Shown here: one piece after another, positions 1 to 32,000 of the stretch
Position numbering within the stretch: the first letter of the stretch is position 1
Layout of the letters: each line of letters starts with the position of its first letter
NCBI RefSeq assembly: GCF_900289195.1
Contig: NZ_OMOH01000004.1
Span: forward strand, 240,001 to 272,000
Source of the DNA: Propionibacterium ruminifibrarum
GTDB taxonomy: Bacteria; Actinomycetota; Actinomycetes; Propionibacteriales; Propionibacteriaceae
Length of the DNA: 32,000 nucleotides
Direction: 5' to 3'
Notes under the pieces: generated by a model
Told to the model about the DNA's origin: nothing
What the model saw: only the letters and a program-made list of their open reading frames with translations
Database searches by the model: none
Position numbers and translations under genes: made by a program

Positions 1-337
1 CGCGCATGCGATGAAGATCGTCGACCAGATCGAGGCCGGCGACGAGTCCGGCACGGTCTCGATCGGGCCGAAGGCCTACCTGGGTGTCAGCGTCGAGGAG
101 GCCGCCGGCGCCCTGATGATTACCTCCGTTGTCGAGGACGGCCCGGCCGCGAAGGCCGACCTCCAGGAGGGCGACAAGATCGTCTCGGTCAACGGCACCC
201 CGGTGACCACTCAGAGCGCGCTGTCGTCGGTACTGGAGGATCTGGAACCGGGTGACACCGCCACCCTCGAGGTCACCCCGCTGGCCGGCGGGGACAGGAC
301 CGTCAAGGTGACCCTCGGCGAGAGCCCCGTCAACTGA
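1..337 (+). CDS. C-terminal PDZ domain of an HtrA/DegP-like serine protease (5' end lies left of the window)
   Basis: The frame of the 11..337 ORF stays open back to base 2. PDZ-like sequence (YLGVSVEE..GALMITSVVEDGPAAKADLQEGDKIVSVNGTPV) is present. Codon position 3 is G/C-rich. A strong hairpin follows. Confidence 0.7.
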   Translation, partial: AHAMKIVDQIEAGDESGTVSIGPKAYLGVSVEEAAGALMITSVVEDGPAAKADLQEGDKIVSVNGTPVTTQSALSSVLEDLEPGDTATLEVTPLAGGDRTVKVTLGESPVN

Positions 338-365
338 TCTGGGGTTTTCTGTCACGTGGCAGGGT

Positions 366-400
366 CAGGTGCCCCCGCGCTGGTTGCGCGGGGGCACCTG
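366..400 (+). terminator. Hairpin terminator downstream of the protease gene
   Basis: Perfect 15-bp inverted repeat CAGGTGCCCCCGCGC / GCGCGGGGGCACCTG with a 5-nt loop (tggtt), followed by TTCGTT. Confidence 0.6.
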
Positions 401-440
401 TTCGTTGCCGGTGCCGGGGCAGGGATGCCAAATCCGACGG

Positions 441-484
441 GATCCGGCCGTTTCCGCGCTTTTCCGGTCTGAAACGGCCAGATC
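441..484 (+). repeat. Imperfect inverted repeat enclosing a tandem 10-mer, in the leader of the large CDS
   Basis: Arms gatccggccgtttc (441-454) and gaaacggccagatc (471-484) pair at 13 of 14 positions. The 16-nt loop region contains tttccgcgct/tttccggtct as adjacent near-identical 10-mers (451-470). Confidence 0.4.
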
Positions 485-593
485 CTGTCAGGAAAAGCAT
501 GCCCACGGCGCCGGTCGCACCGGGATGCCCGAGGTTGTCTTGTAGGTCCATTTGCCAGCCCGGGGCTGTTCGTGCGAACCGGAACGGGCGAGA

Positions 594-3500
594 ATGGGTC
601 CCATGACCGCACAGGACCGTTCACGCATCAATGCAGCCATCAACCTCCGCCTGTCGCTCTTGGGTCTGCCGCTGCCGGAGAATGCCGACGGAAGCACCGA
701 GACCGCTCTGGTCGAGCCGCTCCTCGCCCGCCAGCGCGAGTTGAGCCGCCGCCTCAACCAGCAGTTGAGCGCCCCTGACAAGCGTGTCCAGACATTCCTC
801 GACGACTACCTGTCCGACACCGGCCTGCAGCCGCAGCTGCCGCGCACCACTCTCGTCCTGGACGAGCCGGGCCTGGCCCGCGGCCTGTCGCTGCCGGTGG
901 ACGGCGACGAGTTCCACTCCCCCGTGATCGAGTCGTACCGGCTCGTCAACGGCGTCCTGCACAACCCGAAGAACGACCGGCGCACCACCGCAGGCGTCTT
1001 CCACATCGCCACCGGCGGCCTGCCGATCCCCGAGGACAAGATCGAGGTCGACAAGACCGTGTTCGCCCGCATCCTCGAGGCGGCCCTGCAGGCCCCCGAC
1101 GACGAACTGATGCTGCCGTACACCGCGAACATGACCACGCCGGCCCGCTGCTGGGTCTCGCTGCTCATGCACCCGATCGTCGTCCCCGAGGTGCCCGGGC
1201 GGGCCCGCCGCCGCAGCTACGAGGTGCGTTTCATCGCGCCGGGCGGCCTGGTCGCCAACCTCGACTTCGTCGAAGCCATCTTCGGCAACGGCGGCGACCC
1301 CTACCTGCCCGAGAACGACGCCTCGCTGGACCCGGCCTCGTGGACCGGCACGACCGGCTGCGTCATCCTGGCGCCGCACCTGGTGGGCACCCTCACGAAG
1401 AAGGATCTGGGGCTGCCGTCCTGGGACGAGGCCACCGAGCGGCAGCGCCGGGACGGCCAGTGCTGGAAGAGCGCCGACGAGCTCTACAACGACGGCAAGT
1501 CCTTCAAGGTGTGCGCCCGCGACGAGCGCGGCGTCATCGTCACCGTGCTGGCCGACAACTACTTCGGCTACTGCAAGAAGGAGGTCAAGACCCAGATCTC
1601 CTACTCGGCGAACCTGCTGGGCTCCGCCGAGGAGGAGCACTCCGGCGGTGCCATCACCTACCCGGCGTGGAACCTGGGCGTCGAGTTCACCGACCGCACC
1701 CCCGACGGCTGGACGCTCGACGACGCCCTGGCCCGCAACCCGGACCGTTTCGCGGTGCAGCCCGAGGGCCATGCCATCGACCGGAAGTGGCCGAACATCG
1801 TCCTGGTGCCCGAGCATGCGCGCTATTCGATGCGTGAGCAGAGGATCTCGTGGTCCAGGGGCGGTGTCGAGCAGTCCATCAAGCTGCTCGCCGACAAGCA
1901 GTACCTGTCCCCCGACGGCTACCGGGTGCACGCCAAGCACCGTGAGATGGACGCCACCCAGTGGCACCTGATCGGTGTCCTGCAGGAGGCCACCCAGTGC
2001 CACAAGCCGGCCACCGTCTCCGGCGGCGGCAAGTCGGAGATCTCCAAGTCGATCGCCGACGCCTTCCAGTTCGGCAACGCCCACGTCTCCGATTTCGAGG
2101 CGGACATGGACGCGGTCGACGAGTTGTTCCGCCGGGACTACTGCAACCGCTTCGCCGACGACTCCCTCAACGGCACCGACCACCGGCCCGTGCTGAGCAG
2201 GGAACGCAGCCTCGGATCGGTCATCAAGCTGCTGACGCCCTCACGCGCCTACACCGAGGAGTACAACACCTTCCTGCGCAGCATCCGCCAGGACGTCAAG
2301 GAACTGGCGTTCATCATCAAACGCCACTACCGCCCCGAGTGGGGCGACGACTGGCGTTCGCACTTCACCGTCGACACCATGAACGGCCACCACGGCAACA
2401 TGGTGCGACTGGACGGCGAGAAGGTCATCATCAACATGCTGCGCGTCGGTTTCGAGCCCGACGGCTCGTGGCGCATCTTCAGCCTGCGCCCCGACTTCAG
2501 CCCGGCTGTCAAGGTGCAGTCCGAGGACGACATCACCGCCAGCACCGTCACCCCGCCGTGGGGAGACCCCGAGGGGACGCCGCGCAAGTACGTCGAGAAC
2601 TGCGAAATGCTGCTCTTCCAGCGTCCCGACGACGCCATCCACCGCGGCTACGACAAGCAGGCCGAGGCCGACCTGGCCGGCGCCGACGACACCTTCATCT
2701 CGAACTTCGAGCCGCTCACCAGGGCGCAGGCCCGCGAGATGCTCACCGACGTGCAGACGCTCAGCGAGTTCACCAAGCCCGTCCAGGACCTCATCGCGAA
2801 GGCCGCGGCCGGCGCCGACGACGAGTCCCCGACCTTCTGGACCTGTTCCGACGAGCCGCGTCACCTGCCCGACGGCACCCGCTCGAGGAATCCCCGCTAC
2901 CTTCAGCGGCGTCCTGTCGACGCCAACCCGGAGCTCACGGCGGTGGCCGACGTGGCCAGCAAGCTCTTCCTCAAGCTGCCGATGGACGAGCCGGCCCCGC
3001 TGCCGGTCGACCTGGTGGCGGCGGGCCGGCGCAACAACCCGCCCGAGGGCAAGATCCCGCCGCTGTGCGCCTACAACCCGCTGCACTACATGGAGCTCCC
3101 CGAACTGTTCATGGAGTTCATCAGCTCGATGACCGGCAAGTCGCCGTCCACGACGGGGGCCGGCTCCGAGGGCGCCCTGACGAAGGGCCCGTTCAACGCG
3201 CTGGCCCCGGTCGTCGACCTCAACGCTGCGCTGCTCAGCTACGTGCTGACCGGCTATGACGGCTGGTTGAGCTCGGCCGGGTACATCGGCCCGAACGTGC
3301 GCGTCGACCACGACATCTCGATGCTCGTGCCCGAACTGTTCAGCCACATGAAGCCGCACGAGCGCGACGCGAGGACCCTCATCGAGCAGGGCTTCCTCGA
3401 CAAACTCGAGGACTACGAGTTCAACGGCCGCACCGTGCAGGCCTCGCGCCTGGGCTACCGCATGAACGACCGGCTCGCGACCACCTACTTCGGGCGCATC

Positions 3501-4001
3501 TTCCTGCACCCCGACGTGGTGTTCACCGACGAGATGCTACGCCCGGAGCTGCAGGACGAGCAGGTCTACGCCGACTCGATCGACGTGATCGTCGCCACCC
3601 ACCAGCGGGTCGCCCAGCTGTACATCGACGACGGCACGATCTCGCAGGCGATCCCCCCGCTCAAGGGGCTGCTCGAGATCATGGCCAACGGCCGGACCGC
3701 CGAGGGCTGGACCCTCGGCTCGCCGGAGTTCCGCGAGTTGTTCACCCGCGAGTCCGTGCTGGCCTCGGACTGGTACGCCGCCCGCCTGGACGCCATGCAG
3801 GCCGAGGAGCTGCGCCTGACGAACGAGGGCATCGCGCGTCTGCGCGAGTACACCGAGCGCCCGGACGCCCTGGCCACCGCGGAACGCGTTGGTCTGCCGC
3901 AGCGTCTGGCCGCCCTCGAGGAGGACGCCCGGCGCATCGCCTCCGACGAGTACCGCGCCTCACTGGTCGGCACCCTCGGCCGTCAGGTGAGCTTCCGCTG
4001 A
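594..4001 (+). CDS. Large conserved protein, candidate PPi-dependent PEP carboxykinase (PEP carboxytransphosphorylase family)
   Basis: The single 1149-codon ORF opens at TTG 552, and the first ATGs are at 594 and 603 (MGPMTAQ..), so the start is uncertain. GC3 is uniformly high. There is a P-loop-like SGGGKSE, and no PPDK or PEP-carboxylase signature motifs were seen. Size (~130 kDa) and lineage fit the PPi-PEPCK family. The family call rests on architecture recalled from the literature, not on an alignment. Confidence 0.5.
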   Translation: MGPMTAQDRSRINAAINLRLSLLGLPLPENADGSTETALVEPLLARQRELSRRLNQQLSAPDKRVQTFLDDYLSDTGLQPQLPRTTLVLDEPGLARGLSLPVDGDEFHSPVIESYRLVNGVLHNPKNDRRTTAGVFHIATGGLPIPEDKIEVDKTVFARILEAALQAPDDELMLPYTANMTTPARCWVSLLMHPIVVPEVPGRARRRSYEVRFIAPGGLVANLDFVEAIFGNGGDPYLPENDASLDPASWTGTTGCVILAPHLVGTLTKKDLGLPSWDEATERQRRDGQCWKSADELYNDGKSFKVCARDERGVIVTVLADNYFGYCKKEVKTQISYSANLLGSAEEEHSGGAITYPAWNLGVEFTDRTPDGWTLDDALARNPDRFAVQPEGHAIDRKWPNIVLVPEHARYSMREQRISWSRGGVEQSIKLLADKQYLSPDGYRVHAKHREMDATQWHLIGVLQEATQCHKPATVSGGGKSEISKSIADAFQFGNAHVSDFEADMDAVDELFRRDYCNRFADDSLNGTDHRPVLSRERSLGSVIKLLTPSRAYTEEYNTFLRSIRQDVKELAFIIKRHYRPEWGDDWRSHFTVDTMNGHHGNMVRLDGEKVIINMLRVGFEPDGSWRIFSLRPDFSPAVKVQSEDDITASTVTPPWGDPEGTPRKYVENCEMLLFQRPDDAIHRGYDKQAEADLAGADDTFISNFEPLTRAQAREMLTDVQTLSEFTKPVQDLIAKAAAGADDESPTFWTCSDEPRHLPDGTRSRNPRYLQRRPVDANPELTAVADVASKLFLKLPMDEPAPLPVDLVAAGRRNNPPEGKIPPLCAYNPLHYMELPELFMEFISSMTGKSPSTTGAGSEGALTKGPFNALAPVVDLNAALLSYVLTGYDGWLSSAGYIGPNVRVDHDISMLVPELFSHMKPHERDARTLIEQGFLDKLEDYEFNGRTVQASRLGYRMNDRLATTYFGRIFLHPDVVFTDEMLRPELQDEQVYADSIDVIVATHQRVAQLYIDDGTISQAIPPLKGLLEIMANGRTAEGWTLGSPEFRELFTRESVLASDWYAARLDAMQAEELRLTNEGIARLREYTERPDALATAERVGLPQRLAALEEDARRIASDEYRASLVGTLGRQVSFR

Positions 4002-4015
4002 TCGCCAGCTGACAT

Positions 4016-4048
4016 GTGCTGGGGCCGCGCGAGACGCGGCCCCAGCAC
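4016..4048. terminator. Bidirectional hairpin between convergent genes
   Basis: GTGCTGGGGCCGCG (4016-4029) and CGCGGCCCCAGCAC (4035-4048) form a perfect 14-bp stem with a 5-nt loop, followed by TTTTCG. It lies between the stop at 4001 (+) and the stop at 4066 (-). Confidence 0.6.
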
Positions 4049-4065
4049 TTTTCGTACCTCGTTCC

Positions 4066-4707
4066 TCAGGCGCCCTCGGCGGCCGTCATGAGCGGGGCCA
4101 GGCCCTCGGCTCGGGCGAGCGCCTGGTCGTCGCCGCAGGCGGTGAGCCAGTTGGCGAGCATCAGGTGGCCGCCCTCGCTCAGCACCGACTCGGGGTGGAA
4201 CTGGACGGCCTCGACGGGCAGGGTGCGGTGCCGCATGGCCATGATGATGCCGTCGTCGGTCGTCGAGGTGACCTCGAGCTCGGCCGGTACGGTGGCCGGG
4301 TCGACGGCGAGCGAGTGGTAGCGGGTGACGGTCATCGGGTTCGGCAGTCCCGTGAAGCAGCCCCTGCCGTCGTGGCTGATCAGGCTCGTCTTGCCGTGTC
4401 GCAGCTGCGGGGCGCGGGTGACGCTGGCGCCGAAGGCGACGGCCATGGCCTGCAGGCCGAGGCAGACCCCGAAGACGGGCAGCCGGTGGCCGATCGTCGC
4501 GATGACGTCGACGCAGACGCCGGCGTCCTCGGGGGCGCCGGGGCCGGGCGAGACGAGCACCCCGTCGAAACCCTCGTGCCAGCCGTCGTGCCCGAACCGC
4601 GGGTCGTCGTTGCGCCAGACCTCGACCTCGGCGCCGAGCTGGGCGAGGTACTGGACGATGTTGTAGACGAACGAGTCGTAGTTGTCGATGACGAGGATCC
4701 GGGACAT
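4066..4707 (-). CDS. pabA: Glutamine amidotransferase subunit (component II) of aminodeoxychorismate/anthranilate synthase
   Basis: MSRILVIDNYDSFVYNIVQYL N-terminus, nucleophile elbow GVCLGLQ and VQFHPES (His/Glu of the triad). At 213 aa it is the typical TrpG/PabA size. Confidence 0.9.
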   Translation of the reverse strand: MSRILVIDNYDSFVYNIVQYLAQLGAEVEVWRNDDPRFGHDGWHEGFDGVLVSPGPGAPEDAGVCVDVIATIGHRLPVFGVCLGLQAMAVAFGASVTRAPQLRHGKTSLISHDGRGCFTGLPNPMTVTRYHSLAVDPATVPAELEVTSTTDDGIIMAMRHRTLPVEAVQFHPESVLSEGGHLMLANWLTACGDDQALARAEGLAPLMTAAEGA

Positions 4708-5034
4708 GGCCGAAGTCTAGGCCGGATGTGGCCCTGGCCCCAGAACGGGCAGTACCGTGGTTGTCCGGCTACCCGAACGCAAGGGACGACACCCCACGCC
4801 AGAGCTGGTGCTGCATGCGAAGAGCTTCTTCCACTGCCTAGCCAGATCCTAGCCCTGCCTGCCATGCTGTGACCTGTGCAGGGGGCCGGTGGTTGAGCCC
4901 GATGCCAGTGGCGGCTGCTGGAGCACATCGCGGTGACGGACGAGCCCGATGGCTGGTTTCCCATACCATGCTCGCCACGCAGAAGGTTCTCATCGAGGTC
5001 GGACTGGGGGTGACCACCAGATGGGTGACACGAC

Positions 5035-5274
5035 GTGAACGGGGTCCGGTTCACCGACGAGGACATCGAGCGGTGGGCCACCGAGTCCGAGAAGGGCTAC
5101 AACGGCAAATACTTGGGCCGCTCGGTTCCCGGACGCCCCATCAGTGCGGGTGAACGGGCGCGCTCGTTCACTCTTCGTCTTGATGCAGAGCGCCGGGCGA
5201 AGCTGGATGAGGTGGCGCGGGAGCGCCGCATCACGGCCTCGCAGCTGATGCGCGACCTCATCGACTCGCTCTGA
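5035..5274 (+). CDS. Ribbon-helix-helix (CopG-like) DNA-binding protein, antitoxin-like
   Basis: 79-aa ORF with a GTG start. The N-terminal DEDIERWATESEKGY motif and the C-terminal FTLRLDAERRAKLDEVARERRITASQLMRDLI segment fit a beta-strand plus two-helix RHH pattern. Confidence 0.55.
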   Translation: MNGVRFTDEDIERWATESEKGYNGKYLGRSVPGRPISAGERARSFTLRLDAERRAKLDEVARERRITASQLMRDLIDSL

Positions 5275-5338
5275 CGGACCTGCCAGCAAAGGGTCCAGGC
5301 ACCGTGGCCGAGGAATTGACCGGCCAGCACCGGGGCGT

Positions 5339-5352
5339 GCCTGTGCACAGGC
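5339..5352. promoter_or_regulatory. Perfect 14-bp palindrome upstream of the hicAB-like pair (candidate operator)
   Basis: GCCTGTGCACAGGC is fully self-complementary. It lies in the gap between the RHH gene and the hicA-like start (5452). Confidence 0.3.
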
Positions 5353-5451
5353 GCAGGCCGGGGCTGGGTGGCGAGTTCATTCCTGTTCTAGGCTGCGGAT
5401 GAATTGGCAGTTCGCGTTGGAGGCGTCATGGGTGGCAATGGGTTCCCCTCC

Positions 5452-5668
5452 ATGCCGTCAAGCGAGCTCAAACGTCTTCTGTGCGTGCAGCTCGGTTACC
5501 GAACTGGGAGACTCGGGTAAAGGGTCGCACTGTTGGCTGGTGTCAGAAACGCATCCGCGCATACGATGGGCTTTCCACCGCAGGGAGGTCAGCAGCATCG
5601 AGGTCCGCAGGCTCTTGGTGAACCAGGTCGGTCTGACACTCGAGGAGGCAAGGAGATTGGTGAAGTGA
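5452..5668 (+). pseudogene. hicA: HicA-like mRNA-interferase toxin gene split by a +1 frameshift
   Basis: Frame 1 from ATG 5452 gives MPSSELKRLLCVQLGYRTGRLG and then TAA (5518-5520). Frame 2 continues KGSHCWLVSETHPRIRWAFHRREVSSIEVRRLLVNQVGLTLEEARRLVK to TGA 5666-5668. Skipping T5518 joins them into a 71-aa protein with the HicA pattern (..LGY..8 aa..GSH...). The ORF track instead shows an 89-aa frame-2 ORF (5399..5668) with a non-homologous N-terminus. Confidence 0.45.
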
Positions 5669-6303
5669 TCATTCACGCGATCGTCTCGGCCTACGGACCA
5701 GCGTCGTTCGGCCTGTCCAGCCCACAGCTGCCCGAACTCTTCGCCGGAAGCGGCTCGCTGGACGAGTACGACCAGGACGGCATCGTCGCTCTTCTCAGTG
5801 AAGCGGGCGCTCCTGACGAATACCAGTTGTGCGTTCACCGTCAGGTCTACACGTCCCGCGAGGACCGAGAGTGGTTCGTTCGCTTGTTCCAGGATCCTCG
5901 CCCTGACGACGCGGCAGACCGCAGAACCACTCTGCGTCTGCTGCGCGGGCTGCTTGAAACAACGCCTGCGCCTGTTGATGACGCCCGACATGCCGTGACC
6001 GGCGAAGTACTGTTCATCATCGCCCGCCCCGAGGACACTCTCGGCTGGCTGACCGAGCAACTCCATGCCCACGACGTCGCAACAATCGTCACCCGGGCCG
6101 GGGACAACTCCCTGTTGATGCTGGACGTCACCAGGAGTGGAGACATCGAGGGCACGCAGTATCAGCCGGAAACCACCGTGATCCAGCTCATGGAACGCAG
6201 CAGGGGCAAGGCGCATTCGCACGCATCGGCTCCCGACTTCTTGACCGGAACAGTTCCGGCCGAGGTTTCTCGGGTCGGCGAGCTCATCAGCGTTGGCCAC
6301 TGA
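5665..6303 (+). CDS. hicB: HicB-like antitoxin-family protein (N-terminal HicB fold, unassigned C-terminal half)
   Basis: GTG 5665 follows the RBS aggaggcaaggag and overlaps the hicA-like stop (GTGA). The N-terminus HAIVSAYGPASFGLSSPQLPELFAGSGSLDE resembles the HicB pattern (..Y.v.fPdlPGc.t.G.t.eE). GC3 supports the + strand over the 280-aa antisense ORF. Confidence 0.4.
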   Translation: MIIHAIVSAYGPASFGLSSPQLPELFAGSGSLDEYDQDGIVALLSEAGAPDEYQLCVHRQVYTSREDREWFVRLFQDPRPDDAADRRTTLRLLRGLLETTPAPVDDARHAVTGEVLFIIARPEDTLGWLTEQLHAHDVATIVTRAGDNSLLMLDVTRSGDIEGTQYQPETTVIQLMERSRGKAHSHASAPDFLTGTVPAEVSRVGELISVGH

Positions 6304-6548
6304 GCGCGCTGCCGCCCGGCTGCCGGGTGAAGCTACGTCGCCGTTCCTACACGTCAGGCATGGACTTGGAGGATCTCTCCGGGGTTGAGGGTCTGCTTCC
6401 AGAGCGCGCCAGTGATCTTCGACGAACCGGGCTGCCTCAGTCTCTCCTCATCAACAGACTCGCGATGCAGCAGAAAAACACCATGACGGGTGTCGGCCAG
6501 CGCCCGGCATCGGTGAACCATCCGGCCGGTGAGTGCTACAAGCTAAGT

Positions 6549-7094
6549 GTGGACTCCGACCCGGTTGAGCTGCTGCGTCGCGTGGGCGGCGGGGACGAGC
6601 ACGCCCTGGCCGAGCTGTACTCGCGGTTCGCGGCGTCGGTCCACGGGTTCGTGGCCAGGCGGGTTGCGGACCGAGGCGTGGCCGAGGAGGTCTGCGCGGA
6701 CGTGTGGCTGGGGTGCTGGCGGTCGGCGCGGTCGTTTCGCGGGGACAGCCGGGTCCTCACCTGGCTGCTGGGCATCGCATCACGCCAGGTGCACATGCAC
6801 ACCCGCCGCAAACGCCACCCGACCGTTCCCCTCGACTCGGTGGCCGACACCACGGCCGACCAGAGTCCCAGTCCTGACGATGTGGCGGTCTCGCGGGCCG
6901 GGTCGCAGGCAGTGGTGGACGCCATCGGGCGCCTGCCGGACGACGTGTACGAGGTCGTCGTCCTGGCGTGGCTTTACGACCTGCCCTACGGCGAGATCAG
7001 CGACGTCGTCGGTGTCCCGTTGGGGACGGTCAAGAGCCGGGTGTCGCGGGCTCGTCGCCTGCTGCGCGAAGAGATCGGAGAGCATCATGACTGA
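6549..7094 (+). CDS. ECF-type RNA polymerase sigma-70 family factor
   Basis: Region 2-like ALAELYSRFAASVHGFVARRV..AEEVCADVWLGCW and region 4 HTH LPYGEISDVVGVPLGTVKSRVSRARRLLRE. The start is uncertain: GTG 6549 gives 181 aa, and the alternatives are ATG 6483 and 6465. The track start at 6327 is unlikely. Confidence 0.8.
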   Translation: MDSDPVELLRRVGGGDEHALAELYSRFAASVHGFVARRVADRGVAEEVCADVWLGCWRSARSFRGDSRVLTWLLGIASRQVHMHTRRKRHPTVPLDSVADTTADQSPSPDDVAVSRAGSQAVVDAIGRLPDDVYEVVVLAWLYDLPYGEISDVVGVPLGTVKSRVSRARRLLREEIGEHHD

Positions 7095-7884
7095 GCCGGA
7101 TCAGAACGAGGCCGAGCAGTTCCGGGCGGCGCTCGCCCGGGTCGAGGCGTCCAGGGCCGGTTCGCTGCCGGGCTTCGAGACGGTGTGGCGCTCCGTCGCC
7201 GCGTCGGTGTCGCCGATGGACGCGCCGCAGTGGCCCCTGGCGCGCGGCATCCGGGTGACGGGCGCCCTGGTGCTGGCGCAGGCACGGGTCGCGTCGTGGC
7301 TCATCGTTCCCGCGGCGCTCGTGAGCGCGGCCCTCGCGGTGCTGGCCGCCAGGTGGCTGGGCGCCGCCCAGGGCTCCTCCGCCGTGACATCGGGGTTCGC
7401 CGCGCTCATCCTGGCCGGGGCCGTCGTCACGATGACGATGGCCGTCTCCCGACGGGCCGCCGACTCGGTGTCGGCCGCCACCCCGGTGGGGCCGGCGGCC
7501 GTCCTGTTCGCCCGGGTGACGATGGTGCTGATCGTCGACTGCCTCGCGGGCGGGGCGGCCTCGTGGCTGGCCACCGTTTCGGGTTCGGTGGCCGCGTTCG
7601 GCCCGCTGGTCATGACCTGGCTGGCCCCGATGGTGCTCGTCACCGGGCTGACGACGCTCCTTGCGGTCTGGGCCGCCCCCTGGGTCGGCGCGCTCGTCGG
7701 GTTCGTGACGATCCCGGTACTCGTCCCCGCGCCCGAGCCGATGGTGCGGGTCGGTCTCGGGGCGGTGCTCGGGGTGGTGCACGACGCCCTGCCCTCGTTC
7801 GCCGTGGTGGGCGTCGGGGCAGTTTTGTTCACGGTGGCCCTGCTGACGGCCCGCAGGGCCACCGCCGGTCTGGCCGCCGCGTGA
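7087..7884 (+). CDS. Multi-pass membrane protein co-transcribed with the ECF sigma (candidate anti-sigma factor)
   Basis: ATG 7087 overlaps the sigma gene stop by 8 nt. A soluble N-terminus (MTEPDQNEAEQFRAALARVE..) is followed by several hydrophobic segments. No zf-HC2 motif was seen, so the anti-sigma role is positional inference. Confidence 0.45.
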   Translation: MTEPDQNEAEQFRAALARVEASRAGSLPGFETVWRSVAASVSPMDAPQWPLARGIRVTGALVLAQARVASWLIVPAALVSAALAVLAARWLGAAQGSSAVTSGFAALILAGAVVTMTMAVSRRAADSVSAATPVGPAAVLFARVTMVLIVDCLAGGAASWLATVSGSVAAFGPLVMTWLAPMVLVTGLTTLLAVWAAPWVGALVGFVTIPVLVPAPEPMVRVGLGAVLGVVHDALPSFAVVGVGAVLFTVALLTARRATAGLAAA

Positions 7885-7949
7885 ACCGTGCCGGCCCCGC
7901 CGGCTACTCACCAGGTGACGGCCCCTGGCCGGGAACACCGAGGAGGGTC

Positions 7950-8576
7950 ATGTCCCATACGAGGATCCGCGCCCAGTTCAGGCGCATCGGGGCGCCGGCG
8001 GCAGCGCTGCCGCTCGCATCCGGTGTCGCCGTGGCCGCGGCCGGCGTGACCATGGCCGGGTCGTGGCCGGTGACGCAGACGGCGGTCGCCATGATCTGGT
8101 TCACCGCGATGTTTCCGATCGCGGTCGGCATCGCCGCGGTCGCGGCGCTGACGGGCGACCCGATCATCGAACTGCACGAGTCCACGCCCACGTCGTTCCG
8201 CGCGGCACAGCTGACCCGCTGCTCCCTCGTCCTGGCGATCGCGGTGCTTGCGGCCCTCGCGATGTTCGCGCCCCTGCACCTGCGGGGGGTGTGGCCGAGG
8301 GACGCCGGCTGGGTCAGCGCCCTGGGCCCGGTCAGCGCCGCGGTCTTCATCGTGGCGGTGGCGCTGATGGCCGCCGCCTTCTCCAAGTCCGCGTCGACGA
8401 CGGTCATCGCCGTGATCGCGGGATGGATGTTCGTGGCCCTGGTGTGGGAGCCCTACGTCGATGTGCTGGCCGTGCGGTGCGGCGTCCTGCTCGCCCTGGC
8501 CGCCGGGTTCGCCGCCGCCGCGGCCCGGCGCCTCGGGGATGCGGAGAAGAACATCGCGAAGGTGGTGACGGCATGA
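7950..8576 (+). CDS. Polytopic membrane protein (ABC-2-type permease-like)
   Basis: ATG 7950 follows the RBS aggaggg. The 208-aa product has about 6 hydrophobic segments, and its stop overlaps the next start (ATGA at 8573-8576). Confidence 0.5.
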   Translation: MSHTRIRAQFRRIGAPAAALPLASGVAVAAAGVTMAGSWPVTQTAVAMIWFTAMFPIAVGIAAVAALTGDPIIELHESTPTSFRAAQLTRCSLVLAIAVLAALAMFAPLHLRGVWPRDAGWVSALGPVSAAVFIVAVALMAAAFSKSASTTVIAVIAGWMFVALVWEPYVDVLAVRCGVLLALAAGFAAAAARRLGDAEKNIAKVVTA

Positions 8577-9349
8577 CGTTGATCAACGCCGCGGGCGCCC
8601 ACGCGCGCATCACGCGCCGGCGCGTCTGGCTGTGGTTCGCGATCGTGCCGCTGACGGCTTTCGGCGCCCTGCTGGCGTTCGTGTCCCCGGGTGCCCCGCG
8701 CACCGGGGACACGCCGGACCTGGTCTTCACCGGCCAGATCATCGCCCTGTTCTGCGGGGCCGCCTACGCCGCGGCGTTCACCGACTTCTTCGCCTCCACG
8801 TCGCGTCGCAGCATGGACGAGATCGAGGCCTCGACGCCCGTCGCCCCGCCGGTGCGCCACGCCGCCCTCGTCCTGGGGACGCTCGGGGTCGTCCTCGTCC
8901 CGAGCGCCGTCGTCCTGGTGGGTGCCGGTATCTGGCAGACCGCCGCCGGCCACGGGGCGGCCGTCCCGGCGGCGATCGCCGTGCTGGGGACGATCGTCCT
9001 GCCCAGCGCGCTGATCGCCACCTGCCTGTCGGCGTTCCTCGGCGCCCTGCTGCCGCACGGGGTGGCGCGCGTCGCGGCGGTGCTGCTCTGGTTCGGGGCC
9101 GTGTTCTCCACGCCACTGATCCCCCTGCCCACGCTCAACGGCACCGTCCTCAACCTCGTCGGCGACACGGTTGCGGCCGGGCTCTACGGGGCGCAGCCCC
9201 TCTACCCCCGCTACGCACCCACCGGCCCGCTCGGCCTGGACGCCGCCACGCCACGTGCCGCGGCCCTGTCCCTGGCCTGGCAGGCCGTGCTCATCGCGCT
9301 GCTCCTGACCGCCGGCTCGTCCCTCGCCCGCGCCCGGAACCGCAGCTGA
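8573..9349 (+). CDS. Polytopic membrane protein (ABC-2-type permease-like)
   Basis: The ATGA overlap suggests translational coupling with the preceding gene. The 258-aa product is rich in hydrophobic segments and lies immediately upstream of the ABC ATPase. Confidence 0.5.
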   Translation: MTLINAAGAHARITRRRVWLWFAIVPLTAFGALLAFVSPGAPRTGDTPDLVFTGQIIALFCGAAYAAAFTDFFASTSRRSMDEIEASTPVAPPVRHAALVLGTLGVVLVPSAVVLVGAGIWQTAAGHGAAVPAAIAVLGTIVLPSALIATCLSAFLGALLPHGVARVAAVLLWFGAVFSTPLIPLPTLNGTVLNLVGDTVAAGLYGAQPLYPRYAPTGPLGLDAATPRAAALSLAWQAVLIALLLTAGSSLARARNRS

Positions 9350-9360
9350 AAGGAGAACCC

Positions 9361-10227
9361 GTGTTCATCTCCATCGACCACGTCACCAAGGACTTCCGCA
9401 GGAAGCCGGGGGCCCTCGACGAGGTCACCCTCGACCTGCCCGCCGGGATGATCGGACTGCTGGGCTCCAACGGCGCAGGCAAGACCACCCTCATGCGCAT
9501 CGTCTGCGGGATCATCGAGCCCACGCGCGGCCGTGTCCTCGTCGACGGACACGACCTGTCCGACCGGCGGGCGCGGCGCACGCTCAAAAAGACCCTCGGC
9601 TACCTCCCCCAGGACGTCGAGCCGTACCCGAATCTCACCCCGGTCGAGTTCCTGGACTACATCGGCGTCCTCAAGGGGGTCACCCCGCGCGCCGAGAGAC
9701 GCAGGCAGGCCCACGAACTCCTCGACCAGGTCGGTCTCGCCGACGCCTCCCGGCGACGCATCGGCGGGTTCTCCGGCGGCATGCGCAGACGCCTGGGGAT
9801 CGCCCAGGCGATGGTGGGCGGCCCGCGGCTGCTCGTCGTGGACGAGCCCACCGCCGGGCTCGACCCGGAGGAACGCATCCGCTTCCGCACCCTGCTCGCC
9901 AGGCTCGGCGGCGAACGGACCGTCATCCTGTCCACCCACATCCTCGACGACGTCGCCCAGACCTGCCCCTACGTGTTCGTCCTGCGCGACGGGCACAAGA
10001 CCTTCGCTGGGCCCACCACGGGCCTGGTCGACGAGGCGCGCGGCCGCACCTGGCTCACCGCCCCGCAGGCGGCGCCACCGGTTGACGCCATCGTCGTGAA
10101 CGCGACGAGCACCACCCGGGGGACCCGCTACCGCATCGTCACCCGCACCCCACCGGCCGACGCCGAGCCGGTCGACCCGTCCCTCGAGGACGGCTACATG
10201 GCCCTGGCAACGAAGGAGACATCATGA
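9361..10227 (+). CDS. ABC transporter ATP-binding protein
   Basis: GTG 9361 follows the RBS aaaggag. Walker A GSNGAGKTT, signature FSGGMRRR and Walker B LLVVDEPTAGLD are present. Confidence 0.9.
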   Translation: MFISIDHVTKDFRRKPGALDEVTLDLPAGMIGLLGSNGAGKTTLMRIVCGIIEPTRGRVLVDGHDLSDRRARRTLKKTLGYLPQDVEPYPNLTPVEFLDYIGVLKGVTPRAERRRQAHELLDQVGLADASRRRIGGFSGGMRRRLGIAQAMVGGPRLLVVDEPTAGLDPEERIRFRTLLARLGGERTVILSTHILDDVAQTCPYVFVLRDGHKTFAGPTTGLVDEARGRTWLTAPQAAPPVDAIVVNATSTTRGTRYRIVTRTPPADAEPVDPSLEDGYMALATKETS

Positions 10228-10598
10228 TGACCAAGACCATCGGCACGATTCTCACCGGCGCGGCCGCCGCCCTGCTCGTCGCCGCAACAAGCGGCTGCGG
10301 GGCCCTCCACTCCGAGGACTACCCGACGGACGGCCCCTCCAGGACGGCGACCAGCAACCCGCAGGAGGTCACCGCCGAGCAGTTCGGCCACTCATGGGCA
10401 CTCGACGTGGACCGCGGCACCGTCGGCTGCGAGAGGAACGCCGACGGCGACCCGGTGCTCACCTTCACGTCCCCGGACGGCACCAGGTACGCGCTCAACC
10501 GCGTCGAGGGCAACCGCGACCTGCCCGACGTCTCCGAGATCGCCAACGGATCGATCGGCCCGCTCCGGTCCTTCGCCTTCAGCGTCTGCGACGTCTGA
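10224..10598 (+). CDS. Small secreted lipoprotein
   Basis: ATG overlaps the ATPase stop (ATGA). A signal peptide ends in the lipobox-like LVAATSGC. The product is 124 aa. Confidence 0.6.
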   Translation: MMTKTIGTILTGAAAALLVAATSGCGALHSEDYPTDGPSRTATSNPQEVTAEQFGHSWALDVDRGTVGCERNADGDPVLTFTSPDGTRYALNRVEGNRDLPDVSEIANGSIGPLRSFAFSVCDV

Positions 10599-10893
10599 GA
10601 CCCGCGGGGCCAGGGGAAACCGCCCGGAGCGTCGGCCCTGACGGGTGCGGCAGGGCCACCAGATCGGAACCGACACGAAAGAGGCTCCGCCGGCGGGCCC
10701 CCGGCAGTGCCGACGGGGCGCCCCACGGCCCACGGCCGGTCGTGGCGAGGACACGCGCCTGTTGCTCCCCTGATGCCCGCCGGTCTCACCCGCAGATCAC
10801 AGGCCCGGCGTGTTTGGGGCCGGTCCACTAGGCTTGCCATGTTGCGCCTTCAACGCGGCGCAGTCAGCCATCGTCCACGAGGAGCAGCGAACC

Positions 10894-11181
10894 GTGCCGG
10901 AATCCAAGGCTCGCAAGAAGGCCGTCGACAAGAAGAAGTCGAAGAACAAGGCCAAGGCGAAGGAGGCCTCGAACAAGAAGCTGCAGGCCGTCCGCATCGC
11001 CGACCGCGCCTGGGTGCCCTACGTGTTCGTGCCGGTCGGTCTCATCGGCGTGGCGTGGCTGGTGCTCTTCTACATCGCCGGCTACACGATCCCCTTCATG
11101 GCGGTGCTCGGCAACTGGAACTTCGCCATCGGCCTGGGGCTCATCGCCGCCAGCTTCTTCATCGCGACCTTCTGGAAGTAG
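10894..11181 (+). CDS. crgA: Cell division protein CrgA
   Basis: GTG 10894 follows the RBS gaggag. A Lys-rich N-terminus (VPESKARKKAVDKKKSKNKAKAK) is followed by two TM segments (WVPYVFVPVGLIGVAWLVLFY, NFAIGLGLIAASFFIATFW). The divergent arrangement with pabA/trpG matches that known in other actinobacteria. Confidence 0.8.
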   Translation: MPESKARKKAVDKKKSKNKAKAKEASNKKLQAVRIADRAWVPYVFVPVGLIGVAWLVLFYIAGYTIPFMAVLGNWNFAIGLGLIAASFFIATFWK

Positions 11182-11212
11182 CGCCGCCGGCCTCGCACAC
11201 GCCCGCGGATGC

Positions 11213-12487
11213 TCAGTACATCATCGCCAGCGCCGGGTTGGTGATGAGCGCGGCGAGATCGGACAGGAACCGTGCCGCCTCGACGCCGTCGATGAGCCGG
11301 TGGTCGAAGGACAGCGACATCGACGAGGTCCAGCGCGGCTCGATGAACTCCTCGCCGTCGCGTTCGCTCACCCACGGCCTGCGTCGGATGGAACCGATCG
11401 CCAGGATCGCGCTCTCGTCCCCACTGATGATCGGAGTACCGGCGTCCAGACCGAGGCCACCCAGGTTGGTGATCGAGAAGGTGCCGCCGCTGTAGTCGGC
11501 CGGCTGCAACTGCCCCGCCTTGGCGAGTTTGACCAGGCGCCCCAGCTCGGCGGCCATGTCCTTCAGATCGCGGTCCTGGGCGTCCCGGATCACGGGTACG
11601 AGCAGTCCGTGCGGGGTGTCGGCGGCGAATCCGATGTTGACCGACTCGTGCAGGGTGATCCGGTCGTGCTCGCTGGGCCAGCTGGCGTTGATGATCGGGT
11701 TGGTGCGCATCGCCAGGCAGACGGCCTTGCACCAGATGAGCAGCGGGGTCACGTGCAGGCCGGCGAAGTCGCGCCGGGCGCGCAGCGTGGCGACCAGGTC
11801 GACGACGGCTCCGGCATCGACCTCGACGAAGGCCGTCGTGTGCACCTTGCCGTCCTTCGAGGCGGTGACGTTGCGGGCGGTCGCCCGGCGCACCGCGTCG
11901 GCGTCCTGCAGGTCGTCGCGCCTGGGGCGGGCGCCGGTGCGTCGGTCGACTGCGTGCTCGCGTCGGCGCCTGGCCCGCGGCGGGACGCGCCCGGGCGTGG
12001 CGCCGTAGCCGACGAGGATCGGCGCCCCGGCCTCGGATGCGGGCCCGGACGGTGCCGCGGCCGCGGGACCCGATGGCTCGGCTGCGCCCTCGGCACCGCG
12101 GGACGCGTAGCGAGGGGCCCCGGGCGCGGGGCCCTCGACGGCCCCGTCGTCCTGGCTCGCCCCGGGGTGCGGGGTCCCGGGCGCGGGGCTCTCGGCGGCC
12201 TCCTGGTGCTCCCGCGAGCGCTCGTCGCCCCGATTCGCGTCGGCGGGTTCGGAACCGTCGTCGATGACGACGACGGGTGTCCCGACCTCGACGGTGTCGC
12301 CCTCGGCGGCGAGAATCCGCGTGACGGTTCCGGCGAACGGCGAGGGCAGTTCGACGACCGACTTGGCCGTCTCAACCGACAGCAGGTCGTCGTTGACCGC
12401 CACCCGGTCGCCGACCGAGACGTGCCATTCGACGATGACGGCCTCGATGAGGCCCTCGCCCGCGTCGGGCATGAGATAGCTGGGCAC
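11213..12487 (-). CDS. Dihydrolipoamide acyltransferase (E2) of a 2-oxoacid dehydrogenase complex
   Basis: GTG start after the RBS aaggag. The lipoyl domain has MPDAGEGL..VETAKSV, followed by a long Pro/Ala/Gly linker. The catalytic domain ends in LSFDHRLIDG. Confidence 0.9.
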   Translation of the reverse strand: MPSYLMPDAGEGLIEAVIVEWHVSVGDRVAVNDDLLSVETAKSVVELPSPFAGTVTRILAAEGDTVEVGTPVVVIDDGSEPADANRGDERSREHQEAAESPAPGTPHPGASQDDGAVEGPAPGAPRYASRGAEGAAEPSGPAAAAPSGPASEAGAPILVGYGATPGRVPPRARRRREHAVDRRTGARPRRDDLQDADAVRRATARNVTASKDGKVHTTAFVEVDAGAVVDLVATLRARRDFAGLHVTPLLIWCKAVCLAMRTNPIINASWPSEHDRITLHESVNIGFAADTPHGLLVPVIRDAQDRDLKDMAAELGRLVKLAKAGQLQPADYSGGTFSITNLGGLGLDAGTPIISGDESAILAIGSIRRRPWVSERDGEEFIEPRWTSSMSLSFDHRLIDGVEAARFLSDLAALITNPALAMMY

Positions 12488-12505
12488 GGTTGCTCCTTGC
12501 TGTGT

Positions 12506-13477
12506 TCAGTAGGCGAATGACCTGTCGACTGCGTCGAGGACGCGTTCGGCGTCAGGCAGGTAGTCGTGCTCGACCCGGGCCGGCGGGTAGCGGACGTCCC
12601 AGGCGGCGACACGCAGCACCGGCGCGTCCAGTGAGCCCCACATCTCCTCGTCCAGCCGGGCGGCGATCTCGGCGCCCGGCCCGAGCGTGCGGCGCGCCTC
12701 GTGGACGACGACGACCCTGCGGGTGCGGGCCGCGCTGGCCCGGATCACCGCCATGTCGAGTGGTGCCAGGGCGCGCAGGTCGATGACCTCCAGGTCGCGG
12801 CCCTCGCGGGCGGCCGCCTCGGCGGCGTCCAGGCAGGTTCGGACGGTCGGCCCGTAGGCCAGCAGGGTGGCGTCGCGGCCCGGCCGGACGGTTCTGGCGG
12901 CTGTCATCGGCAGGTCGGGGGCCGGGCCCACCTCGCCCTTGACGTAGTAGCGGGCCTTCGGTTCGAAGAGGATCACGGGGTCGGGGCACTCGATCGCCTG
13001 GCGCAGCAGCCAGTGGGCGTCGTGGGGCGATCCGCAGCTGAGCACGTGCAGGCCCGGGGTGTGCATGAAGTAGGCCTCGGGCGACTCGGAGTGGTGCTCG
13101 ACCGCGCCGATGTCGCCGCCGAAGGGGACCCGGATCACCATGGGCAGGCTGGTACGTCCGTGGGTGCGGGCACGGTAGCCGGCCACCTGGTTGACGATCT
13201 GGTCGAAGGCGGGGAAGACGAAGCCGTCGAACTGGATCTCGACGACCGGTCTGAATCCGCGCAGGGCGAGGCCGACGGCGGTGCCGACGATGCCGGACTC
13301 GGCCAGCGGCATGTCGCGGACGCGTCGCGGGCCGAAGGCGTCGTACAGGCCCTCGGTGATGCGGAAGACCCCGCCGAGGCGGCCGACGTCCTCGCCCATG
13401 ACGAGCACCCGGGAGTCCTCCGCCATCGCCGCGTGCAGGGCCGTGTTGAGGGCCTTCGCGAGGGTGAGCTCGGTCAT
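12506..13477 (-). CDS. 2-oxoacid dehydrogenase E1 component, beta subunit
   Basis: ATG 13477 follows the RBS gaaggaga and overlaps the E1alpha stop (ATGA). Transketolase-like pyrimidine-binding sequence: MGEDVGRLGGVFRIT..F.DMPLAESGIVG. The upper 300 codons of the 626-aa track ORF are an out-of-frame artefact. Confidence 0.9.
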   Translation of the reverse strand: MTELTLAKALNTALHAAMAEDSRVLVMGEDVGRLGGVFRITEGLYDAFGPRRVRDMPLAESGIVGTAVGLALRGFRPVVEIQFDGFVFPAFDQIVNQVAGYRARTHGRTSLPMVIRVPFGGDIGAVEHHSESPEAYFMHTPGLHVLSCGSPHDAHWLLRQAIECPDPVILFEPKARYYVKGEVGPAPDLPMTAARTVRPGRDATLLAYGPTVRTCLDAAEAAAREGRDLEVIDLRALAPLDMAVIRASAARTRRVVVVHEARRTLGPGAEIAARLDEEMWGSLDAPVLRVAAWDVRYPPARVEHDYLPDAERVLDAVDRSFAY

Positions 13478-14571
13478 GCCGCGTCTCCTTCGTCGGGTGC
13501 GGTGGACAGCCAGTCCAGGCAGTCGGCGCGTTCGGCGCGCAGGTAGTCGCCGGGCTCGCCGATGAGCTCGTCGAAGGCCCGCTCGATCGGGGTGTCGTCG
13601 AGTTCGCGGCAGGTCCGGCGCACGTCGGCGCCGAAGTCGTCGAGTTCGGCGTCCATGGCCCTCAGCCAGGCGTCGTCGACGAGTCCGGTGTCGAGCAGGT
13701 GCCGGCGGAGCCGTTCGATCGGGTCCTTGGCGGCCCAGTCGGCGCTGGTCTCGTCGCCGCGGTAGCGGCCGGGGTCGTCGCTGGTGGTGTGGGCGCCCAT
13801 GCGGTAGGTGTAGGCCTCGACGAGCACCGGGTGTCCGGCGCGGGCCCGGTCGAGCGCCCAGCCGATGACGGCGGCGCCGGCCAGCGGGTCGTTGCCGTCC
13901 ACGCGGATACCGGGGATGCCGAAGCCGTGGGCGCGCTGGTACAGCGGCACCCGGCTCTGGCTGGTGACGGGCTCGCTGATGGCCCACTGGTTGTTGACGC
14001 AGCAGAACACGACGGGCGCGTCCTGGGCGGCGGCGAAGACGAGTGCCTCGTTGACGTCGCCCTGGCTGGAGGCGCCATCGCCGTAGAGGGCCAGCGTGGC
14101 GGGCACGGGCCCGTCGCCGAAGCGTTCCAGGTCGACACCCATGGCATAGCCGACTGCGTGCAGCGGGTGCGAGCCGATGATGATCGAGAAGGGCGCGACG
14201 CGGGTGGCCTCGCTGTCCCAGCGCGACATGCCCGCCCCGCGCCACAGGGCGAGCAGATCGGCCACACCGACGCCCATGGCCAGGGCCAGGGCCTGCTCGC
14301 GGTAGGTGGCGAAGACCATGTCGGCCGGTTCGATCACGGCGGCGATACCCGCCTGGTAGCCCTCCTGGCCGCGCAGCGGCGGCCACAGGCCGAGCTCGCC
14401 GTGGCGTTGGAGCGCCGCGCCCTCGGTGTCGAGGCGACGGCCGAGCATCATGCGCCGCAGCATCGTCACCAGTTCGGTGTCGCCGCCCCGCCAGGCGAAC
14501 CGCGGGTCCTCGACACGTCGGCCGTCGGGCGTGAGCAGTTGCACCGGCCGGGTCGGGTCGTCTGCGCCCAT
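13474..14571 (-). CDS. 2-oxoacid dehydrogenase E1 component, alpha subunit (TPP-dependent)
   Basis: ATG 14571 follows the RBS gaggagagg; the track's TTG at 14592 is less likely. TPP-binding motif LYGDGASSQGDVNEALVFAA..VVFCCVNNQWAIS. Confidence 0.9.
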   Translation of the reverse strand: MGADDPTRPVQLLTPDGRRVEDPRFAWRGGDTELVTMLRRMMLGRRLDTEGAALQRHGELGLWPPLRGQEGYQAGIAAVIEPADMVFATYREQALALAMGVGVADLLALWRGAGMSRWDSEATRVAPFSIIIGSHPLHAVGYAMGVDLERFGDGPVPATLALYGDGASSQGDVNEALVFAAAQDAPVVFCCVNNQWAISEPVTSQSRVPLYQRAHGFGIPGIRVDGNDPLAGAAVIGWALDRARAGHPVLVEAYTYRMGAHTTSDDPGRYRGDETSADWAAKDPIERLRRHLLDTGLVDDAWLRAMDAELDDFGADVRRTCRELDDTPIERAFDELIGEPGDYLRAERADCLDWLSTAPDEGDAA

Positions 14572-14675
14572 GCTGGTCCTCTCCTCGAACAAAACCTACG
14601 TTTCAGTAACCTACCGAACCGTAAAGACCGAGTTCAAGGGCCGCCGAGGACGGCCCGCTGTGAGAACCCGATGAG

Positions 14676-14875
14676 AGGTCGACTCGACGCGCGGCGTGCG
14701 CAGGGCCTATGCTGCGAGCGAGTCGATCGCGCCCATGACGATGGGCGCCAGGGAACTCCGGTGCAAATCCGGGACTGGCGCGCAGCGGTGAAGGTGACGG
14801 GGCCGGCACAGAGAACCCACTGGGGAGACCCGGGAAGGGGCCGGCCTCGGATGACCCGAGTCCGAAGACCTAGAC
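14676..14875 (+). promoter_or_regulatory. Cobalamin (B12) riboswitch
   Basis: Conserved core read directly: GCCAGGGAACTCCGGTGCAAATCCGGGACTGGCGCGCAGCGGTGAAGG ... CCACTGGGGAGACCCGGGAAGG ... GACCCGAGTCCGAAGACCT (B12-box-like). This is near block-for-block similar to the E. coli btuB leader as I recall it. The outer boundaries (possible P1 AGGTC 14676-14680 / GACCT 14866-14870) are approximate. Confidence 0.85.
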
Positions 14876-14901
14876 CCCAACCCGGTCAATCACGTCTGGA
14901 A

Positions 14902-15165
14902 CGCCGCAAGAACCACACCTCAAGCATCCAACGCAAGACCCCAGAGGAAATCCTCAGCGTGGTCAGCACCTACATTATAGGTCGCATCTTTGACCTACGA
15001 TTTTAAGCAGCTTCCTAAACTCAATCAACAACCGATTTCGTTTCAAAACAGCCAGACAACAAGTTGGGTATGACAACCCTCGATCACAGCCATCGCAAAA
15101 ACCACAACGAAGGACCACACCGAGTCACCCTCGACAACTTCTCACCACGAGAAACCTTCCAGTAG
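14902..15165 (+). mobile_element. Decayed fragments resembling the C-terminal tail of rve-type (IS3/IS481-like) transposases
   Basis: Two short + strand reading-frame pieces, RKNHTSSIQRKTPEEIL (about 14902-14955) and RKNHNEGPHRVTLDNFSPRETFQ* (ending TAG 15163-15165), resemble the ..YNh.RPH.aL...tP.E.f tail of DDE integrase-core transposases. They share the 13-mer CGCAA(G/A)AACCACA. No intact ORF is present. Confidence 0.25.
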
Positions 15166-15261
15166 CCCTCGCTACCCCCTACCACTTGACATAACCTAGA
15201 GCTAGCTTGTGATATTACAGCCGGACAGAATTATGAGATGATCTGGGTCTTTCAGCTGCGA

Positions 15262-15609
15262 TCAGATTAGCCAGGCTGTCAGACCATGAACGATGAAGGC
15301 CACTCCTGCTCCACCTACCATGCCCCATTCTTTCTTTCCAGCACCGATGATAGCATCGACAATTTGAACAAGAGCGGCCGCAATAAGCAGCGCCTTGGTT
15401 GGCCACTGGCTAGCAAAGGAAATGAATGGTAATGCTCCAACAAGAATCCCAAGGGGAATTGCGCGAGTCGCGTACATGTTCGCGAAAAACCGTTCACCCT
15501 CAACCACGTTGCGAGAGCCACTGAATGCACTCGGCCTCGCGAGCGCAAGGCAGGCGGCGATTATCGTGGACAGAGCGATCACCGCGTTGATGATTTGCAA
15601 TATTAACAT
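15262..15609 (-). CDS. Small 4-TM membrane protein (DUF4267-like)
   Basis: ATG 15609 follows aggaa; the track start at 15663 would overlap the ligase by 47 nt. The 115-aa product has four hydrophobic segments and the patterns YATRAIPLGILVG and LIAAALVQIVDAIIG, reminiscent of DUF4267 proteins. Confidence 0.5.
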   Translation of the reverse strand: MLILQIINAVIALSTIIAACLALARPSAFSGSRNVVEGERFFANMYATRAIPLGILVGALPFISFASQWPTKALLIAAALVQIVDAIIGAGKKEWGMVGGAGVAFIVHGLTAWLI

Positions 15610-15616
15610 TGGATTC

Positions 15617-17194
15617 CTACTTTCCACAAAGGCTTGTAATGCTGATAATGTTTGTTTGAGCAAAATTCAAGGATCGGACTACAGGCAGATGTGCCAGCAA
15701 AGTCTTACGGTCGATCTTTCCATTAATAGGAAGACGTGGAATGTGGTCTACTAAGTAGATTTCATCACACGCATCAATGTATCGAAAATCAGCGCTACTT
15801 AAAGCAGGTTTATCAGCTGAGGCTACAGCTTCGCGAAGCACCACAAAAGCGACTACGGATAGAGGAGATGAGGTATCCGATGACTCCAGTATGACCCCAG
15901 CCTCCTTAACGCCAGGATGAGCTTCAAACTGACGTTCGAGTTCAGAGGGGGAAATCACAGTTCCATTACGGTATCCGATATCCACCAAACGATCAATAAC
16001 GAACAAATGATCATCAGCGTCAAGATAACCAATATCACCGGTCATAAACCATCCACCCTTTGCGAATGGCTCGAGGTCAGGTCGGTTCATGTAGCAATCC
16101 ATCAGTTGTGGACCGCGAATCTCAATTTCGCCAATCGAACCAACTGGCAAAAGTTCACGTGTAACGACATCGACGACGCGCGTGTCAGTATTAGGAAGGT
16201 TCATGCCAACGGACCCATGCACAGGATTGTCAGGATCATCGACATGAGAATGGTAAGCTGTTTCAGTCTGTCCGTATCCTTGGAAAACCTTGATCCCGAA
16301 GCGTTGCTCAAGCGATGCGCTGAGCTGGGGCGCGAGGGCCTTGGACCCACACGAAAAATACTTCACAGTCTCAAGCTGCTCAGCGTCGATACTAGGATCG
16401 TTTTCCAGCAATCCAAACAGGGTTGGGATTCCATAAAAATGTGTGACTTGGTATCGTTCCAAGCGATCAGCTATTGCGCCGCTCTCCCACGCAGGATCAA
16501 TCACAAAGGATGCACCAACAGAGATAGCCGCATTCAAATGCAGCGGGTTCATGATAGGCATATTGACGAAGATCACCGATTGACCCCACATGCGATGGGC
16601 CGATGCTACCATAAGTGCATTAGCGACAACGTTCTTGTGGGTGAGTCTGACACATTTTGAAGGACCGGTAGTACCACTGGTGAAAGCCAGCACGGCGGGG
16701 TCGTCAGAGGCGGGCGAAGTCCTGATTCTCGTCAACGATTGACCTAGTCGATCTGACAATTCATTCGCTACTGCGACAAGATTAAAAGTCGTAAATCGTT
16801 GAGCGAGATCGGAAATCTTCTCACGGGTCGTCTCGTCGAGAATCAAGAAATCAGGTTGAGTCTCCTCAACAGCACGGACCAGCTCCACAGCGGGCTTGGG
16901 CGGCATAAGACCAACCATGATTGCTCCGGCGCGAAGTACCGAATAGTAGGTAATGACACCATCAAGTGTCGGGGTCCATGTGAGCCCAATCCGCTTCCAT
17001 CGCTCCCCAGAGACGAGAGGGCGAATGGCTTGTGCTAGTTTCTCCACACGTGCATTGAGTTCCTTATATGTGAGCTCATACCCTCTGTCTATGACTGCAA
17101 TAGAGTTGGGCGAGCGTGCAGCCGTGGCGCGAAGTAGATCAGGAATTGCTATTTCAGGTATCTCGATCCTTTTTGTATGTTGAGTTTGGATCAT
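15617..17194 (-). CDS. AMP-dependent synthetase/ligase (acyl- or aryl-CoA/ACP ligase, ANL superfamily)
   Basis: AMP-binding motif AFTSGTTGPSKCVRLTHKN, with GYGQTET, GDIGYLDADDHLFVIDRLVD and the C-terminal INGKIDRKTL. The product is 525 aa. Confidence 0.9.
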   Translation of the reverse strand: MIQTQHTKRIEIPEIAIPDLLRATAARSPNSIAVIDRGYELTYKELNARVEKLAQAIRPLVSGERWKRIGLTWTPTLDGVITYYSVLRAGAIMVGLMPPKPAVELVRAVEETQPDFLILDETTREKISDLAQRFTTFNLVAVANELSDRLGQSLTRIRTSPASDDPAVLAFTSGTTGPSKCVRLTHKNVVANALMVASAHRMWGQSVIFVNMPIMNPLHLNAAISVGASFVIDPAWESGAIADRLERYQVTHFYGIPTLFGLLENDPSIDAEQLETVKYFSCGSKALAPQLSASLEQRFGIKVFQGYGQTETAYHSHVDDPDNPVHGSVGMNLPNTDTRVVDVVTRELLPVGSIGEIEIRGPQLMDCYMNRPDLEPFAKGGWFMTGDIGYLDADDHLFVIDRLVDIGYRNGTVISPSELERQFEAHPGVKEAGVILESSDTSSPLSVVAFVVLREAVASADKPALSSADFRYIDACDEIYLVDHIPRLPINGKIDRKTLLAHLPVVRSLNFAQTNIISITSLCGK

Positions 17195-17219
17195 GTCAGT
17201 TCTTCCGAAGTAGGTTTAA

Positions 17220-17642
17220 TCAGCCAGATAGTGATATGGTACGGAATTGAATAGTGGGTTCATGGCCCGCGCCGCAAACGATGATGTCGTCACAAATGAC
17301 GCTCGCAAGAATCGACGCGAATCCGTGGCGAAGAATCTGCATGATCAGGACACGTGACGATGCCCCGATCAAACCGTTATCAAGATAACGTATCAAGGGA
17401 GTGAACATAAAATGACGCGACTGCAATCGAATTGCTTTTCTCGCTACAAAATTATCCATCGCAACCGAGTGAATAGTGTCACGTCCTATGAGACGACTGT
17501 TGTTGGCAGTGTTGACGATTACTGCCTGTAGGGCGAATGTATTAGAATATTGGGCAATGTCACCCTCGTCGATGGCTTGAGTTTGACGAGCATATAGTTG
17601 ACTGATTTTGAAAAACGTGTTCGCTTGTTCACTGCCGTCCAT
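17220..17642 (-). CDS. NTF2-like / SnoaL_4-like protein (copy B)
   Basis: ATG 17642 overlaps the upstream paralogue by 14 nt. The N-terminal FFKISQLYARQTQAIDEGDIAQYSNTF matches the SnoaL_4/NTF2 pattern (..l..rY....D.gD......F). The product is 140 aa. Confidence 0.6.
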   Translation of the reverse strand: MDGSEQANTFFKISQLYARQTQAIDEGDIAQYSNTFALQAVIVNTANNSRLIGRDTIHSVAMDNFVARKAIRLQSRHFMFTPLIRYLDNGLIGASSRVLIMQILRHGFASILASVICDDIIVCGAGHEPTIQFRTISLSG

Positions 17643-18042
17643 CGAACGAGATCCTCCGAGCTTGCACGGTCCAGCGACCTTTATAAACGAGTTCGTCTCG
17701 CACCACGGTCGACAATAACCTTTGCTGAGTTTCAGAACCATCGAGCATGACAACAAGAACGTATGACGTCACGCTTGCTCTCCCGTCACTGGAAGCATTG
17801 ATATGCACCCCAGACTGATAATGTCGATTCTTCAAGCCTTGTTGAGATCGCATTTCATGAGCTTTTGATGCTACGTTGAAGATTTTCTCCGCTGTCGTCA
17901 CATCCGTCGTTGGAGACACAAACTTCGCATCATCGGCGAAATCGCCAGCCCAGCCTTGGATATCACCTTCGTCAATCCGAGCAAAATGTTCGCCATAAAA
18001 CTGGAGGATAGAAAAGAACTGATTACTTAATGGGTCATTCAT
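17629..18042 (-). CDS. NTF2-like / SnoaL_4-like protein (copy A), possible polyketide cyclase or accessory subunit
   Basis: ATG 18042 (MNDPLSNQFFSILQFYGEHFARIDEGDIQGWAGDFADDAKF). The product is 137 aa with an NTF2-like pattern. It is a distant paralogue of the next gene. Confidence 0.65.
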   Translation of the reverse strand: MNDPLSNQFFSILQFYGEHFARIDEGDIQGWAGDFADDAKFVSPTTDVTTAEKIFNVASKAHEMRSQQGLKNRHYQSGVHINASSDGRASVTSYVLVVMLDGSETQQRLLSTVVRDELVYKGRWTVQARRISFDGRQ

Positions 18043-18070
18043 CGACAAATAAACCTTCCGTGCGGCGCAA

Positions 18071-19006
18071 CTAAACGGTGCCAAGCCCACGATGCAGGCT
18101 AGTACGGTTCTTCCACTTCTCCATAACAGCCAATTCGGCTAAAACATCAAAATCATCAGCGCCGCGAAGATCCGCAAAAGCGCGAGCGATATTTGCAATG
18201 TTCCGCTCATTGTCGATTTTCACGTTAGTGCTTTCTCGCTCAAATTCTTCAGCGGTTTCCCAGACATTCGCACCTGTGTTGATCCCTTGTTCGGCATAGA
18301 CAAGAATCAGCCGTAGATAATCAAGACAGTCTTGGAGCATCTCAGCCCCTCCGACAGGTCCGTGACCAGGCACAACAGTTTGGGCATCTAATCTTTGAAG
18401 TATTTCAAGAGCCTCGATAGATCCGGTGACAGAGCCCATAAGAGCAAAGGGTGTAACGTTATTCCATGCAATATCACCAGTGAAGAGAACCCTCTCTGTA
18501 GGCAACCAAACGACAAGATCACTGGCCGTATGGGCATCTTTGAACTCAAGAAATTGGACATCACCCCACGCTGTCGAAATACTGTACCCATTCGAAACCA
18601 GCTTAGTGGGAGGAGTGACCTGAACATTACCGAAGTTGATACCGGGTTGCCTGCGCACGAGGTCGTCCCCGGCAAGCACAATCAACTCCGCCGTTAACTC
18701 CGTCCCAAGAATATTGCCGTCCGAGAATATAAAGTTCCCAAAAGTATGGTCACCGTGAAAATGAGTATTAACGACGTCAATCTGGACAGCGGCGAGGGTT
18801 TCCAATGCACGCCGCAACATGAGGTTTCTTGCCTCGATTGCGACAGTATCAACGAGGAGTACTGCGCCGGCTTGGTCGAGTTGGATGATGCCAACATTGT
18901 TCTGACACCAAGAGCCAGGGAGCTGTTGGTAAGCAAAAGCGTGTTTACTCAGCCGCACTACGGGGCTATTACTTGGGAGTGCCAACATCAGTTTACAGCT
19001 CCTCAT
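18071..19006 (-). CDS. Metallo-beta-lactamase-fold enzyme, candidate ActIV-like second-ring cyclase/thioesterase
   Basis: HxHxDH motif (THFHGDHTFGN), plus later His/Asp ligand candidates (KDAHTASD, TGD, PGHGP). The start overlaps the ARO/CYC stop (ATGA 19003-19006). Its position directly after ARO/CYC mirrors actVII-actIV. Confidence 0.8.
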   Translation of the reverse strand: MRSCKLMLALPSNSPVVRLSKHAFAYQQLPGSWCQNNVGIIQLDQAGAVLLVDTVAIEARNLMLRRALETLAAVQIDVVNTHFHGDHTFGNFIFSDGNILGTELTAELIVLAGDDLVRRQPGINFGNVQVTPPTKLVSNGYSISTAWGDVQFLEFKDAHTASDLVVWLPTERVLFTGDIAWNNVTPFALMGSVTGSIEALEILQRLDAQTVVPGHGPVGGAEMLQDCLDYLRLILVYAEQGINTGANVWETAEEFERESTNVKIDNERNIANIARAFADLRGADDFDVLAELAVMEKWKNRTSLHRGLGTV

Positions 19007-19896
19007 GCTGTCAAGCGCTTAATCGCAGCCAACGTCGAGAGACTACTCTGGCTCAAGCTGGCGCTGAGCCGAGTAACTAGATCCGGTAGCGACACGTTTC
19101 CTGCACGCTCAAGCAGAGCAAGGTGCCGGACGGTTACACGAGTACCGCCCTCAGCCTCTTCGAACGTCCAAGTTCCTGCATGTCCATACACACCAGCTGG
19201 GGTCTGGATCTGCTTGAAAGCAACCCATTGATCAGGACGCGCTACCCGCACAGATTCGACCGAATGGGCTTGTTCAGCGTTACGGCCGAGCTCCATTGAG
19301 AACCGTTGCTGATTGATTCCTTGCGAATGCACTGTGACTGCACCCACGTGGTCCAAGAAGTCAGGCCACATGTTAACTTCCCAAAGAGGCATAAACACCT
19401 CGTGTACATCGGCATCGATCCAGACCTCATCTTGGCTACGGACGATATGTTCTGACAGAGAACTTCCATATGTCTCAGCAAGGGTCTTAATGTTCGCTAG
19501 TTCGACGGTGCTGTTATAATCAGTAATGGTCTGCGCTGCCCGGAGTGCATCTTCGTCAGCTGCAGCGAGAGTATGACTTAGCGTCAATTCAGTGGACTTC
19601 TCATCGATATCTCTGATTGTCCATACTCCTGTCATCTCGGTCAGGGGTGGTGCTGGTTCTAGCTGCTGGAAGGTGACATTCCGCCGGTCAGCGCTGAACT
19701 GACGCGAGGAGCGCCAAGAAACGGTCGTGTCAAGTTCACCCTTACGCGCCCAAAGTCTAAGTTCTTCGTGTGCTTCATCTCTGCGATTTCGCTCGCAAGC
19801 AACTGTAGGAGTAAAGAAGATTGGCCAGTTCTCTGCGTCACTGATAATGCGTTGAACGACGTCAGCAGGGGCATTGATGGTGCTTGAATGTTTCAT
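19003..19896 (-). CDS. Di-domain SRPBCC aromatase/cyclase (ARO/CYC)
   Basis: The 297-aa product has two START/Bet v1-like halves: N-terminal STINAPADVVQRIISDAENWPIFFTPTV and a second half with VWIDADVHEVFMPLWEVNMWPDFLDHV. This is the typical size and architecture for ARO/CYCs of KR-containing type II PKSs. Confidence 0.8.
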   Translation of the reverse strand: MKHSSTINAPADVVQRIISDAENWPIFFTPTVACERNRRDEAHEELRLWARKGELDTTVSWRSSRQFSADRRNVTFQQLEPAPPLTEMTGVWTIRDIDEKSTELTLSHTLAAADEDALRAAQTITDYNSTVELANIKTLAETYGSSLSEHIVRSQDEVWIDADVHEVFMPLWEVNMWPDFLDHVGAVTVHSQGINQQRFSMELGRNAEQAHSVESVRVARPDQWVAFKQIQTPAGVYGHAGTWTFEEAEGGTRVTVRHLALLERAGNVSLPDLVTRLSASLSQSSLSTLAAIKRLTA

Positions 19897-19917
19897 GGGG
19901 GTTCCTATTCAATGTCT

Positions 19918-20691
19918 CTAAAATCGACCTAAACCACCGCACACGTTCAGTGCTTGACCCGTGATAGCTGCTGCTTCTGGGCCAGCAAGGTAATTGACAA
20001 GCGAGGCAACCTCTGAGGGGGTGGAGTACCGACCGATGGGGATCTTGTTTTCGAACTCGCTGCGAACCTCTTCAATAGTGCGTCCAAAAATTTCAGCATG
20101 GCATCTGACAACTGTATCAGCCATAGGAGTCTCGACGTATCCAGGGCACACAGCGTTGACAGTAATGTTTCGCTTCGCATATTCAAGAGCAAGCGATCTA
20201 GTAATTCCGATCACTGCATGCTTCGAGGCATTGTAAGGTGCTGACAAGGGAATCCCTTGCTTCCCCGCAGTCGAGGCGATGTTGATGATGCGCCCATGCT
20301 CATTGTCCAGGATCCCTCCTTCGCGGAGAACAGCGCGACTCATGAAGAAAACAGAATCACAATTTGTTGTCATGATATGACGCCAAATATCCGTGGAGAG
20401 CTCATGGAAAGGCCCCCCACCTGAGGTTCCAGCATTGTTAACAAGGCAGTTAATCTTGCCACATCGAGCAACAATATCCTTGATGTACTGGTCGACATCT
20501 TTCTCGTTCGCCACATCACACACCGAACCAGTAACAGTCAACCCTTCATTTTGCCACCGTCTTTCATGCAGATTCACAGATTCTGCGCAACGCCCGCAGA
20601 ATTCAACATGCATGCCTGCTTGTGCAAGAGTCTCGACTATTGCTTCGCCAATGCCCGAAGTGCCACCACTTACCACTGCCACTTTCGTCAT
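19918..20691 (-). CDS. SDR-family polyketide ketoreductase (ActIII/FabG-like)
   Basis: VSGGTSGIGEAI (TGxxxGxG), NNAG and the S...YNASK catalytic motif. ATG 20691 lies 9 nt after aaggag and is preferred over GTG 20700. Confidence 0.9.
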   Translation of the reverse strand: MTKVAVVSGGTSGIGEAIVETLAQAGMHVEFCGRCAESVNLHERRWQNEGLTVTGSVCDVANEKDVDQYIKDIVARCGKINCLVNNAGTSGGGPFHELSTDIWRHIMTTNCDSVFFMSRAVLREGGILDNEHGRIINIASTAGKQGIPLSAPYNASKHAVIGITRSLALEYAKRNITVNAVCPGYVETPMADTVVRCHAEIFGRTIEEVRSEFENKIPIGRYSTPSEVASLVNYLAGPEAAAITGQALNVCGGLGRF

Positions 20692-20710
20692 ATACTTCAC
20701 CTCCTTGGAA

Positions 20711-20962
20711 CTAGCTAGTCAACTGGTCATTAGCGATAGAAATGAGTTCACGTGGTGTGATTAACGCGTAATTTCGCCCTTCGGGAAACTTGAAGTCATG
20801 ATTCTGTTCAAGCTTAGCTTTGATGGCAATGACGTTCAGCGAATCAAAATTCAATTTTTCAAAAGACATGTCCAGGATTGATTCATCGATCGTGAGCTCC
20901 TCATCTTCTCCGACAACGGTTTGAGTGATCTTGATCAGTTCATCGACAGTTATAGTCGTCAT
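20711..20962 (-). CDS. Acyl carrier protein
   Basis: The 83-aa product starts at ATG 20962, after the RBS aaaggaga. The phosphopantetheine attachment motif is LNFDSLNVI. Confidence 0.85.
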   Translation of the reverse strand: MTTITVDELIKITQTVVGEDEELTIDESILDMSFEKLNFDSLNVIAIKAKLEQNHDFKFPEGRNYALITPRELISIANDQLTS

Positions 20963-20991
20963 GAGATGTCTCCTTTTGATTGCAGCTACTG

Positions 20992-22188
20992 TCAACCATT
21001 GAGTCGCAAAAGTGCTGCGGAACGGTATCCTCCAGTGCCAGTCGAAAGCACTAAAGCGGTGTCTTTCTGAATTGGTCGGCCTTCGCCGTACACAAGGTTC
21101 AAATGTTCATCTGGATCCTGTCCACCGAGGCGAATAGCGAGTGGTGGGATCCATTGATTACGCAATGTTAGAGCCGCAAGAGCGACATCAACCGCTGAAG
21201 CGCCAGCAAATAGGCGGCCAAATCCGGTCTTGGGGGCCGTCGTCGGAGGCTGCTTGTCGCCGAAGATCTTAACTAAAGTCTCGCGCTCTCGAGTGTCCAC
21301 TCCGGGAACTCCCACTGCGTCGCTATAGACAACGCCAATATCAAAGGGCGTTACCCCCGATTCAGTGAACAGTCGTTCCACGACATCACGAAGAACATTT
21401 CCCGACTGCCCGCTCTGAAATCCTCGAGCGGCTCCGATCAACTCAATATCACGCTGTGCGGGCGGTGTCATACGTTCGCTCTGAAGCATCAACAATGCTC
21501 CCCCAGCCCCGGGCACGTAACCGATTGACTCTGCGCTGTAGGGAGCAAAACCCTCGGCAGCAGTTTCAGGTGCTAGTGTACTTGTGCCTGAATACATAGA
21601 TGCGATGCCAAACGGACTTCGAGTACCATCAATGGCACCAGTAATCATGAAGTCTGTTCCTGATAAAATCTCGTAGTTAGCGAGACTTAGGGCGTCAATT
21701 CCACTACAGGCCTCGGTCGCGACGGTCCCGCTCGGCCCCTTCAATTTATGGCGAACCGAGATCTGACCGGTATTGACTGAATAGAACCACGCAAATGATT
21801 GATAAGGGCTAACCGCTCCAGGCCCATTTTCACTGAGATTTGTCAGTTCCCTTTGAGCAAAAGATAAGCCACCGTAATTATTCCCCAGCTGGACACCGAT
21901 CTCGTCTCTGTGGTCCAAGACCTCACTATTATCACCGCTCAAAAGCTGATCTGACAGGGCGAGGGCGGCTTGCGTGATTGGATCCGTCTGTATCTTGATG
22001 CGTTCGGTCAGCCCGACGGCCATACGCTCTGTATCGAGATCGCCAAAGAGTATTTGCCTCCCCTCGCAGTCCTCAAGTGTTGAGAATGTTGTACGACCTT
22101 TGACGACTGCGTCCCATACTTCCTCAGTGGACGTTCCTTGGGATGTAGCGATGGCGATTTGTGTGATAAACGTTCTCCCGTTTCTCAT
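20992..22188 (-). CDS. Ketosynthase beta / chain-length factor (CLF)
   Basis: KS fold without catalytic residues. TEACSGIDA aligns to KS-alpha SAGCTSGLDA, placing Ala160 at the Cys/Gln position. The two KS His positions are absent (SDAVGVPG, GFGRLFAGAS). The start overlaps the KS-alpha stop (ATGA). Confidence 0.9.
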   Translation of the reverse strand: MRNGRTFITQIAIATSQGTSTEEVWDAVVKGRTTFSTLEDCEGRQILFGDLDTERMAVGLTERIKIQTDPITQAALALSDQLLSGDNSEVLDHRDEIGVQLGNNYGGLSFAQRELTNLSENGPGAVSPYQSFAWFYSVNTGQISVRHKLKGPSGTVATEACSGIDALSLANYEILSGTDFMITGAIDGTRSPFGIASMYSGTSTLAPETAAEGFAPYSAESIGYVPGAGGALLMLQSERMTPPAQRDIELIGAARGFQSGQSGNVLRDVVERLFTESGVTPFDIGVVYSDAVGVPGVDTRERETLVKIFGDKQPPTTAPKTGFGRLFAGASAVDVALAALTLRNQWIPPLAIRLGGQDPDEHLNLVYGEGRPIQKDTALVLSTGTGGYRSAALLRLNG

Positions 22189-23510
22189 ATTATCTCGTCT
22201 CTACGCTTAGGATTTTCAATCACTATCGCTGATTGAAATCCACCGAATCCACTTGCAGTTGACAGTGCACCGTTAATGACTGCCCGTCTTGCAGTATTAG
22301 GAACATAATCTAGATCACACCGTTCGTCGGGAATCTCATAATTAATCGTCGGAGGCACTAAGTTCTCTGCTATAGCTAATACACAAGCAATAATCTCAAT
22401 TGCACCAACAGCGCCGAGGGAGTGGCCAATGGAAGATTTAATTGAACTGATTGGAACATGCCGAGAGTGCTCGCCGAGAGCTTTTTTGAGTGCCTCAGTT
22501 TCGTGCACGTCGTTCTGCTGAGTGCTCGAACCATGAGCGTTGACGTAGTCAATCTGCTCCGGCTTGATTCCTGCCTTCAGTAGCGCTTTCGAGATAGCAT
22601 CAGCAAGTTCCGCACCTTCATTGTCTAGCCCAGTCATGTGGTAGCCGTTTGTAGTCCGCGCAAACCCGGTAATCTCGGCATATACGTGTGCACCGCGAGC
22701 GCGCGCATGTTCAAGATCCTCAAGCACTAGCGTCGCAGCACCTTCGGCAAGCACGAAACCATTTCGTTTAGCGTCAAATGGACGCGAAGCCTCCTCTGGT
22801 TTCTTGTTCGAAGGACTGGTAGCTTTGATCGCGTCAAAACTTGCGACTGTGATTGGCAACAAGGGAGCGTCCGTGCCGCCAGCAATGACGATGTGACTCT
22901 CTCCACGCTGGATCATCGCCGCGCCTTGACCGACCGCATCTAGCCCGGAGGTGCATCCAGCCGACACTATGGCGACTGGTCCGTTCACATGGTAACGGTC
23001 GGCAAGGCACGCTCCCAACGTGCTTGGCAGGAGCCCTTCAAAGAGCGCCTCGTTCTTGTCTCCAAGCGGACACCGCCAATACTTTCCCCCATCCGTGAAA
23101 TGATCATAAAGTTCAACCATACGCTGGGAAGCACCAACCGCTGACCCGTACGAGATTCCGATTCGGTCAGAAGTGCTGCATGTCTCATACCCGCTGTCAA
23201 AAGCGTCACCGAGCGCTTCATCAGTCGCTGCGACCGCCAAGCGTATACTGCGGTCAACCGCACTGAGGTCTTCGCCATCACCAAATTCCTGGATAACGAT
23301 ACCGTCATCTTCAATATTACACTCACCGGCAATTTGTGAGCGGAACGAACTAGGGTCAAATTGACTGATTCGACGCACTGCAGAACCTCCGGAAGTGATC
23401 AATGACCAGAACGCATCGCGCCCCGGTTCGCCAGGAGCGATGACACCGATCCCGGTGATGGCAACTCTTCTGACCTCAACCTGATCATTGTTTCCGAAAC
23501 CTTCCGACAT
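22185..23510 (-). CDS. Type II polyketide ketosynthase alpha
   Basis: Active-site IVSAGCTSGLDAV, with YVNAHGSST and KSSIGHSLGAVGA (Cys-His-His triad). ATG 23510 follows gagggga. The product is 441 aa. Confidence 0.95.
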   Translation of the reverse strand: MSEGFGNNDQVEVRRVAITGIGVIAPGEPGRDAFWSLITSGGSAVRRISQFDPSSFRSQIAGECNIEDDGIVIQEFGDGEDLSAVDRSIRLAVAATDEALGDAFDSGYETCSTSDRIGISYGSAVGASQRMVELYDHFTDGGKYWRCPLGDKNEALFEGLLPSTLGACLADRYHVNGPVAIVSAGCTSGLDAVGQGAAMIQRGESHIVIAGGTDAPLLPITVASFDAIKATSPSNKKPEEASRPFDAKRNGFVLAEGAATLVLEDLEHARARGAHVYAEITGFARTTNGYHMTGLDNEGAELADAISKALLKAGIKPEQIDYVNAHGSSTQQNDVHETEALKKALGEHSRHVPISSIKSSIGHSLGAVGAIEIIACVLAIAENLVPPTINYEIPDERCDLDYVPNTARRAVINGALSTASGFGGFQSAIVIENPKRRDEII

Positions 23511-23533
23511 TGTGTTTCCCCTCAAAATAATTC

Positions 23534-24235
23534 TTAATCCAGCTGAAGCTTAATTGGACACTGTACCGGAACGCTCGTTTGCGCCAGCCCTCGGGTAAAT
23601 GTATGTATTGCCCATTGCGCTCGTTCGACTGGCGTCGCTATCATTGCCATATGGGAAAGTCGACTTAGGTGTGGAAAATTCTCAGGATCCAATCCAGATA
23701 AAACGTTCTCAGCCTCGTAAAGATGCTCTTTGCCTAAGGTTGCCTCAAACGCAGAGATCTCGTTTGCTTCCGTGATGACGATAGAATTGAGTACGTCGAC
23801 TGCGAGCAGCGAGGTCATTTCATCATGACTTGAATCGAGGAGAATTTTAAGATATCTCTCTGAGATACGAAGCAACGCTTCAGCGCTTGGAACTCGCCCA
23901 ACCATTCCTGCGCTCAGCCCTGGGTACCTAACGAGCGATTCCACTGTCCGCATTGCCAAAGCTTCAAGTTGAGCATCCCAAGCCATATCACCCTCTGCGT
24001 TATGGATCTCAACTTCTGACAAAACAGTATTAATGAGTGTGTCCACAAGAGACTGTCTGTTCTTGAAATATACGTATAATGCAGCAGGACCAGTCTCAAG
24101 TTCTTGGGCAAGCGAGCGCATTGTCAGCGCATTAAAACCTCGCTCAGTGATCAGTTTCAACGCACTATCCACGATGAGCTGTCTCGTCAGGGGAGCTTTA
24201 CTGGCGCCTCCCCGTCGACCTTGCGGTTCATTCAT
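23534..24235 (-). CDS. TetR-family transcriptional regulator
   Basis: N-terminal HTH LIVDSALKLITERGFNALTMRSLAQELETGPAALYVYFKNRQSL. ATG 24235 follows the RBS gaggagcgaagg. It lies only 23 nt upstream of, and co-directional with, KS-alpha. Confidence 0.85.
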   Translation of the reverse strand: MNEPQGRRGGASKAPLTRQLIVDSALKLITERGFNALTMRSLAQELETGPAALYVYFKNRQSLVDTLINTVLSEVEIHNAEGDMAWDAQLEALAMRTVESLVRYPGLSAGMVGRVPSAEALLRISERYLKILLDSSHDEMTSLLAVDVLNSIVITEANEISAFEATLGKEHLYEAENVLSGLDPENFPHLSRLSHMAMIATPVERAQWAIHTFTRGLAQTSVPVQCPIKLQLD

Positions 24236-24251
24236 CCTTCGCTCCTCAGGT

Positions 24252-24283
24252 GTAACGAACACTGTTCGTTACGAACGATGTTC
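24252..24283 (-). promoter_or_regulatory. Tandem palindromic operator-like sites in the tetR/PKS operon leader
   Basis: GTAACGAACA-C-TGTTCGTTAC is a perfect 21-bp palindrome (24252-24272). ACGAACGATGTTC follows, giving two ACGAAC-N3-GTTC units (24257-24267 and 24273-24283) with centres 16 bp apart. The sites lie 17-48 nt upstream of the tetR ATG. A weak candidate minus-strand promoter sits just upstream (TAGTCA-17 nt-TAGGGT, about 24284-24312). Confidence 0.5.
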
Positions 24284-24399
24284 ACCCTAGCACCCCGGAC
24301 AGATGTTGACTAGAGCCTGATACTGGTAGCTGGACAGGATCGCTGAGTCCCCGACGCGGTCGTAGTACTTGTCGGCGTCGAATCTGGCTAGCCGCTACC

Positions 24400-24766
24400 A
24401 GCATCTACCCCCTTGACCTTGGCCCTGTACGTCGCGGTGGTAGCTCCGGCTCGAAGTCGGTGTACGTGATCGGAAACACGCCGCTGATATGGTCTCCGAA
24501 CTTGATCCAAGCCCTAGCTTGGTCCCAGCGCACGGAGCCAGGCAACCCTGCCACAGGTGTTGAGCCCTGGACACCGAAGCTGTCTCCCCGATCTGTCGAG
24601 CGGCTACGCGCAAAGGCCCCTAAGAGGGATGGTGGTGACGACCGACGTGCTACACATCCAGACTACGGCCGCCGAACAGGGTCTCGCACAGCACGACGGC
24701 TACGTGCTGACAACTAACCAACCAGCTTGGACTGTACAAGATTGTGAAACACCTGTCCTAGCCTGA
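24400..24766 (+). mobile_element. Degenerate DDE transposase remnant (IS4/ISAs1-like), frameshifted and truncated
   Basis: Frame pieces LRGMVVTTDVLHIQTTAAEQGLAQHDGYVLTTNQPAW (24626-24730) resemble the ..L.G.VVT.DALHTQ....yl....g.hYll.VK.NQP.L core of ISAs1-type transposases. Upstream pieces in other frames (PLDLGPVRRG.., NLIQALAWSQ) fit the preceding part. Multiple frame changes occur and there is no start. G+C is intermediate. Confidence 0.4.
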
Positions 24767-24769
24767 TAA

Positions 24770-25153
24770 TCCCGCCTCTGGATGGATGCCCTGGCGGCCG
24801 GCCCCGAGACGGCCGCGGCGCTCGGTGTGCGGGTCGGGGCCATGCGCGTCGGCCTGTTCGTCGGGCTGGGCGTGCTCATCGGCTGCCTGGTGGCGGTCAG
24901 CGGCGGCATCGGCTTCGTCGGTCTCATCGTCCCGCACGCGGCGCGCATGATGGTCGGCTCACTGCACCGGCGCATGCTGCCGATCGCCGCGCTGACCGGC
25001 GCGCTGTTCCTGCTGTGGGTCGACGTCATCTCGCGGGTCGCCGTCCGCCCGCAGGAGATCCCCATCGGCGTGGTCACCGGCGTGATCGGCGCCCCCGTCT
25101 TCCTGGTGCTCATGGGGCGGCGCCGGTACGCGTTCGGGGGTCGTGACGCATGA
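24770..25153 (+). pseudogene. 3'-terminal third of a FecCD/BtuC-family ABC permease gene (5' two-thirds missing)
   Basis: The frame opens right after TAA 24767-24769. LDALAAGPETAAALGVRVGAMR..GGIGFVGLIVPHAARMMVG...IPIGVVTGVIGAPVFLVLM is the C-terminal part of FecCD permeases, which are normally about 330-350 aa; only about 127 codons are present. The stop overlaps the ATPase start (ATGA). Confidence 0.75.
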
Positions 25154-25977
25154 AGACCAGGACCAGGAAACCGGCACGCCCCAGCCGTACCGCGCAGATT
25201 CCCGAGATCCGGCTCGAGGACGTCGCCGCCCAGGTCGAGGGCCACGTCGTCGTCCGCGGCGTCAGCCTCACGATCGGGCCGGGCACGAAACTGGCGCTGG
25301 TCGGCACGAACGGCGCCGGCAAGTCGACGCTGCTGCGCACCATCGCCGGCATCGCGGCCCCGGCGGCCGGCCGGGTGCTGCTCGACGGGCAGCCGCTGAG
25401 GGACCTCGCGCCGCGGGAACGGGCCCGCATCATCGCCTTCGTCTCCCAGGAGGAGACCCCGCCGGACGACCTGCGCCTGGGCGAGATGGTCGCCCTGGGA
25501 CGCATCCCGTACCGCAGCCCGTGGTCGATGACCACGCACGGCGAGCTGCACATCGTCCGCGAGGCGCTGTCCGCGCTCGGACTCGGCGACCGGCTGGAGA
25601 CGCCCTGCACGAACCTGTCCGGCGGGGAGCGGCGGCGCGCCATGATCGCCCGCGGCCTGGCCCAGCGCTGCCCGGTGCTCATGCTCGACGAACCGACGAA
25701 CCACCTCGACATCGCCTGGCAGCTGCGGCTGCTCGACCTGCTCGGCGCCCAGCCGACGACGGTCATCGCGGCCATCCACGACATCGACACCGTGCTGCGC
25801 CACTTCGACCTGGTGGCCGTCCTCCACGACGGACGCCTCCAGGCCTTCGGCAGGCCCACCGAGGTGCTCGACACCGGCCTCATGGGCGAGGCCTTCGCCG
25901 TCGAGGCCATGCAGATATCCCACCCGGAAACCCACCAGAGTCACCTGCTCATCAGCGGGGGAAAGGACCACCGATGA
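25150..25977 (+). CDS. ABC transporter ATP-binding protein (FepC/BtuD-like, iron-siderophore/cobalamin class)
   Basis: Walker A GTNGAGKSTLL, signature LSGGERRRAMIARGL and Walker B VLMLDEPTNHLD. The product is 275 aa. Confidence 0.9.
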   Translation: MKTRTRKPARPSRTAQIPEIRLEDVAAQVEGHVVVRGVSLTIGPGTKLALVGTNGAGKSTLLRTIAGIAAPAAGRVLLDGQPLRDLAPRERARIIAFVSQEETPPDDLRLGEMVALGRIPYRSPWSMTTHGELHIVREALSALGLGDRLETPCTNLSGGERRRAMIARGLAQRCPVLMLDEPTNHLDIAWQLRLLDLLGAQPTTVIAAIHDIDTVLRHFDLVAVLHDGRLQAFGRPTEVLDTGLMGEAFAVEAMQISHPETHQSHLLISGGKDHR

Positions 25978-27059
25978 AGATCTCCCGGCTCGCACCCGCC
26001 GGACTGCTCACCCTGGCGCTCGTCGCCGCCGGATGCGGCTCGGGCACGGACTCCGGCGCCGACGCGAACTCCGACTCCTCGTCCGCCGGCACCGTCCAGC
26101 TCACCAACTGCGGCGAGACCAAGCAGTACCCGAGCCCGACCACCCGGCTGTTCGTCAACGACGGCAACATCATCTCGATCGCCCTGGCCGCGGGGGCTGC
26201 CGACGACATCGTCGCCGTGTCGAGCATGCAGCGCGACCGGGACGTGCTGGCCCTCAAGTACGGCGCCGAGACGGTCGACGGCCTCAACCAGGTCGCCGAG
26301 AAGTACCCGACGATGGAGAACATCGTCGCCGCCTCGCCGCAGGTGGTCTTCGCCGGCTGGGGCTACGGCTTCTCCGAGGAGAAGAACCTCACCCCGGACG
26401 GGCTGAGCCAGCAGGGCATCGAGAGCTATCTGCTGTCGGAGACCTGCCGGCAGGACGACGGCAACCGCGGCACGATGGACCCCTGGGACGCCCTGACCAC
26501 CGACATCGCCAATGTGGGCGAGATGACCGGCCACGAGGAGACCGCCGAGTCGGTCGTGGCAGACATCAACGACCGGCGCCAGGCGCTGGAGCAGGCCCCG
26601 CAGGCCGACACCAGGCCCACCGCTTTCCTGTTCGACTCCAGCTCGGACACCATCTTCTCGTCCGGGTCCTTCGGCGCCCCGCAGGCCATGATGGACTCGG
26701 CCGGTGTCACCAACGCCCTCGCCGACGTCGAGGACACCTGGACCTCGGTGAGCTGGGAGCGTCTGGCCACCGCCGACCCCGACATCATCTTCTTCGTCGA
26801 CTACCCGGGCCAGAGCTACGACGAGAAGATCGAAGCGCTGCGGTCGAACGACGCGACGAAGGACCTGGCGGCGGTCAAGGAGGAGCGCTTCGTCAACCTG
26901 CCCTACGCCATGTGGACCTCGGGCCCGCTCAACATCGACGGCGCCGAATACCTGCGCGTCGCGCTCGAGCACTACGGCCTGCAGCCGGCCTCGGGCGTCC
27001 AGACCCGGCTGGACCTGTCCGAACTGGCCGACCTGCCCGGCAACGAGTGGATGAAGTAG
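25974..27059 (+). CDS. Lipoprotein substrate-binding protein of the FecB/BtuF-type ABC importer
   Basis: ATG 25974 overlaps the ATPase stop (ATGA). The signal peptide carries the lipobox LVAAGC. The 361-aa product sits in a permease-ATPase-SBP operon context. The longer 638-aa track ORF is an out-of-frame extension. Confidence 0.8.
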   Translation: MKISRLAPAGLLTLALVAAGCGSGTDSGADANSDSSSAGTVQLTNCGETKQYPSPTTRLFVNDGNIISIALAAGAADDIVAVSSMQRDRDVLALKYGAETVDGLNQVAEKYPTMENIVAASPQVVFAGWGYGFSEEKNLTPDGLSQQGIESYLLSETCRQDDGNRGTMDPWDALTTDIANVGEMTGHEETAESVVADINDRRQALEQAPQADTRPTAFLFDSSSDTIFSSGSFGAPQAMMDSAGVTNALADVEDTWTSVSWERLATADPDIIFFVDYPGQSYDEKIEALRSNDATKDLAAVKEERFVNLPYAMWTSGPLNIDGAEYLRVALEHYGLQPASGVQTRLDLSELADLPGNEWMK

Positions 27060-27086
27060 ACGCTCGGCGTGGGACGGGCGCCCGCA

Positions 27087-27145
27087 GCCATGCCCGGCAG
27101 GGCATGGCCAGCCGGCCCCCGGCGGGTGCAACCGCAGGGGGCCGG
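27087..27145. terminator. Two adjacent GC-rich hairpins between convergent genes
   Basis: GCCATGCCC-ggca-GGGCATGGC (27087-27108) and CCGGCCCCC...GGGGGCCGG (27112-27145, with an inner GCGG/CCGC extension). No clear T-tract follows. Confidence 0.4.
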
Positions 27146-27172
27146 TCGGGCTGACGCGAGGAGTCCCGCCCC

Positions 27173-28504
27173 TCAGCCGGCCGTCTGCGAGCCGCTCTCC
27201 TTGGCTGAGGCCGCCAGTTCCTCGGAGCTGACGAGGCCGGTGACCGAGACGCCGTCGAGGTAGGCCATCGGGTCGAAGTCCTGCTCGCGGGCGCTGCCGC
27301 CCCTGCGGATCCGGCCGCCCGCCATCGTGTCGATGATGATCGCGAGGGCGCCGTCGCCGGTGACATTGGTGGCGGTGCCGAAGGAGTCGAGGGCGATGTA
27401 GGTGGCGATCATGAGTGCCACCTGGGCCTCGTCGAAGCCCAGCATCGAGGTGAGCAGGCCGGTCGCGGCCATGATGGCCCCGCCGGGCACGCCGGGGGCG
27501 GCGACCATCGTGATGCCGAGCATGAAGATGAAGCCGACCCACTGGACGGCGGAGACGTCGATGCCCTGGGTCCAGGCGATCGCGAAGGCGAAGGCGAAGA
27601 TCTTCGACGTGGAGCCGGCCAGGTGGATCGTCGCGCACAGCGGCACGGTGAAGGAGGCGACGGCGTCGGACACGCCGTTGCGGCGGGTCTGACGCAGGGT
27701 GACGGGGATGGTCGCGGCCGAGGACGAGGTGCCCAGGGCGGTCAGATAGGCGGGCAGCATCGTGACGAGGGCCTTCACCGGGTTCCGGCGGCCGGCGAGA
27801 CCGGCGACGCAGTACTGGGCGCCGAGGATGACGACCTCGAGGAGCAGGACGACGACGACCACCCGGACGAGCGTGCGCATGATCGCCCAGGCCTCGCCGG
27901 TGTAGGTGAGGTTGAGGAAGATGCCGAAGATGTGCAGGGGCAGCAACGGGATGATGATCCGCTCGATGAGCTTGGTGATGATCGCGCGGAACTCGATGAA
28001 TCCCTTGCGCAGGACACCGCGCGGCACCATGGCCAACCCGATGCCGACGACGAAGGACAGGAGCAGGGCGGTCATGACCTCGACCACCGGGGGCATCTCG
28101 ACGGTGAAGTAGCTCTCGAGGGCCGATCCCGGCTCCTCGACGTCGGCGAGGGACGACCCGGCCAGCACCCGCGGGAAGGTCGTCGCGCACACGAGGTAGG
28201 TGAGGAAGCCGGAGAAGAGCGTCGATGTGTAGGCCAGGGCCGCCGTGACGCCGAGCCACTTGCCGGCGCCGCGTCCCAGGTCGGCGATGGCCGGGGTGAC
28301 CAGCCCGATGATGATGAGCGGGATCGAGAAGGTGAGGAACTGGCTGAACAGGTCGGAGAAGGTCGCGAAGACACGGCCGACGCCGACCGGCAGCACGTGG
28401 CGGCCACCAATGGTCACCGAGCCGAGCACGAGGGCGAGGACGATGGCTGCGAGCACCCACACGAGGATGCCGCCCCTGGACAGGGCTGAGCGGAGCGAGG
28501 ACAT
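27173..28504 (-). CDS. Dicarboxylate/amino acid:cation symporter family transporter (SstT/GltP-like)
   Basis: ATG 28504 follows gaaaggac. The 443-aa polytopic product carries the family motif ALGTSSSAATIPVTL and GVPGGAIMA. The track's N-terminal extension to 28705 is rejected. Confidence 0.85.
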   Translation of the reverse strand: MSSLRSALSRGGILVWVLAAIVLALVLGSVTIGGRHVLPVGVGRVFATFSDLFSQFLTFSIPLIIIGLVTPAIADLGRGAGKWLGVTAALAYTSTLFSGFLTYLVCATTFPRVLAGSSLADVEEPGSALESYFTVEMPPVVEVMTALLLSFVVGIGLAMVPRGVLRKGFIEFRAIITKLIERIIIPLLPLHIFGIFLNLTYTGEAWAIMRTLVRVVVVVLLLEVVILGAQYCVAGLAGRRNPVKALVTMLPAYLTALGTSSSAATIPVTLRQTRRNGVSDAVASFTVPLCATIHLAGSTSKIFAFAFAIAWTQGIDVSAVQWVGFIFMLGITMVAAPGVPGGAIMAATGLLTSMLGFDEAQVALMIATYIALDSFGTATNVTGDGALAIIIDTMAGGRIRRGGSAREQDFDPMAYLDGVSVTGLVSSEELAASAKESGSQTAG

Positions 28505-28766
28505 GCGGGTCCTTTCGACAGAGGGGCGGCGGGCGGCCTGCCCTTTCGCACGAAAGGATCTCATACGCGCGGGCGGCATGGCGCACTGGCGGCCGGGCGC
28601 GGACGGCCGCCCGGTTCTGGTTGGGCCGCGCTCATAAAATAACCAGGGTTTTCCGGACATTCCCAGCCGACGCCGGGTCCGGGCGCACCTCGGGCCGCGG
28701 CGCACGAGACGATCGCCCCTGCGCCCGGCATCGGATCATCGGATTCACTTCAGACACGGAGACCGA

Positions 28767-30635
28767 ATGAGCAATACCCTTCTCCCGGCCCCGACCCCGG
28801 GCCTCCGCGACACCGTGGACACATACATTCGGCGCAGGGGGCGGCTCCTCGCCTTCCAGACCAACGAGACCTACGCCGCGGCGGCGCTCGCCCTGGGCAC
28901 TCTCGCCGCCCTGATCTGGGCGAACATCGGGGACAGCTATCACGTGTTCTGGCAGACCCCGACGACGCTCGCCGCCGGCCCGTTCGGCGTCGACCTCACC
29001 CTGCACGAGTGGGTGGACGAGGGCCTCATGGCGGTCTTCTTCTTCATGGTGGGCCTCGACGTGCGCCGCGACCTAACCCTGGGCGAGCTGCGCCTGCCCG
29101 GACGAGCGCTGCTGCCGGCCGCCGCCGCGATCGGCGGGCTGGTGGTCCCGGCGCTCGTCTACCTGCTCATCATCGGCGACTCGGGCGGCGCCCACGCGTG
29201 GGGCTCGGTGATCTCCACCGACACGGCCTTCGCCCTGGGCATGCTCGCCCTCATCGGCCCCAAGCGGGCGCCGCGGCTGCGGCTGTTCCTGCTCGCCTTC
29301 GCCGTCATCGACGACATCGGCGCGCTGGCGGTCATCGCGATCTTCTACTCCGGCTCGCTCAACCTCGTCGCCCTCGGGGCCGCGGCGGCCGGCCTGCTCC
29401 TGGTGTGGCTGATGGCCCGCCGGGGCGTGTGGCGGGTGCCGCCCTATCTCGTGCTCGGCGTCGTCATCTGGTACGCGGTCTACCGGTCGGGCGTGCACGC
29501 CACCCTGGCCGGGGTGCTCATCGCCCTGCTCATGCCCGTGTACAACGTGCGCAGCGAGGACGTCGATGCCGCCGGCGAGTTCACCGCGCTGTACCGGCAG
29601 GCGCCGGCGCCCGGCACCGCCAGGATGCTGCGGGAGTCGCTGAACCACTCCATGCCGCTCAACCAGCGACTGGCGTTCGTGCTGCCCCCGTACGTCAACT
29701 ACGTGGTGGTGCCCCTGTTCGCCCTGGCCAACGCGGGCGTCGAACTGAGCGCCGACATCATCGGCGGGCTGGTGATCGGCAAGCTCATCGGCGTCGTCCT
29801 CGGTGCGGGCCTCGTGCTGCGGTTCGTGCCGGCCTCGCGCATGCCGGGCCTGGACGTGCCCCGGATCCTGGGGCTGGGTGCCCTGTCCGGCATGGGGTTC
29901 ACCATCTCGCTGCTCGTGGTGAACATCGCGCTGGAGGACGAGACCCTGCGCGACCAGGCTCGCCTCGGCGTCCTCGTGGCGTCCCTGGCGGCGTTCGTCC
30001 TCGCCGCCGTCATCTTCCGGGTCACCAGCCGCATCTGGCCGCTTCCGGCTCCGCGCGGGGAGACCCTGTGCCGGCCGCCCTCGCCCGACCAGGAGCTGAC
30101 CTTCGGCAGTCTCGACGCCCCGCACGTGCTCATCAACTACGCCGACATGAGTCACGAGGACCGCTGGCGTCTCGCCGAGGCCCTCTACGGCCTCCAGCCA
30201 CTCATCGATTCCGGTGAGGTGCTGCTGATCCTGCGTCACAAGCTGTCGGGGCCGGAGAGCCTGCTCGCGGCGCTCGCGCTCGAGGCGGCCGGGGCGAACA
30301 AGGAGCCGAACCTGTGGCCCTTCCACGACGCCATCGCCGTGCTGCGTGGTCGTATCAGCCCACGGTCCATCACCCGGGTCGCCCGCGAGGTCGGCATCGA
30401 CGTCGAGGCCCTGTGGCGGCGCATCGACTCCCGGGCGGACGAGGCCAAGGTGCTCGCCGACTCCGCCGAGGTCGAGGGGCTGACCGAGGACGCCAGCCCG
30501 GTCGTCTACATCGACGGGCGCCGATTCGACCAGCTGCTCAACCGCTGGACGTTCTCCGAGGAGATCACCCGGTTGCAGCAGGCCGCAGCGGACTCGGGCC
30601 CCGATCCGGCCCCCGACGAGGCCGACGAGGCCTGA
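28767..30635 (+). CDS. nhaA: Na+/H+ antiporter NhaA fused to a C-terminal DsbA-like thioredoxin-fold domain lacking CxxC
   Basis: NhaA motifs WVDEGLMAVFFFMVGLDVRRD, STDTAFALG and AVIDDIGAL. The C-terminal ~190 aa follow the DsbA/Thioredoxin_4 pattern (APHVLINYADM-SHED-RW...LWPFHDAI...PVVYIDGRRF), with SHED where CxxC is expected. Confidence 0.85.
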   Translation: MSNTLLPAPTPGLRDTVDTYIRRRGRLLAFQTNETYAAAALALGTLAALIWANIGDSYHVFWQTPTTLAAGPFGVDLTLHEWVDEGLMAVFFFMVGLDVRRDLTLGELRLPGRALLPAAAAIGGLVVPALVYLLIIGDSGGAHAWGSVISTDTAFALGMLALIGPKRAPRLRLFLLAFAVIDDIGALAVIAIFYSGSLNLVALGAAAAGLLLVWLMARRGVWRVPPYLVLGVVIWYAVYRSGVHATLAGVLIALLMPVYNVRSEDVDAAGEFTALYRQAPAPGTARMLRESLNHSMPLNQRLAFVLPPYVNYVVVPLFALANAGVELSADIIGGLVIGKLIGVVLGAGLVLRFVPASRMPGLDVPRILGLGALSGMGFTISLLVVNIALEDETLRDQARLGVLVASLAAFVLAAVIFRVTSRIWPLPAPRGETLCRPPSPDQELTFGSLDAPHVLINYADMSHEDRWRLAEALYGLQPLIDSGEVLLILRHKLSGPESLLAALALEAAGANKEPNLWPFHDAIAVLRGRISPRSITRVAREVGIDVEALWRRIDSRADEAKVLADSAEVEGLTEDASPVVYIDGRRFDQLLNRWTFSEEITRLQQAAADSGPDPAPDEADEA

Positions 30636-30803
30636 GCAGGTCGGGCACGGCGCCGGTAGGGTCGAGGAGCGCACTTCCAGCGGGCCGACAGTGCTGCACG
30701 GCCACGGCGCCAGTTCGCGCAGGGTGTGCCCTTGGCAGGGAAGGACCCGCACCGGGACGCACCCGGGTCGAATGGAGGGCTCTCACCCAAGGCCGCCACG
30801 ACA

Positions 30804-30829
30804 CCGCCCGGCCATTGGCGGCCGGGCGG
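30804..30829 (-). terminator. Hairpin immediately downstream of lysS
   Basis: CCGCCCGGCC-attggc-GGCCGGGCGG is a perfect 10-bp stem, 4 nt past the lysS stop codon (30834-30836). There is no T-tract. Confidence 0.4.
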
Positions 30830-30833
30830 AGGG

Positions 30834-32000
30834 TCAGCCCTGGGGGCGCAGCAGCGGGAACAGGATCGTCTCGCGGATCCCGGTGCCGGTGAACAGCATG
30901 ATGAGCCGGTCGACGCCCAGGCCGAGCCCGCCCATGGGCGGGCAGCCCTGTTCGAGCGCGGCGAGGAAGTCCTCGTCGAGCTGCATGGCCTCGGGGTCGC
31001 CGGCGGCCGCGGCGAGCGACTGGGCCGTGAGGATCTCGCGCTGGACGACAGGGTCGACGAGTTCACTGAAGCCGGTGCCGCGCTCCATGCCGCCGATGAT
31101 GAGGTCCCAGGCCTCGATGCAACCGGGCTTGGAGCGGTGGCGGCGTGCCAGCGGCTGGGCGATCTCGGGATAGTCGCAGACGAAGGTCGGCTGCAGCAGG
31201 TCCTTCTCGACGAGCTCGCCGAAGAGTTCGACGACCATCTTCTGAGCCCCCCAGTCCGCGCTGAAGCCCACCTGATGGGCCTCGGCGATCCGGCGCAGCT
31301 CATCGAGGGGGGTCTCGGGGGTGATCTCCTGGCCGAGCCGGTTGGACAGGCCCTCGTGGACGGGCAGCCACGCCCATTCGCCGTCGAGGTCGATGACGCC
31401 GCGCTCGGTCTCGATCCGGTGGGTGCCGAGGGCGTCGGCGACCCGCATGATGACGGCCTTGAGGGTGTCGGCGATCGTGAACTGGTCGCCCCAGCTCTGG
31501 TAGGCCTCGAGCATCGTGAACTCGGGGCTGTGCGAGGAGTCGACGCCCTCGTTGCGGAAGACCCGCCCGATCTCGTAGACCCGGTCGGCGCCGCCGACCA
31601 TGACGCGCTTGAGGTGCAGCTCGAGCGCGATGCGCAGGTACATGTCGATGTCGAAGGCGTTCAGGTGAGTGGCGAACGGGCGGGCTGCGGCGCCGCCGTG
31701 CAGGGTCTGCAGGACCGGGCCCTCGACCTCGAGGTAGCCCTGCTCCTCGAGTTCGGCGCGGATGGCGCGGGTGATGTGCGCGCGGGTACGCAGCATGGTG
31801 CGGGCCTGCTCGCGGACGATGAGGTCGTTGTGGCGCTGGCGTACGCGCGACTCCTCGGACAGCTCCTTGTGGAGGGTCGGCAGCGGGCGCAGGGCCTTGG
31901 AGGCGAGCCGCCACTGCGAGGCCAGCACCGACAGCTCGCCGCGTTTGGACGCGATGACGCGGCCGCGCACCCAGACGAAGTCACCCAGGTCGATGTCGGA
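30834..32000 (-). CDS. lysS: Lysine--tRNA ligase, class II (N-terminus beyond the right edge of the window)
   Basis: Class II motifs: RVYEIGRVFRNEG (motif 2 region), EFTMLEAY and GGLGLGVDRLIMLFTG (motif 3). The frame remains open to base 32000 (..SDIDLGDFVWVRGRVIASKRGELSV). Confidence 0.9.
   Translation of the reverse strand, partial: SDIDLGDFVWVRGRVIASKRGELSVLASQWRLASKALRPLPTLHKELSEESRVRQRHNDLIVREQARTMLRTRAHITRAIRAELEEQGYLEVEGPVLQTLHGGAAARPFATHLNAFDIDMYLRIALELHLKRVMVGGADRVYEIGRVFRNEGVDSSHSPEFTMLEAYQSWGDQFTIADTLKAVIMRVADALGTHRIETERGVIDLDGEWAWLPVHEGLSNRLGQEITPETPLDELRRIAEAHQVGFSADWGAQKMVVELFGELVEKDLLQPTFVCDYPEIAQPLARRHRSKPGCIEAWDLIIGGMERGTGFSELVDPVVQREILTAQSLAAAAGDPEAMQLDEDFLAALEQGCPPMGGLGLGVDRLIMLFTGTGIRETILFPLLRPQG

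Follow-up and report, generated by a model that had tools for sequence, protein, structure and literature searches.

A type II polyketide synthase island and a probable insertion with deletion in a cobalamin riboswitch importer operon of Propionibacterium ruminifibrarum

BtuFCD-type importers combine a cobalamin riboswitch (RF00174) with a FecCD permease, an ABC_tran ATPase and a Peripla_BP_2 substrate-binding protein (SBP), and exactly this layout occurs at the related loci L002, L012, L013, L015-L019 and L027. We analysed a stretch of 32,000 nucleotides from the rumen bacterium P. ruminifibrarum (the window; protein accessions SPF68352-SPF68363, NCBI) in which such an importer is incomplete (Table 1). 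Of the aptamer, positions 1-169 are left, without the end of the B12 box and the 3′ P1 strand; the expression platform is missing, and the permease gene is reduced from 376 to its last 124 codons, a loss of 252. The ATPase and the SBP are retained. An island of 9,906 bp stands where 819 bp of native DNA are found in relatives, and GC content falls to ~50%, from ~70%, over about 14.9-24.7 kb. The island carries a complete type II polyketide synthase (PKS) cassette with TetR regulation, predicted to make an aromatic polyketide. We give a probability of about 85% to an insertion with deletion into a B12-controlled importer operon, with subsequent polymorphism and loss of the PKS genes. Such an insertion is a known kind of event, a clear but ordinary horizontal gene transfer that breaks a gene; the breakpoint inside a riboswitch aptamer is unusual as a documented example, not in principle.

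Table 1. Features of the locus, in window coordinates.
Feature	Coordinates	Strand	Evidence
Branched-chain 2-oxoacid dehydrogenase E1 alpha	13474..14571	-	Pfam E1_dh E = 2e-65; NCBI SPF68352.1
Cobalamin riboswitch aptamer, truncated	14707..14871	+	Equivalent to RF00174 model positions 1-169
Inserted island	14872..24777	.	9,906 bp, ~50% GC; blastn vs L002, L012
Island left terminal 162 bp	14872..15033	.	Homology to cassette L048 stops at 15034
Non-coding cassette tail	15034..15261	.	L048 2289-2512 aligns to 15261-15034, 72% identity
115-aa hydrophobic ORF, last cassette gene	15262..15609	-	Cassette end in L004-L011
AMP-dependent ligase (acyl/malonyl-CoA-synthetase-like)	15617..17194	-	Pfam AMP-binding E = 7.6e-64
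Segment deleted in decayed allele	16123..23549	.	7,427 bp; L037-L042 stop at 16122, resume at 23550
SnoaL-like protein 2	17220..17756	-	Pfam SnoaL_4 E = 1.8e-8; longest ORF, 139 aa in L005-L011 gene calls
SnoaL-like protein 1	17629..18090	-	Pfam SnoaL_4 E = 3.3e-11; relatives called 136 aa
Metallo-beta-lactamase-fold (MBL) protein, candidate polyketide cyclase/hydrolase	18071..19006	-	Pfam Lactamase_B E = 1.2e-16
SRPBCC aromatase/cyclase, two-domain	19003..19896	-	Pfam Polyketide_cyc + Polyketide_cyc2, 2 stretches each
SDR ketoreductase (KR)	19918..20700	-	Pfam adh_short E = 6.6e-58; Pfam KR
Acyl carrier protein (ACP)	20711..20995	-	Pfam PP-binding E = 2.7e-5; DSL serine motif
KS-beta / chain-length factor (CLF)	20992..22188	-	PDB best: actinorhodin KS2 1TQY_B E = 2.2e-61
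KS-alpha, type II PKS	22185..23510	-	PDB best: actinorhodin KS1 1TQY_A E = 4.2e-123
TetR-family regulator, first cassette gene	23534..24235	-	Pfam TetR_N, TetR_C_1
Non-coding region upstream of cassette	24236..24550	.	L045, L046 align to 24550; L034 to ~24469
Palindrome TAACGAAC-ACT-GTTCGTTA	24253..24271	.	18 nt upstream of TetR start codon
Island right terminal 227 bp	24551..24777	.	
Promoter-like site TTGTGA, 17-nt spacer, GATAAT	24742..24770	+	Consensus match only
FecCD/BtuC-type permease 3′ remnant	24778..25153	+	124 codons + stop; Pfam FecCD
ABC ATPase, intact	25150..25977	+	Pfam ABC_tran
Lipoprotein SBP, intact	25974..27059	+	Pfam Peripla_BP_2 E = 7.1e-25; lipobox LVAAGC

The ancestral importer operon

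At L002, from the same species, and L012, from P. australiense, the order E1 dehydrogenase, full cobalamin riboswitch, 376-aa FecCD permease, ATPase and SBP is uninterrupted, and L013 and L027 are further close relatives with an empty site; all four keep the E1 neighbour. A riboswitch covering model positions 1-189 lies upstream of a full-length permease in eight of the twelve relatives scanned. The empty sites prove that riboswitch, permease, ATPase and SBP made up the ancestral operon, and the comparison of syntenic loci thereby bears out what the first-pass annotation of this DNA had proposed from the window sequence. The E1 alpha gene is the native left neighbour and is divergent from the riboswitch. 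The ancestor had an ABC importer operon under cobalamin riboswitch control, divergent from the bkd E1 dehydrogenase gene. The full permease scores 224.8 bits against the NCBIfam BtuC model, below the cut-off of 334, and its best NCBIfam match, a model for a putative F420-0 ABC permease, is likewise below cut-off, so that the riboswitch is the one feature that points to B12 as the substrate.

By blastn, L002 aligns to 12546-14871 and 24778-29065 of the window, with 819 bp where the island sits, and the alignment of L012 breaks at the same two bases (14871 / 24778). As the 819 bp of L002 and L012 are homologous to other genera, it is effectively impossible that these loci descend from an island-bearing ancestor. 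The breakpoints confirm that, as proposed earlier, the permease gene lost its 5′ two-thirds to an island insertion with deletion.

Junctions and truncated components

The riboswitch had been described as orphaned and as ending near 14875. Its presence is confirmed by a significant RF00174 match at 14750-14871 on the + strand (67.1 bits, E = 1e-14, against a gathering score of 31.5). This match is local and spans model positions 45-169 of 189; for the intact L002 homologue the match runs over positions 1-189, with 89.3 bits. It is more than orphaned, however, as the aptamer itself is truncated at 14871: the alignment to the empty site breaks after GAAGACCT, which is position 169 in the 189-position Rfam model and lies within the B12 box. 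P2 to P6 are kept, and so are the first 14 B12-box positions out of 18; the 819 bp that were lost comprise the last four B12-box positions, the 3′ strand of P1, the whole expression platform and the 252 permease codons. Lacking the 3′ P1 strand and the platform, the aptamer is not expected to place anything downstream under B12 control; unable to close P1, it would have lost B12 regulation. We found no + strand terminator-like site in 14500-15700; transcription starting at the former riboswitch promoter would proceed antisense into the PKS operon from its 3′ end.

At the right junction, native permease homology begins at 24778, with an in-frame TAA at 24767 and an in-frame ATG at 24782. The stretch 24770-25150 matches Pfam FecCD (E = 1.7e-35) at profile positions 198-310 of 311 only, in agreement with the C-terminal permease fragment annotated before; the start at 24770 given for it has to be corrected to 24778, with 124 codons remaining, and the missing N-terminal part is not ~200 codons but 252 relative to the L002 gene call, or ~232 if measured on the 356-aa calls of its protein cluster. 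At the amino-acid level the remnant is 100% identical to the L002 permease C-terminus, with eight synonymous and no non-synonymous differences. We rejected the idea that it is a complete small protein family of its own, since the 123-aa remnant clusters with the 356-aa full-length permeases.

The ATPase and SBP genes are intact and translationally coupled, as had been described, with whole ORFs and with start and stop codons that overlap by 4 nt (ATGA) at both the permease/ATPase and ATPase/SBP boundaries. Compared with L002, the ATPase is identical in amino-acid sequence (four synonymous, no non-synonymous differences) and the SBP has six amino-acid differences. An importer without its membrane channel would be non-functional, and the ATPase and SBP genes are then presumably undecayed leftovers.

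How the island arrived is less directly read. The left terminal 162 bp resemble none of the fetched loci, the right terminal 227 bp have no significant similarity to the insertion sequence (IS) fragments of L034 and L045 or to other flanks, and neither end has a Pfam match in six frames or a plasmid match; the "IS debris" formerly reported in the window is therefore not upheld. No target-site duplication, terminal inverted repeats or boundary repeats were found at the island boundaries, and there is no tRNA, integrase or transposase in the window, which makes the capture of a linear fragment by illegitimate, end-joining-type joining the most likely mechanism. In a single insertion with deletion in one P. 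ruminifibrarum lineage, 819 bp were exchanged for 9,906 bp of foreign DNA.

Alternatively, in line with the earlier "IS debris" reading, the cassette could have arrived as a composite transposon or otherwise bracketed by IS elements, and these, together with the 819 bp, could later have been lost by IS-mediated deletion, leaving short IS remnants. Almost everywhere else, related cassettes have transposase fragments beside them: IS481-like in L034, IS256-type Transposase_mut in L045, IS3-type rve in L049, IS30-like/rve in Brachybacterium squillarum (L010), and HTH_Tnp_1 and DDE_Tnp_4 in L004-L007. These flanking fragments indicate that the cassette probably moves between hosts next to IS elements, and the two island ends could be non-coding IS remnants. 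However, besides having neither Pfam nor plasmid matches, the ends resemble none of the IS fragments of L034, L045, L004 and L010 to a significant degree, and the boundaries are without inverted repeats or a target-site duplication. We regard this route as possible but favor end-joining-type capture.

Carriers, loss of the PKS genes and age

Six contigs from other samples (L037-L042) cross both junctions and are base-identical to the window there: the NCBI MAG GCA_040307615.1, Logan SRR7110455, JGI 3300021326, 3300023712 and 3300023707, and ENA ERZ27247021. This refutes an assembly chimera or contamination in which low-GC DNA was misjoined into a Propionibacterium contig. The abrupt GC step of ~20 points could have suggested such a misjoin, and the Logan assembly that matches the window (L001, L033) probably derives from the same read set, but the six contigs come from different samples and assemblers, and a KS-alpha identical to that of the window co-occurs with the host ATPase in JGI 3300019373. 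We consider the chance of an artifact negligible.

In L037-L042 a deletion of 7,427 bp takes KS-alpha through most of the ligase gene and the last TetR codons; in these strains the PKS genes were deleted after the insertion. The island is a population polymorphism that is not confined to the window strain, and the PKS genes are gone from most of the carriers seen. Divergence among carriers is 0.16-0.33% in the island parts and 1.5-6.5% in the host flanks, a difference that argues for one recent insertion; together with the ATPase that is unchanged in amino acids and the purely synonymous differences in the remnant, this agrees with the earlier impression of a fairly recent event. One insertion, its junctions identical throughout, circulates in the species on diverged flanks, with the 7.4-kb deletion following later in most sampled carriers. 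The low-diversity haplotype reaches into host DNA by only ~170 bp on the left and ~70 bp on the right, from which we infer that homologous recombination acts up to the island edges.

That reach of recombination could also speak for a site that was not hit at random, either because the bkd-btu region is a preferred landing site or because the cassette moves with captured host flank by homology-assisted recombination. In L034 (Logan ERR11413715), from another Propionibacterium lineage, a related cassette with 86% nucleotide identity and an IS481-like fragment are joined to 84 nt of a Propionibacterium E1 5′ region, which corresponds to 14462-14545 of the window, ~410 bp from the left junction. 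This hints that the history of the neighbourhood is more complicated than one random insertion. On the other hand, the host sequence comprises just the terminal 84 nt of a single short contig and may be a k-mer chimera, the other end of the cassette (L048) leaves its contig before any host junction, and the junction pair is the same in all P. ruminifibrarum carriers, hence only one event in the species. We therefore find a preferred site unlikely.

All carriers have whole ATPase and SBP ORFs that are free of stop codons and show a pN/pS of 0.19-0.58; this fits a recent insertion and is compatible with continued use. If the leftovers were maintained by selection, the ATPase and SBP could pair with a permease from another locus, or the promoter and partial aptamer could modulate the PKS genes via antisense transcription. 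No carrier, not even in the diverged L037 lineage, has a disrupted ATPase, SBP or 123-aa remnant ORF; no terminator-like site separates the riboswitch remnant from the island genes on the + strand; and one promoter-like site, where shuffles lead one to expect 0.2, lies at the island edge and faces the remnant operon. But the low island diversity means that decay has had little time to act and that ORFs would be intact in any case, and the aptamer has lost the 3′ P1 strand and the B12-box end. Deletion of the PKS genes in most carriers speaks against selection for a PKS-related regulatory role, and in the L037 lineage the remnant has three derived amino-acid changes and a pN/pS of 0.27 versus a baseline of 0.07. 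We accordingly find use of the leftovers very unlikely and retain recent insertion with little decay.

The cassette compared with known systems

The 11-gene cassette (TetR, KS-alpha, KS-beta, ACP, KR, cyclase, MBL, SnoaL, SnoaL, AMP-ligase, 115-aa ORF) recurs in unrelated contexts (L004-L011, L034, L043-L055), including B. squillarum, which together with the GC difference marks the island as foreign. The TetR gene has the same position in all related cassettes, and the palindrome upstream of it, conserved in L034 and L011, is a candidate TetR operator. The non-coding regions at both ends of the cassette are common to related low-GC cassettes.

As in the actinorhodin minimal type II PKS (1TQY), KS-alpha and KS-beta of the window match 1TQY_A and 1TQY_B, and an ACP, an SDR ketoreductase, a di-domain SRPBCC cyclase and an MBL-fold protein are present. 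KS-alpha (SPF68359.1) carries the active-site motif GCTSGLD, but has 51-56% identity to the listed KS-alpha proteins of Streptomyces and other actinomycetes and falls in a separate clade with B. squillarum (73%) and metagenomic relatives. The CLF motif is EACSG where that of actinorhodin is EQAGG, with Ala-Cys in place of Gln-Ala. Also unlike actinorhodin-type systems, the cassette has 50% GC, no PPTase in this copy, a malonyl-CoA-synthetase-like AMP-ligase (best PDB matches malonyl-CoA synthetase and 4-coumarate-CoA ligase) and a 115-aa membrane ORF that has homologues at 70-85% identity and no Pfam or NCBIfam match.

Gene order in B. squillarum (AGBX01000001.1, L010) and the other L004-L011 cassettes is as in the window, at 65-81% nucleotide identity and a GC content of 52-64% versus 50%, and an extra PPTase follows the last gene in B. 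squillarum and L049-L055, unlike in the window. The flanking genes differ between the window and these loci, and the insertion sites are thus different. Compared with generic genomic islands, the window is without integrase, tRNA target, direct repeats or transposase, but it shares with them the atypical GC content, presence and absence within a species, replacement of resident DNA and later internal decay.

The riboswitch and the importer genes at the island edges

The sole Rfam match in the whole window is a cobalamin riboswitch (RF00174) on the + strand, with a score of 67.1 bits where the gathering threshold is 31.5 bits. The first-pass annotation had described this element as a riboswitch orphaned from its importer. 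The element itself is real, but it is truncated and not merely orphaned: the match is local, and the complete P1-closed aptamer (model 1-189) is absent. In L002, a metagenomic contig of the same species without the island (ENA ERZ28567010), the riboswitch gives a global match to model positions 1-189 with 89.3 bits. The near-identity of the two riboswitches ends at ...GAGTCCGAAGACCT, with unrelated sequence from there on, and the 3′ strand of P1, which reads GTCGGCTCACCTG in L002 and in Propionibacterium australiense NML98A072 (L012), is gone, with island sequence in its place after 14871. Measured against the B12-box consensus rAGYCMGgAgaCCkGCcd, in the form in which PMC5644110 quotes it from Vitreschak et al. 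(2003), the B12 box of the window reads GAGTCCGAAGACCT and then AGAC; only the first 14 of its 18 positions remain. The whole 64-nt leader of L002 is deleted as well, which leaves no expression platform and no regulated gene directly downstream; the neighboring sequence is the island, with its genes on the opposite strand. Deprived of the 3′ P1 strand, of the last B12-box positions and of its expression platform, the remnant, we infer, cannot act as a switch.

The leader 3′ of P1 in intact relatives (L002 2328-2392 and the equivalents in L012 and two further relatives, L013 and L027) contains a conserved hairpin, GGCGTCT...AGACGCC, followed by CCAGATGAAAG and without a U-tract, which suggests that control in these relatives would be translational rather than terminator-based. 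The permease start codon possibly lies upstream of the annotated GTG in these intact relatives.

On the right side native homology restarts at 24778 (CTGGATGG...), and 124 of the 376 permease codons are kept, beginning at ...WMDALAAGPETAAALGV. The fragment matches Pfam FecCD (PF01032, E = 1.7e-35) over profile positions 198-310 of 311 only, and the full-length FecCD membrane domain is absent. The L002 orthologue has 376 aa. Gene callers report an ORF of 123 aa here, in a 90%-identity cluster in which all other listed members have 356 aa; these cluster mates identify the ORF as a fragment and rule it out as a small protein family of its own. Downstream, the ABC ATPase and the lipoprotein substrate-binding protein (SBP) are intact, with ATGA start/stop overlaps at both gene boundaries (permease remnant/ATPase and ATPase/SBP), so the earlier description of a truncated permease followed by two translationally coupled, intact genes holds.

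The leftover genes in the window are without decay: all differences from L002 are synonymous in the permease remnant (8, with 0 non-synonymous) and in the ATPase (4, with 0 non-synonymous). Since about two-thirds of the permease is missing, the importer would be left without a channel. Transcription of the ATPase and SBP may persist, and a promoter-like site at the island edge, with only a 9/12 consensus match, points into these genes. No + strand terminator-like site was found between the riboswitch remnant and the island genes, which makes antisense read-through into the 3′ part of the PKS operon plausible. In annotation, it would be wrong to combine the Rfam match, the 123-aa "FecCD" ORF, the ATPase and the SBP into functional B12 uptake by the type strain of P. 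ruminifibrarum.

Table. Features of the window (proteins NCBI SPF68352-SPF68363), with their coordinates.
Feature	Coordinates	Strand	Remarks
Left match to L002 (blastn)	12546-14871		L002 1-2327, 95.9% identity
Hypervariable tracts	13046-13795; 14437-14700
Counterpart of E1 stretch in L034	14462-14545		about 410 bp from left junction
Riboswitch remnant, RF00174	14750-14871	+	model 45-169, E = 1e-14
Island	14872-24777		9,906 bp
Left island end searched for PPTase	14872-15261
Common cassette	15034-24550
Stretch used for cassette GC	15235-24297
Plausible antisense read-through	15262-17194
Deleted in six carrier contigs	16123-23549		7,427 bp
Equivalent of deletion in L048	16279-19554
KS-beta/CLF gene	20992-22188	-	EACSG at residues about 159-163
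KS-alpha/KS-beta overlap	22185-22188	-	4 nt
Palindrome upstream of TetR	24253-24271		8-bp arms
Promoter-like site	24742-24770
Permease ORF fragment	24770-25150
Right match to L002 (blastn)	24778-29065		L002 3147-7434, 99.0% identity
ABC ATPase	25150-25977		intact
Peripla_BP_2 lipoprotein SBP	25974-27059		intact; lipobox LVAAGC
Segment absent from L012	28576-30833		2.2 kb
622-aa ORF	28767-30635		called Na_H_antiport_1 in L037

The empty site and the arrival of the island

L002 was reached by an exact-sequence look-up, which found an identical ATPase 3′ of a full-length 376-aa FecCD gene; the same E1 dehydrogenase adjoins the importer genes in this contig. From the two blastn matches (Table), the island occupies the place of 819 bp in L002. 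Named relatives were found by a genome scan with the SBP, and among these P. australiense (about 91-92% nucleotide identity) also lacks the island, with alignment breaks at the very two window positions found with L002. Eight out of twelve relatives scanned carry the complete riboswitch (model 1-189, 74-91 bits) directly 5′ of full-length permease, ATPase and SBP genes, and the E1 dehydrogenase neighbor is kept in L012, L013 and L027. As the intact layout is found in relatives, the empty state is ancestral and the state of the window derived. That riboswitch, permease, ATPase and SBP once formed a single operon, as the first-pass annotation had proposed, is well supported by this comparison of syntenic loci. 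Its observation is confirmed, and its core reading, an island inserted with deletion into the permease gene, is supported by the 9,906 bp that stand against 819 bp in L002.

Besides being absent from both empty sites, the island is atypical in composition: GC is about 50% from roughly 14.9 to 24.7 kb, in surroundings of about 70%. The common cassette is delimited by the non-coding sequence shared with its nearest relatives, and only 162 bp of the island lie outside it at the left end and 227 bp at the right end. A search for direct or inverted repeats at both boundaries gave nothing beyond short matches at chance level, no tRNA target was found, and Pfam detects no transposase or integrase domains in the island. 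Neither end segment has a Pfam match in any of six frames, even with E values of up to 10 allowed, the right end has no plasmid match in blastn, and blastn and tblastn of the ends against the flanks of all related cassettes found nothing.

The main rival to simple capture is an IS-assisted arrival, and the IS debris proposed earlier at this site was a reasonable guess. In most other contexts the cassette adjoins transposase fragments, which are IS481-like in L034, Transposase_mut in L045, rve in L010 (Brachybacterium squillarum) and L049, and HTH_Tnp_1 with DDE_Tnp_4 in L004-L007. The ends of the island in the window, however, have no similarity above shuffling controls to the IS fragments of L034, L045, L004, L010 and L011 in Smith-Waterman comparisons. 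With no Pfam, plasmid or IS match at the ends, no boundary repeats and no tRNA, the sequence gives no support for IS debris. We therefore prefer a linear fragment, which would have been captured by an illegitimate, end-joining-type event with loss of the 819 bp.

One further junction maps close to this site. In Logan run ERR11413715, positions 1-716 of contig L034 join a related low-GC cassette, on its TetR side, to a truncated IS481-like transposase gene, beyond which follow 84 nt from the 5′ region of an E1 dehydrogenase gene of Propionibacterium; these share 92.9% identity with L027 and 88% with the window. The cassette of this run (L034 and L048) has 83-86% nucleotide identity to that of the window, and L048 carries an internal deletion of its own, different from the one described below. 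Behind the L034 junction there could be a second independent insertion in the neighborhood, a rearrangement or amplification, or an artefact of a short contig. As it joins a 14%-diverged cassette to the same E1 gene, the bkd-btu intergenic region, including the riboswitch, might be a recurrent entry point for the PKS cassette in rumen Propionibacterium, or the cassette might shuttle between lineages with captured host flank and integrate by homology-assisted recombination; we consider this unlikely.

Three alleles in one species

A TetR variant from the same 90%-identity cluster as the TetR of the window led to six further carrier contigs from different samples and assemblers (L037-L042: NCBI MAG GCA_040307615.1; Logan SRR7110455; JGI 3300021326, 3300023712 and 3300023707; ENA ERZ27247021). 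All six cross both the left and the right junction between island and host DNA with base-identical junction sequences, and this agreement across samples and assemblers excludes an assembly artefact. All six also lack the same internal 7,427 bp, a deletion that takes out the genes from KS-alpha to the AMP-ligase, with most of the latter, and gives TetR a different C-terminus (243 aa instead of 233 aa). Since these contigs share the junctions yet lack this segment, the species has three alleles: the intact operon, the full island, and the island with its PKS genes later deleted. The decayed allele is found on more contigs than the full island, and its TetR variant on 16 contigs. Exact-pattern scans of JGI metagenome contigs with the left junction and with a 25-mer of the right end gave no match; these negatives are weak evidence, because L039-L041, which are JGI contigs, contain the exact left-junction string and evidently lie outside the scanned set.

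Between the window and the six carriers the retained parts of the island differ by 0.16-0.33%, as compared with 1.5-6.5% for the adjacent host DNA of the left flank and 2.4-3.2% for that of the right flank. On the right the differences start about 70 bp from the island; on the left they are few in the nearest 170 bp or so and dense beyond. The low diversity of the island, together with flank differences so close to its edges, indicates one recent insertion. Either the island would later have moved between strains by homologous recombination, or the flanks would have been overwritten up to the island edges. In L037, a diverged carrier, the permease remnant, ATPase and SBP ORFs are all still open, with a pN/pS mildly raised in the permease remnant (0.27 vs a baseline of 0.07) and somewhat raised in the ATPase (0.58 vs 0.33); in the ATPase part of the signal looks imported from a P. 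australiense-like allele and not newly arisen. The core reading of the first-pass annotation stands, with the change that the insertion still segregates in the species and is already losing its PKS cargo.

Two hypervariable tracts in the left flank, which cover part of the E1 alpha gene and the promoter region between E1 and the riboswitch, reach a divergence of about 10% or more between strains of this species. The DNA next to them differs by no more than 1%, a pattern suggestive of a recombination mosaic. In the right flank, a segment that is absent from the syntenic P. australiense locus and present in P. ruminifibrarum relatives contains a large ORF (Table).

The locus is of value because its three alleles, all found within one species, show directly in which order and at what tempo genes were gained and lost, and because it offers natural strains with a riboswitch cut inside its ligand-binding core.

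The polyketide synthase cassette and its relatives

The low-GC stretch holds eleven genes, all on the - strand, in the order TetR, KS-alpha, KS-beta, ACP, SDR ketoreductase, two-domain SRPBCC cyclase, MBL-fold protein, two SnoaL-like proteins, AMP-ligase and a small hydrophobic ORF. KS-alpha (ORF of 446 aa, gene called at 441 aa) has the active-site cysteine motif GCTSGLD, and its gene overlaps that of KS-beta as a translationally coupled pair. The ACP is discrete, with a Pfam PP-binding domain and a DSL motif; the tailoring genes include a ketoreductase (Pfam adh_short/KR) and an aromatase/cyclase (Polyketide_cyc, in two stretches), and the AMP-ligase resembles malonyl-CoA synthetases. An aromatic polyketide is a candidate product.

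The nearest relatives of KS-alpha form a small clade of metagenomic proteins (72-88% identity) with B. squillarum at 73%, and identity falls to 51-56% for the remaining listed matches, mostly from Streptomyces. The same eleven-gene order occurs between unrelated flanks in L004-L011, with 65-81% nucleotide identity and a GC content of 52-64%. By host, the GC content of the orthologous cassette is about 50% in the window, 52% in L011, 59% in L004-L009 and 64% in B. squillarum, with flanks of 65-75%. In B. squillarum (L010 18208-19041) and in L049-L055 (about 465-1190), another lineage of the cassette, a 4′-phosphopantetheinyl transferase (PPTase) gene lies 3′ of the small hydrophobic ORF (115 aa), whereas tblastn found no PPTase remnant at the left island end of the window; as the window copy lacks this gene, its ACP would depend on a host PPTase. 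As a candidate TetR operator, a perfect palindrome, TAACGAAC-ACT-GTTCGTTA, precedes the TetR start codon by 18 nt; L034 and L011 conserve it. Complete copies of the cassette appear to have few sources, of which the type strain is one, and our literature search, which covered P. ruminifibrarum, type II PKS in Propionibacterium and the run and sample accessions, found no publication on this locus or cluster.

In kind, the event at this locus is an ordinary horizontal insertion-deletion, and the general understanding of such systems is unchanged by it. What it brings to attention is a compact type II PKS cassette, the chain-length factor (CLF) of which is unusual, that is moving among non-streptomycete Actinobacteria (Propionibacterium, Brachybacterium). 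The closest PDB relatives of its KS-alpha and KS-beta are the two subunits of the actinorhodin KS/CLF pair (1TQY_A and 1TQY_B, respectively). In a CLF, a glutamine in place of the catalytic cysteine is regarded as the driver of decarboxylative priming. In the alignment to 1TQY_B, EACSG of the window CLF stands against EQAGG of the actinorhodin CLF, with an alanine at the glutamine position and a cysteine adjacent to it, and the EACSG variant is kept in all five cassette versions examined (window, L004, L010, L011 and L034).

Follow-up and report, generated by a model that had tools for sequence, protein, structure and literature searches.

Actinorhodin biosynthesis in Streptomyces coelicolor offers the best solved relatives of the ketosynthase alpha (KS-alpha), chain-length factor (CLF) and ketoreductase (KR) of the type II PKS island that we describe here in the rumen bacterium Propionibacterium ruminifibrarum. 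The di-domain aromatase/cyclase (ARO/CYC) type of reducing systems is also found in the island, an MBL-fold protein is placed where the second-ring cyclase (ActIV in act) would be expected, and two NTF2-like proteins belong to the ActVI-ORFA/Aln2 group (PMC11315284). However, identity to the actinorhodin proteins is only ~53–56% for KS-alpha and 36–41% for CLF, the island CLF has Ala for Gln161 and smaller gatekeepers (L/A/L/F compared with F/T/F/W in act), and the ActVI-ORF1/2/4 reductases, ActVA/VB oxygenases and exporter are absent from the island. Moreover, the island adds an adenylate-forming ligase and a small membrane protein, has a G+C content of 50%, is ~9 kb long and lies in Propionibacterium.

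The ant cluster of Photorhabdus (AQ-256) is likewise a compact type II PKS from outside Streptomyces, with KS, CLF and ACP, a C9-KR, two cyclases and a CoA-ligase-type enzyme (PMC6638757). There, active ACP in E. coli requires AntG, a CoA ligase, as well as AntB, a PPTase, and octaketide shunt products drop 13-fold when AntG is omitted (PMC6638757). The island differs in lacking an AntI-type lyase and a PPTase, which in its family only the Brachybacterium squillarum copy has, and in adding the NTF2 proteins and a TetR regulator. Non-acetate starter modules with KSIII and/or a stand-alone adenylating enzyme serve type II PKSs such as those for R1128, daunorubicin, enterocin and pentangular polyphenols. 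As a rule, type II PKS clusters with non-acetate priming encode KSIII or a stand-alone adenylation enzyme (PMC4383371). The island operon likewise has a stand-alone adenylate-forming enzyme, and a collinear sister cluster (L031) matches this rule with KSIII directly after the ligase, but the cassette family of the island has no KSIII, dedicated priming ACP or acyltransferase. Lastly, Sugimoto et al. 2019 (Science 366:eaax9176, as summarised in PMC8222398) reported that type II PKS clusters are widespread in the microbiomes of mouth, gut and skin, and Arachnia-, Actinomyces- and Propionibacterium-like genomes from human oral metagenomes (PRJEB6997) contain related copies of the cassette. The island is an orphan BGC of a known class.

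We analysed a window of 32,000 nt from contig NZ_OMOH01000004.1 (Table 1). When the window is aligned with the unoccupied P. australiense site, the island edges fall at 14871|14872 and 24777|24778, giving 9,906 bp with a G+C content of 0.507 compared with 0.700 in the left flank and 0.707 in the right flank. An earlier note on this DNA, made from the sequence alone, had put the edges at 14890 and 24770, which is 18 nt and 7 nt off, and the internal G+C at 38–48%. The sharp step is real, and a flat profile was not seen (0.507 versus ~0.70), but the average given was too low (50.7% measured). Windows of 500 nt within the island have a G+C of 0.45–0.56, the lowest single 100-nt windows reach 0.39–0.42, and the step at either edge is complete within ~100 nt. 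The reported switch in third codon positions also holds, GC3 being 0.45–0.54 across the eleven island ORFs compared with 0.91–0.98 in flank genes. All eleven are minus-strand ORFs with an ATG start codon and without internal stops, separated by 7–29 nt where they do not overlap; their tight packing had been described correctly, including the ATGA overlaps at 22185–22188 and 19003–19006 and the 14-nt overlap at 17629–17642. There is no tRNA in the window and there are no terminal repeats at the island ends. At the left end, similarity to other cassettes starts at 15235–15238, and the non-coding spacer has no match in related loci, the window flanks or PLSDB. At the right end, a promoter region is common to relatives up to ~24371, whilst the final 406 nt (G+C ~0.6) are unique, with no match in PLSDB or related loci.

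Table 1. Features of the island and of the adjoining host DNA (window coordinates).
Feature	Position	Strand	Length	Evidence
Cobalamin riboswitch aptamer (host)	14750..14871	+		Rfam RF00174, 67.1 bits, E=1e-14
Left-end non-coding spacer of island	14872..15261			G+C ~0.48
Membrane protein, last cassette gene	15262..15609	-	115 aa	hydropathy: four predicted helices
Adenylate-forming (AMP-binding) ligase	15617..17194	-	525 aa	PF00501 E=7.6e-64; TSGTTGPSK
NTF2-like (SnoaL_4) protein b	17220..17642	-	140 aa	PF13577
NTF2-like (SnoaL_4) protein a	17629..18042	-	137 aa	PF13577 E=3.3e-11
MBL-fold protein	18071..19006	-	311 aa	PF00753 E=1.2e-16; HFHGDH
Di-domain SRPBCC ARO/CYC	19003..19896	-	297 aa	PF03364 + PF10604, two stretches
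SDR ketoreductase (KR)	19918..20691	-	257 aa	adh_short E=6.6e-58; GGTSGIG, NNAG, YNASK
Acyl carrier protein (ACP)	20711..20962	-	83 aa	PF00550; FDSL serine motif
CLF (KS-beta)	20992..22188	-	398 aa	1TQY_B match
KS-alpha	22185..23510	-	441 aa	1TQY_A match; VSAGCTSG, HGSST, GHSLGA
TetR-family regulator, first gene of operon	23534..24235	-	233 aa	PF00440 + PF02909
Perfect 8-1-8 palindrome AACGAACAGTGTTCGTT	24254..24270			sequence; 19 nt upstream of tetR ATG
Right-end non-coding segment	24271..24777			homology limits
3′ remnant of FecCD/BtuC-type permease gene (host)	24778..25153	+	last ~123 of 380 codons	
Intact ABC ATPase (host)	25150..25977	+		PF00005
Intact substrate-binding protein, SBP (host)	25974..27059	+		PF01497; 100% identical to P. 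ruminifibrarum protein

Every motif that the earlier note had quoted for KS-alpha, ACP, KR, the MBL-fold protein and the ligase was found, and its domain calls were all confirmed by Pfam. KS-alpha, whose ATGA overlap with CLF couples the two genes in translation, has Cys186 and two His motifs, and these are kept in all cassette copies, as is the D-S-L motif of the ACP. It scores 414.9 bits against the actinorhodin KS (1TQY_A), compared with 295.5 bits for the best FabF and 281.7 bits for 6SMO_B (‘PKS_KS domain-containing protein’), which we take to be Photorhabdus AntD and which is no better a match than FabF proteins. Similarly, CLF scores 211.5 bits against the actinorhodin CLF (1TQY_B) and at most 89 bits against any FabF. 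A grouping of the pair with FabF was not seen, both scoring far higher against their actinorhodin counterparts. It is true, as claimed, that CLF has no catalytic residues; the canonical Gln, thought to generate the acetate primer, is also absent, which had not been noted. In a residue-level alignment Ala160 aligns with Gln161 of the actinorhodin CLF, and Ala is found in all copies. Among representative diverse CLF-like proteins the same position is Q in 18, A in 8–10 and S in 7; because CLFs without Gln are not rare, its loss alone is weak evidence for non-acetate priming. The CLF gatekeeper positions are L108/A111/L115/F193/G194, the ‘TEACSG’ motif is kept in 7/7 cassette copies, and the nearest relative outside the cassette family is 41% identical. 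KR scores 245 bits against ActKR (1X7G/2RH4) and 244 bits against 3SJU (‘Keto reductase’) and is of the actinorhodin C9-KR type; ARO/CYC scores 121.7 bits against BexL (4XRW) and 108 bits against StfQ (4XRT) and is of the di-domain type found with reducing systems. The proposal of a compact type II PKS operon whose early steps follow the logic of act is therefore borne out, KS-alpha, CLF and KR matching actinorhodin and ARO/CYC matching BexL.

The place of the MBL-fold gene does not vary between the cassette copies or between them and the sister cluster, and its product is 40% identical to MBL proteins of Streptomyces plasmid regions with KS and ligase. Both proteins previously called SnoaL_4 do carry the PF13577 domain, but they are closest to NTF2 proteins of the ActVI-ORFA/Aln2 type and not to cyclases (PDB matches 5BKA and 6P7L (Aln2) for protein a; 6VW4, 6P77, 5BKA and 6P7L for protein b). 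The ligase (deposited for P. ruminifibrarum as NCBI SPF68353.1 / WP_119715510.1) has a malonyl-CoA synthetase and a 4-coumarate-CoA ligase as its best solved relatives, both at ~155 bits, matches that say nothing decisive on substrate; against the NCBIfam malonyl-CoA synthase it scores 193 bits. In line with the note, Pfam detects no PPTase, methyl-/glycosyltransferase or transporter domains inside the island, nor an acyltransferase, and a malonyl transferase is not encoded by it. The completeness that the note claimed for the operon is not established: it has no PPTase, whereas one adjoins the B. squillarum copy.

The island took the place of 814 bp of host DNA, from just after the riboswitch aptamer into the FecCD-type permease gene. 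The aptamer stops exactly at the left junction, with its expression platform and gene lost, and the permease remnant covers only positions 199–310 of the 311 in the PF01032 profile. P. australiense L028 has an uninterrupted riboswitch, 380-aa permease, ATPase and SBP, and homology to it breaks off at 14871 and resumes at 24778. Part of a vitamin-B12-type transporter operon was replaced by the island. The claim of an acquired island is upheld by this empty, intact site, and the locus is not common to all close relatives, P. australiense being without the island. We infer insertion by illegitimate recombination from the loss of 814 bp of host DNA and from the lack of repeats, integrase and tRNA. 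This route rests on absent features and does not explain the presence of three copies in one neighbourhood.

B. squillarum shares this gene order, as do a MAG, an oral Propionibacterium sp. and oral contigs resembling Arachnia and Actinomyces. The family spans three actinobacterial orders, and this uncharacterised cassette turns up in several actinobacteria associated with the mouth, the rumen or food; its G+C is 50–66% in B. squillarum, the Arachnia-/Actinomyces-like human oral genomes and the oral Propionibacterium sp. IS elements adjoin several copies, and truncated remnants exist (L043, L039, L040, L042). All eleven genes are under purifying selection (dN/dS 0.085–0.20, measured family-wide and not within this strain). 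We consider it likely that the P. ruminifibrarum chromosome gained an intact type II PKS cassette of this family by horizontal transfer. The human-microbiome work of Sugimoto et al. 2019 reportedly concerns metamycins and wexrubicin; should its clusters include this cassette, the family would already have been catalogued and perhaps characterised. The low-GC donor suggested in the earlier note is not established: the family belongs to actinobacteria, the cassette was found in no genome of ~50% G+C, and the AT-rich copies found are all in Propionibacterium genomes of 70–72% G+C, within the same ~5-kb neighbourhood. Along the cassette tree, GC3 steps down from 0.81 through 0.77 and ~0.67 to 0.49.

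Unexpectedly, three diverged AT-rich copies share this one neighbourhood of related Propionibacterium genomes, at different junctions. The window copy lies between the riboswitch and the truncated permease, that of the oral Propionibacterium sp. (L035, L044) a short way downstream of the SBP gene, and that of L011 next to codon ~43 of an E1 dehydrogenase gene, behind a transposase fragment read by eye as IS481-like. Also unexpected is that G+C amelioration is seen in none of the three.

An assembly chimera or contamination, by which ~50% G+C DNA was joined into a Propionibacterium contig, would fit the abrupt compositional step and edges without mobility genes or repeats. However, both junctions lie inside one host operon with exactly 814 bp missing between them, an independent assembly of ERR1938110 from Logan matches the window at 100% identity along 16.7 kb that include both junctions, the island sits in a 356-kb NCBI contig, and the cassette occurs in the same neighbourhood of related Propionibacterium contigs from other samples, so that an artefact is exceedingly improbable. 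A different account holds that the cassette is not a recent ~50% G+C import but an old accessory resident of this neighbourhood in a host-associated Propionibacterium clade, reshuffled and lost locally, which would be AT-rich by having escaped core G+C enrichment, for example through recombination-linked biased gene conversion or codon selection. Three diverged AT-rich copies within ~5 kb (chance co-location in a ~3-Mb genome ~3e-6), the truncated remnants and the monotonic fall of GC3 along the cassette tree all argue for such residence. Moreover, cassette divergence follows host divergence (nucleotide identity of 86–88% for cassette and 88–92% for flanks between window and L011; 80% and 78–90% between window and L035; dN alike at ~0.10 versus 0.12), and at third codon positions of the cassette changes from AT to GC and from GC to AT balance out, whereas in host flanks AT-to-GC change runs, per site, at 12.6 times the rate of its reverse. 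Nevertheless, P. australiense is a nearer relative of the window than the oral species is and has an intact permease at a cleanly empty site, the end spacers of the copies are mutually unrelated, and cassette dS (0.64–0.88) is about twice flank dS (0.22–0.49). To our knowledge, a 45-point GC3 deficit maintained for so long is far beyond anything known for accessory genes, and copies could also have come to share a neighbourhood if relatives exchanged the cassette repeatedly and homology assisted its integration. Long residence is therefore possible but rather doubtful.

As regards function, we tentatively suggest that the ligase supplies a non-acetate starter, as hinted at by Ala at the CLF Gln position and by KSIII beside the ligase in the sister cluster. 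The same PKS could instead be acetate-primed, its ligase being an AntG-like auxiliary for ACP loading or activation and its product a DMAC/aloesaponarin- or AQ-256-like anthraquinone. The Photorhabdus precedent, the PPTase two genes past the ligase in B. squillarum, the relationship of the ligase to malonyl-CoA synthetase and synthase and the lack of a malonyl transferase are consistent with an auxiliary role, which we nonetheless regard as rather unlikely: KS-alpha is far nearer the act KS (415 bits) than the presumed AntD (282 bits), an AntI-type lyase is absent, CLF lacks the Gln thought to make the acetate primer, and the pairing of ligase and KSIII in the sister cluster is a classic starter module. 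The island might also be silent or non-functional cargo, a recent arrival with mismatched codons (GC3 0.49 against at least 0.93 in the host) and no PPTase of its own, possibly silenced as AT-rich foreign DNA and decaying. Truncated remnants in related genomes indicate that loss occurs, and the destroyed transporter operon that insertion was neither neat nor neutral. However, none of the eleven ORFs is broken, their lengths, start codons, couplings and catalytic motifs are conserved, and dN/dS is low, although that reflects family-wide selection rather than this strain; we judge silence to be rather improbable.

Under the preferred reading of an intact, acquired cassette, we infer the enzyme order, ligase role, product and expression in this host as follows. 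The eleven genes would almost certainly form one transcript from a promoter upstream of tetR, which is the first gene in 6/7 cassette contexts; the palindrome, in a promoter region conserved in L010, L011 and L044, is a candidate TetR operator on sequence grounds. KS-alpha/CLF and the ACP would assemble a poly-beta-keto chain, probably at least C16, which the actinorhodin-type KR would reduce at C9 and the BexL-type ARO/CYC would close and aromatise in its first ring (C7–C12). The MBL-fold protein may act as second-ring cyclase or as hydrolase off-loading the chain, and the two ActVI-ORFA/Aln2-like NTF2 proteins may guide reactive intermediates. The ligase would most likely deliver a non-acetate starter, with an AntG-like role in ACP loading as the alternative. 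We expect a small aromatic polyketide of two or three rings, reduced at C9, as the product, perhaps an anthrone/anthraquinone- or naphthoate-like pigment or antibiotic. Pathway activity depends on a host PPTase and malonyl transferase outside the window, as the island encodes neither. The four-helix membrane protein may be accessory, possibly in export or immunity. It has no Pfam match above threshold and belongs to no described family, and is 57–77% identical across all cassette copies with 50 invariant columns and a dN/dS of 0.20.

The sliding G+C profile shows a block at 0.45-0.56 G+C spanning approximately 14.9-24.8 kb, against 0.62-0.75 in the rest of the window. As the earlier note proposed, an AT-rich block thus sits inside a high-G+C chromosome; the profile is not flat, and the island averages 50.7% G+C compared with 70.0% in the left flank and 70.7% in the right. 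The 38-48% G+C given in that note is below the true average, although single 100-nt windows do dip to 0.39-0.42. The switch in codon third positions was borne out, GC3 being 0.45-0.54 across the eleven ORFs of the island and 0.91-0.98 for genes of the flanks. So was the gene layout: all eleven ORFs lie on the minus strand, start with ATG, lack internal stops and are either 7-29 nt apart or overlapping (ATGA at 22185-22188 and 19003-19006, 14 nt at 17629-17642), and every sequence motif that had been quoted was found in the translations. Terminator-like sites were no more frequent than in shuffled sequence. Promoter-like sites numbered 15 against 8.6 ± 2.8 in shuffles, and none was linkable to a function.

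Features of the window, in order of position
Feature	Position	Strand	Match or property
1149-aa ORF	552-4001		GC3 0.94 (host-like)
Mild G+C dip	5000-6500		G+C 0.62-0.65
Cobalamin riboswitch aptamer	14750-14871		67 bits
Left junction	14871/14872		by alignment to the empty site
Island	14872-24777		50.7% G+C
115-aa membrane protein	15262-15609	-	four predicted membrane helices; no family assignment in the Pfam search
Ligase	15617-17194	-	AMP-binding
NTF2-like protein b	17220-17642	-	SnoaL_4
NTF2-like protein a	17629-18042	-	SnoaL_4
MBL-fold protein	18071-19006	-	Lactamase_B
ARO/CYC	19003-19896	-	two Polyketide_cyc stretches
Ketoreductase (SDR)	19918-20691	-	adh_short/KR
ACP	20711-20962	-	PP-binding
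CLF	20992-22188	-	ketoacyl-synthase
KS-alpha	22185-23510	-	ketoacyl-synthase
TetR	23534-24235	-	TetR_N/TetR_C
Palindrome	24254-24270		19 nt upstream of tetR
Right junction	24777/24778		by alignment to the empty site
FecCD-type permease remnant	24782-25153	+	positions 199-310 of a 311-position profile only
Substrate-binding protein (SBP)	25974-27059		
NhaA-thioredoxin fusion, 622 aa	28767-30635		normal G+C

Both ketosynthase-like proteins resemble those of polyketide synthases. Among solved structures, KS-alpha scores 414.9 bits with the actinorhodin KS (1TQY_A), at most 295.5 with any FabF and 281.7 with 6SMO_B, which we take to be Photorhabdus AntD. The motifs of its Cys-His-His triad, VSAGC(186)TSG, HGSST and GHSLGA, are kept in 7/7 copies. 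Its database relatives form a tight set at 72-88% identity and then fall to about 55% with Streptomyces KS-alpha; the nearest beyond the cassette family are Streptomyces and Amycolatopsis proteins (50-56% identity), several of which bear the source name 'minimal PKS ketosynthase (KS/KS alpha)'. By bit scores and database relatives, the protein appears to side with PKS KS-alpha and not with FabF/FabB. The paralogue that is ATGA-coupled to it lacks the active-site Cys, with Ala in its place, and scores 211.5 bits with the actinorhodin CLF (1TQY_B) and at most 89 with any FabF. Because the scores of the pair to the act proteins far exceed those to FabF, the PKS type proposed for them stands, a grouping with FabF having been looked for in the same scores.

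The remaining proteins agree in type. The ACP matches PF00550 and conserves the D-S-L motif, so the serine for phosphopantetheine attachment is present. The SDR matches the actinorhodin C9 ketoreductase at 245 bits, and the SRPBCC-fold ARO/CYC matches the di-domain proteins BexL (121.7 bits) and StfQ (108 bits). Both SnoaL_4 proteins match structures 5BKA, 6P7L (Aln2), 6VW4 and 6P77, presumably the ActVI-ORFA/Caci_6494/Aln2 set of non-canonical NTF2 proteins. The current view of ActVI-ORFA is that it steers unstable intermediates and does not act in cyclisation (PMC11315284). The ligase shows merely generic kinship to malonyl-CoA synthetase and 4-coumarate ligases (about 155 bits). A primary-metabolism FAS II is excluded by the CLF, ARO/CYC and C9 ketoreductase matches together with the bit-score gaps to FabF.

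Judged from its encoded proteins, the island has the hallmarks that define type II PKS clusters, and we file the cassette as a new orphan member of this class with a predicted aromatic product. It appears to fall outside two known sub-types. Benzoisochromanequinone (BIQ, actinorhodin-type) clusters carry a stereospecific ActVI-ORF1-type C3 ketoreductase, enoyl reductases and quinone-forming oxygenases, whereas the Pfam search of the island found a single SDR and no oxygenase or enoyl-reductase domain. In the Photorhabdus ant-type cluster, a lyase of the AntI type shortens the chain and a dedicated PPTase adjoins the ligase; neither alpha/beta-hydrolase nor PPTase domains were found in the island by Pfam, and a PPTase accompanies only the Brachybacterium squillarum copy of the cassette. 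A malonyl transferase is likewise absent from the Pfam matches of the island, and activity would therefore depend on host enzymes for both functions. A perfect palindrome, AACGAACAGTGTTCGTT, lies in a promoter region common to three related copies (L010, L011 and L044) and is a plausible candidate TetR operator for the entire operon. In the literature searched, type II PKSs were not described from genomes of Propionibacterium, Arachnia or Brachybacterium. Sugimoto et al. 2019 reportedly catalogued type II PKS clusters from the human mouth, and the cassette family may already be listed there.

In the actinorhodin CLF, Gln161 serves malonyl-ACP decarboxylation for acetate priming. We aligned the window CLF residue by residue to 1TQY_B with a numbering offset of 8, verified on F109/T112/F116/Q161/W194/G195 (act numbering from PMC4383371). 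At the position of Gln161 all seven family members have Ala (Ala160 in the window, 'TEACSG'), and the gate positions are L108, A111, L115, F193 and G194, conserved in 7/7 members, against F, T, F, W and G in act. The reduced size of these gate residues points to a cavity at least as large as in an octaketide synthase. Among 1.84 billion cluster representatives the CLF family is a single cluster whose closest outsider is 41% identical. CLFs without the Gln are a minority, though not unique: in CLF-like representatives the position is Q in 18, A in 8-10 and S in 7, and since it varies among such diverse proteins Gln161 is a common rather than a defining CLF feature.

That closest outside CLF (P0242) belongs to a collinear sister cluster, L031, with the order KS, CLF, ACP, KR, ARO/CYC, MBL, NTF2, NTF2, a second (small) MBL, ligase, KSIII, a divergently placed TetR and an MFS transporter. 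All genes that it has in common with the cassette are homologous, at 31-53% identity. The cluster comes from Logan SRR12063319 and is 63% G+C throughout. A ligase directly followed by KSIII is a classic non-acetate starter module. Moreover, clusters with a non-acetate starter always have a KSIII or a stand-alone adenylating enzyme (PMC4383371). From this rule and the ligase-KSIII pair of the sister cluster we infer, as our preferred reading, that the cassette ligase would supply a non-acetate starter. The rival is that it acts on the ACP as an auxiliary like AntG, a CoA ligase that is required together with a PPTase for ACP function (PMC6638757).

The island occupies a site that is uninterrupted in P. 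australiense (L028), where an E1 dehydrogenase on the opposite strand is followed by a forward-strand riboswitch, a 380-aa permease, an ATPase and an SBP. Together with the deviating composition (0.507 against 0.70 G+C; GC3 0.49 against at least 0.93), this empty site upholds the acquisition that the earlier note had proposed. Alignment to it shows that the 9,906-bp island took the place of 814 bp, namely 47 nt of leader and the first ~256 permease codons. The riboswitch aptamer is left orphaned: the deletion took its expression platform together with two-thirds of the permease gene, counted from the start, and in the part of the operon that remains on the right (24778-27059) the ATPase and SBP genes are intact. 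The insertion has probably inactivated a B12-type, riboswitch-controlled importer. Transcripts starting upstream of the riboswitch would run antisense into the 3′ end of the island.

An assembly chimera is ruled out by three observations: run ERR1938110, assembled independently in Logan, matches window 12185-28891 at 100% identity, the island ligase is deposited for P. ruminifibrarum as SPF68353.1/WP_119715510.1 on a 356-kb contig, and related contigs carry the cassette in the same neighbourhood. The SBP is 100% identical to a P. ruminifibrarum protein and 93% to that of P. australiense. No tRNA was found in the window, and neither terminal repeats nor an integrase or transposase domain in the island. 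The two unique end spacers of the island showed no similarity to related loci, the window flanks or PLSDB, and their six frames, read by eye, held no convincing ORF; an IS relic or host 'filler' as their source was rejected on these grounds.

The KS-alpha relatives at 72-88% identity lie in loci with the identical eleven-gene order. The B. squillarum copy (L002) has a cassette of 0.63 G+C in a flank of 0.72 and is followed by the PPTase and an IS30-type transposase. Copies L003-L006, whose flank genes cluster at ≥90% with Arachnia propionica/'Propionibacterium sp.', have transposases on both sides (cassette 0.59, flank about 0.57-0.64). Human oral metagenome contigs with an Actinomyces-like flank (L032, L041) carry a cassette of 0.58 in 0.61-0.67, a MAG (L007) one of 0.66 in 0.72, and two short contigs with a few hundred nt of flank (L010, L011) one of 0.53 in about 0.63-0.65. 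IS genes therefore adjoin other copies. All 11 genes show a dN/dS of 0.085-0.20 against L010, at a dS of 0.7-0.9. In a tree of KS+CLF with L031 as the root, GC3 declines from 0.81 in L007 through 0.77 in L002 and 0.65-0.69 in the Arachnia- and Actinomyces-hosted copies to 0.49-0.50 in the window, L011 and L010; therefore, the AT-rich state is derived within an actinobacterial, ancestrally G+C-rich family.

A plasmid or phage carrier was rejected, as PLSDB plasmids held no KS-alpha above 60% identity and IMG/VR viral contigs no match for the CLF or the membrane protein. A scan of GTDB genomes with KS-alpha alone returned distant KSs only, the peptide patterns being too specific. The 115-aa membrane protein has homologues at 47% identity on the high-G+C contigs L046-L050, where other cassette proteins were not detected; this protein family is therefore not confined to the cassette. 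More distant or fragmentary cassette-like loci were seen on two BNJT01 metagenome contigs of about 59% G+C (L045, L051), and L045, with broken partial matches to 11/11 proteins, is either pseudogenised or a noisy assembly.

The cassette also recurs in one chromosomal neighbourhood. The L010 ligase cluster member led to a 100-kb contig, L035, and the shorter L036-L038, some of them human oral, whose flanks are 78-90% identical to those of the window and share the genes for PPi-PEPCK, GATase, CrgA, E2, E1-beta, E1-alpha, permease, ATPase and SBP. In the L035-type site the AT-rich cassette lies directly downstream of the SBP stop codon, in the same orientation as in the window and with the permease intact. 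This site is ~2.3 kb from the right junction of the window island and ~3.1 kb from it in the empty-site operon. A JGI/ENA metagenome scan with the membrane-protein alignment found a full cassette with both flanks in an oral Propionibacterium sp. (L044). Compared with L044, ~9 kb is gone from four deletion derivatives in human-oral Propionibacterium sp. (L043 at 3544-4400, L039, L040 and L042), in which nothing but the 3′ end of the ligase gene and the gene for the membrane protein remains beside the SBP. The copy closest to the window, L011, displays a third junction type: its first 84 nt belong to the E1-alpha gene (codons ~16-43) and share 88% identity with the window and 92% with P. australiense; next come a fragment that looks, by eye, like an IS481-like transposase, and tetR. 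At the tetR-side edge of the insert, L010 (12-62) and L044 (733-781) have a 49-51-nt copy of SBP codons ~40-56, 85-90% identical, which may be an integration scar.

The chance of three independent hits inside ~5 kb of a ~3-Mb genome is roughly 3e-6. Two explanations offer themselves: a long presence of the cassette in this neighbourhood, with rearrangement and loss, or movement between related species that is guided by flanking homology. Divergence is of the same order in both parts: dN is about 0.10 for the cassette against about 0.12 for the flanks, and nucleotide identity is 80-88% against 78-92%. The spacers around the cassette core are wholly different between copies. Three ways of deriving the window arrangement from the oral-species one (tandem duplication plus deletions, Campbell-type integration, homology-facilitated illegitimate recombination) were rejected, since the shared spacers or the orientation that each predicts were not observed.

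To place the cassette in the compositional history of its host, third-position changes in the window lineage were polarised by parsimony, with L011 as sister and L010 as outgroup for the cassette, and P. australiense as sister and L035 as outgroup for the host flank. The cassette gained G/C at 0.147 per A/T site and lost it at 0.192 per G/C site (51 against 67 changes in raw counts); the host flank genes gained at 0.467 and lost at 0.037. In recent times the cassette has spent no appreciable period evolving under the compositional regime of its host. A recent arrival is consistent with this lack of amelioration and with the empty site in P. australiense, but leaves the shared neighbourhood to be explained. 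Alternatively, the cassette may be exempt from the G+C-enriching force of the host. We think it unlikely, on balance, that the AT-rich cassette has long resided as an accessory element in the E1 dehydrogenase/B12 riboswitch/ABC importer neighbourhood of rumen and human-oral Propionibacterium and makes an uncharacterised, ligase-primed aromatic polyketide, a pigment or antibiotic in the microbiota of the mammalian mouth and foregut. On such long residence, a GC3 of about 0.5 would have been kept in genomes with a GC3 of ~0.95 over a synonymous divergence of 0.45-0.9. If true, the cassette would escape what keeps these genomes G+C-rich and would offer a natural experiment on whether recombination-linked gene conversion, rather than mutation, maintains high bacterial G+C.

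Aromatic polyketide synthases are known best from soil Streptomyces. The version described here is compact (9 kb) and self-regulated, and it circulates in actinobacteria that are anaerobic or host-associated, from rumen, human mouth and fermented food; its hosts cover three orders (Propionibacteriales, Actinomycetales and Micrococcales). The cassette is small enough for synthesis and expression, and its product is therefore directly testable; this might be a pigment or antibiotic bearing on oral or rumen ecology. Arachnia rubra is a red-pigmented oral species (PMC8638593), and A. rubra and Propionibacteriaceae were found enriched in children who had dental black stain and were free of caries (PMC12775816). 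The genomic behaviour of the cassette, with its recurrent neighbourhood, its remnants and a persistent 45-point GC3 deficit, is more surprising than its familiar PKS class. With exact breakpoints, an empty site, remnants, three alternative junctions and that deficit showing no sign of amelioration, the locus is a clean system for studying how foreign DNA finds its place in a high-G+C genome, persists there and has its composition shaped.

Elsewhere in the window, the mild G+C dip contains long ORFs on both strands without Pfam matches. The 1149-aa ORF also had no Pfam match in the window search; it is assigned as a PPi-dependent PEP carboxykinase because its L035 ortholog is recorded with PF26300 (PEPCK_PPi_lobe_2). 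Lastly, the gene for an NhaA-type Na+/H+ antiporter fused to a thioredoxin-like domain is missing at the syntenic position of P. australiense, where window 28575 to 30834 corresponds to L028 12704 to 12772, and is a second indel between P. ruminifibrarum and P. australiense.
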